Notes under the pieces: generated by a model
What the model was told of the DNA's origin: nothing
What the model saw: only the letters and a program-made list of their open reading frames with translations
Database searches by the model: none
Position numbers and translations under genes: made by a program
In this document: one piece after another, positions 1 through 64,000 of the stretch
Numbering within the stretch: the stretch's first letter is position 1
Layout: every line of letters starts with the position of its first letter
NCBI GenBank assembly: GCA_963693365.1
Contig: CAVNZM010000007.1
Coordinates: forward strand, 8,553,962 to 8,617,961
Direction of reading: 5' to 3'
DNA length: 64,000 nt
Origin: Amoebidium appalachense
Taxonomy: Eukaryota; Protista; Ichthyosporea

Positions 1-1303
1 CCACACACTGCTGCAGAACCCCAAGCACAAGCTCCCCTACAGGCAACCGACTAGGTGCCCCCGCCGCATACACTGCAAAAATGAAGAAGAAGAAGAAGAA
101 GAAAAAGAAGAAGAAGAAGGGGGAAACAAAGACAGTCAGTACGACGAGAAAACAAACACGTGCGCACTCACAGGCAGAGGGGTAAGGCAGATACGAAACA
201 ACTTGTTACGATCCCCATCTGACTATATAAAACACTCAAAGAAAAACACCAAGTCAGTACAATGAGCGCATATACACGCGCACAGATACCCAAAGAGAAC
301 AAACAGTAAACCGTTACGACCCCCACCCAAATGATTAATCTTCTGACAATCCTACACATGGTTATCTCTATGAGAAAACGATGGTTTTGTGATCGAAAAG
401 GCCCCAAAACACGAAACCGCTCTCACCCACATAACCCCCATAAATCAGATGACCGCTGAGAGGTAGATCTGACGAGACTCTCGAGAGGGTCAGTGGAAAT
501 AGGGTATGCATTCCGGAGGCCGCCGCAGGGGGAGGGGGGGGGGGGGGGGGGTTTGAATGCGGAACACGGTACGAAGTACGCATACACGATGAGAAGCATC
601 GTGCAGGACACATGCAAAGGCAAACATTCAAGTATGCAACATCATCCATGCGCACAGTATGCGTCATAAGCAGAGCCCATCCTCAGGGAGGGCCCAAGTC
701 ATCAATTGCGTCTGAGTTTCGACCCCCTAGCCCGCGTATATACGACTCTCCAACTCAGACAGCAGCATCAACTGAACATGGGAGGGTCAACCCGTCTTGA
801 TCAAAGACGAGCAGGGTTGCTTATGCAAGCAAGGTAAAAAACGGTGAAGATGTGAGTGCAAACTAATGCAGTGCAGCGAAAAATGTGTATGTGCTTACAG
901 ATGCACGACACAGAGCAACCATGCCCGGTTGCATGGAAGTAAAGCGGTCTCCACACAGTGGTCTGTCCTGAAAGGACACCTTTGAAAGAAGACTGGGGGG
1001 GTTTGAATGCGGAACACGGTACGAAGTACGCATACACGATGAGAAGCATCGTGCAGGACACATGCAAAGGCAAACATTCAAGTATGCAACATCATCCATG
1101 CGCACAGTATACGTCATAAGCAGAGCCCATCCCTCAGGGAGGGCCCAAGTCATCAATTGCGTCTGAGTTTCGACCCCTTAGCCCGCGTATGGGGGGGGGG
1201 GGGGGGGGGAGAGAAGGGGGGGTTACAGTGTAGAAAGTACATATTCATGAATCTCAACACAATGCAGAAAGCTAAGCACGAATGAAGAGTGTGGATCATC
1301 CGA

Positions 1304-1336
<33 letters not shown>

Positions 1337-1648
1337 GAACACCTGGCCTGAAAGCAAACCTGTGGTTGCACAGCTCGCAGTACTGCTTCTTGCTGTGCTG
1401 CAGCCATTGTTCGAGACTGCAAAAAGAAACACGGGGTGAGGCAAAGGAACTGTTCATGCAGCATGTGAAGGTGTGACTACATAGAACAGCGGAAACCACG
1501 TCTGCAAACTTCCAGGGGGACAAACCCACACATCCCCCCCCCCCCTTCCCCACCACTACCACCACCACCACCACCACACGCACACACACCACAAGGTGAC
1601 TCCAGGACAGCAACACACACATACGAACACATAACATCTGACAATGTA

Positions 1649-1719
<71 letters not shown>

Positions 1720-2381
1720 TGTGGGCCAACGACAACTGCCCTTCGCCCATCCAATTTCCTTCTATCCCCCATAGTCGTTTCTAGTGAACTACAAGTACGT
1801 GTGGTACAGGCAACCGAGCATGAAATACAACGTAGGTAGGAAACAAAGAAACGCTGAGCAAGTGGGCAAAAGAGCGAGGAAGCTGGAGCATGTCCGTGTG
1901 TCCGTGTCCGTGTTCGTGTCCGTGTGTGTGTGTGTGTGTGTTGTGTGTGCGTGCGTTTGTGTGTGTGCGTGCGTGTGTGCGCACACGAGCGCGGGCGCGC
2001 GCGCGCGCGCAAGCGCGTGTATGTGCTTGCCTGTGCCTGCAAGTTAGTGTGTGCATGTCTGTGTAATGTGTGTGTTATGTGTGTCTACACGTGATACGTA
2101 CACACACGGGGGAAAGGGGGACAAGAGGAACAGGAAACAAGCATAAGACATAGAAATAGCTTAATGCACAAGCACATTTTCTGCTCTGTTGTAAGCCCAT
2201 TACAGCTCAGCGTGCATATACTTGCCTTCCATTACACACGCACGACACATGCTAGCAAGGTACCAAGAACAGAGTAATGGATTTGTAGTAGAGTCATGCT
2301 TGTCAAATCAAAACCACCTCCCCTCTCCCCCTGAAGAACCCAACTCCAACTCCAATTTTCGTTCCACCTCAGCTCAACACC

Positions 2382-2429
<48 letters not shown>

Positions 2430-3034
2430 AAAAAAACACACACACACACACAAAAGAAAAAAAAAATAGAAAAAAAAAAATAAAAAGCACGCACCAACAC
2501 AACAGTTCTGATGAGTACCTCCCCGTCCTCCTCCTCCCCCCTTAACCCCCTCCCCCTCCCCCTCCCCCTCCCCCCTACATCCACAAATCCCTCTCCATCC
2601 CTCGTTCCCATGATTTCAGCAGGCATAAACATACCATTCCTGGTGAATATACTTGATGCTGCCCGTGCACAGGCACGGGTAAAACAGTGGCTTCTCCCTG
2701 CTGCCCTCACTGCGGCAGAACCGGCAGATATCCTCTGCTGTGTGCACATGCACGGTGAGTGAAAACACAAAGAAAGGAGTGCTTTCTCCAGTATACCCGC
2801 TTGGAAACCAACTCCACTAGTGTCCACAACCCAGAGAGGAGGAACAAGCCCACCAGAAAAGAACAAACAAACATCAGGCCAATGCACAGTGATAACAGGC
2901 AATATCAAACGTTACACATTACACATTCCTTGTGCGAGTACCGGGCGGCTTGTGCACTCCTGAATCACTCGTTTAAAAAAAACCCTTTCCAAACTGCAAA
3001 ACGACGTTGCCCTACCTTCCTCGTCTGCCATCAT
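1..3034 (-). CDS. MARCH6: E3 ubiquitin ligase MARCH6/Doa10 (RING-CH), 5' part; gene continues beyond window start
   Basis: GT-AG exons 3034-3016, 2737-2635, 1416-1343 and 72-1 splice in phase to [76 protein letters not shown]. This is a C4HC3 RING-CH domain followed by the MARCH6-type P-x-Y..P.RLP motif. Confidence 0.93.
552..1190 (-). mobile_element. G-tract-inserted structured repeat, subfamily A: one full 450-bp unit plus a truncated second unit, in MARCH6 intron 3
   Basis: TTTGAATGCGGAACACGG starts at 552 and again at 1002. G tracts flank both ends. Near-identical to the reverse complement of 7503-8804 and to 38871-39261. Confidence 0.85.
1223..1304 (-). repeat. Diverged short relic of the G-tract element (subfamily B-like)
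   Basis: Lies between two G tracts and shares AAAGTAC, AACAC(A/G)ATGCAGAA and AAGAGT, in order, with 13075-13160. Confidence 0.4.
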
Positions 3035-4510
3035 GCTGTCATCCGCCCTGCTGATCGGCTTTTACAACACTCAAAACAGCAGGTTCCCGGTATCTGTGTG
3101 CGGAGGTAGTAAATGCGTAAAATCTACTGTGAACAGGGTACAAAGCCCAGACTTCGGTGGTGGTTACAAGATGCCACCTCAAGACAAGGACACCGTAATC
3201 AGAAACGAAATGCCTCAGAACAGCTCAGTGCCTCCACGGCAGAGCAACATAGCTCCCCACACTGACCATTCAGGCCACATATATGAGTGTACTGCGAGAA
3301 AGTGGTACTTGTGCACGACAGGCCACTGTTACTTGCGCCTCTGCTCTCCAAACCCGTTTCCTACCACTTCCCCCCTCCCCCTCTTCCCCCCCCCCCCCCC
3401 CCTAGCCCCCCCTCGCCCCGGGGTTGCCCCACCCACCCATCCCCCGGCACAAAGAATCTTCCCCCAAACCCCTTCACGGTCCACCCACCGCCGTTCTCAA
3501 CCCCCTTCCTTCCCCCCACCCTCCCCCGCCACTTTCTTCTTAAACTTCCACTCCTTCCCCTCTCCACCTCCCACCAACCCTCTCGCACTTAAGGTGCCCA
3601 AAGAGACAACTACCGCCGTGAAAAAAGCCATGCACACGTGCACTGCGACCAACTAGAACAGCAGGGGCGGTCTGCTTGAAGGCAGCAGGCAGGTAGGTCG
3701 GCTCAGCAACCAACATGTGTATATCCTAGTAGAACACCATTGCAACAGCACCACCAGGCACACAATTTTCATAATTTGCTTCAACATCTGTGCAGGGTTA
3801 ACTACGAGGATGAATTTGAACCTTTGGTGTCACCCGCATATGATAAACAACCAGAACACCCGAATCTCAACGTCCTACGAGAGGGGTGGCAAAAAACAAT
3901 GCTTGACGTCTTCAGACACAGCCACAAGCACATCTCTAACAAGCAAAGGGCGTACCTTTAGGCGACACACTTGCTTTCCCCAAGGATGAGAATCTGCCAG
4001 CACTAGACTGGCTGCTACGCTGTCGCATACACTGTGGAAATTGTAGAGCGCACACGAAGCGAAGCCAGATGGTGTTCGTCACAAAAGTGGACCAGAAAAA
4101 TTCCGCCTCAAAGCACTCAGAGTTGTTGTTTCGTGCGAATTCACTGACAGAGCTAATGCTCATTCAAAGCCAACCCGAAACCTTTTCTGACAATCAATCC
4201 CTCCACGTCCACACCTGGAAAGGTTGACATCCAGGCAAATGTTGCCACTTTGAACCTATGTACTTGTCCATCAATTTGTAGTCGACTCTTTGAAATCGCT
4301 AAACCTGCACCACAAAAAAGCGCTGCCCTTTCCCTTCACTAGTACTAATTCAAGTTGTCCATGTATCTTTGCTCTTTCTGCTTTCTTTTCTGCTTTGTCT
4401 GTACAAGCAATTAAACCTACCGACGCATCAAACATGCTTCCTTGGGCCTTGTGTCTGTGTGCCGCTTTCTCAAGTTCGGCCGGTTCATCATGATGTCGAA
4501 GAAACCAACA

Positions 4511-4570
4511 TGACGTCATCTTGGATATAAAAGGCGGAATATGAGATAGTCTGTGCATATAATGACGTCA
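4511..4570. promoter_or_regulatory. Two perfect CRE/ATF palindromes (TGACGTCA) in the divergent MARCH6/TRAPPC4 intergenic region
   Basis: TGACGTCA at 4511-4518 and 4563-4570, about 440-500 bp upstream of the TRAPPC4 ATG. Function is inferred. Confidence 0.35.
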
Positions 4571-5007
4571 CACATGTGATCTTTTGGTCATCCTAGTGAG
4601 TCTTTGTTTTTTTATAAGCAGGTAATGAAGTTCTATATGTAGACTAATATCCAGAAATACAGATAAGCGATCGTTGTTGTCCTGCATATCTCGTCCCAAA
4701 GGCAGAGAAAACGAAAACCACGTAAAGCATACTTCGCAATTCAACACAACTATTTTAGGAGTTACTTGTTTACAGGCCTGCTTATGTTTCAATAGCAGGA
4801 ATATAACCACAGTATAGTGTGTTCGGGATTTACAGGCTTCGGTTTATTCTGCAAGTGCGACGTTAACAATGAGATGAGCGTTTAATTGTGCGTGACCACT
4901 TTTTTGTTAGCGATCACTGCTTGTTTCATTCCCCCCCTTCCACACCCAACCCAGCTGAACAAGGAACACCCCAGTTAGTTCAGTTGCCTATATTACTTGT
5001 ATCCACC

Positions 5008-5924
5008 ATGCCCATCTATAGTGTTTACGTTATCAACAAGGCCGGGTCCCTCATCTACCATCAAGCGTTTGGGAACGCACCAAAGCTCCCAACCAACGAA
5101 ACCATTTTCCTGGCTTCGATGTTTCACGGGTGGGTGTTTACCTGGCATACATGAGCGGTTCTATCAACGCTGTTAGTCTTTTGTGTCTTTTTCGAATCGC
5201 CCAATTGATGATTTTTAGACGGCAGATGTGCTACCACGTTATCCCTTCTTCTGTGCCAGAATTGCTTGAGCTCTCTGCCAGTCGTTCTACTGCAATACAC
5301 GTCTTTATCTACAGCGCCTGTTTCGACCACTTTTTTCGCCACTTGTTCTCTCCCAGGTTTTTAGTTTCTACCGTTTCATCCTGCTTTCCCTACATCTTTC
5401 TCCCCGTGAGCCCCGGTGCGCCTCCTTCCCCCCCCCCCCCTCCCCCTCCTCCTCCTCCTCAGGCCCCCCTTCCTCCCTTCCTGTTCCGGGATCTCTCTCT
5501 GCTTTCTGTCTGTTCTTTTGCATGTCCTTGAAGGTATGGAAATATGTTCTATGTTGCCGTCTGTATTGCTCCGGCTCACTTTCCTGCTTTGTAGCTGGGG
5601 TCTTTAGACCCTCTCCCGCGTACTTACTCATCTCTCTCCCTCCCTCCCTCGCTCCCTCTCTCCCTCCCTCCCCCCCCCCCCCCCCCCCCCTCCCCCCCCC
5701 CTCTCTCACCCCCTCTCCCTCCCCTCCCCCTCCCTTCCTGCCCCTCCCCTGCTTCCCTTTTCACACCCCGTTCCTACCCCTTCCTGTCATCTCCCCGTCC
5801 CTGCATCGCCTGGCCATGCGTACATTTTTCCTTGCTTTTTGTTGTCTTACCTTTCGTCTCCTCCTCCCCTACCCTCCTTGTGCTATTTCTTAGCACTCCG
5901 TACCTAAACCGCATCCTCCCTCCC

Positions 5925-5955
<31 letters not shown>

Positions 5956-8900
5956 AGGAAAAAAAAAAAAAAAAGAAAGAAAGAAAGAAAGAAAGAAAGA
6001 AAAGAAGGAAAAGGAAAAGAAATGGCAGGACACCAACGAAACAAGAAAGAAAGAAAGAAAGGAAAAGAAAAAGAAATGGCAGGACACCAACGAAACAGAG
6101 ATAGAAGGGGGGGGGGGGGGGGGGGGGGAAGCAACCCCCTCTCCCTTCTCCCCCCTCGATGTCCACATACACAAATATGGTATGTCCCCCCTCCCCCCCC
6201 CCCCCCACACACACACACACATACACACACATCACACACACACTCACACACTCACTCACTCACTCACTCACTCACTCACACATCACACACACACACACAC
6301 ACAAACACAAACACAAACAAACACACTCACACTCACACACACAATACTCACCTGTGTGTGTGTTGCTTCCTTGCCATCCATGTATTCATGTTTTGTTGTA
6401 TTTGATGGATGAAAGCTGCCAATGCATGTGCATGCAACCCCCTTCCCCCCAATCCCCCCAACCCCCCAACCCCCTCCTTTTTTTTTTTTTTTTTTTTTTT
6501 TTTTCTTTTTTTTGTTTGTGGTGTGTTCTCACATGGTTGTTTATCTGCAGTCTGTATGCCATCACGGCCAAGGTGGCACCGACCAAGCGGTCGGGGGGAA
6601 TAGAGGTGCTGGAGGGGGATACGTTCAAGTTGCACTGCCTGCAGACACAGACCGGTATGCGGGGGGATATATATCTTCTACGGCAAATAGTTTTTTTCCT
6701 TTCTCTCTCTCTCTCTTTTTTTCCCCCTTTCCCCCCCTACTGATAATATTTCTTTTTTCTTTTCCTCTCTCTCTTTCTTTTCTTTTCTTTTTTCGCCAAC
6801 TCCCCGCACTGCCCTTTTTTTTTTTTTTTTATTGCTTATGTGTTTTGTGTTGTGTGGTGGATTAGCTTATGTGTGGGGCGAATGGGACGCAGGGATGTTT
6901 CAATGAGTGGATATGGGGCTGTATTTGTGTCCGTGTGTGCTTGTCGGTAGGTGGGTGTGTGTTCTTGTGTGTGTGTGTGTGTGTCTGCACGTATGCTTGT
7001 TTCGGGTCAAAAAGGGGACACCCCCGTCGTTACTGAAGGCTAGCTCGTGTGTTTCTTGGTGGAGGCGTAAACGAATGTTGTGGTGAGGTGGTTTTTGGTT
7101 TGTTTAATTTGTTTGTTTGTGTGTGTGTGTGTGTGTGTGTTTGCCGGGGGGAGGGGAGGGGGGGGGAGAGAGAAGGCTGGATAGGTATGCTAGAAACGAC
7201 TGGTCTTTTTTGTGTCGACTTGTGTGTGGGGTGTCAAGCATGTGTGTGGGTGTGGGTTATTGGTGAGTTTGTATGTGTGTGGAATGTGTGTGTGTACATC
7301 TGTGTGCATGTTAAATTTTCAGGTTGCCCTAGGTTTGTGGTATGCTGGGGACCCGGTGTGCAAGGAGAGAGACAAGAGCTAGGAGCCTGTGGTTTTGTTT
7401 GGTTGTTTTTGCTTCGGTTTACAAGGGCGTGAACATATTGCATGCTGCTTGGTTTTGTCATGTTGTCGGTACTGTTGCATCCCCCCCCCCCCCCCCCCCC
7501 CCCGCTTTACTTCCATGCAACCGGGCATGGTTGCTCTGTGTCGTGCATCTGTAAGCACATACGCATTTTTCGCTGCACTGCTTTCGTTTGCACACACATC
7601 TTCACCGTTTTGCTCACCTTGCTTGCATAAGCAACCCTGCTCGTTTTTGATCAAGACGGGTTGACCCTCTCAAGTTCAGTTGATGCTGCTGTCTGAGTTG
7701 GAAAGTCGTATATACGCGGGCTAAGGGGTCGAAACTCAGACGCAATTGATGACTTGGGCCCTCCCTAAGGATGGGCTCTGCTTATGACACATACTGTGCG
7801 CATGGCTGATGTTGCATACTTGAATGTTTGCCTTTGCATGTGTCCTGCACCATGCTTCTCATCGTGTATGCATACTTCGTACCGTGTTCCGCATTCAAAC
7901 CCCCCCAGTCTTCTTTCAGAGGTGTCCTTTCAGGACAGACCGCTGTGTGGAGACCGCTTTACTTCCATGCAACCGGGCATGGTTGCTCTGTGTCGTGCAT
8001 CTGTAAGCACAACGCATTTTTCGCTGCACTGCTTTCGTTTGCACACACATCTTCACCGTTTTGCTCACCTTGCTTGCATAAGCAACCCTGCTCGTTTTTG
8101 ATCAAGACGGGTTGACCCTCTCAAGTTCAGTTGATGCTGCTGTCTGAGTGGAAAGTCGTATATACGCGGGCTAAGGGGTCGAAACTCAGACGCAATTGAT
8201 GACTTGGGCCCTCCCTGAGGATGGGCTCTGCTTATGACACATACTATGCGCATGGCTGATGTTGCATACTTGAATGTTTGCCTTTGCATGTGTCCTGCAC
8301 CATGCTTCTCATCGTGTATGCGTACTTCGTACCGTGTTCCGCATTCAAACCCCCCCCCCAGTCTTCTTTCAGAGGTGTCCTTTCAGGACAGACCGCTGTG
8401 TGGAGACCGCTTTACTTCCATGCAACCGGGCATGGTTGCTCTGTGTCGTGCATCTGTAAGCACATACGCATTTTTCGCTGCACTGCTTTCGTTTGCACAC
8501 AAATCTTCACCGTTTTGCTCACCTTGCTTGCATAAGCAACCCTGCTCGTTTTTGATCAAGACGGGTTGACCCTCTCAAGTTCAGTTGATGCTGCTGTCTG
8601 AGTTGGAAAGTCGTATATACGCGGGCTAAGGGGTCGAAACTCAGACGCAATTGATGACTTGGGCCCTCCCTAAGGATGGGCTCTGCTTATGACACATACT
8701 GTGCGCATGGCTGATGTTGCATACTTGAATGTTTGCCTTTGCATGTGTCCTGCACCATGCTTCTCATCGTGTATGCGTACTTCGTACCGTGTTCCGCATT
8801 CAAACCCCCCCCCCCCCCCCCCCCCCCGCGCGGACGAAAAAAAAAAATGAAATGAAATAGAAAAATATGAACGAAATAAATAAAAAAATAAAGAGAAAAG

Positions 8901-9232
8901 CCGTCAAAAAATAAACGAAAAAAAAAAATCACCCACAGACATGAGAGCACGCACACTCCCTGGGGGAGGGGGGGGGGGGGGGGGGGGGGGGGGTACTAAC
9001 TCCAACATGTGAATTTGCAGGGACCAAATTCCTCGTCATCACAGACCCCAAGCAGAATAACTTGGATGCCATACTGCGCGGCCTTTACATTCTCTATGCC
9101 GACTATGCGCTCAAAAATCCGTTTTATTCAATGGAAAACCCCATTCGTTGTGAGCTTTTTGATTTGAACATTGCCGATTTTATCGACAGAATAGAGTCGT
9201 CGCCTTTTGGTGCAGTGCCACAGCTTTATTAA
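5008..9232 (+). CDS. TRAPPC4: TRAPP complex subunit 4 (Trs23/synbindin, longin fold), 3 exons, ~145 aa
   Basis: Exons 5008-5129, 6551-6654 and 9021-9232 are in phase: [17 protein letters not shown]...[19 protein letters not shown]...[29 protein letters not shown]...[28 protein letters not shown] canonical TACTAAC branch point lies at 8994-9000. Confidence 0.95.
7503..8804 (+). mobile_element. G/C-tract-inserted structured repeat, subfamily A: head-to-tail array of ~2.9 units (7503-7899 partial, 7900-8349, 8350-8804) in TRAPPC4 intron 2
   Basis: Three near-identical 450-455 bp units, each ending CCGCATTCAAA followed by a C run. Long poly-C flanks both sides of the array. Confidence 0.9.
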
Positions 9233-9260
9233 AGCTCACGTGCACGCGCGCGCGCGCGCG

Positions 9261-9315
<55 letters not shown>

Positions 9316-9480
9316 CGCACACACACAGTCGCACACCAAGGGCTGCAGGCTATAGGGGTGTTCACGTTCAATGCATCTTTCCATCATGATCATTTGCACC
9401 TCATGATCAGGATCCCCGTATATATAGTCCTCGAGTATAGGAATCGATCATCACGCTTTTCCCCCCTATCATGAACACAT

Positions 9481-9545
<65 letters not shown>

Positions 9546-10722
9546 AAGAGATTAGATACCAACCGAATGATGCTTCCATTTAGCCTGGGAGCTGGTCTCC
9601 CATGGTAACGTTAAGTGTTGTGCTGTGCACAAAACATAAACCCGAATATAGAAAAGCCCATAAAATGAACCGAAAGGTGTGTGTGGGACTGTGGGGTTGT
9701 GGCCTACACATAATGCATACGGTGCTGTGCATTTATCATTCAAAATATACACCAGCCTCACATGCGACACGGAACAAAACTCGCGCGCATTGTGGTACAG
9801 CATGCGACCAAGAAACTAGGGCGTTTTTACAAGGATTGCATTTTGTAAAATATTTATTGTGTTCGTTTCAATTGGTTCGGGCACTGCCCGGCATACGCAT
9901 GAATCCTTTGCCAGGTTAAAGCTTGAACATCTATGATCTGTCATACATGCATGCATACACCTAGCTATATGTGGCGACTGCCCGTTCCGGGCTTGTGCAT
10001 GTTGGAAGTGTCACGAATGCAATCTCAAATCATACTAAGCTAGACAAGTCTCAGAAAAAGACTTTTTGTTCGGTGTTGGCTTAACGAAACCGTAAGAACA
10101 ATGAAAGGGAGGGGAAGGTATTCTGGAAGGTGGTGTGTGCGTGTGCGTGTGCATGTGTGTGTTTGTGTGTGTGCGTGTGCGTGTGCGAGTGTCAGGGGGA
10201 ATGCTTGTCATTAGTGGGTTTCTCATTGCATTAGTGGGTTTCTCATTGCATGTATACAAATGACCAAAGTACAGGTCAAATATTATCGATCCCAGGAGAA
10301 CGTTATGTTGTATGGTGCATTTAGGGTCTGTAAATAGGTCTTAGCCAAACCTCATGATCACTCTGTTAGTCATTCATGTTCACAACCGAATATGCCCGTG
10401 AGCTGTGTGCCGTGTGTGTGTGCATGTGTCTTTGTGTGCCCACTCGCAATGTGTGTCGGTGCACACATACATGTGTGTATATGTCCGCCTGTGCGCGTGT
10501 GTCTCTGTGTACGTGTGTGGTGTATGTATGTACGTGTGGTGTGTGTATGTGTGTGTGTGTGTGTGTGTGTGTCTCTGTGTGTACGTGTCTGTGTGTCTGT
10601 GTGTGAGCGTGTGTGTAGTGCATGCATGTGTGTACTTGCACATACGCTTCAGAACTAAAAAGTTAACCAGCGATCGTACATTTATCACGACACCGCCCTA
10701 AGCCAAACACACCACAGGCCTG

Positions 10723-10898
10723 CTATCTGTCTTCGGGCAGTGGGGGCACGGACATCTCCTTTGCTGCCGTATCGATGGCCATATTGACCAGCTGCGTGCT
10801 GAACGTGTCCTCGGGGTTGAGCGCTAACGCCTGTGTGTGTGTGTGTGTTTTGGCATAGGGAGGAGAGAAGAAGGGGGCCGGGGGGGGGGAGGTGTGTG

Positions 10899-10952
<54 letters not shown>

Positions 10953-11036
10953 GGGGGGGAGGGGGAGGGGGGGGGGGGGGGGGGAGGAGTGTTCATGAAT
11001 GAGTATGTGGATGTGCTTGTTTCTGTGTTGGGGGCG

Positions 11037-11111
<75 letters not shown>

Positions 11112-11246
11112 CGTGTGTATGTGTGTGTGTGTGTGCGCGCGCGTGCGTGCGTGTACGTGTGTATGTACGTAAGTGTGTGTGTCTGTACATGAGAGGATGC
11201 GTGTGCATGTGTGTGTGTGTGTGTTCATGTGTGAATATGCATGTGC

Positions 11247-11306
<60 letters not shown>

Positions 11307-11829
11307 TTTGTTGACGTGTGTTTTTGTATGTGTGTTCTAACGCATGTGTGTGCGTGCACGTGAGTGTGTATTTGTGTGTGTGCCTGTGTGGTCAACAGGC
11401 TTTTGCGTGCATATGTGGCAGACTGTGTAAGCATGTGTGTCTGAGTTGCCAGTGTACATGTGTGTGGGTAGTGGTATGTCTGATGACAGCCAATAAGGAG
11501 GCCGCAAGGGCCTCTAGCACGTGTGTGGTGGTGGTGGTGGTGGGTGGGTGAGTGGGTGGGTGGGGGCGGAGGAGGAGGGGGGCTGAGCCTGCACGGCCCA
11601 TGCAATAACTTTGTGTGACTAATCAAAATACACGAGCACACACCGTATGATAGCGCCTGATGGCGGCATTCATATTTCCCATCATATGGTGGCTGTATGC
11701 TAGTGCCGCATGGGTGCCTGCCCTCCTTGGCTGGTAGCTCAGCGCCTCCTCATAACAGCCCACCGCATCACGGTAGCGCCTATGTAATGACTGTTAGCTG
11801 CTGGGTAAAAAAAAAAAAAAAAGAGGGAT

Positions 11830-11864
<35 letters not shown>

Positions 11865-12029
11865 CTTATGGGCCTATAGTTGGGTGGGTGTGATGCATGC
11901 AGGAGGGGAAAAGGGGGGAGGGCGAGGGAGGGGGGGGCATGCGAGAGGTGTTAAAAAAAGGGGGGGGGGGGGGGAAGGGGGGAAGGGGGCTTATGGTTGT
12001 GTAGGTGCGATGCATGCAGGGGAAGGTGT

Positions 12030-12064
<35 letters not shown>

Positions 12065-12480
12065 TGCGAGAGGTGTGTGCAGGTACTGTGGGTTCAAGGA
12101 AACATGTGCATGGCATGCATGGGTGTCACTAGCACCCGTGTTGTGATGGGAGCATGCAAAAGGGACATTGCAAAAGAGAAAGCTCGATACAGAAATACGG
12201 CCAAAATTCTATCAATACTATATGATGAGCTTTCTGACCAACAGGCCACACCGGATTGGTCATTGAGAACGACACACGATCGAATTCTTACTAACAAATA
12301 CCGACTAGATAAGACTGTGTATGCACGTGCATGCCCTCACCCGAGGTTTCTGTAAGTGTGGCCCATGTTGGAGAGGATGGCTTCTAGGAGATCGTGACTG
12401 TCCGGTGTGGCCGCATATTTGGCCGTAAGTTGCCGGCAGAGTTCAAGTGCTCTTTGTAGGCTCAGAAGCGCTTTCTCGTA

Positions 12481-12523
<43 letters not shown>

Positions 12524-12822
12524 AGGGGCGGGGGGGGGGGGGGGGGGGGGGGGGGGGGTATGTGTGTGAGCGCGAGCATGGGCCTTAGCACAAGTGCACG
12601 CATCCAGATATTCTTGCGTGCGGTGCCCGTGCATGTTTGTGTATGTGTATTTTTTGGCGGGGTGGTTTGCAAAGACAGGCATGGGTGTGGTGGGTGGCAG
12701 GGCAGTGTGTGTGTGTGTCTGGTGACCTCCTCCAGGAATCAAATATGTAATGAAAAAGGATAAAGAATACCATGACAGCAGAGCAAAACGGAAACACCTT
12801 TTTTTTTTTTTTTTTTTTTTGT

Positions 12823-12859
<37 letters not shown>

Positions 12860-13039
12860 GAGGTTGACGTACTCTTTCGACTTGTAGTAAACCACCCCCA
12901 GTTCCTGGTGGGGCAATGGGTCTGCCTCGGCCAATGAAATGGCTGCCTCCAGGCTACGTTCAGCCAATGGGAAGTTGCGAAGGTGGCTGTGCTCCATTCC
13001 ACAGTACATGAGGGGCTCGGCACACCTACATGTGTTGGG

Positions 13040-13076
<37 letters not shown>

Positions 13077-13397
13077 TTGAATGCGTCAAAAAGTACGAAG
13101 TACACAAGAACAAACGGATAACACGATGCAGAATGCAAGCCATACATAAAGAGTATGCATAATAAGCAGAGCCCATCCTCAGGGGGGGCCCACGTCATCC
13201 ACAGTACCCGAGTTTCGACCTATTCCCCTCGTTAACGAAACCCAACTCAGATACTGTTTCACTTGAACATGAGTAGGTCACCCGTCTTGATCAGAGACGA
13301 GCAGGGTTGCTTATGCAGGCAAGGGCAGTGGGAAAGGCCGGGGGTTAAAGTTGCAGCAGTAAGCAGAAGCAAGAAAAATAGGGGGGGGGGGGGGGGG

Positions 13398-13455
<58 letters not shown>

Positions 13456-14168
13456 ATTAAACATGTGCAGGAGATAAATAAGGTACAGTGTGTGTTGTGA
13501 TGGTGAAAGGCTACGTGTTTGTGTGTTTATGTGTGTGCACGCGCATTCCGGGGCAGGGGGAGAGGTGGGTGGGGGGGAGGGAGGAGGGAGGCGGGAGGCG
13601 GGGGGGAAGGGGCAGCATGGAGGAATATTAGTTACATCATAACTTCCAGGCAAGTAAAGGGAAATATGAGACTGATAGGGTTTCGCGCATTCTTTTTGCC
13701 AGCCAGCTACCATACGTGGTTTCTTCCATGGACTCAATCGGGCCCCAGCAACACACCGTAGGCCCCTCCCTCCTCATCGCCCACCTCTTGCCCCCAGCCC
13801 TCTCTATCGTTTCGTTTCCATCAATTTTTTGAAGTTGTCTTATCTCTCTCCAAAAGAGCACTAAATACACCATGAAGTTTCACCCCAGATGCCTGCAAAA
13901 GCTTTTCCGGCGCAGAAATCAAGTCATCGGTGTTTGCCCAGGCTAACATCTATGTATGGGTGAGACACACGGGGGGCGTCCCGTATGCTAAGTTGCCATT
14001 AGAATGACACTTATATGCATGTCAGCACACTCATACACCCACCCTTTCAGCAAACGGGCGGCTGTAGTGTATGAAGCCATTGCTTGGTCGTGCTCCCCTG
14101 CAGAAGCAAACGAGTGTCCAAACCCCACGTAGGCAAGCCCATAGCCCTCATCAATCTCGATGGCCTTG

Positions 14169-14220
<52 letters not shown>

Positions 14221-14321
14221 ATGTGTGTACGTGTGTGTGGGAGGGTGGGGGTGGGGGGGGATATGTGTGTGGAGGGGTGGGAGGGGTTGGCTGGGCGGGT
14301 GTGGGTGCTGTGGGTGTGCAT

Positions 14322-14352
<31 letters not shown>

Positions 14353-15552
14353 GGGGGGGGGGGTGTATGTGTGTGGGTGTGTGCTTGTGGTGGTGGGGGA
14401 GGGGGGGGGGGGGGGGGGGGGTTAGTTCACGTCGAGTGTTAGCAGAAGAGTGTTATAATTAATGCAACGTTGACAGCAGGCCCTGGCTACAATATGTATG
14501 AAGGGCCAAGGGGGGGTGTGATACAACAGATTGAGCTCACTAACGGAACCTCGCATCCCCTTGCTGTGACCCTGGCCGGAGGGCTGTTGCGTACTGCCCT
14601 TTCATGCTCGGAGGGAAGGGGGGAGGGGGAGGGGGGGAGGGGGGGAGGGGGGGGGGGAAGGGGGGGGGATTGGGGGATGTATGCATTCGACAGTGAAAAA
14701 CATGGGAGGAAAGACAAAACGAAAACCAAACCGCACTGCCCAGAACGATCATTAAGGCGTCCGGGATAACACATGGTCATCTATACATACGTAACATCGG
14801 GCCTCCCAATCCATACCTAAAATAGCGTCGCGCCATCTGCTGATTGGCTGTCAGGTAGTAGTAGCATGCCACGGCAAACCAGGCCAGCGCCAAATTTGGG
14901 CGTCTTTCGACCAATCGGTGGGCCCACATAAACAGAGCATTGGTCTGCCGCAGTTCCGTCAGGCACACCACGTGCACCTCTAGACATCCCGTGTGGTGGG
15001 GGTCATTGTCTAGAACCCTGTGGAAGAAGGGGGTGGGGGGGGGGGGGGGGGGGGGGGCAGGGAAGGGAGGGGGGGAAGGGGGGGGGACGAAGGGGGGTTG
15101 GGTGGGGGGAGGGGGTGGGGGGAGGGGGGAGGGAAGGAATATATTACAGAGTGCAAATACATATTTAAAACGGACAACACACTTGCAAAGAGCACACACA
15201 GAGTATGCATCAAAGGTATCCCCGGGTGCGCGGGGGGGGGGGGGGGGGGGGGGGGGGGTGTTATTTATCCACAAAACTCAATTGTGTGCGTGTGTGCGTG
15301 CGTGGGTGCCTGCGTGTGGTTGGGTGTGGGTGTGGGTTGTTGGGTGTGTGCGAAGGTTTTTGTGTGTGGGTGGGTGCATGCGTGCGTGTTTTGTATGGTG
15401 TGTGTGTGTGTGTAGGAGGGTGTTGGCATGCATGCAAGCATATATATGCGTGTGAGTATGTGAGAGTGTGTGTGTGTGTGTGTGTCCGTACATTTGCGTG
15501 TATGTGCATGCGACCGTGTGTGCGTTCGGCATGCATTTCTTGTGTGCATTTC

Positions 15553-15646
<94 letters not shown>

Positions 15647-16392
15647 TGTGTATTGGTGACTGTGTGTGTGTGTGTGTGTGTGAGTCTATGCATGTGTGTG
15701 TTGTGTGGTATTTGTCCGTACTTTGTAGTGATATTGAGTGCCCCCTGGTAGTCCAGCAGGGCACATCTTCTTGCTGCATCACTGGTCAGCACATCCGCAC
15801 TGGCTGCTAGTGACCCAACGTGGGGGGGGGGGGTCCGTCCACTGCACCCTATAAGGTTACGTGTGGTTAGATTGATGGGTGGGTGTTGTCTTCGTTTTAC
15901 TTGTATGTTGCTTGAAGAATAGATCTAGCCAATCTTGCAATACACCCACCAGTTGTACGTTCCCGAGAAGAAGTAGGGCTAAAGGGGTCCAATGAGCGGG
16001 GACAGGAAGAATGGGGAACAGAAAGAGGACACACGCACAAGGGCACGAACAGGCGCATTTACAGGGAGGGGGAGGGGGAGAGTGGGCTGGGAGGGGGAGG
16101 TGGTGGGAGGGCATGGGGAGAGGGAGGGGGGGGGAACCACCGCCATCCATGTGCACACTCTTTTCTCGTTCACCCGCACACACCCTCACCTGCACCCTAC
16201 CATGTGCTTATGCAGCGCACACGTGTGATATGGTTGTTTCTATGATCAAGGCATACACAGCACAGCAACCGCCTGGGTCACAAGGCCAACCCATTAAGTT
16301 AGTCATTTACATACTGACACACTCCCGTACATGTGCACAACCATGTGCTCACACGAACGCACACATGTGCGTGCGTGTGTGGTGTGTGCGTG

Positions 16393-16482
<90 letters not shown>

Positions 16483-17752
16483 CTTTATGATCATGACACA
16501 AGCCTACCCCCCCCCCCCCTCCTCCCTTCCCCTTCTCCATCCACCCCCCCCCTCCCCCCCCCCTCCCCCCCCCTCTCCCCCCCCCCCCACACACACACAG
16601 CCACCACACCACCCACCCCGCACCTCCAACTGCCGTGCCTGCCTGGCCATTCTCTTGTATAGATTTTGGATGATGGGCCCCAAATCTCCGGCCTGCTCGT
16701 GTGGTAAACCAGCTAGCAAGTCACTCTCTGCACACCATGCATTAGTCACCTGCAAATACCTTACCATGTAACTCTGTGCCCCCACGGCCCCACCCCCCTC
16801 CTCCTCCTCCCCACCCCCCCCCCTCCTCCTCCTCCCCCCCCCCCTCCTCCTCCTCCCCCCCCCCCCCTTCCTCCTCCTCCTCCTCCCCCCCCCCCCCCAC
16901 CACCACCACCACCACCACCACCACCACCACCACCCCTTCCCCCTGGAGCCATACATACAAATATAAAACACACAAAAACAACACACAAAAACAACAGAAG
17001 ACAGGTATAAAAAATGCAGTGATAAATGTACTGTTACATACGGGCCACTGTAAAAAACTTAATCACCTCTACTCGCTATGCACACACCTTCCTTTGCTTT
17101 CCATGAGTCCCACCACACGACCATTATTTGTTCCTTACTGCCAGTCTCTTAGTGCACCAACGCATATTTTCAATCTGTCGGTCTCTGGGCTGCCAGCCTG
17201 CTATAGGGATGATTGCATCCCACCACCCGTATACAGGTGGAAAACTGTAACATTTTCATTATCAACACAAACATAACTAACATAAAGAGAGAGAAAGAGA
17301 GGGGCGAATTCGAGTGTGCGTAGGGGCCCGCGGGGCCGGGGGGGGGGGGGGGAGGGGTAGTTTACCTTCCTTTGCAGACAATAGCCTTTTTTCTGTTAAC
17401 CTCGTAAATGCCTGCATTCATGGATAAGGTTGTAAGAGTATTGCTCGCATAATGGCCCCCATGTACACCTGGACACATGCATACATAGGAGTTCCTTCCG
17501 CGCACACCGGATGCACATATAGGAATGGGGCTGGCTCACCAACAAATAGGCCAGACTCAAACACATCTGTGCACCCGCACACAGAGCTGCGAAGACGTAC
17601 TAACAAAACATATACAAGCAGCACACGCACACACAAACGCGAGCACAGGTGAACACAAACGTCCACACACACAGCACACACATACACACGCAAAAAAAAG
17701 GAAGAAAGGAAACACACACGCCCGCGCGCGCGCGTGCGCGCGCACGCACACA

Positions 17753-17820
<68 letters not shown>

Positions 17821-18544
17821 CGAACACACACACACACACAAAAAAAAAAAGAACGAACGAAAGAAAGAAAGTTAGAAAGAAAGAGAAAGGGAAAAAGAAA
17901 AACACCCACATATCCAGGAACATTTCACACACAAACACACACGCACCTCTGCGCAGAACACATCCTTCTTCAGTGCCTGCCGGTAGCATTCCACCGCCTT
18001 TTCACTGCTATTTTTAGCCTCGAATATTCGCGCTCGTAGCACGGACATTGCAACCGCACACTGTGAATTCCCCAAAAAATCAGTTCAGCCCCCTTGCATG
18101 TTGTGTCCTTGCCCCCCTCCCCCCTCCCCCCCCTCCCCCCCACTCTCCTCCCCCTTCCCCTCTTTTCTACCCTGACCCCCCCTTCTCCCCCCCCCCCCCC
18201 CCCCCCCCTGGGCCGCCGCCGCTCTCCTTTCTACCCGCCCCTACCCTCCCAAGCCACCACCTCCATCAACCCTCCCCCACCCCCTTCCAGGGCCTTCCTT
18301 CCTCCGAAAGTGTAAACAATCACTCTCCACCCCCCCCCCTCCCCGGCCACCGCCGAACCCTCCCCCCCCCCCCCACCCCACCCCAGTGTCTCCCAGAACC
18401 CAACCATCCTCCATCCTCCACCACCTTACCCTCCCCCCCTTCACCCACCCACTCTCTCTTCCTTTCCTCGATGCCACCGCAAGTCTGCGGCCACACCACA
18501 AGCTTCTTTTGTCTTTTTCAACCCTACCACTCACTCTTTCAAAG

Positions 18545-18578
<34 letters not shown>

Positions 18579-19232
18579 ACCCCCCAAAAAACCTTCCCCA
18601 CTGTTGTCCCCATCACCCCGTCACCTGCCCTCGCCCTCCCCCTTCCTTTCCCCCCCACAAACACACAAACACACACACACACACACAAACACCAACATAA
18701 ACACACAGACACACTAACACTTTCATCTCTGGATGGCTTGGCAGAGTAAATGATGTGGTGCTCTAAAGCAAACGTAGGTTACTTCCGAATGTCAAATTCG
18801 TCCAGTTGCTACGTGCTGTCCATGCCTACTTATATTCCTAGTTGAAAGCGATTCAAGAAAACACCACAACAGAATCGTGTTGAGACAAAATATGCACTAT
18901 GTGTGGCTTGTGTGTATGTGTGTGTGTGTGTGTTAGTGCGCCGAGGAGGGGGTGAGGATGGGGGGGGGGGGGGGAGGGGGGAGGGGGGGGGGGGGGGGGG
19001 GATAGGCATACATTTTTTGGGCCGTAGGTCTCCTTTCCTGCTGCATTCCTTGTATCATCTGTACGATACAGGGGGTCAGATATCCAAACACCACAATGAT
19101 TTAAACGGGAATATCATTTGTGTTTTGATATATATTTATCACATGTACAGGCCGCTATTAGTCGTTCTGTATCATTTTATTGCCATCCCGACTGGACCAC
19201 TCTCAAAGGAAAATAGCATACTCCTACAGCAA

Positions 19233-19317
<85 letters not shown>

Positions 19318-19760
19318 CGCGCGCGTGTGTGGCTGGGTGGTGGTGGTAGGGAGTGGGGGCATGGGGGGGGGGGGGGGGGGGGGGGTGGTTACGACATGAG
19401 ATTCGAATAACTAGGAGTCCAGTGCAATTGCTACCATATATAGACCCTGCAAATTACTACCACATGCAGACAGTGAAATTTACATTTACTATGAAGTACA
19501 TGCAATTGTTAACAGTGTAATCACTAACATGTACAGACAGTGCAGCTGCTACCAAACATAGAATTATATTCAAACGATACATCTACTGTAACTGGGGGCA
19601 GGCAGCACCACATACCTTCACCGACCATGGCCAGTGCATCATCCCATTCCTGCAGTGCAATCTGTGCCCGGCCCACCAGTCCACCCAATCAGTGCCAGGC
19701 TCCATATTACCATTTGTGGTACCTACGAAGACAATAACCCAACACTGGCTGGGGGAGGGG

Positions 19761-19798
<38 letters not shown>

Positions 19799-19974
19799 GT
19801 AGGGGTTAGTGGCACATGTGTGATGCATGTCAATACACCCGATGGCCGGTGATGTATACACCATACAACTCGAACCAACGTATGCAAGTGCACATATGCA
19901 TGAGTATAAGAACTTTATTTCCTTTGGCTGGTTTTGTGTGTGTGTGCCCGGTGGGTAAATGGTGTGTGTGTGTG

Positions 19975-20007
<33 letters not shown>

Positions 20008-20023
20008 GTGTGCATGCGTGCGT

Positions 20024-20054
<31 letters not shown>

Positions 20055-20563
20055 GGGGGGAGGGATAGGGGAGGGCCGGGGTTGAACGAGCCATAAAGTA
20101 CGAAGTACACATCCACAACGGACGATGGGTACGGTTGCTTATGCAAGCAGGCAACAGGCAAGGGCAGTGGGAAAGGCCAGGGGTTTAAGTTGCACCATCA
20201 AGCAGAAGCAGGAAAAAACGGGGGGTTTTCAGGCTGATATTTCCGATATAAATAGTGTGGGGTGCCTACATGAGCCAGTGCGGCAAGGTATCTGGCCGGC
20301 AGGCTGCCAGGGAGCAGTTTTGCCCTCTGAAGTACGTGGATGGTGCGGTGGTGCTGGCCCGCTACAAAGTAGGCATTGGCAAGGTGGTACACATCCTCGG
20401 CAGCCCCTGCACACAAACATATTATAATACACTTCGGCCCTCCCTCATGTCCGGTCCGCCTACTACCTCTCTCCCTCTGACTCGCTGCATCTTGCATCTG
20501 TCTCCCACACACTCACTTTTACTCTCACTCTCACTCTCACTCTCACTATCACTCACACACACA

Positions 20564-20651
<88 letters not shown>

Positions 20652-22051
20652 CCTCTCTCCCCTGCGCCCCCCTCCCCCCCCCCCCCCCCCCCCCCCCCCC
20701 CTTTCACTTCTCCCTCCACACACCCTTCCCCACCCAAAACGCACACACCCGCAACCCACCACCGTCAAAACGACCGATTCCTCAACTCGCCCACTAGCCC
20801 TCCCTTCCCCTCTTCTGCCTGCAAGCCTCCCCATATCTAGATCACCCCACTAGAATCGAATGAAACCTTTAAAACACCCCCAAAGGGCACCCGAAGACTC
20901 CCCCCCCCCCCCCCCCCCCCCCCCCAAAATTCCACATGCACAATAGTATCATCACCCCCTGCAGTATAGAGCAGGTTGGGTGCTCTGGGGGAGGCGAGAA
21001 ACAGGGAGGGGGAGGAGGGATGGTGCATGTGTGGCAAAGAGAAAGATAGAGGGCCAGGGCATGGCCGTTGCCGGGTGGGGGGCCCGGGGGGGAGAGGGGG
21101 GGGGGGGGGGGAGGGGGCGACAGGGACAAGACTAGGGGGGGGGGGGGGGGGTGATTGTGTTGTGTTGCGCATGTAGCACACCTTTTGACAGGCACACGGC
21201 CTTGTCTGCCCAGATAATGGCCGTATCGTGCAGGTGCAAGTCTAAATACTCCTGCCGCTTGGCCCGTGTCTGGGCAAGCAGTGCAGTGGCTGTGGCCGTG
21301 GGTGCACCTGTGCCTGCACTGCTTGTTTTTCTGGACAGGTGTGCTTGTCAATAGGGCGTGAATAAAAGGGGAAAGTAGGAATGGGGGGTACGGGGGAAGG
21401 GAGAGGGGGGTTTCGCGAGAGGAGTGGGAGGATGGGAGGGTGTGGGGGGGCGCCGGGGGGGGGGGGGGGGGTGGACTTGTGGTGGCCAGTAGATAACCAC
21501 TGTGAAAAAGCAAGGAGTGGGGATGCGCATTGATGAAGCAGCTGTTGTTCGATCACTAGAGCTGTTCAGGGTTAACTAAAGATGGAAGGGTGTAGCCAGA
21601 GACGAACGGGTGGTCATGAAGAAAAAAAAAGAGTAGGTATGCGTGTTGTGCGTGTGCATCTGTAGGGGAGGGGGAGAGGGGAGAGGGGGAGGGAGGGGAC
21701 GGAAAATGGTAAGGTGGGGGGAATGTAAGGTTTACCAATGCGCAGGGGTAAAGGGGGGGGGGGGGGGGGGGGGGAGCAAAAAGAATAAAGAGCAAGAACG
21801 TTCACCTGCGCACATGGAGCCCTCTAAAAATCAAGTGCACAAAAAAATGTAGCACAAAAACCCCGCCTTATGCACACACGCACGCACGCGCCCCCACGCA
21901 CTCTCGTGTGTGCCCACACAAACACGCACGCACGCACGCACGCACGCACGCTGACGCACACCACATACACACATGCACGCATGCACGCACGCACGCACGC
22001 ATGCACGTACGCAAATACACACAGAGAGGCACAGGCACACAGGTACACACA

Positions 22052-22102
<51 letters not shown>

Positions 22103-22112
22103 GCACGCACAC

Positions 22113-22193
<81 letters not shown>

Positions 22194-22320
22194 CCAACTT
22201 ATGCTAGACTTTCACCTCCCCCCCCGTGCTCCCAACACTTCGCTACCGCACATACCTGAGCCCAGCCGCATTGCCAGACAACTCAGGCTTTGCCTGCTGT
22301 CGTCCGGCCCCAAGCCGCAT
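10723..22320 (-). CDS. CDC16: Anaphase-promoting complex subunit 6 (Cdc16/Cut9, TPR repeats), ~15 exons
   Basis: Exons 22320-22256, 21330-21182, 20406-20270, 19661-19616, 18762-18719, 18060-17947, 17411-17366, 16727-16624, ~15848-15722, 15017-14817, 14168-14043, 13025-12873, 12481-12341, 11779-11644 and 10830-10723. Motifs include AIIWADK, CYRQALKKDVFCAEAF, DPHHTGCLEVHVVCLTEL, AWFAVACYY, ARRYFSKA, GFGHSFASAGEHDQAMASY and HQELGVVYY. One exon is off by 1 nt at a G12 run. Confidence 0.92.
13075..13380 (-). mobile_element. G-tract-inserted structured repeat, subfamily B: ~305-bp monomer in a CDC16 intron
   Basis: Starts with a G tract then TTTGAATGCG and ends at a G tract. Shares core blocks ATAAGCAGAGCCCATCCTCAGGG.GGGCCCA.GTCATC, GAGTTTCGACC, CCAACTCAGA and CCCGTCTTGATCA.AGACGAGCAGGGTTGCTTATGCA with subfamily A; the remainder is diverged. 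Confidence 0.85.
20082..20219 (-). mobile_element. Core-deleted derivative of subfamily B G-tract element in a CDC16 intron
   Basis: G tract, then TTGAA..AAAGTACGAAGTACAC joined to GGTTGCTTATGCA..CAGGCAAGGGCAGTGGGAAAGGCC..AAGTTGCA..AAGCAGAAGCA, then a G run. Matches both ends of 13075-13380 but lacks the ~160-nt core. Confidence 0.7.
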
Positions 22321-23730
22321 TTTGCTCAACTATACGAGCCGCTGCCGCGCAGAGAATACAGAACCACAAAATTGTCGTTCCTTTCTATGAAGGTGTATGA
22401 AGGGGCGAGGGTGTGGGTGGTGCCTATGTCCACCCTACACTAGACTAAACTTCAGGTGCACACAACTACTCAATCGAACTGGGACTGAGGCGCAAAGGGG
22501 AACCAGCATAGTCACTTGAAGAAGAAGCAGCGTGCCTATGCGTCTGCGTTAGCCCTGTGCAGGCTGTAAGTAACCGTCTCGCGAGACGTGCGTTGCCAAG
22601 ACTCATGACTGATGCCGCAACTGGCAGAGCTTCAAGTGTTCCTGCAGCTGCGAACTTCCCGCCATTTTCGAATAACCACTTATGTCTTTCTATAGGCTCC
22701 TTTGATTGGGTACATTATTTGGACGCCCGGTCCCCCGGCCCCTCCCCGCCCCCTCCCCCCCCCCCCCCCCCCCCGGCCCCGCGCGGGCCTCCCAGCCCCC
22801 GGGACCCCACGTCGGCCTCCCGCCCTCCCCCCCTTCCCCGGGCAATCCCCCCCTCCCCTCTTCCCCCCCCCCCCTCCCCCTCCTCCTCCCCCCCCCCCCC
22901 CCCCCCCCCTCCCCACCCAAATGGCCACAAACTGTCACCACCGCCATCAGCTGGTCTACTGGCCACACGTAGCACGTGTACACAGTGCACAGGCACACAC
23001 ACGCACACACGCACGCACACACACACACACACACATGTCTATTTATTACAGCCAGTAGGTGGCTGCCATATATCCCTTACCACCCTTCCATCATGACAGA
23101 CTCATCAGAATTATGACAAACTGCATCGAGCTGGGAACATGTATTTCCAAATCCCCCCTCCCCCCTCCCCCGCGCACTGGGAGCCATAGTGTTTACGTTA
23201 TTAAAGGGTGCAACTAAGAATGATTTGCAGCAAATACTCGCTTTGCTCACAATGTTGTATAAGGATAGAAAAATGTACTATGATACAGATGATGTATATG
23301 TACCCGTGCATGTTCCAGTATTTGAACGTCCCACAGCTGGCTCAGTAAATCAAATAGAGAGGAGAGGGACCCAGATTTGCGATTTCCATTAATTAATGTT
23401 AAAGTGCACCCTATCATACATGTAATTTGCTAAGAGAAATTTATTTGACTTCATTTTCTTTCACACCAGGGCTATGACTTACACAGGTTTGGATCGATAC
23501 CACATGTCTCTGATTTGATCTTGCCCTGCATTTTCGCACTTTCGACATTCGCAACTTAGCAAGCGGTTATCTGCTACGTGTAGGGAGGAAGGTTTAGGTA
23601 AAAGAATGATTACTTGTGGAGGAAAAATATAAAATCCACAATAAAACTGCCACAAGACTTAAAACTCCACAATAAAACTGTACGTATTGGTCGGTAGGGT
23701 AATCGTGTGTTGATTAAGTTACCGGTTTTT

Positions 23731-23761
<31 letters not shown>

Positions 23762-23930
23762 GGGGGGGGGGGATCCAAAATATTTCCGAAGCCTTCGGAA
23801 ACCAAACCTCTACATACAGCGGTAACCTATCAAGGTGTGTTTCATTTGAAAGGTAAGGTTGATTCGTGCATTTCTCATTGTTGCGGCAATTAAGGCACTA
23901 GTCAAGACAAAAACAATTAACTCAACAGGG

Positions 23931-23964
<34 letters not shown>

Positions 23965-24111
23965 GACAAGTCATCAAATTTGTTTGGTTTTTTTAAGTAT
24001 TTGAGCGTCATCAACACGCCACCTAGAAGCTCGCGAGCACCCCAAAAGGCCTCACATTGCATACTGATTCACACACATACTTAGCCATGGTGCGACCTCT
24101 CCTCACACCAC

Positions 24112-25012
24112 TCAAACCGTAACAGATTGGTTTTCCGGTGTTTCTTCGACCACATTCTGCTCCACTGTTTGGTGTTCCTTAGGCAAACAAGCAGGGCTAT
24201 TACCACTCTCCCCATTTTCTGCATCCGGAACCCCGTTTGATTCGGCCTCTCTTCTGAATATTTCCATTTGCTCGCATTTGATTCGATCCAAGTCATCCGC
24301 TGAATATCTCTGTACCGCCCACACCGTTAGTACAAGTCCCATAAGGTGCACGCCCGCACAAACAATAAGGATTTTGGGTATGCGATAGCTTCTTCCAGTG
24401 GGGGGAATGTGTATGTGGCCAAGGCACACAACAAGCACACACACAGGCACCATGCCCAACCTGCAGACACACACATAGAACAAACCAACCTTGCAACCCT
24501 AGACTCTTAGATCATTACACCGTAGCCACCCAATATGTACAACACCATATACTATTAGGCAGCCACCCACCACCACCAGACCCCAACATACACCACTATC
24601 CCCCGTAAACCCACCCACACCACACCACACATTCCACCACTTTAGATGAACCAATGAGAGCCAAGTTTTCAAGTTTATTCATAGGTTCTGAATGGAGGGG
24701 AAGCCTGGTGCTACCCACCGGCGTGGCTGGGGTTGATACCCTGGGCAAAGTGTGTACATATAGTTAGGATTGTTATAGGTGTGTTAGTTTAACTAATAGC
24801 ATCGTAGCACCCTAGCTAGATTACTGTCGGTGCTGGGTGGAAGACGGTAGTTCCCCCTGAGGGGCCCTAGGGGCACCTCCGGGAACAAAACGGGATAGAA
24901 TAAAAATTAAAATGTATGTGGCCAAGGCGGCACCCAGCTTGCCGCATGCTGCACAGATACCACAGCCAGACAACTCAGGTTTTGCCTGCTGTCGTCCGGT
25001 CCCGAGCCGCAT
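24112..25012 (-). pseudogene. Chimeric CDC16-exon1/PHO84-C-terminus pseudogene, interrupted by an insertion and a frameshift
   Basis: ATG at 25012 reads MRLGTGRQQAKPELSG (CDC16 exon 1 copy) then CGICAACGKLGAALATY (PHO84 copy) in one frame. It resumes after the insertion with a 1-nt deletion near 24383, then IPKILIVCAGVHLMGLV...QSVTV*. Confidence 0.8.
24426..24912 (+). mobile_element. 487-bp non-coding retro-insertion (SINE or LINE 3' end) with 16-bp target-site duplication
   Basis: TGTATGTGGCCAAGGC at 24410-24425 and 24913-24928. The insert is absent from the intact PHO84 copy and ends with a GTTCCC...GGGAAC hairpin (24850-24886) followed by AATAAAAATTAAAA. Confidence 0.75.
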
Positions 25013-25423
25013 TTTGCTCAACTATACAAGCCGCTGCAGGCAGAGCATACAGAATTGCCTAGTCGCACCTTTCTATGAAGGTGTGTGAGGTGGGCGGTGT
25101 GGGTGGTGCCTCTGTCCACCCTACACTAGACTAAACATGCAGGTGCACACAACTAGTCATTCAAAATGAGGCGCAAAAGGGAACCAGCATAGTCACTTGA
25201 AGTAGTAGCAGCCTGGCAGGTGTACCTATGAGCCTGCATGAAAGTTTTATGACATAGGCTGTGCAAACAGGGTGTACAGTATGTAGATAACCGCCTCGAG
25301 ACTTTGTGCTTGACAGACTGAGGTGGCCGCGCAGTCGCAGATCGGGAATCCGAATTTCCCGTCATTTTTGAATAACAGCTTATGGCTTTCTATAAGCTCC
25401 TTTGATTAAGTCACAATTATTTA

Positions 25424-25464
<41 letters not shown>

Positions 25465-25947
25465 GGCCCCTCTGTCAGCCTCCCAATCCCCCCCCCCCCG
25501 ACCGCCCGCCTGCCCGCCCACCCTTTACATGGCCTCCCATTCGAAAAAATTCCTTTGCCCCGGGATATGTATCTGCATTATCTCGCCTTTTCACGTCATA
25601 TGAGCACATCAATAAAGTCATCCTGGAAAAAGGAAAAAAAAAATCAAGGCCGCGTGGTACTCATATTTAATTCATCACTATTAGCACTGCCCCGAGGGGG
25701 GGGGGGGGGGGGGGGGGGGGGGAGGGGGGGGAGAAAACGGGGAGGAAGGGGGGGGGGGGGGGGGGGAGGGGGGCTCCTACTAGTATGACTTGCAACGGTG
25801 ATATGTGCGTGTGTGGCGGTGGTGGTGGTGGTGGGGGGGGGGGGGGAGGGGGGGAGGGGGAGAGGGGGGAGGCGCGGGGGGGTTTCCTATGACCAACGGT
25901 GATGTGTGTGTGTATGTCACGTGGTGGGGGGGTGGGGGGCGGGGGAA

Positions 25948-25993
<46 letters not shown>

Positions 25994-26255
25994 TAGGTGG
26001 GTTGGTGGGGGGGTCGACGCCCCTCCAATGACCATAACGAATCTGTATGGCTGTACATTTGCTTTTGGCGATTGCAAGGAGACACGGCCAATGTTGTCAC
26101 AGAAGGAGCTAATGCATCCTTCGCCTGTACGAGTCAGTCATTGATCCGGCCCCCCCTTCCAACTCCAAAGGGACCCAACCCCTTCCCCCCCCTTCCCACC
26201 ACACCGGCCACGTGCACCACCACCTGGTCTACTACCGCCACACGTAGCACGTGTC

Positions 26256-26290
<35 letters not shown>

Positions 26291-26348
26291 TTAAGTGCAC
26301 ACACACAAGCACGCGCGGGCACACACACACACGCACGCACACACACAC

Positions 26349-26385
<37 letters not shown>

Positions 26386-26623
26386 TACACGCACACATGC
26401 ACACACGCACACACGCACACACACACACACGCCTATCTAGTAGAGCCACTAGCCTACCGTAGTGGCTGGCGTATATACCCCTTACTTAACAACTTCATCG
26501 CACATCATGGCCACCCTTCCATCATTATTGATGGCCTCTTCAGAATTGTGGAAAACTGCATCGGCCGGCAACATGCATTTCCTTCCCCTCCCCTTCTCCC
26601 TCCCCCCCCTCCCCCTTCTCCCC

Positions 26624-26665
<42 letters not shown>

Positions 26666-27635
26666 CCCCGCCCGCCCGCCCCAGGGAGCACACACTGGGG
26701 GCTAATGTGTTTAGGTAAGAAATTGAAGCAAAATATTCGCACTTTGCTCCCAAGTATGGAATAATGTGCTGAGTATACAGATGGCGTACATAGTACCGTA
26801 CATGTTACAGTATTTGATTCTTATGCATGATCCCACAGCTGGCTCAGTAAATTAAATAGAGAGGAGAGGGACCCGGATTTGCGATTTCCATTAATGTTCA
26901 CCGTTAAAGAGCAACCTATCATACATGTAATTTACTAAGAGAAATTTATTTGACTACATTTTCTTTCACACCAGCAGGGCTATGACTTACACAGGTTTGA
27001 ATCGATACCATGTGGCTCTGAATAAATCTTGCCCTGCATTTTCGCACTTTCGATGAATTTCGCAACTTTGCAAGAGGTTAACTGCTATGTGTAGGGAAGA
27101 AGATTTATGTAAAGGAATATATTTCTTGTGGACGCAAGATATAAAATCCACAATAAAACTGTACGCATTGGTCTGTAGGACAATCGTGTGTTGATTTGCT
27201 TTGTTTTTGGTCGGGCAGAGGGGGGGGGGGAGGGGAGGGGGGGGGAGGGGAGGGGGGGGGGGGAGGGGAGGGGAGGGAGGGGGGGATCCAAAACATTTCC
27301 GAAGCCGAACCCAGATCTCTAACATACAGCGGTAACTGATTTGTGTTTTGCGTTTGAAAGTTTAATTCGTGCATTTCTCATTTTTACGGTAATTAAGGCC
27401 CTAGTCAAGACCAGAACAACTAATTCAACAAAAATTAAACTTAAGAGCATTTTTTGTCATCAACAACGTCAAAAACAGTTGACAAGTCATCAAAATGTGT
27501 TTTTGTTTTGTTTTGTTTTGCGTGTTATTCGAACATCATCAATACGCCATCTATTGCTCGCGAGCACCCCAAAAGGCCTCACACCGCACTATTCACACAC
27601 TTGCTTACCTATGACGTGGCCTCTCCTCACACCAC

Positions 27636-29205
27636 TCAAACCGTAACAGATTGGGTTTCCGGTGTTTCTGCAACCACATTCTGCTCCACGGTTTGATGTT
27701 CCTTCCGCAAACAAGAAGGGCTATTGCCACTTTCCCCCTTTTCCCCATCCGGAACCGCGTTTGATTCGGCCTCCCTTCTGAATATTTCCATTTGCTCGCA
27801 TTTGATTCGATCCAAATCATCCGCTGAATATCTCGGTACCGCCCACACCGTTAGTACTAGTCCCATAAGGTGCACGCCTGCACAAACAATAAGGATTTTG
27901 GGTATGCCGATAGCATCCTCCAGTGGGGGGAATGTGTAGGTGGCCAAGGCTGCACCCAACTTTCCGCATGCTGCACAGACACCGTGAAGGGTGGCTTTAA
28001 CCTGTTGAGACAAGGCCGGTTAGCTGGTTCCTAATGTAATTGTGGGGGGTGTTGTTGGCGTAAAAAAAAGTGCGGAAAGCCATGTGCCCACCAAGCGAAA
28101 AGGGGGGAGTGGAGAGGGCGAGAGGAGCCCCAGGGGAGAGGGGGGGGGGGGGGGGGGGGCACGGGAGGAGGGGGGGGGGGGGGGGGGAGGATGAGACTGA
28201 GCAATGAAACAAGGTGGGATGGAAAGGACGAAGGAGACTAGCTATAGTGGTAGGAAAGGCGGGCGGGCCGGGGGGGGGGGGGGGGGGGGGGGAAGGGGGG
28301 GGGGGGAGAGGAGAGGGAGGGGCACGGAGGAGGGGGGAGGGGGGTGGGGGGAGGGAGGGAGGAAGGGAGGGGGGGTGGGGGATCGGGGAGAGGGGGGGGG
28401 GGACGGGGGAAAGAGAAGCCTCGGGGGGGTGTTGGGAGCAAAGAATGAGGAGAGGGCAAGAAGAAACTTGGTGTCGATTTCAGAAACAATGAAGTGAAGG
28501 AGAAGAAGCACTAGTGCAGATGAACGGGACGGAGGAAAGAAAACATGGGGGCAGGTAGTGCAAATGTGAGGGGTAGGGGGGGTGGGGAAAGGCCCCCGGA
28601 GTGGGGGGTGGGGGGGGGGGGGGGGGGAAGGGGGGGGGAAGAGGAGAGGGGAGACGGCATTGGAATAACTTAAAATCACACAAGGACCCGAAGGAGGGGC
28701 GAGAGGCGGGGCGGAAGCGGGGTGTGTGTGTGTTGGAGAGGGGGAGGGGAGGGGAGGGCAGGGGGGAGGGTCCAAACCTCAGCAGGATAGTATTCTCCGG
28801 GAATGATGTAGGTGGTAGCATTGGGTCCAAAGTTCGAAAACAAAAACGTAAAACCATAGAGGGTGATGAAAAGGGCAGGCATACTCTGCAGGGCGTCAAA
28901 TTCAAACCCAAGAATGGCAAACAGAACGAGAAGAATAGAAAACCCTCCTGTTTGTAGGTTTTTGCGGCCGATGGGGTCGAGAAATGCGACGGTGAGGAAG
29001 TAACCCGGCAGGGCGATAAGAGCCAAGATGAATGCGTTGAGAGCTTTGGCTTCCAGTGTGTTTCCTAGGCCCATCACCCTACACCCCTGCGGGTTAGTTG
29101 CTCTCTCTCTTGCTCTCTCTCTCTCTCTCTCTCTCCCTCTCCCTCTTCCCCTCTCTCCCTCTCCCCCTCTCTCTCCCTCCCTCCCTCCCTCTCTCTCTCT
29201 CTCTC

Positions 29206-29272
<67 letters not shown>

Positions 29273-32200
29273 CACATGTATATCATATATATCCTCCCCC
29301 CCTCTCCCCCTCCCCCGTCTCTCTCTCTCCCCCCCTCCCCCTCTCCCCCCTCTCCCCCCCTTCCCCTCTCCCCATTCCCTCCCCTTCCCCCCTCTCCCTG
29401 CCTATGATAGATGCGCTGTGTATATGATCTGCAACATGCGGTTACAAGATAGGTACCTAAGTCCACACGTGCACCAAACAAACACATGAGGAAAACTAGT
29501 GCATACTATGGGGTTTACAATGGATATGCGGTAGAGAGTGAGGTACGGTATCAGATCACTACATGCAGTCCGTGCGCACGTGCAAATGCGGAGCATGATA
29601 GTCTAAACTTTGAGGGGTTCTGTTTGCGGAGCATTCACATGTCAAACAACACGTCCGTACATGTATCGAGGCATAGTTATTAGTCATAAATAACGCAAAA
29701 GATGTAATTGGTTAATTATAAATCATTTAGTCATAAAATACCGTGCGCAAAAGATGCAGTGTTATGAGCAGCACCGAATGCTCACGATTGCAGGAAAACG
29801 TAGACACTGGGGAGCTTCAAAATCACCAAATTATCGACCAATAGACATGAGTAGGAATATAGTACTTACTCTGTGATGTGAGCGGTAAACAACCCATTTC
29901 CAAAAAAGGTAACATCCAATAGAAACCACGTCCCAGCCGTGCCCAGTAGAGGCTTCCAGAACACCCTGGGTGCAGCCAGCAAATTTCTCGTATGTGACGA
30001 GCGTGCTGCTTTTGCTTCTTGGAAGTCGTGTGTTTCTTCCATCGTCCACCGGAGATAAACACAGCTGAGTGAGGGAAGCGCACCAAAGGCAAGCCCAAAC
30101 CGCCATGTGAACTCGTACGAGGCACCCCTGTGTGTTGTATTGCACGGATTAATTTAGCAACGTTATTAACAGTCTCTTGAACTGCCAATAAAATGCATAC
30201 AGCTTCACCTGCACCGTCTTGCCTGTATGTCATGGTTAAGCTGCTGGAACCAAGGATGTGTGTAATAAAAGGTATTCTGTGCTCATAGATACTTGCTGCA
30301 AAGTTTCCGACTACACTGTGCAAAAAACATGATGGCACAATCCCTCCCCCTCCTCCCCAACCCCTCCCCCCTCCCCCCCTTCCCCCCAACACACACACAC
30401 GCCTCCCACCCCCCTCCCCCGGGGGCCCACACTGCACCCCGAAAAAGAAAAAGAATAAAACAGTTAATACGTTTTTCTTGTTTTTTTCGTATCGCCTCCC
30501 CTGTGTCACTCACACCTTGCAAAACACACCAGTTACACCCCCACCCGAATGAAACACACATACTGGCACACGCGTACGATTCATCAGCTCTGCATCATCC
30601 CTCTCCAAGTCTAGTGGAGCCCCAAAAAATATTTTCCCCGCCAAACACCCGTCCTGACAAATCCTTCCCTGGCACGGGGGTGTACTTACGCTTTCACGCA
30701 CACCAGCATCACAGCAGTTGCCAGCAAGGCCCCCACCCCCTGCATAGAAAACACGGCCGCCATAGCTCTCCCGCGTGTTTTTGGTGTCGATGATTCGCAC
30801 GCAATCGTAGCAGCCAACGGGTATTCCCCACCCACACCAACCCCAAGAATAAACCTCCATATGGCCAACTGGGTATACACGCTAACATGTTGCGTCTGCA
30901 CACACGTGCACGAACCGAGTGCACCTATGGTGATAAACAGACATGTTGAGAAAAAACACACACGACGGCCCATATAGTCGGCAAAGGTGCCAAAAAATAG
31001 CTGGCCCAAAACGGCCCCCCATAGGACGGTGGATGCAACCGCACTCTTGTCAGTGGATGTTTGGGGATATATCTGATGGCACAAGACCCGGTTACTGAAA
31101 TGTCCAGAACTCGAACGGTTGACAAAGCCCATTGTTTCGACGCGTCAACTTTGAATCCGAGGTGCCTACATATTCAATTAATGCATGCAAACACACCATA
31201 GCAACTGGTTCGCCGACGGGGTACCAGCTATCAAACAGAAGGTTGAAAGTGCATAGCGGGGTGAATGCGCATTTATACAGGTGTGATCACATTTAAAAAA
31301 CTGCAGCTGTGATTGCATACAACACACGCGTTGACACGCTCAATACATGCCTGCGCATGATACGCACATGCAACAGTACACATCCACGGCAACGCATAAC
31401 CGGGCCTTGCACCATGCCACGTATGGAAGTGCGTAAAACGGACATGCACACACACCAGCGGGCCCATTAAACACACCCACACACACATGTCCCGTGGTGC
31501 AGACAGTGAGAGATCTGTAACTTTGTATAAAACGAAAATGCGCGCCGATGATGCACACGAACACGAACACATAGCCTAAGGGCAGGCATGTGCATACCAT
31601 GATATGAACTATCAGATCCTGGTCGTGCGCACCAACACACAGCGGCAATGAACCCTCACAGTTGATTGCCACAAGCCCTGTGTGGCATCACGTGCACACT
31701 AAAATACAAAGCCTACTGCCAGACCTACTTGCTAAGGTTGGACGCCCCAGTTTCACCCAGATAGCAAAAGCCCCTACGTATGTAGCACATTAATTTTGGT
31801 CTATAACGATTGCTTCAGTCGATGATACATGGAGCTACATAGCATCCACACGCACAACTACGTGCACCTTGCACGCAGCACACGATGGCATGCACGAATT
31901 TGCCCCAGGTGACAAGTGTGCTGAATGAAGCAGCAGGTCACAACCACATGCATTATGGTCTATAGCCCCCCTAGCTTAGCACTTATCTAGTTTGAAGGCA
32001 TACCCGCATCATATGGAGGCATTCCATACAGAAACAAACCATTCAGGTACAGAATGAGGTCTAGACCCATTGCAGGACCTCGAGCGCATGCAAAGTCTTC
32101 TCACATACATAGCCATTTCTATTTGTTCCTGCTCTTTAAAGTTGTGTTTTTTTCGGGGGTGGGGAATATGATACTCTCGAGGGAAAAATACTAGCTTAAA

Positions 32201-32512
32201 AGAGCAACATACCTCAGCCATGACGGCGAGAACCATGTTGATAACGAAGAGGGCATATGCATCGGCAAGAAAGCCGGCCCCGGCAAGGATCACCCGCTCA
32301 AATTGCCGTGCCGCCTTTGCTGCTTTGTGTCTGTAGGCATGGGGAGGCCCAACACTGGCAACAGACGAAGGGCAACTTGCAGTCGTGCGCGGCATGTCAA
32401 AAGCGTCAGAGTTTGGGTCGGAGTCAAAGCTAGCACCCTCATCGTTGTCGTGGACGTGGCAGTCGTCTATGTGTATCTCCGCCCCCTGCAGTTTCTTTGT
32501 GGGTGGATCCAT
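27636..32512 (-). CDS. PHO84: MFS phosphate:H+ symporter family protein (PHO84/PHT1-like), 5 exons
   Basis: Exons 32512-32213, 31072-30690, 30127-29870, 29078-28778 and 28001-27636 are in phase. Motifs: AGAGFLADAYALF, GQLFFGTFADYMGRR, WRFILGVGVGGEYPLAATI, RGRAMAAVFSMQGVG, LLGTAGTWFLLDVTFFG, NFGPNATTYIIPGEYYP and HGVCAACGKLGA. Confidence 0.92.
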
Positions 32513-33614
32513 CTTTTCAGCTGCAGACGTCAATTACGGAGGGCGTAGGGTGGTAGCTCGGTGCAAGAAACTGTGCACATGCATGTAAACCGTGAGAACC
32601 GCTACATTCATGCACCCGCCCACAATATTTGACGGGCTTCAAATGGTTCTAGGTGTTAATCGGTAATGATGCAGCAATAACTCTGCAAGGCTGCTGTGGT
32701 TTTGTTTTCGTTCAAGTTGAACGAGTTTTGTGAGATTTTGTGGAGATTACCGTAATGTTACGTGCACAAGCATGCAACTACAACTGCAACTGTCACTTAC
32801 GAGTGCCTGACGCTAGCAATTGAAACAGTTAGGCATTCTTTATGAGTGTGCTTCATAGTACTCTCTGTTTGTTTTCAACAACGTCGCTAGTTTGCAACAG
32901 AAACTTCACAATCAGTTCTTTACCGATACCAAATGAATGTGATGTGACGTGAAGGTCAGCTGGTGTCGATACCTTGAATGCTTTCCAAATTTCGAATGAT
33001 TGGCCATTGGTTAACTTTTTGAATAGCTTTTCGGTGGTTCAAACACATGACAAATATCTAATCACGATCTCTATCGAAAACCACGACGGCGTGACACAGA
33101 TACGTTATTTCGCCGGAAAAAACGGCAGGTGATGACAACGGGGATGTGTCAGGATGCCTTTTCATTAATACAAACTGCCTAATTACCCCCTTTTATTTGT
33201 TTTTTGTGCCTTTTTTCCCAGAAATAAATGACAAACGAACGAGGCTGTAAGAACACGCGGCAGCAAATTCCGATAACATTTTCCAGGATGTTCGGGGATG
33301 ATGCGGCTTTTATCTTCGACAAATAAGAATCTATCAAAAAAAGCCATATGAGTCAAGTTCGAGGATCCCCTAAAACTCATATGTGTGGGGCGAGTCGTAT
33401 TTATGTAACAGCGAGCGGATTTACGATTTTCCAGTTTCGACATTTATGCCACGTAAAATTCCGTTACAGACATAGGACTGCATGTAGTTCTACATATAGT
33501 AAAAATCAATAAATTTCCACTAAATATGGGTATTTTGGTAGGAGGGGGCTCCATTTTCCGTACTTAATAATTACATACTGTTACGCACATATGGAAACGG
33601 GGTCTAAGATTCCC

Positions 33615-34879
33615 TTAACCGAAGATGTCATGCACCAGATGCTTCGTCAGGTGGATCAATGGTGCACCGAGAATCTCATGACAGTCGGAATTGCAAAGTG
33701 TGCTACTTTTTCGAAGAACACTTCCTTTCGATTGGCCGGCCTTCCTATTCCTGTTCAGAGCACCTATGACTATTTGGGTATTCCTTTTACTGCACGGGGT
33801 ATTGATTTCCGCAAGCTCCTCACGGCACGGATCGCTCGTGCGAAGGGTAAGCTTCACATCGTGTCAAATATGTTTCAACAGGAGTCTGTGATCCATCCTG
33901 CGAACCTTCTTCTCTACTATAAAACTTTTTTACGGCCGACTTTCGAATATGGACTTCCGCTATTGGCCTGCGCCCCACCTCGCGAGGCGGCAATGGCGCT
34001 GAACGAGTTCGACGATTTTCAGGGTACTGCGTTACGCACTTTGTTTCGTACTCGGTTTGTGCCTCCCTTAATCAGTATGTTTGGATTGTCGTCTGCTGTT
34101 TGTCGTATGGAGGAATCGTCTCTTCGTTTTTGTTTTCATTTAGTTAGGCTACCTGATGGTCACCCTCTTTATGCTTTCTTTCCCCCCCTCCCTCCATCCC
34201 TCTTCCCCCCCGATTCACCAACGCTACTTCTGAATGTCCTCAGCCTACCCTCTTTCCACCTGATTCTTCCTCTCGCTATATATCTCACTCCCTCTAGATT
34301 CCTTTCTCTTCCTGTTTTTTCTGCCTTTTCGCGTTATTACCATACGCAGTATAAGTTTCTTTCTCGTTCTGATAGACAAATCAAAGGTAAAACTCAGTCG
34401 GCATGTGTTATGTTCCTTAGGCAACACCGTACTGATCACTATCTTTGGCAGGATACATTTCTCCTGCTGTACGTATGGATACCACCCTAGTAGATAAGTC
34501 TGTATGGTGCTCTGATGTTGATATTGCCTGGGAAGTTGTGCAGTGGCGCTGTAATTCTTGTTTTCATCGCCGCTGGTGCCACTTTTGTGCTGACCTTTTT
34601 AATCGCAAGCATGTTGATAGGTGTGAATTTTTATGTCGCGTTTTACCTCTTTCCCTCCGGGTATGTGCTACACTAGCTGGCAATGTGAACACTTTAGACT
34701 TTTTGTTGAATTCTGTTGGTCGTCACATTGAGTATTTATATGATTTTCACACAGTGTTCAGGTATCTCAGTATGCACTTGTTACTGGATAACTCGTGAAG
34801 TTTTTGTTGTCTTCTCCGTATGCCGTGCATACTTGCATCTCTTTCCGTTGAATAAATCCAGTCAAAAGAAGAAAAAAAA
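33615..34879 (+). mobile_element. 5'-truncated non-LTR retrotransposon (LINE): RT C-terminus/thumb and C-terminal Cys/His motif, A-rich tail, 9-bp TSD
   Basis: ORF 33591-34490 contains WCTENLMTVGIAKC, YDYLG and LLYYKTFLRPTFEYG (RT domains 6-7 and thumb). A second frame carries CHFCADLFNRKHVDRC. AATAAA is followed by an A-rich tail at 34864-34880. AAGATTCCC is duplicated at 33606-33614 and 34880-34888, so the ATG at 33591 comes from flanking DNA. Confidence 0.88.
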
Positions 34880-35249
34880 AAGATTCCCGGGAAAGCAGGT
34901 ACGCGTCAAACGGACGCCCGCCTACTTAGAAGTGTTGGGGGATCCAGTTCGACAGGATTCTACAAATCACGGATTTCGCGTCAGCTGATTACCGGCTGGC
35001 TCATCGTTGTGGACCGGGTACTAGCAAACCCATTGGCACAAACTAAAGTGGCTTAGAGACTTATCTAGGACCATAAAATCCAGTATCATGTTTGAAAATA
35101 TCGATGGAAGGGGGAAGTGGGCTCATTGCAGGGATTTCTGCATAGCCAACCCCATGCTGGTCAGTGCTCACTGCAATCTCAAAATTCCATTCTCAACAGC
35201 TGACCACCAGGGCTCACTGGATGATTGGGCAGATCTTGGGATGCATGGA

Positions 35250-35388
35250 CAGGGTTCGAATTTGTTTTTGAAACTTTGGGGTAGGGTCCAAATTGTTTGG
35301 GATTTGCCAAAGAAAAATTGGGATCTTTGGGAATCCAGGGAAAAAGTTTGGGAGATTCCCAAACTTTTTATGGGAATTTCGATCCCTG
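35250..35388. mobile_element. 139-bp hAT-type MITE
   Basis: TIRs CAGGGTTCGAATTT and AATTTCGATCCCTG. 8-bp flanks TGCATGGA (35242-35249) and CGCATGGA (35389-35396) match at 7/8. Internal TTTGGG(A) subterminal repeats. Confidence 0.75.
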
Positions 35389-36377
35389 CGCATGGATAAA
35401 CTGAGCCGCTGTTACAATCGGGCGTTACCGATAGAACGGAAACCCTTATATGTATAATATGTGCAAGTAATTTCTTTATATTCTTTGCTCATCTGTAAAA
35501 TGGTTCCCAAATACGACGTATAATTTCTCACCAGGCAGCCAGGTCTCTTGTCTATGTCTACATACTACTACCACTGTTGTAGCCATTCTGCGAATCCGAG
35601 TGTCTCAAATAGATCTACAGCCGGAGCTGCGCAGGCTCCGAGCTCGTGAGGACTCGCGATCGAAACTACCGGCGTACGTACTGCGAACGGTACCGGTGGG
35701 GGCCAGGCGCTGCACGTCGACGATAAGGCTTCCGGGCCCCTTTGGAACCCTATTCACTGCATTAGCATGTATACATATATATGAGTATGTACGTATATGT
35801 ATACCCAAAGTGTGATTGCTTGGTTTGAACTCGCTATCGAACAATATGTACATGGCGAGGTGCCGCTGCCGGCTCCGGATCCTGGCAGCTGGGGGCGAAC
35901 ATGTAGCAAGCCCAACACGGCCAACAGGCCGTGTTGGCCCGAAGCTTGTACAAGCGCGTGTGTGCGTTTTTGTGTGCGTGCGTGTGTGCGTGTGTGTGTG
36001 TTTGTATGTGTGTGCGTGCGTGGGATGTGCGTGCGTGTGTGTGTGTGTGCGTGTGCATAATATGTGCATGCGTACGAATCCGTGTCACTGATGTGTGCTC
36101 GCGCTCGTGTGACGGTGACAGAGTGCGCGTGCTTGCGTGTGCATACGCGTGTGCGTGCGTGTGTGCGTGTGTGCGTGCACACGCCTCAGGTGTGTGTGTG
36201 GAATCATGCCACACACGTGTGCGCTGCCTGGGCGTATGCGTGTTATTACTCTATGTGCAATCAATATCATGCTAATGAATGTAACCCAGTAGCACAACAG
36301 CTCTAGATCTCGTTGCAACAAAATGGAGGCTTTTAGGTCCTAGGATCCGGATGCATGACACAAACATGCATCTTCAG

Positions 36378-36430
<53 letters not shown>

Positions 36431-37191
36431 CTCCCCCCCGGAAGCTCCTCTCTCTCTCTCTCTAAAAAAAAAAAGAAAAAAAAAAAAAGAAAAAAAGAAA
36501 AAAAAAAGAAAAAAAAAAAGGAGGGGTACAATATGAAAGAGGGTAAGACAATGAACTAAATTACATAAATGTCCTGCTGCAAGAGTCTTTATCTACTCTG
36601 GCCTGCAGAGGAATAATATGGCAAACAATGTCTGCCAAGACGGGTTGGTTCCAACCGCATCCCAACCGCAGCCCTTGCCTATACGGGCTGAGGATTGACA
36701 AACTACGTATCATACATGTACATGTATATCCTACGTGTGCCTTATTTACTGCAAGAGGTTCTCTACACAGATCACGTGATCCCCGTCCATCTCTCCCCCC
36801 CCCTCCCCAAACACCCCCCCACCCACCCACCCACCTCTCCCTCTCCAAACACTTCTGTACATGTTTTGAGGTTGCAGAAGCCAATACGCTGTGTCTTTTT
36901 CACACTAGAAGCACTTTCTACCAACAAAACTACCAACAAAAAACGCCTCGTGGAAGAATACAAAACATTCAGAACCAGAGCCACGAAAGATGTGCACCGT
37001 TTAAAATGCTATTATCAGCAACGAGAACGGCCATTCAGACACACGTGTACAGGCAAACTGTGTGTATGTCATTCAGATGAGTGGTGAGGGAATGAGGGAA
37101 AAATGGAGAGTGAAGTGAGAAAGAAGAGCAGAATGAAGAAGCAAGAACTTCTTTTCTTTCCGGTCTTCTTTGTTGTGTGTGTATGCGTGTT

Positions 37192-37281
<90 letters not shown>

Positions 37282-37498
37282 GTGGGGGGAGGGGGGGGGG
37301 GGGGGGGGGGGTTGCTTCATTCAGAAACGTGCAAAAATGTCAGACGGGAATAATGCCTCCAAACCCTTCACCCGTTCCGATCTTGCACCCACGGTATGGC
37401 TTTAGTGCGCCTCCCAGTGCAATGCAGTGGTGGGGTGTCCTGGTTGATAGGTGGGTCCTGAATGGATATTGTGGGTTAGGGAGTGCAATCGGAGCCCC

Positions 37499-37534
<36 letters not shown>

Positions 37535-37608
37535 ACTACACACACCAACAAACACGAACATTCCACACCCATGACACACCTCGACATCCACCTTTACACC
37601 GACCGCAT

Positions 37609-37679
<71 letters not shown>

Positions 37680-38073
37680 CCCCACCGCGCAAAGCACACA
37701 AACAGACAAACACCATTTTCAACCTTTCTCCTGCTTTGGAGTATGTCCGCACGCGCTGAAGGTATAAACAATTGCAAACGACTAACATAGGCTAGAATGC
37801 AGCACAGCACACAGCTCCCCGTAATAGACGGAGTGTTCTTTATAATTGGGTTTCAGGTTTAGATAGTGGTGGCGGTGGGTGTGCGAACGTGCGCCAGTGT
37901 GTGTGTGTGCCGAATTGTGTGTGTGTACACACCGCAAGGTTTCCCTCCCTCCGTTCCTTTTCTCTTTTTTTTCACGCACTACTTGTTTCCATTTTCTTCT
38001 TCATCACCTTTTCGCCTTCCTCCTCTTTTTCTTACTCCCCCCCTCCCCCCCGCCCCATTTTCTTCTCCCCCCC

Positions 38074-38118
<45 letters not shown>

Positions 38119-38175
38119 ATATTTTCACGTGGGCGCCTTTTTTCCTTTTCTTTCTTTCTTTCTTTTCTTTTTTTT

Positions 38176-38223
<48 letters not shown>

Positions 38224-38250
38224 ACTTGTTTGTTAAGTTCAGGCCACAAA

Positions 38251-50875
<12,625 letters not shown>

Positions 50876-50900
50876 CTTGGACCTAAACCTTTAGATGTCT

Positions 50901-50972
<72 letters not shown>

Positions 50973-51407
50973 GGAGTGTGGTCCAAAGGGTTGGGGGAGT
51001 AGGTGGATGGGTTAGGAGGGGCATGCGGGGAGGGGGGAGGGGAGGGCGGACAATAATCAGCCTCTCGGCACAGAAAAGGTTGATGTGTGCGTCGTTTCCT
51101 ACTGTCTTGTCTCAAATCCCGTTCGTGTCAGGGTAGCTTGGATCATACCTGGGAAGGTGACAGGGAAGAGAGACAGTGGGTTCGTGTGAGCCTGTGTGTG
51201 TCTCAGTGTGTGTGGACAGAGAGCACGGCAGTTAAAGTGTGTGGCGGGAAATAGTTGGTGTGTGGCTGTGGTGGTAACGAGAAAAAATTCTCGTTGAGAA
51301 GGGGTGAGCGAAAGTGGACACCAACCGAGAGAATTGGACAACATGCATGTGTTTGTTCGGACGAGCGCAAAGAGTAGTGCACGAGCGGCACCTAAGGAGG
51401 GGGAGAA

Positions 51408-51446
<39 letters not shown>

Positions 51447-52050
51447 GGAGACTATAGCAGCTATGAGAGCTCCGACAAGCTCTGGCAGCGAAAGTTGTCC
51501 ATGTGGTGTGACAGCAAGTGCTCGGGAAAAGGAACATGTTCTCCGAAAGACTAGTGATGCCGGAAGGTCGACCATAACTTTCAAGCCTGTATTTCTATTT
51601 ACAACTACACTATTGCTTACAAGAAAACTATTTGCACAAAAACACAGTTTCAGGGGCTTGACATGCTCACAAGCTCGCTAATGAAGGTGCTTCTGCACTG
51701 CAAGCTCACTTACCTGGGTGACGGCACTCACGATGTATCCCTGGCAAGCTTTATACGAATTATTGATTCCTACAAAGCCAGCGGGATAGGCCTTGCGTTT
51801 CTATCGGCTCCTATATTTAAAAACATCGAAAGCACCTATACCCGCGCTGTGTTGCCTGGAAGACCGCTGCAACTTCAAAAAGGAATTAAAGCAGACGAGA
51901 CGGTTCTACTATGATGTGTCCCTCTCGCACGGCTTCCTGGTGACTAATTGTCGCCTAGTGAACACCAATCCCTAGTCTTTCTAAAATCTACAAACAAAAA
52001 ATAAAACCATTGTCTATACACAAGCACATGCAACTAATGACATCGGCCGA

Positions 52051-52140
52051 ACACCGTGACCCCCAACTCCCTCCCTCAACTAAAAAACTGAGCCTAACAC
52101 CGTGACCCCCAGCTCCCTCCCTCAACTAAAAAACTGAGCC
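52051..52140. repeat. ~45-bp tandem duplication
   Basis: AACACCGTGACCCC.A.CTCCCTCCCTCAACTAAAAAACTGAGCC occurs twice. Confidence 0.8.
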
Positions 52141-52633
52141 CGCCGCTCGTACTACACTTGTACCTACTTGTTTGTTGACTAACCGCCAAGGTCCACAGGA
52201 CGCTCTTGCGCAAGCAAGTTGCTTTTGATTGGCTGTATACGCATCATGTCATAGGTCTCATTGGCTTATCCTGCACCCATTGATAGTGATTTTATTCAAC
52301 ATATTTCGTGCACAGCAGTTCACAGCGCACTGAGGCTGTGCTCTGGAGCCACTGTTTATCCGATGCTGTTCAGGCGAGTGTAAACAGAAGAGCCACTCAA
52401 CAACACAAAGAGAAACAAATCCACAACATACATGCTGCATATCTATGTACGTTATGTAGTGCTGTTCCCAAGACGCGTGTACGCAACTACAATTTGGCAC
52501 ATATAACTCTCGGGCAAGTTACCTATGTTAGCAAAACCGTCCCGAATATAAACTGGCTACAGCTACTGAAAACTTTGGTGGCAAAATCAAAAAATCAAGG
52601 TAGGCCTGATTCTTCATCTAACCTCCAAGTTTA

Positions 52634-53730
52634 CTATACTTCTTTTCCTCCAACTGACCAGTTAACTTTCTGCCTTTCACAGACCCCATGGAATGGAGCG
52701 TCATTGAATTTTTTTTGGCGCTGGTCCCGTTTATTTATATTTCCTCCACCAACCGGCCGAGCTCGAGTCTTTTTGCCTCGCCCACTGACACACTTTCTCT
52801 TTTTCTCCTCTGCATTTTTCTGCACGGGTGACTGCAGGCGCTCTAGCTCCAGCACCATAAACGGTTGGCACAATATACACAGTTGCTTTTGGATCCGGAG
52901 GGCAGCCTCTACATCCATGATGTTTGCATCGTGAAACTTGGCCCCGTTTTGTGTTTGTTGAAGTAGCCATTTTGCGCCACCCTTCAACAAGGTGCACACC
53001 TTTTCCTTGTATCGAAGTTTGGTTCTATTTCACTCTGAAGCCCGGCCAGACAATCTCGCCGTGAACAAGTCTTTATTGTGCGGTTGAAGTAGGACGGCAC
53101 AGCACGGATCCAAAAGTTGAGTGCCGAAATGTGACCGGTTTCGCTCAACCCGACACCATCACACCCATAAGCGCTCAGAAACTCTCCTGAATCGACGAAT
53201 TTGGCGTATTTTTGACCCCAGCCTCTCCCTCGATGCTCTCCAAAGATCTCAAACTCAGAAACTATGAAGTCGTGGTGGAGATGTGGGCCTGTGGAGCAGT
53301 TACGTTCTCGAGGGTTGCCATCTAAGATTTGCTCCTTTCCTACATTCGTTGCCGAAAGGAGACCACCCTGGGGTATTTTGTACAGCATATACCCAATAAT
53401 TATGCCTTCTGCACCAGAACCCTCAACCACCAAGATAATGAAGTGTGCAATTTGTTCCGAAATAAGAAAGATCTCGGTCTGAAAATGGTTGCTCCCCCAT
53501 TAGGCTCACAGGTCCTTCTAATAGACGTTTCCACCCCCGTTCTATGAGTTCGCAAGTATAAGCGTCAGTGTGATTATTGTGGGCTGGTATTCCTAGGCCT
53601 ACATTGCAGGGTGATCGGTAGAGTTTCTGCGTGTGTGAGTCGGAAACTATTGCAATGTGAGGCTGGGCCATGGCAGGGTCCCATGATATCGATGGAGTCA
53701 TGGGGTCGGTAATTCTTACAATTCCCATTA
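52634..53730 (-). pseudogene. Frameshifted paralog of the GNAT-like gene at 54672 (two frameshifts, near 53432 and 53020)
   Basis: Three consecutive ORF pieces align collinearly with the plus-strand protein: GWKRLLEGPVSLMGEQPF vs GWERLVSGSVTLRGEQPF; VSEFEIFGEHRGRGWG vs ISEFEIFSEYRSRGFG; HISALNFWIRAVP vs HFSALNFWVRAVP; VCTLLKGGAKWL vs ICKVLVGAAKWL. The start position is uncertain. Confidence 0.8.
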
Positions 53731-54140
53731 CTAAATAAACTTTTGTACACAAACCAGCATATGTTCTTAACTTCCTGGAATAACACTCATTTTCATAACC
53801 ATCGCCTATGCTTGTTTGAATCATGGGACGACCAAGAAAAACTAGTGGGACCCCATGAGCTTGAATACCGAGATCTAACCACACAAGCTCGCGGCAGCCA
53901 CGGCCGGGTCACAGATCTCTCCCGCCCATCTTTAGGTTCACAAGGTGAATTATTCTGGGACACAAAACGTCAACACACATTTTCTCTTTATTATCGCAGC
54001 AGGTGCCATGGTGCCCTTCCTTCACTTTATGTGTCTGTTGCCAGCCTTACGCTTTGACCGCTGCTCTGAATTCGAAAGGACTTGACTGAGTCGGACTCGT
54101 CACTCAGTCGTCACTTGAGTAAAATATATACTCACAATGA

Positions 54141-54605
54141 CCAATAGGAGCGTGTGAAAACAGTTAACCACATATGTATCAATGTTTTAGCTTTTGATTG
54201 GCTCGAGTATTTTGGTCAGTGGATAGCGGAAACCAGCTTCCTCAGAACGGCCTCGACCTACTGCATATTAATATTTCAAACTCCGGATAGTATTTATCTA
54301 ACTTCCCCCGAGCGCAAATACCAACCACAGCTTTTACTGTACATAGCCTACACCTGCCTACACGTAACTTGGGCCGACGTGTGTCCGATTCGATTGGGCG
54401 TACGCGCACCTACGTAGACCAATCAACAGCGTCTTTCTGATGGTGCATTTTTGTTCATCCAATCAGTTGCGCAAATATCTTGAATATTTTGACCGGTTTA
54501 GATTCAGCTCTGAGCAGATTCCAGGCTTTTTTTATCGGAGCCACCTGGCTAAACTCCTGGCTAATGATCTTTTATGACAGTTCTATTCGAACTGCAAGTA
54601 TAAAA
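54141..54605. promoter_or_regulatory. Putative bidirectional promoter: five CCAAT boxes and a TATA-like element
   Basis: CCAAT/ATTGG at 54141, 54197, 54393, 54419 and 54459. TATAAAA at 54599-54605, about 70 bp before ATG 54672. Confidence 0.4.
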
Positions 54606-54671
54606 TGCGCCGACAACTCTAACACACATCAGTAAAATATCACATAGAAGTCTTTTTGTAACATATCTATC

Positions 54672-55751
54672 ATGTCGCGAAGTGCCACAAAAAATGTTAT
54701 AATCAACACGTCGGGGTGCAAGTCACCCCAGCAGCCTCAGCCGGCCACTATTTCGTTCAAGGCTGGCTCCCTTCAGATAGTTTCCCAAGTTACATCAAAG
54801 CACACACAAACACCCAAGGTTGCTAATAAGGAACTTCTTCTACCCAAAGAAGATGCTGCTACGCGTGAAGCACGCCGTATTACCGAATTGGGCTGGGAGA
54901 GGTTAGTTTCTGGTTCTGTGACTCTGCGTGGTGAACAACCATTTGCACCTGCCAGCGACTCGATGGATGAATTCGACAGGAGGCTAGTTTTGCACTTTTT
55001 CGTTCTGAATGAGGAAGAGGAAGACACGTCAGAGGTGGTGGGATATATGTTTTGTATGACCGATACACCCCATGAGAATCCACGGCGGCACATAGGAAAG
55101 CATACTGTGTGCGACTGCGAGCGAAGAATCAATAACGACCGCCTGCTTATGATCTCTGAGTTTGAGATATTTAGTGAATACAGAAGCAGAGGTTTTGGGA
55201 AACAACTTGCCGATATGATCTCTTCGAGCGGGTATTTAAGCCTGTATGACTGCACAGGTATAGAACTTATGGAGATTAGCCATTTCTCGGCGTTGAATTT
55301 CTGGGTACGCGCTGTCCCCGACCACTTCTACCAAAAGCTCGACACGTGTGCACGCAGCGAGTGTATTCCAACTTTGGAAATCGAGCTCCAACACACCCTC
55401 AAGCACAAAGAAGACATATGCAAAGTGCTTGTTGGTGCGGCAAAGTGGCTAAGAGAGCACGACAGGCAAACACAGAAGCAGTCGAAGTGTGGAGGTTTAA
55501 GTGCATCGCAGAGGAAGGAGCAGCTTTTAGCGCACCTGCAAGCTGTTTGTCGCGCTGCTTTTGAAGAGGAGAAAAAACTTGCAGAAAGTCTTTATCTGGA
55601 TGTTCCTTCTGTATCTACGCCAAAATCAAGGACCCCTTCTGCTGGTAGGCGTCATAACCGTCAGATGGGCTCTCCCTCACCAAAATCCCCGAACGGGCGA
55701 AAGGTACAAAGCGGTGCACGTGGATATGGAAAAACCAAATTGGAATATTAA
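54672..55751 (+). CDS. Intronless 359-aa protein with a putative GNAT acetyltransferase fold and a basic, S/T-P-rich tail
   Basis: Long uninterrupted high-complexity ORF, conserved with the adjacent paralog. Contains VVGYM, the acetyl-CoA motif A-like ISEFEIFSEYRSRGFGKQL and the motif B-like SALNFW. Confidence 0.75.
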   Translation: MSRSATKNVIINTSGCKSPQQPQPATISFKAGSLQIVSQVTSKHTQTPKVANKELLLPKEDAATREARRITELGWERLVSGSVTLRGEQPFAPASDSMDEFDRRLVLHFFVLNEEEEDTSEVVGYMFCMTDTPHENPRRHIGKHTVCDCERRINNDRLLMISEFEIFSEYRSRGFGKQLADMISSSGYLSLYDCTGIELMEISHFSALNFWVRAVPDHFYQKLDTCARSECIPTLEIELQHTLKHKEDICKVLVGAAKWLREHDRQTQKQSKCGGLSASQRKEQLLAHLQAVCRAAFEEEKKLAESLYLDVPSVSTPKSRTPSAGRRHNRQMGSPSPKSPNGRKVQSGARGYGKTKLEY

Positions 55752-56985
55752 TTGATAGTGTGGGTGGGTGGGTGGGTTGGGGGGGGGGGGGGGGAGGGAG
55801 GGAGGTTCACCAGTGGTGATTCCGTGGCCACGTGAGTGTGTGCTCATGGCATCCCAGTGTTGTTAACCAATTCCACCGTCTATTAGCCATTGAATCCAAT
55901 TTAGTAGTAATTATTAGAAGGAATGTTCGAACCAGCCTGAAATACAGCCCCCAGGATTGGCATGTTGAATCTACTAGTTCTGGGCTACGCTTATCATACG
56001 TGACAAGATTGGATACAAAGTCGTGTTATTAGGATATCTACTGGGAAGCCGCGTGAAAGGACATGACTACTGTAATCATTCCTGAGCTCAAAACGGCTAT
56101 ACATTCAAATTGCTTAATTGTAGCCTGGGTTAGGAGCAACACAACTTATAGTGCCATATATTTCACCTTCTAATAATTACTACTCAATGGCCGTCAATAA
56201 AGGTGCATCAGCTTTTTTTTTTGCCTCTTGTGCAAAAGCTCATTCGGACCGGCGTGCCAAGTCCAAAAATAAATAGCCTAAAAATATTAAAGAATATTGA
56301 ATTCATATGGATATTTAAATAGGCTTTTTTGAATTTTCAGTTTGGGGAGGGGGGGAGGGGGGCAGTAGTAATGGGGAGGGGTGGTGCCCCCCCCCCCCCC
56401 CCCCCCTCTTCCCCTCACCCCCCCCCCCCCCCTCCCCCCCCCCCCCCTCTCCCTTCCCCTCCCGGGCGCCCCTCCAGGGGGGAGGGACCATGATTTTTAT
56501 GGGGTGGTGGGTCCCCCCCCCCCCCCCCCCCCCCCCCTCCCCACCACCACCACCACCACCACCCACCCACCCGACCCCCTCTCTCTCTCTCTCTCTCTCT
56601 TCCTCCCCCTCCCTCCCTCCCCCCCCCCCCTCCCCCCGCGGGGAGTCCGACCGGCTCCCTCCCTGCTGCGTACCTACGTGCCTCCAAGATCCCCCCCCCC
56701 CCTCCCCTTTACTCCCCCCCCCCCCCCCCCCCCCCTCCCCCCCCTCCCTCCCCCCCCCCCCCCCCCCCTCTCCCACCCCCAATCTCCTCTACCACCACCA
56801 ACACTCAAATTTCCTCCTCGTACCAGCGCTCCTGTTCAAGTTGTAGGTGATGAATCACTGAATGCATTGTTTGCTTTAGAGTGATTATGTGTGTGTGGGG
56901 GGGGGGGGGGGGGGGGAGGGGGGGAGGGGGGGGGAGGGGGGGGGAGAGGAGGGGGGGGGGGGGCAGATAGAGAGCAAAAGAGAGA

Positions 56986-57016
<31 letters not shown>

Positions 57017-57296
57017 AGGGGGGAGGGTACGGGGAGTAAGAGAGAAAAAAGGGATCGAGAAAGTGTGCCACGTGTTTGCGCGTGCGCATCATACAATATG
57101 CCACCACGAAAACATAGCATAATATCCTGTGGCAGTCTGTGAGTGTGTCCGTGCGTGAGTGTCCGTGAGTATGGTGTGCGTGCCTGCACATGATGTGTGC
57201 CTCCATGCCCCTGTATACAGTTCTGTTTTTGTCCTGTCTGTCTGTTTTACACTGTGTGTGTACGTGTGCCCCCCCGCACGCACGCGCCCGTCTCTG

Positions 57297-57330
<34 letters not shown>

Positions 57331-57374
57331 CTCGTTGTGCATGCGGGCGGGCGCGCGCGCGCGCTTGTGTGTAA

Positions 57375-57409
<35 letters not shown>

Positions 57410-57419
57410 TGTGTGTATG

Positions 57420-57456
<37 letters not shown>

Positions 57457-57793
57457 TTATGTGTGCGTGCCATACGGTGTGTGTGTGACTGTGCGTGCCA
57501 CGGTGTGTGCGTGTGCCTGTATGTGACATGAACATTCCTGGTGCTGGCATGCTAATTCCAACGTGCACGGTGTGGTGGGATGCTATGAGATCGAGTCTCG
57601 AGTGCATGCACCATAGCCAAGATGATTGATGCCAATTTATGGATAGAGAGAGGGTGGGGTGCCAATGCCATCATGTTTTAAGTAGATATCCAATTAAATA
57701 CTAATATCAATCCGATCGCCCCATCCCCCTCCCCTGGTTGGTGGTGGGGCCTCCCCCCCCTCCCCTCCCCCACCTATTCGGAGGGGTGGTGGT

Positions 57794-57824
<31 letters not shown>

Positions 57825-58038
57825 ACCTCCCCGGGTCCCCGCCCCCTAACTTCCGACTACCCCCCTCCCCGGTTTTCAAGATCAAAAAGGCCTCAAAATT
57901 TTGGTATTTGTTTGAAGTTAGGCTTACACAGGCCCTGGCGGTTGGCAATACAACGTGCACACGATACACAAAATATGACGTAAAAGGGGGTACTTGAAAT
58001 TGAAACGTGTTTTTTTTTTTTTGCGCGTGCGCGGAGAA

Positions 58039-58070
<32 letters not shown>

Positions 58071-58186
58071 GGTACGGTGATTAATCATATTGAGCGGGGA
58101 AGAAGGAGGGGGGTGGGGGGGAGAAGGGGGGATGCCCGTACCACCTGCAAACGGAATGCCCCCGTCTCCCCCCCCCCCCCTCCCCT

Positions 58187-58217
<31 letters not shown>

Positions 58218-58218
58218 A

Positions 58219-58735
58219 GGGCCCAACCATATCGGCTGATCTAGTGAACTTGCTTCAAAGCAGAATTATTCTGCAAAAGGCAGAATCAATCTGCTAAAAG
58301 CAGAATTATTCTGCAAAAGCAGAATCAATTTGCTAAATGCAGAATTCTTCTGCTAAAAGCAGAATCACTCTTCAAACAGCAGGATTAATCTGCTAAAAGC
58401 AGAATCAATGTGCTAAAAGCAGAATCAATGTGCTAAAAGCAGAATCAATCTGCTACAAGCAGAAATGTTCAATATTAGTATGCTAAAAGCAGAATTATTC
58501 TGCTGTCGAAAGCAGACTGATTCTGAGTTTGCGTAATTATTCTGCTAAAAGCAGAATAATTCTGCTAAAAGCAGAGTTATTCAGTGCTTTTGCAGAATAA
58601 AGTCTGCTTTTTGCTGAATAATTCTGCTTTTTGCAGAATAATTCCGCTTTTGCAGAATAATTCTGCTATTTTGCAGAATAATTCTGCTAAAAGCGGAATC
58701 ATTCTGCTTCTTGCAAGTGACTCTGTCGATGTGGT

Positions 58736-58736
<1 letters not shown>
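58219..58736. mobile_element. PIF/Harbinger-like MITE copy 1 (right tip replaced by poly-C)
   Basis: Left end GGGCCCAACCATATCGGCTGA and right end TCTGTCGATGTGGTT. Internal 20-bp repeats CTAAAAGCAGAATYAWTCTG. Confidence 0.7.
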
Positions 58737-58774
<38 letters not shown>

Positions 58775-59130
58775 ACCACCACCACCACCACCACAAACTC
58801 ACCCGCCTTCTCTTTATTACTCTCATTCCTTGTGTGTCCCCTTCGGGACACCCCCCCCCCCCCCCCCCCCCCCCCCCAATCCCACCCCCTCCCCCCCCAA
58901 AAAAACACACACACGTGTCACACCTCTGTAAAAAACCTTTCTTCCCGCCAAACCAACCCCGGGCCGTCTCCCCCCCCCCCCCCCCCCCCCTCCCCCCTAC
59001 CCCTCCCCCCCACTCCCCCGGTCTCTGGTGCATGTACATTTTTGTCGCCTACTACCGGCAATAACTTAGTACTACCACCAACACCATGTTTGCCTGGGAT
59101 CAGCAAGAAGGCAATATCACACACTACTTA

Positions 59131-59165
<35 letters not shown>

Positions 59166-59508
59166 CACATACACACATGCACAAACACACACACACACAT
59201 ACACACACACACACATATCATAACAGTGCAAACAAAACTTTTGTTTTGTACATCGCACGTACACACACATGTAGACGCAGGCACACACTCGCGCATGCAC
59301 ATCGACGCCTGCTTCGCGCGCGCACCACACATTATGGCAACACCGTACAAACTCACACAAACACAGGCGTGTGTATGTGTGTGTGTACACAATACACATG
59401 TCACACACTTAATAGTACACACAAGCATGCACGCGCATGCGCCACTCACGCATATATATACACAGACACACACACACACCCGCACACACGCACACTGTGG
59501 CCCACACA

Positions 59509-59553
<45 letters not shown>

Positions 59554-59940
59554 GCGCGCGCGAACACACACAATACATGCTACGTTCTCTTTCCCCATGT
59601 ACCTATTCACACGTCTACCACAAACACGCCACAGGCGCACACCGTAGTACTTATTTATACACGTCGATCAACGTGCGCACCTGCCAATAGCATACACTGA
59701 GTCTCGACGACACACATACGGTAAGTCAAATAGGAACCTACAGCACTCTAAATTCACACCAACACTAAAATTTTATACCAGGAGAAAGACGGATATGCAA
59801 AAAATCGATGCTCACATACTTCCGCATGCACTGCACGCACACACGCTAGACACACACAATCGTGTTAAACTTTGCACACGCGCACACGCACACACACACA
59901 TTCCACACGTGGATATACTCCGGCACCGTTACACAAACTA

Positions 59941-60340
59941 GGGCCCAACCACATCGGCTGAGTCAAATTGCTCCAAGCAGAATTATTCTGCACAAAGCAG
60001 AATTATTCTGTAAAAAGCACAGTCATTTAGAATCTGCTAAAAGCAGAATTATTCAACAATAGCAGAATTATTCTGCAAAAGAAGAATCAACCTGCTAAAA
60101 GCAGAATCAATCTGCTAAAAGCCAAATTATTCCACTTAAAGCAGAATTATTCCGCTAAAAGCAGACTTATTCTGCTGTCGCAGCCAAACAATTCTGCTTT
60201 TTGTGGAATAATTCTGCTAATAGCAGAATAATTCTGCTGAAAGCAGAGTGATTCTGCTAAAAAATAGAAAGCAGAGTGATTCTGCTTTTGCATTATAATT
60301 CTTCTTTTTGCAAGTTAACTCTGCCGATGTGGTTGGGCCC
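59941..60340. mobile_element. PIF/Harbinger-like MITE copy 2, 400 bp
   Basis: Perfect 18-bp TIR GGGCCCAACCACATCGGC / GCCGATGTGGTTGGGCCC. 3-bp flanks CTA/TTA resemble a TWA TSD. Same internal 20-bp repeats as copy 1. Confidence 0.78.
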
Positions 60341-60577
60341 TTAAATGCGGTGCACGCACACACAGCACTTGAATTTCACGAACGTGCTCACCAAAGCATA
60401 ACGCTCAACGGCTGGTCCAGGATGATTCCACGCATGCGTGAACACACATTTTCTCTCTCCCTCGGCATTCAATTCCGTGTGTATGTATTCCTCCCCCCCC
60501 CCCCCCCCCCCCCCCCCCCCCTTCCACTCTAGCTTATATTCACAGTTCAAGTCAACCCCAATCCCTCCCCACCCGGT

Positions 60578-60611
<34 letters not shown>

Positions 60612-60898
60612 ACTGAGGCCCCCCCCCCCCCCCCCCCCTCCCCTCCCCCCGCGCCTGCCCCCTCTCCCCTCCCCCCCCCCCCCCCCCCCCCCCCCCCCTC
60701 TTCCTCCCTCTCTGTCTCTCTCAAGGATCCTTATTAGACGGAGTGAAGACAGACACTGTTAACGTTCTGCCACGGGGGCACGGCCGTGATTGCAGCAGAC
60801 ATAGGCAGAGGCTAATGTTATGTACACCAATGCACACTCATGGAACTGCAAACACACAAATTGGCCACACCATGGCACACACACTCGAGTTCTCGCAT

Positions 60899-60953
<55 letters not shown>

Positions 60954-62087
60954 GTCACATGTACACACACGTGCACCTCATGATACACACAGACAGAAAC
61001 ACGCATACATACACGGGCCCTGGGTCGCACACACAAACTTGTAGTCACGTACACGCCCCACCATCACACAGTCTGTCAAACAACAGCATACAACATAATG
61101 GTCTCACACTCAGACCATAATGCCGGCGGGACCACACTACGTATGTACAGTGTACAGTAGCACACACACGCTGGCAGTACCACCTGAGTGACTGACACAA
61201 TACTGTACCGTCGACCACACGACAGTGATACAACACACGCTTCAGCGCAAACATAAATGTCACGCGTACAATGACCCGTATTTGAGTTGCCACTATATAA
61301 AAGTTTGAAAGCAGTTGCAGCGGGACGATCAGATATATCTCTCTAACCACCGCACATACCTTCGGGAATGTGTGGGTGGGGGCCAGGGAAGAAGGGTGGT
61401 GGCAGAGAGGGGGCCGCAACTAAGCTTAAGAAAGAGGGGAGGAGGGGGGGGGAGGGGAAGGCGGGGCATTTGTGTAGAGGGTTGGATTTTAAAACAGCAG
61501 AATACACAAAACACAAACGTCACAAACCCAAAAAACCACAACAACAACAACAACAAAAAAAAAAAAAAAAAAAAAAAAAAAAGGAAACAGAAAGAAAGAA
61601 GGTAAAAACCAGATACCAACCCCAACCCACGAAAAAGCAAGCTGAAGACATCTTAACAGAGCCCTGTGGCACTATCGTTAATGTTATAGCTTCGAAAGAC
61701 TCACAGACCACATGTGCAGGCGGACAGAGTTCGACTTGCACCTTTCTTCCGTTGCTACAAACCCATCCTTTGTTCGACAGCAACAGACGAGTCGGGGGAC
61801 ACCCAACAGGAGAGGCGGGTTAAACTTTCTCCCAGCATGCCGGGTGGAGAGGAGCAACCCACCCAACATGACGTGCAGTTGATTGGCCAGGTGTCAATGT
61901 ACCGTGCCGAGCGGGTGAATACCACTTGGGTTTAAGGTATACACAGCCCATACGGCCAAAAGTATGTGCGTATCTGCATAAAACAAGCAGGTGTAGCCCA
62001 AGTGTGCAAGAGTGGTTGAGTTGTGCAAGGATACGCAAGTAGAAGCCTGAGCAAAGGGATAGACAGAAATGCAAACATGACAAATGG

Positions 62088-62125
<38 letters not shown>

Positions 62126-62349
62126 ATGTGCGACACACAGCAAACAAAAGAGTGCACGTACACCCGCTGATAAGTTGGGGACGGGATGTGGCCAAAGCCA
62201 AGCGCCTTTAGTCGGACTGCACAGCAACCCACACACACGGCAACCCCGCACATTCGTTCATGCCCGCTGAACATACCGCCGGGGGGTCGAAACAAACACC
62301 CATACACCCACGAAATTCTTGTCCGTTTTTGCAAACGGTATATATTTGC

Positions 62350-63825
62350 TTAACGGTAAGACTTCTGGTAGCGTGCGCGGGCGCCGGGACCGCCGAACTT
62401 CTTGGGCTCGCAGCGGCGGGGGTCAGCAACGAGCAGGGAGCGGTCGTAGGTGTGCAGGATGTCCTTGATCTGCTGCTTGGACACCTCGTCCACGAACTTC
62501 TGGTAGAACGCCACCAGCGACTTGGCAATGGCCTGAATACACACAGTCAATATATTTTTAGCTGGCCGGAACGTGCATGCTGTGCATGTATCCCAGCCCC
62601 AGGAGTATACCAAACTCCCACCCTCAACCAGTGATGTGTGTGAGAGGAAGAGAGGAATGTTGTGTGTGCGTGATGGACAGGGAGAGGGGGGGGGGGGGGG
62701 GGGGGGAGGGGTTGATGTGCGCACAAGAACGTAGGGACCGGGAGAAGGGGAAAGGAGCGGAATATGGTGGATAGATGGGCGGGTGGGTGACGGGGGAGGA
62801 ATAGAAACCACGACCCCGCCCACCCTCCCCCTGAGCACACAAACAAGATGCCACACACAAGCTCTGCACCCCCTCATAGTAGAGTACACCACAAGGGCGG
62901 ATGCAGACTACACCCCGCTCCTCCCCCCCCACCAACCTCGGGATGTTAGAAAAACCAGGAGAACAGAAATCCTCCTCAAGAAAAGGGGAATCAGATTATA
63001 AAGAAGGTTGCGACAGTCAGATTGAACGAGTTAAAGAAGAGACACACAAATGTCCGTATGTAACCGAGTGCCGAAGAATTGCAGCTCCCTCCCCCCTCCC
63101 CCCCAAAACAAGAAACACATACTCCCCTCCATACACACGCACACTGTCCAGCCTAGAGTACCAAAAAACCCAGAGCCTTCACATACAATCTATATACGTC
63201 TGCTTCGTACTGGTAACCTCAAACTCATATCACCTATTTCATGCATGCAGTACCCTCTGTTTTGTGCACCACATGCTAATTTTATGCAAGCACTACGACA
63301 TGCAGCATGCAACGAAATCCTGACGAACAGGCTGCATTCAGAAATTGCATAGTACGTACAGACTGGGTGTTTGCATAGTGCGTACAGACAGGATGCGCGG
63401 ATCCCGACCCAAAATGCCCCCCCCCCCCCCCCCTAACACACACCCTGTCTTTATGGTTGCACGCCAGCCCATGCATCCATTACATCCTCCCATACCACAT
63501 CAGCGCAGCAATCACCAGACAAGCTCCTACAAGCACCACACCACCAGCGGCAGCAATGCAATCAGGACCCCCTTCCCCCCCATAAAGTACACACACAGAC
63601 ACACATGGGCAACCAGACACACCAGCCAAGTATGAATGCTGAGATGTGCCCCCCTCCTCCCCCCAAACGTACACAAATACTCAACCCCTCAACCACCAGC
63701 CACGGCCCCACACATACCTGGCGGATGGCGTAGATCTGGGAGGTGTGTCCACCACCCTTGACCCGGACGCGGATATCAACGCCGGCAAAGCGGTCCTTGC
63801 CGAGCAGGTAGATGGGCTCCATCAC
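62350..63825 (-). CDS. RPS16: 40S ribosomal protein S16 (uS9), last two exons; 5' part beyond window
   Basis: Exons 63825-63718 ([36 protein letters not shown]) and 62532-62350 ([16 protein letters not shown]...[31 protein letters not shown]). Confidence 0.97.
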
Positions 63826-64000
63826 CTGCACACCAGTCAGCCAGCCCTGCTGCTAAAAACAGGAATATCCCCACGACCCAATAACGGTGGCTGAAGCATA
63901 TGGTGAAAAGTGGAAGCGTCGGCCACAACACAAAAACAGCAACAAAGTTGCCTGAGCAGAAAAAAGGCCGGTGACGACAGCACAGCATGCACCTACACAC

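Follow-up and report, generated by a model that had tools for sequence, protein, structure and literature searches.

Type SGC comprises natural hammerhead ribozymes whose conserved pieces follow the order cleavage Site, GAAA, CUGAnGA (Eckert 2023, PMC10085705). According to the available sections of that paper, these ribozymes cleave in vitro at 0.007-0.19 per min, often carry an extra U after A9 and depend on a helix that links stems I and II at their free sides; they are known from metatranscriptomes and environmental sequence, and those sections report none in the genomes of known organisms. Block C, made up of the stem I strand, CUGAnGA and the stem II strand, is assumed there to be uninterruptible, and the known alignments have at most 1-2 nt inserted next to CUGAnGA, which counts against the split fold proposed below. 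Hammerhead core insertions of 1-2 nt are described in the available part of PMC3088659. The six-permutation hammerhead scheme presumes that the strand running from stem I through CUGAnGA to stem II is unbreakable, and a working split form would overturn it.

As for possible carriers, metazoan non-LTR retrozymes are described, in the available text, as tandemly repeated, non-coding units that measure 150-450 nt and each bear a single type I hammerhead (PMC7229834; bioRxiv 10.64898/2026.07.22.740005). Non-autonomous Penelope-like elements (PLEs) of the Chlamys group, such as MRC1, insert at (C)n, are truncated in 5' and form head-to-tail partial tandems, according to the available sections of Craig 2021 (PMC8557442).

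We analysed a 64,000-nt window of Amoebidium appalachense DNA, which is intron-rich eukaryotic DNA with many C/G runs and CA repeats. Among named proteins, a transporter exon of the window best matches ones with the gene prefixes Ihof and Nk52, which belong to ichthyosporean gene sets. A non-coding repeat that carries a structured core was found at 6 loci within this 64-kb window, in two subfamilies, A and B. The element ranges from 305 to 455 nt (450-455 nt for the subfamily A unit). On the structured strand, the 3' end of every copy is fixed and sits at a C-run, the 5' start varies, and C-runs mostly occur on both flanks; the copies comprise 0.3 to 2.9 units. There are 105 C or G runs of at least 15 nt in the window (2,838 nt), which represent the target sites of the element.

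The first insertion (551..1190, minus strand) belongs to subfamily A and consists of ~1.4 units of 450 nt, with a truncated 5' end, its 3' end at a C-run and C-runs on both sides. It likely lies inside an intron of a gene on the same strand that we take to be MARCH6-like, a label taken from the exon peptides around the copy; a Pfam search of these peptides gave zero matches. Its conserved structured core, which we predict to be a split type-SGC hammerhead, spans 665..825 (minus). The other subfamily A loci are an array of ~2.9 units at 7502..8805 (plus), flanked by two Sybindin-family exons on the same strand, and a copy of 0.9 unit at 38869..39261 (minus), with an intact core at 38968-39130. 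The full subfamily B copy, of ~305 nt, runs from C-run to C-run at 13075..13380 (minus), with its core at 13161-13315, in an intron of a CDC16-like gene on the same strand. A B-related copy in the same gene (20081..20225, minus) has its core deleted just past the 5' strand of the outer helix P1, and a 3'-end fragment of B lies between C-runs at 49212..49298 (minus), in an intron of an RFX gene on the same strand. Thus, five copies lie between exons on the sense strand of their host genes (Sybindin, CDC16-like twice, RFX and MARCH6-like). This orientation in 5/5 assignable introns is not significant, as 33 of the 51 long C/G runs in those genes read C in the sense direction anyway.

The coreless relative of B at 20081..20225 still sits as an insertion. 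Together with joints in the sequencing contigs that skip 50-96 nt of the 3' region, it suggests mobilised deletion derivatives. The unit was detected, whole or in part, in 20 of the 24 listed sequencing runs, which represent five coded organisms; the contigs harbouring it number 14,628, 10,886 and 6,330 in three runs and 6 in a fourth, figures that are not copy numbers. Two sequencing runs that are presumably RNA contain the words of the unit at fractions of 0.29 and 0.27.

An earlier note on this DNA, made from the sequence alone, had singled out the core as the best conserved part between the subfamilies, with hammerhead motifs in scrambled order on the minus strand. The comparison of A with B bears this out, with 34/38 identical columns at 790-825 and 36/39 at 665-703, and lower identity elsewhere (54/86 columns at 704-789 and 45/115 at 551-664). 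The helices 825-818/672-665 (P1, which closes the core), 812-805/797-790 (hairpin P2), 760-753/717-710 and 782-775/700-693 are all present on the minus strand where that note placed them, as are GAAA (720-717), GUU (754-752) and CUGAGGA-U (686-679). The choice of strand holds by the changes that keep G-U pairs, the hammerhead motifs and the C-tail; folding energy does not discriminate, as the plus strand folds at least as well (z of -3.73, against -2.51 for minus).

Placed together, these pieces are predicted to form a hammerhead core. Stem III, GUCUGAGU/ACUCAGAC (760-753/717-710), is long, at 8-13 bp, and is crossed by GACCC/GGGUC (788-784/725-721). This pseudoknot is stem II, with G10.1-C11.1, GAAA, A15.1-U16.1 and H17 in register. 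Block S (749..760) contains the stem III strand 760-753, U752 as H17 and stem Ia (751-749). Block G (710..725) contains the 3' strand of stem II, with C11.1 at 721, GAAA at 720-717 and the stem III partner strand. The first half of block C (679..692) comprises the stem I partner (692-687), CUGAGGA (686-680) and an extra U679. The 5' strand of stem II (784..788, with G10.1 at 788 and its partner at 725-721) is found ~100 nt upstream of CUGAGGA; its pair 784/725 is C-G in A and U-A in B. Since stem II is this distant pseudoknot, the strand leading from CUGAnGA to stem II is split. In A as in B, all 15 hammerhead core positions line up with their stems, and the catalytic core is intact in copies 665, 38968 and B and altered in 3/3 units of the array.

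Two extra helices occupy the A9/G10.1 step, namely P1' (816-814 with 678-676) and P2, whose palindromic UGAUCA loop is kept in A and B. The cut ends are held together, with U679 continuing into P1' and P1, and P2 joins G788 directly in B and via one extra U in A. The joining-helix strand (775..782) forms 8 bp with 700-693, at a position like that in the available part of the PMC10085705 supplement. Stem I consists of 3+3 bp split by a hairpin of 12-15 nt (748-734), which has a palindromic core and differs in sequence in B; stem Ib (733-731 with 692-690) follows it in both A and B, and a link of 4-5 nt follows stem Ib. Cleavage is predicted after U752, between 752 and 751, which corresponds to 13244/13243 in the B copy and to a cut after 39055 in the copy at 38869..39261. 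Based on this arrangement, we lean modestly towards a self-cleaving, type-SGC-like hammerhead whose strand from CUGAGGA to stem II would be split by two inserted helices. That stem Ia has just 3 bp was counted against this fold.

Several details of the earlier note change. Its GACCCU/GGGGUC pseudoknot holds for five pairs; the sixth, 783/726, is not kept, position 783 being U, A or G among sequencing contigs while 726 has no listed variant. Its stem I, GGAG/CUCC, gives way to the 3-bp stem Ia (751-749/689-687), as 748 is A in the array and 747 varies. The observation that pairing directly after CUGAGGAU is poor for a stem II is correct for that place, the true stem II being GACCC/GGGUC, which was listed there separately. 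The three strands indeed do not form a circular permutation of types I-III; such scrambling is already published as type SGC. GUU is a less serious concern than had been thought, as it is present in rows of the published SGC-variant alignment. A comparison with Rfam ribozyme models, proposed as a check, yielded no match to a hammerhead or any other ribozyme family: 0 matches to the array at E up to 10 (HDV, twister, pistol, hatchet, hairpin, hammerhead and others), and none on the element among the matches listed for the window (150 of 177). On a comparison of helix order, we also dropped readings of the core as an HDV-like, twister, pistol, hairpin or group I RNA. Positions 727-716 resemble a tRNA-like B-box, with one mismatch.

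We used two descriptors to evaluate the arrangement. A liberal one, with the four hammerhead pieces in any order and a joining helix of at least 5 bp, matched 9/20,000 shuffles of the unit, 8/40,000 and 10/40,000 shuffles of the core and one unrelated locus of the window, near 30450-30590. A strict four-piece descriptor (stem III 7 bp, stem I 3, stem II 5 and joining helix 7), with thresholds set post hoc after seeing the element, matched in the window the two intact copies only (38871 and B), and 1/150,000 shuffles. The private change at 778 keeps the first-locus copy from matching it, and core changes do so for the array units. In a 46-pair model, whose nested skeleton is the minimum-energy fold of copy 38871, 99.1% of 227 cells are paired across six cores (5 distinct). 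Three pairs show two-sided changes, and 9/500 shuffles score as high, although related sequences can come out ahead of shuffles in such a test. A fourth two-sided change, A749-U689 to G-C, becomes visible when B is placed by structure and is hidden by a gap in the alignment. Thus, four pairs change on both sides between A and B, 0/27 pairs are broken in stems I-III and the joining helix (which has one two-sided change at 782-775/700-693), and one terminal P1 pair is broken.

The 5 distinct rows offer a single contrast for all this covariation, that of A with B. Searches for homologues gave 2 loci with a metagenome pattern, both unrelated, 0 and 5 loci with viral patterns and 8 loci with a prokaryote pattern, all read as chance; of these 15 loci, 0 pass the strict descriptor and one passes the liberal one. 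No further homologues having been recovered by these patterns, the covariation rests on the single contrast. In one run, the loose-end consensus at place 703 (agreement 0.56) has a third type of stem II strand, again ending in C-GAAA, whose partner strand is not visible; it points to a putative third subfamily with a different stem II strand.

The placement of stem II is where a contiguous alternative diverges. G677, after two extra nt, would be G10.1 of a contiguous type-SGC hammerhead with stem II at 677-672/726-721, a reading that we regard as quite unlikely, as we do its corollary that the upstream segment 825-775 is an inhibitor displaced for cleavage. Block C would then be unbroken, as in every published type in the available sections of PMC10085705, and a contiguous descriptor allowing 0-2 extra nt matches three copies. 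Nevertheless, 3/6 pairs of this stem II are G-U and 2/6 are broken in B, and the helices specific to this pairing show no two-sided change. Its stacking sum is -44.5, against -54.2 for the split fold, with P1 and P1' lost, and the segment that it makes an inhibitor mirrors the published layout of the stem II and joining-helix strands.

A local hairpin (693-675) that hides CUGAGGA competes with the split fold and is found in the centroid fold of 5/5 A cores. The stacking sum of the hairpin fold is -54.3, against -54.2 for the split fold before P1' is counted, both without loop or pseudoknot terms. This hairpin is a point in favour of a non-catalytic structure, hammerhead-derived or an unrelated pseudoknot, that would keep CUGAGGA in the hairpin and serve as a binding site for a mobilising protein, which we consider unlikely. 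Core mutations in 3/3 array units did not prevent insertion, Chlamys and Naiad elements spread without canonical hammerheads according to the available sections of PMC8557442, and copies reside on the sense strand of introns, where an active ribozyme in housekeeping genes would be costly to the host, a point that counts against the split fold as well. Conversely, the change at 689 disrupts a pair of the hairpin in B, whereas stem I has the compensating change, and a relic is not expected to hold 15/15 core positions while 32/86 neighbouring columns differ.

The variants found in four sequencing runs (positions 665-825, 2% threshold) bear on both folds. The variable positions are 665, 689, 692, 697, 727, 747, 778 and 783. 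Two of these eight (778 and 727) are private to the window copy, against ~99.8% of the sequencing depth, and two are unpaired in the model; the 697 and 665 variants are of B type. The change of 692 from C to U retains a G-U pair in stem I, and it keeps the 693-675 hairpin too. None of the 15 catalytic core positions is among the variants listed; this invariance is weak evidence, because 153/161 positions list none either. The 689 variant (U to C) reaches 23, 13 and 33% of depth in three runs, and the 697 variant (U to G) 12, 5 and 16%. The former is more common than the B-type markers account for, and 749 has no listed variant; as far as unlinked data go, stem I may contain an A-C mismatch in some copies, which may count against this stem.

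Returning to the split hammerhead, the units of the array at 7502..8805 differ at six sites, two of which fall in the core, and every unit is altered in the core (hypergeometric probability of 0.018 for two core changes among six differences, post hoc). CUAAGGA, noted earlier in two of the three units, was found again: units 1 and 3 share this G5A change, and unit 2 is one U short where cleavage is predicted. The pattern is consistent with the copying of a dimeric circle that could not be cleaved. The differences between units could also stem from assembly error or gene conversion; unit 2 has a second single-T loss.

Tandem copies, and the palindromes that both subfamilies have in the loop of P2 and in the insert of stem I, are consistent with a ribozyme that depends on multimers, in which the same pairings would form only between two units, with one rod docking by its base on the apex of its partner and the palindromes helping. 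The joining helix has to span to the far end of stem III, and Penelope and axolotl hammerheads cleave as dimers (available sections of PMC7229834 and PMC6765202). Against these points, published monomeric SGC ribozymes have the same long-range link (available sections of PMC10085705), stem III is long (8-13 bp), unlike in dimer-dependent hammerheads, and B occurs as a single unit; we therefore view this dependence as very improbable. Among the options raised in the earlier note, we prefer that of a hammerhead with rearranged topology, and its prediction of a cut 3' of 752 is retained; no evidence for a need of multimers was found. The unit folded as a circle is not notably stable (z of -1.63).

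If the split hammerhead is active, P1' and P2 may stack as one rod, and this rod and the stack of stems II and III may cross over at A9/G10.1 in the manner of a four-way junction. Read-through of the host intron would yield RNA with two or more cores, each of which would cut after U752 whenever the split fold beats the 693-675 hairpin, the presumed off state, and unit-length RNAs would be released. These monomers could be circularised by a host ligase; RtcB ligates animal retrozyme monomers, according to the available sections of PMC7229834. A Penelope-like (Chlamys-type) reverse transcriptase encoded elsewhere might then copy the circles into genomic C-runs, with priming at a genomic G-run on the internal C-run of the element and one to three turns copied. 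Internal initiation is demonstrated for another PLE in the available part of PMC11167929.

We found no partner reverse transcriptase within the window. A LINE-like fragment at ~33627-34860 was rejected as a partner, as it has an A-rich tail and no sequence in common with the element. It belongs to a 5'-truncated LINE-like retrotransposon (33513-34880, plus; break near 34442, A-rich tail), which shares ~50% identity with the C-terminal portion of an RT protein of 922 aa (P0001). Other repeats of the window include a complex tandem array of short diverged units at 43794-44893 (self-matches of 70-87%), unrelated to the element, and AT-rich arrays of a short palindromic unit at 58217-58736 and 59940-60342, MITE-like or satellite, which match each other in both orientations. 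A direct duplication of ~2.2-3 kb (22273-24425 and 24965-27950, 67-78% identity) is probably a tandem gene pair. Lastly, two related, divergent and intron-poor ORFs (54648-55751, plus, and 52984-53499, minus) have an acetyltransferase-like motif by eye and no Pfam match; they lie in a GC-poorer stretch and are possibly of viral or mobile origin.

We judge it evenly balanced whether the element has a seventh natural hammerhead connectivity, in which an SGC core would be opened at A9/G10.1, with the remaining RNA attached via two junction helices, and would serve a high-copy retrozyme family, in a single-celled relative of animals, as its processing ribozyme. If so, it would be the first non-circularly permuted hammerhead in the genome of a cellular eukaryote, and SGC ribozymes would move from anonymous viroid-like RNAs to a mobile element of a cellular genome. 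The core would also have a site that accepts grafted whole domains, which would be useful for switch design, and the many genomic copies allow a deep covariation test. Reportedly, Weinberg (2015) described hammerhead variants with extra helices, which could bear on novelty. In the openly available literature, including the accessible parts of PMC10162972, PMC13725137 and PMC7936874, we found no split-block or genomic SGC hammerhead. The terms Penelope, Chlamys and ribozyme were absent from the searchable text of the ichthyosporean genome paper PMC11244446.

With regard to its carrier, the element resembles non-LTR retrozymes in its short non-coding tandem units, each with one predicted ribozyme. 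It differs from them, as described in the available text, in having no type I hammerhead, in ending in C-runs and in its protist host; furthermore, retrozyme circular RNA is demonstrated in metazoans, and the element here is known from DNA sequence. All six window loci resemble non-autonomous Chlamys PLEs in their (C)n targets, 5' truncation and partial tandems. Unlike the element, Chlamys PLEs are reported without canonical hammerheads in the available sections of PMC8557442. Neither an autonomous Chlamys partner nor a shared 3' end was found within the window, and the CTGAGGATGG motif of the element has 0 matches in the PMC8557442 supplement, where line breaks can hide matches. In the available part of that source, the mark 'HHR_half_core' is given to eight Naiad families, in which GAAA lies 35-50 nt from CUGAnGA, on one side or the other; they are candidates for permuted hammerheads. 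The comparison suggests that Chlamys and Naiad elements called hammerhead-free may carry permuted ones missed by three-block descriptors. Such hidden ribozymes in Penelope-like clades without recognised ones become testable.

With regard to its core, the element has all the elements of a hammerhead, namely CUGAnGA, GAAA, UH, G10.1-C11.1, A15.1-U16.1 and adjoining stems I-III. Types I, II and III have the circular order C, G, S and no core pseudoknot, and the order here is S, G, C. In PK hammerheads, the connectivity of helix II can vary (PMC11300833), and an extra A between A9 and G10.1 is tolerated in the CChMVd hammerhead at a moderately lower rate (PMC1636495). In the available descriptions of both, A9 to G10.1 is continuous or has one additional nt, and no helices are present there, unlike in the element. 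The element shares with type SGC the S, G, C order of blocks and a helix between stems I and II that connects their free sides. An unbroken block C, with G10.1 0-1 nt after A9 and 2-6 further stem II pairs, had 0 matches in the window with a descriptor that was modelled on the published one and permits any N7; a weak match, rich in G-U pairs, appears if 2 extra nt are allowed. Nor does the element have a stem I of 4-7 bp with a 0-8 nt link to stem II. Compared with HRIMA-1 and the SGC variants in the available alignments, its stem II and joining-helix strands (788-775) lie 5' of block S rather than after CUGAnGA-U, helices occupy A9/G10.1, a hairpin interrupts stem I and the carrier is a multi-copy eukaryotic genomic repeat. 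As in the SGC rows available, 760-749, 725-710 and 692-679 follow in S, G, C order, with 700-693 adjoining stem I. Stem II of 5 bp, the joining helix of 8 bp, the short linker and the extra U after A9 are also as in SGC variants, and one published row (PMC10085705), compared by eye, has the same GACC/GGUC together with a 7-bp CCCAAGU/ACUUGGG in an unbroken run. As the element would function like type SGC yet lacks its unbroken block C and its stem I, we file it as an SGC variant.

Follow-up and report, generated by a model that had tools for sequence, protein, structure and literature searches.

Several kinds of mobile repeats and self-cleaving RNAs resemble the element described here (all are cited for the parts of the publications that were available, and what is said of them applies to those parts). 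The non-LTR retrozymes of animals are non-coding tandem units of 150-450 bp, with one hammerhead each, that occur as monomers and multimers, and Penelope-like elements (PLEs) have been proposed as their mobilisers (Cervera and de la Pena, 2020, PMC7229834; bioRxiv 10.64898/2026.07.22.740005). Among the PLEs, the Chlamys elements insert at (C)n targets, show 5' truncation and partial tandems and are described without a canonical hammerhead (Craig et al., 2021, PMC8557442). Hammerheads of type SGC (HRIMA-1 and its variant), on the other hand, come from metatranscriptomes, and the accessible part of their description reports that the genomes of known organisms yielded none (Eckert et al., 2023, PMC10085705).

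The repeat analysed here, found in a window of Amoebidium appalachense DNA (by window we mean the whole stretch of 64,000 nucleotides), is in contrast to the published SGC hammerheads a genomic mobile repeat (PMC10085705). It shares with the animal retrozymes the short non-coding tandem units, the single hammerhead per unit and the coexistence of monomers and multimers, but these have type I hammerheads and low GC (PMC7229834; bioRxiv 10.64898/2026.07.22.740005), whereas it has an SGC core and a homopolymer target and appears mostly as dispersed truncated copies. With non-autonomous Chlamys such as MRC1 it has in common the absence of coding capacity, the head-to-tail tandems, the (C)n target and the 5' truncation (PMC8557442); the Chlamys elements have been described in green algae, spike mosses and slime moulds, with no ichthyosporean in the accessible supplement (PMC8557442). 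Taken as a whole, we give a probability of roughly two in three to the reading that this high-copy non-coding repeat is a non-autonomous, retrozyme-like retroelement that a Penelope-like reverse transcriptase (RT) of the Chlamys/Naiad type copies in trans.

The initial annotation listed six loci, and both BLASTN and nhmmer recovered these six with the same boundaries and no others in the 64-kb window (the next nhmmer match had E=1.5). They belong to two subfamilies, A, with a unit of ~445 bp, and B, with a unit of 306 bp, plus an internally deleted B-like copy. Subfamily A includes an array of 2.9 units in the sense strand of an intron of a TRAPP/sybindin gene (7503..8804, + strand), in which a 5'-truncated unit 1 (7503-7899), unit 2 (7907-8349) and unit 3 (8360-8804) are joined by C7 (7900..7906) and C10 (8350-8359); an array of 1.4 units (552..1190, - strand) with a complete unit (552-995), a C7 joint and a partial unit (1004-1190); and a 5'-truncated monomer of 391 bp (38871..39261, - strand). 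The short C runs described earlier between array units are thus present at all these junctions. Subfamily B, entirely on the - strand, is represented by a full-length monomer of 306 bp flanked by long C tracts (13075..13380) and by an 86-bp 3' fragment in the sense strand of an RFX intron (49213..49298) that is identical to the end of the monomer, while the B-like copy of 138 bp (20082..20219, - strand) keeps the unit start and the 3' end but has the ribozyme core deleted. Over a core of ~180 nt A and B are 79-80% alike, and in the final 30 nt 81-82%; the remainder differs. Outside the window, public contigs contain more subfamilies that have the GAAA block or the 3' part in common and diverge upstream, with breakpoints corresponding to positions 7805, 8198, 8245 and 8322. 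The element was correctly described as lacking a conserved ORF (Pfam had no match to its ORFs, and the longest that start with ATG encode 111 and 105 aa) and terminal inverted repeats (there were zero reverse-strand self-matches within the loci). Rfam had no match to the window at its gathering score, nor to the trimer even with E relaxed to 10, and ARAGORN found no tRNA.

The single fixed end that had been claimed is a constant of the family, as all six loci finish in TTCAA(A/AA) followed by C, with a short and interrupted C run in the case of the 20082 copy. AA plus a C run is also found at the sense 3' end of four of the five (C)n-family Chlamys consensus ends examined (PMC8557442). At the other side, every one of the six loci has a same-strand run of at least 6 C immediately 5'. 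There are 325 such runs on both strands of the window, which makes the chance of finding one 0.0076 per 5' end and ~2e-13 for the six. Around the trimer these flanks are two C23 tracts, at 7481..7503 (+), the putative target or target-site duplication, and at 8805..8827 (+), the putative priming site, where the genomic G strand would pair with the oligo-C of the RNA. The proposal that this other end is variable does not always hold: the 13075 and 20082 copies begin at most 2 bases from the same unit start. The idea that most C tracts are themselves ultra-short insertions finds no support, as TCAA stands before just 2 of the tracts outside the element.

An abundance of C tracts (146 of at least 10 nt in the window) could also favour spread at the DNA level, with a satellite-like or Helitron-like repeat, a solo LTR or a fragment of a longer transposon entering C tracts by recombination, and one copy of a MITE-like repeat (58216-58736) is likewise bounded by C tracts. 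However, the end pattern of the element is strictly polar, there are neither TIRs nor TG..CA ends, changes of the G.U type favour one RNA strand and the ribozyme core is confined to that strand. Such strand-specific RNA structure largely refutes a DNA-level origin, which we consider very improbable.

The distribution of complete and truncated units fits a reverse transcriptase that starts at the fixed end and copies a tandem or circular RNA: the full-length start of the A unit is seen only at internal junctions (3/3), the internal A units are complete (3/3) and the outermost ones are all 5'-truncated (3/3). Units of the same array show 2-3 differences per ~400 nt among themselves versus 10-17 between loci (full overlaps), and those of the 1.4-mer differ at 2 sites in 186 nt. 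This near identity indicates that each array derives from one source rather than from serial insertion. A single circle as template predicts 0 differences, and since the units of the trimer differ at 2-3 sites, it is only one possible template; repeat misassembly may also explain these differences. No public contig bridges an empty site at 7503-8804, in a comparison that skipped the homopolymer flanks, and several joints were found in public contigs in which a truncated copy begins behind the C tail of another copy. Overall, several features favour the retroelement interpretation of the initial annotation: the fixed 3' end, the truncation at the 5' side, the polarity of the C runs, the likeness of array units and a read depth that rises towards the 3' end (see below). 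That non-autonomous head-to-tail elements target homopolymers is not new, having been described for the Chlamys PLEs and MRC1 (PMC8557442).

The most conspicuous component of the element is its core, which has all the conserved nucleotides of the hammerhead in the non-circular order S-G-C (cleavage site, GAAA, CUGANGA) and is predicted to be a type-SGC ribozyme. It shares with HRIMA-1 and its variant this block order and the conserved core nucleotides and, in addition, an extra U, a helix that joins stems I and II and a U at the cut site (PMC10085705). We scanned both strands of the 64 kb with a descriptor that permits all six block orders, written after the sequence had been seen, and obtained exactly three hits, all of them SGC, in intact copies of the element and on the strand of the C runs, with stems I/II/III of 4/2/8, 3/2/12 and 4/2/8 bp. 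Shuffles of two of the copies gave 2 hits in 20,000 each, and 0 once stem III was set to at least 7 bp. The three intact cores, all on the - strand, lie in the 552-995 unit, with the cut predicted after 752, in 13075..13380 (after 13244) and in 38871..39261 (after 39055). A hammerhead in canonical order, even with one mismatch allowed, is absent from the window, and sequence words of the HDV, twister, pistol and hairpin ribozymes were not found in it. Similar pattern scans for relatives gave 0, 1 and 0 loci in viral contigs, 0 and 8 in metagenomes and 2 in prokaryote genomes; these 11 loci had no likeness to the element beyond the pattern and were taken as chance matches. By eye, the core was not apparent in the last ~450-600 nt of five Chlamys and five Naiad consensus entries, in the part of them available.

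In unit 3 of the trimer the SGC blocks extend over 8598..8679 (+), with S (cut predicted after 8604), G (GAAA at 8636) and C (8670), but the core G5 is changed to A at 8672 and the unit is hence predicted to be inactive. The identical lesion is found in unit 1, at 7767, and in unit 2 one U is missing from the cleavage site; the core is broken in all three trimer units and in the partial unit 1004-1190. The G5 to A change is the one that Eckert et al. (PMC10085705) use to abolish cleavage. Dead ribozymes that yield longer, uncut templates would fit this trimer with broken cores, which is a single case.

The finer features of the core resemble the published SGC hammerheads to different degrees. 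The extra U after CUGANGA, the sole concession of the descriptor within the core, is found in 51 of the 52 rows of the published SGC alignment examined, and U at the cut site, assessed by eye, in 4 of those 52 (PMC10085705). The pairs G10.1-C11.1 and C15.2-G16.2 match the consensus. Stem I has 3-4 bp (GGAG/CUCC in A, GGG/CCC in B) and stem III 8-12 bp, the latter with covariation, but stem II consists only of G-C plus G.U, a duplex of +2.3 kcal/mol, while the published SGC rows have 4-5 bp. A helix of 4 bp, found in 5/5 distinct rows, links stems I and II at their far sides; being invariant, it offers no covariation. The linker between the two stems measures ~3 nt in the published SGC ribozymes and 21-25 nt, with a hairpin, in the element (PMC10085705). 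At the 20 positions of the core and of the kink-turn (see below) there are 0 differences between A and B, versus 33 in the 173 aligned columns overall (P=0.011).

The structured core that A and B have in common (8531..8691, +, in the unit 3 copy) comprises a closing helix P1, a hairpin P2, a pseudoknot helix, an extension of stem III and the SGC hammerhead. The structure derived from A, when tested on B, was significant on the strand of the C runs (P=0.012-0.033) and not on the other, while in the reverse test the B-derived structure was not significant on A (P=0.14-0.19). Since the A fold is retained in B only on the C-run strand, this strand is likely to be the RNA. For the named active fold, the structure of which was partly chosen by eye, we counted 6 double-sided changes versus 1.5 in shuffles; the covariation amounts to one comparison of A with B, and all six changes come from a single B row. 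One of the two pseudoknot compensations is further weakened by position 8573, which varies among T, A and G across the family with no change of its partner in the 40 of 67 variant rows shown. Whole units, linear or circular, do not fold better than shuffles (z -0.67, -0.9, 0.0), which indicates that there is no rod-like circle.

Below stem III the model includes a probable kink-turn (K-turn), a motif made up of a C stem, a 3-nt bulge, tandem G.A/A.G pairs and an NC stem. In the B copy (13195-13266, -) it passes a strict K-turn pattern that random flanks pass at 0.4%, and A misses the pattern by one C.A mismatch in the NC stem. The 3b-3n position is U.U in A and A.G in B, and the four G/A positions are unchanged in 6/6 rows. 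Such a K-turn would bend the helix back, letting the third block reach stems I and II. The accessible supplement on the published SGC ribozymes has no kink or K-turn term (PMC10085705), whereas the element combines the probable K-turn with an outer P1/P2 domain.

Alternatively, the fold might no longer cut, or cut too slowly, and serve to bind the RT. The element would then be a (C)n-targeted non-autonomous PLE, MRC1-like, all copies of which derive from transcripts that are linear tandems (pseudo-LTR), no circle being involved. The 2-bp stem II points in this direction, as does a competing hairpin (-14.2 kcal/mol in A, -11.6 in B) that buries CUGAGGA in the predicted minimum-energy fold. Four loci span the predicted cut site, the non-identical units of the trimer were inserted in spite of their dead cores, a coreless copy exists (20082-20219), and Chlamys and Naiad are reported to proliferate without canonical hammerheads (PMC8557442). 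Against this, every catalytic nucleotide and the extra U typical of SGC have been kept while A and B diverged at 33 of 173 columns, and G5 is the majority letter in the deep sequencing runs (at 8672 in both, at 7767 in one). We regard a fold that does not cut as unlikely, although it is the strongest of the alternatives.

Less probable still is a SINE-like element with an internal Pol III promoter, moved into G/C tracts by a LINE. Any target-primed process gives a fixed 3' end and 5' truncation, subfamily A has A-box-like and B-box-like words (one mismatch each, 25 nt apart) and the window does contain a LINE remnant. But the boxes lie in the middle of the unit, overlapping stem III and the GAAA block, the three T4-T5 runs of each A unit would end Pol III transcription before a full unit was made, neither a tRNA nor an Rfam match was found, and head-to-tail partial tandems are typical of PLEs. 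The remnant itself (33617-34881, +), the only trace of an RT in the window, is a 5'-truncated LINE with an A-rich tail and an apparent 9-bp target duplication, AAGATTCCC, and its ORF at 33513-34490 is RT thumb-like (Atlas lead RVT_1, 16% of one cluster). Its tail, its duplication and a 3' sequence unlike that of the element speak against a SINE relationship, and because of its different tail it was rejected as the partner. None of the 145 ORFs scanned (of 645 in the window) corresponds to a Penelope-like RT.

Returning to a retroelement copied by a Penelope-like RT, we read its behaviour as that of a retrozyme or a non-autonomous Chlamys that primes on genomic G tracts. The retrozyme-like label of the initial annotation is favoured by the presence of the SGC hammerhead core, but the class definition requires a type I hammerhead, and with the wrong hammerhead type the element is not a retrozyme by definition. 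In the mechanism that we propose, the C-run strand would be transcribed, plausibly within host pre-mRNA given the copies in sense introns, and the ribozyme would make a single cut in each unit, at a GUU that lies 169-200 nt before the 3' end, releasing RNA of unit length, which ligation may close into circles. A nick in a genomic G tract would then let this tract pair with the oligo-C of the RNA and prime cDNA synthesis. An early stop would leave a truncated copy and a stop at the next oligo-C a full monomer, while synthesis that continued round a circle or along uncut tandem RNA would give the 1.4- and 2.9-mers; joining of the 5' end to this same G tract would leave the copy between two C runs. 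A comparable pairing, between a C-rich RNA stretch beside the hammerheads and a G-rich DNA end, is described for the EN-minus PLEs Athena and Coprina (PMC8557442), but these target telomeres and encode their RT, whereas the element is internal, genome-wide and non-coding.

Regarding the genomic setting, four of the six copies are in the sense strand between or just after host exons, of the TRAPP gene, of an APC/TPR gene (twice) and of RFX, and the remaining two share the strand of the nearest upstream exon. Within the APC-subunit gene, the 13075-13380 copy sits between TPR exons on the sense strand and the 20082-20219 copy ~50 nt past the GT donor of an exon. The C tracts themselves are partly sense-biased, so this pattern is only suggestive. 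Vertebrate retrozymes are depleted from introns (bioRxiv 10.64898/2026.07.22.740005), in contrast to the four of six copies found here in sense introns. As for the host genes, the RFX DNA-binding exon is 95% identical to an Ichthyophonus protein, with none of the 119 other matches listed exceeding 80%; together with the MFS matches given below, this places the host among the ichthyosporeans, which are unicellular relatives of animals. A homolog search with the APC exon gave no matches.

Sequence of the unit was present in 20 of the 24 sequencing runs listed, none of these 20 being an RNA run, which speaks neither for nor against transcription. We compared four runs, in two of which the flanks of the loci were also covered, at depths of 28-40 and 11-17; in these same two (the deep runs mentioned above) the element reached 1e5-7e5 and 2e4-4e5 except for one bin per run, and in the other two only parts of it were found, at low depth. 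Folded onto one unit, the depth was 21,000-39,000 and 11,000-42,000 times that of a single copy, values that are overcounted sums and not copy numbers. The read depth points to thousands of copies, and its magnitude agrees with six loci per 64 kb. Along the unit, the folded depth climbs from 5' to 3' and is 1.7- to 3.8-fold higher at the 3' end in the two runs. A depth step by the predicted cut site, seen in one run, was set aside because it is confounded by other subfamilies.

The literature, in a search that covered few subscription papers, holds no account of this element nor of any genomic SGC hammerhead; for type SGC it returned Eckert et al. alone, and for hammerhead, kink-turn and Penelope together nothing. 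A 2026 paper cites hammerhead permutations and, in the part available, names no genomic cases (PMC13725137), the accessible text and supplements of an ichthyosporean genome paper mention neither Penelope nor SINE (PMC11244446), and a 2026 preprint mentions neither Penelope nor Chlamys (10.64898/2026.05.21.726589). As SGC hammerheads have so far been only metatranscriptomic, with host and role unreported in the available part of their description (PMC10085705), their presence in a high-copy genomic element of a lineage that can be cultured would place them in a biological context and make them directly testable, the natural dead variants serving as built-in controls. It would also provide a candidate answer to the apparent absence of hammerheads in the Naiad and Chlamys PLEs: they may seem to be lacking because SGC wiring is invisible to standard descriptors and to Rfam, which can be tested. 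Besides, (C)n-targeted Penelope-like mobility would be extended to unicellular holozoans, and the question arises of how introns tolerate a sense-strand RNA that cleaves itself. More tentatively, and with the odds somewhat against it, a catalytically active, K-turn-assisted SGC hammerhead could drive a high-copy retrozyme that circularises from host introns and whose return to G/C tracts is carried out by an RT of the Chlamys/Naiad type. In that case the Penelope clade with an N-terminal endonuclease would have its 'missing' ribozyme in the scrambled hammerheads, with a history that extends to the unicellular relatives of animals, and the same machinery might contribute to keeping up the extreme load of G/C homopolymers in this genome.

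Other features of the window deserve mention. Its homopolymers of at least 10 nt comprise 146 G or C runs (median 21) versus 31 A or T runs, and its GC skew flips with the gene strand. The MITE-like repeat (59939-60341 and 58216-58736) has terminal inverted repeats of ~19 bp and an internal minisatellite of ~20 bp in both orientations; the copy at 58216-58736 has lost its right end and is flanked by C tracts on both sides. The RFX intron contains a degenerate tandem repeat with a period of ~37-50 bp (43794-44893). Close to a phosphate-transporter MFS gene (region 22273-27983) there are two duplications, 23261-24425 versus 26752-27950 (78%) and 22273-22835 versus 24965-25525 (73%), and the best named matches of this gene include two (prefixes Ihof and Nk52) that we take to be ichthyosporean gene models. 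Finally, an intronless ORF of 367 aa in a low-GC stretch (54648-55751, +) has weak GNAT similarity (Pfam E=0.047) and a divergent, degenerate-looking paralogue at 52987-53499 (-), and foreign or mobile DNA may have been inserted there.
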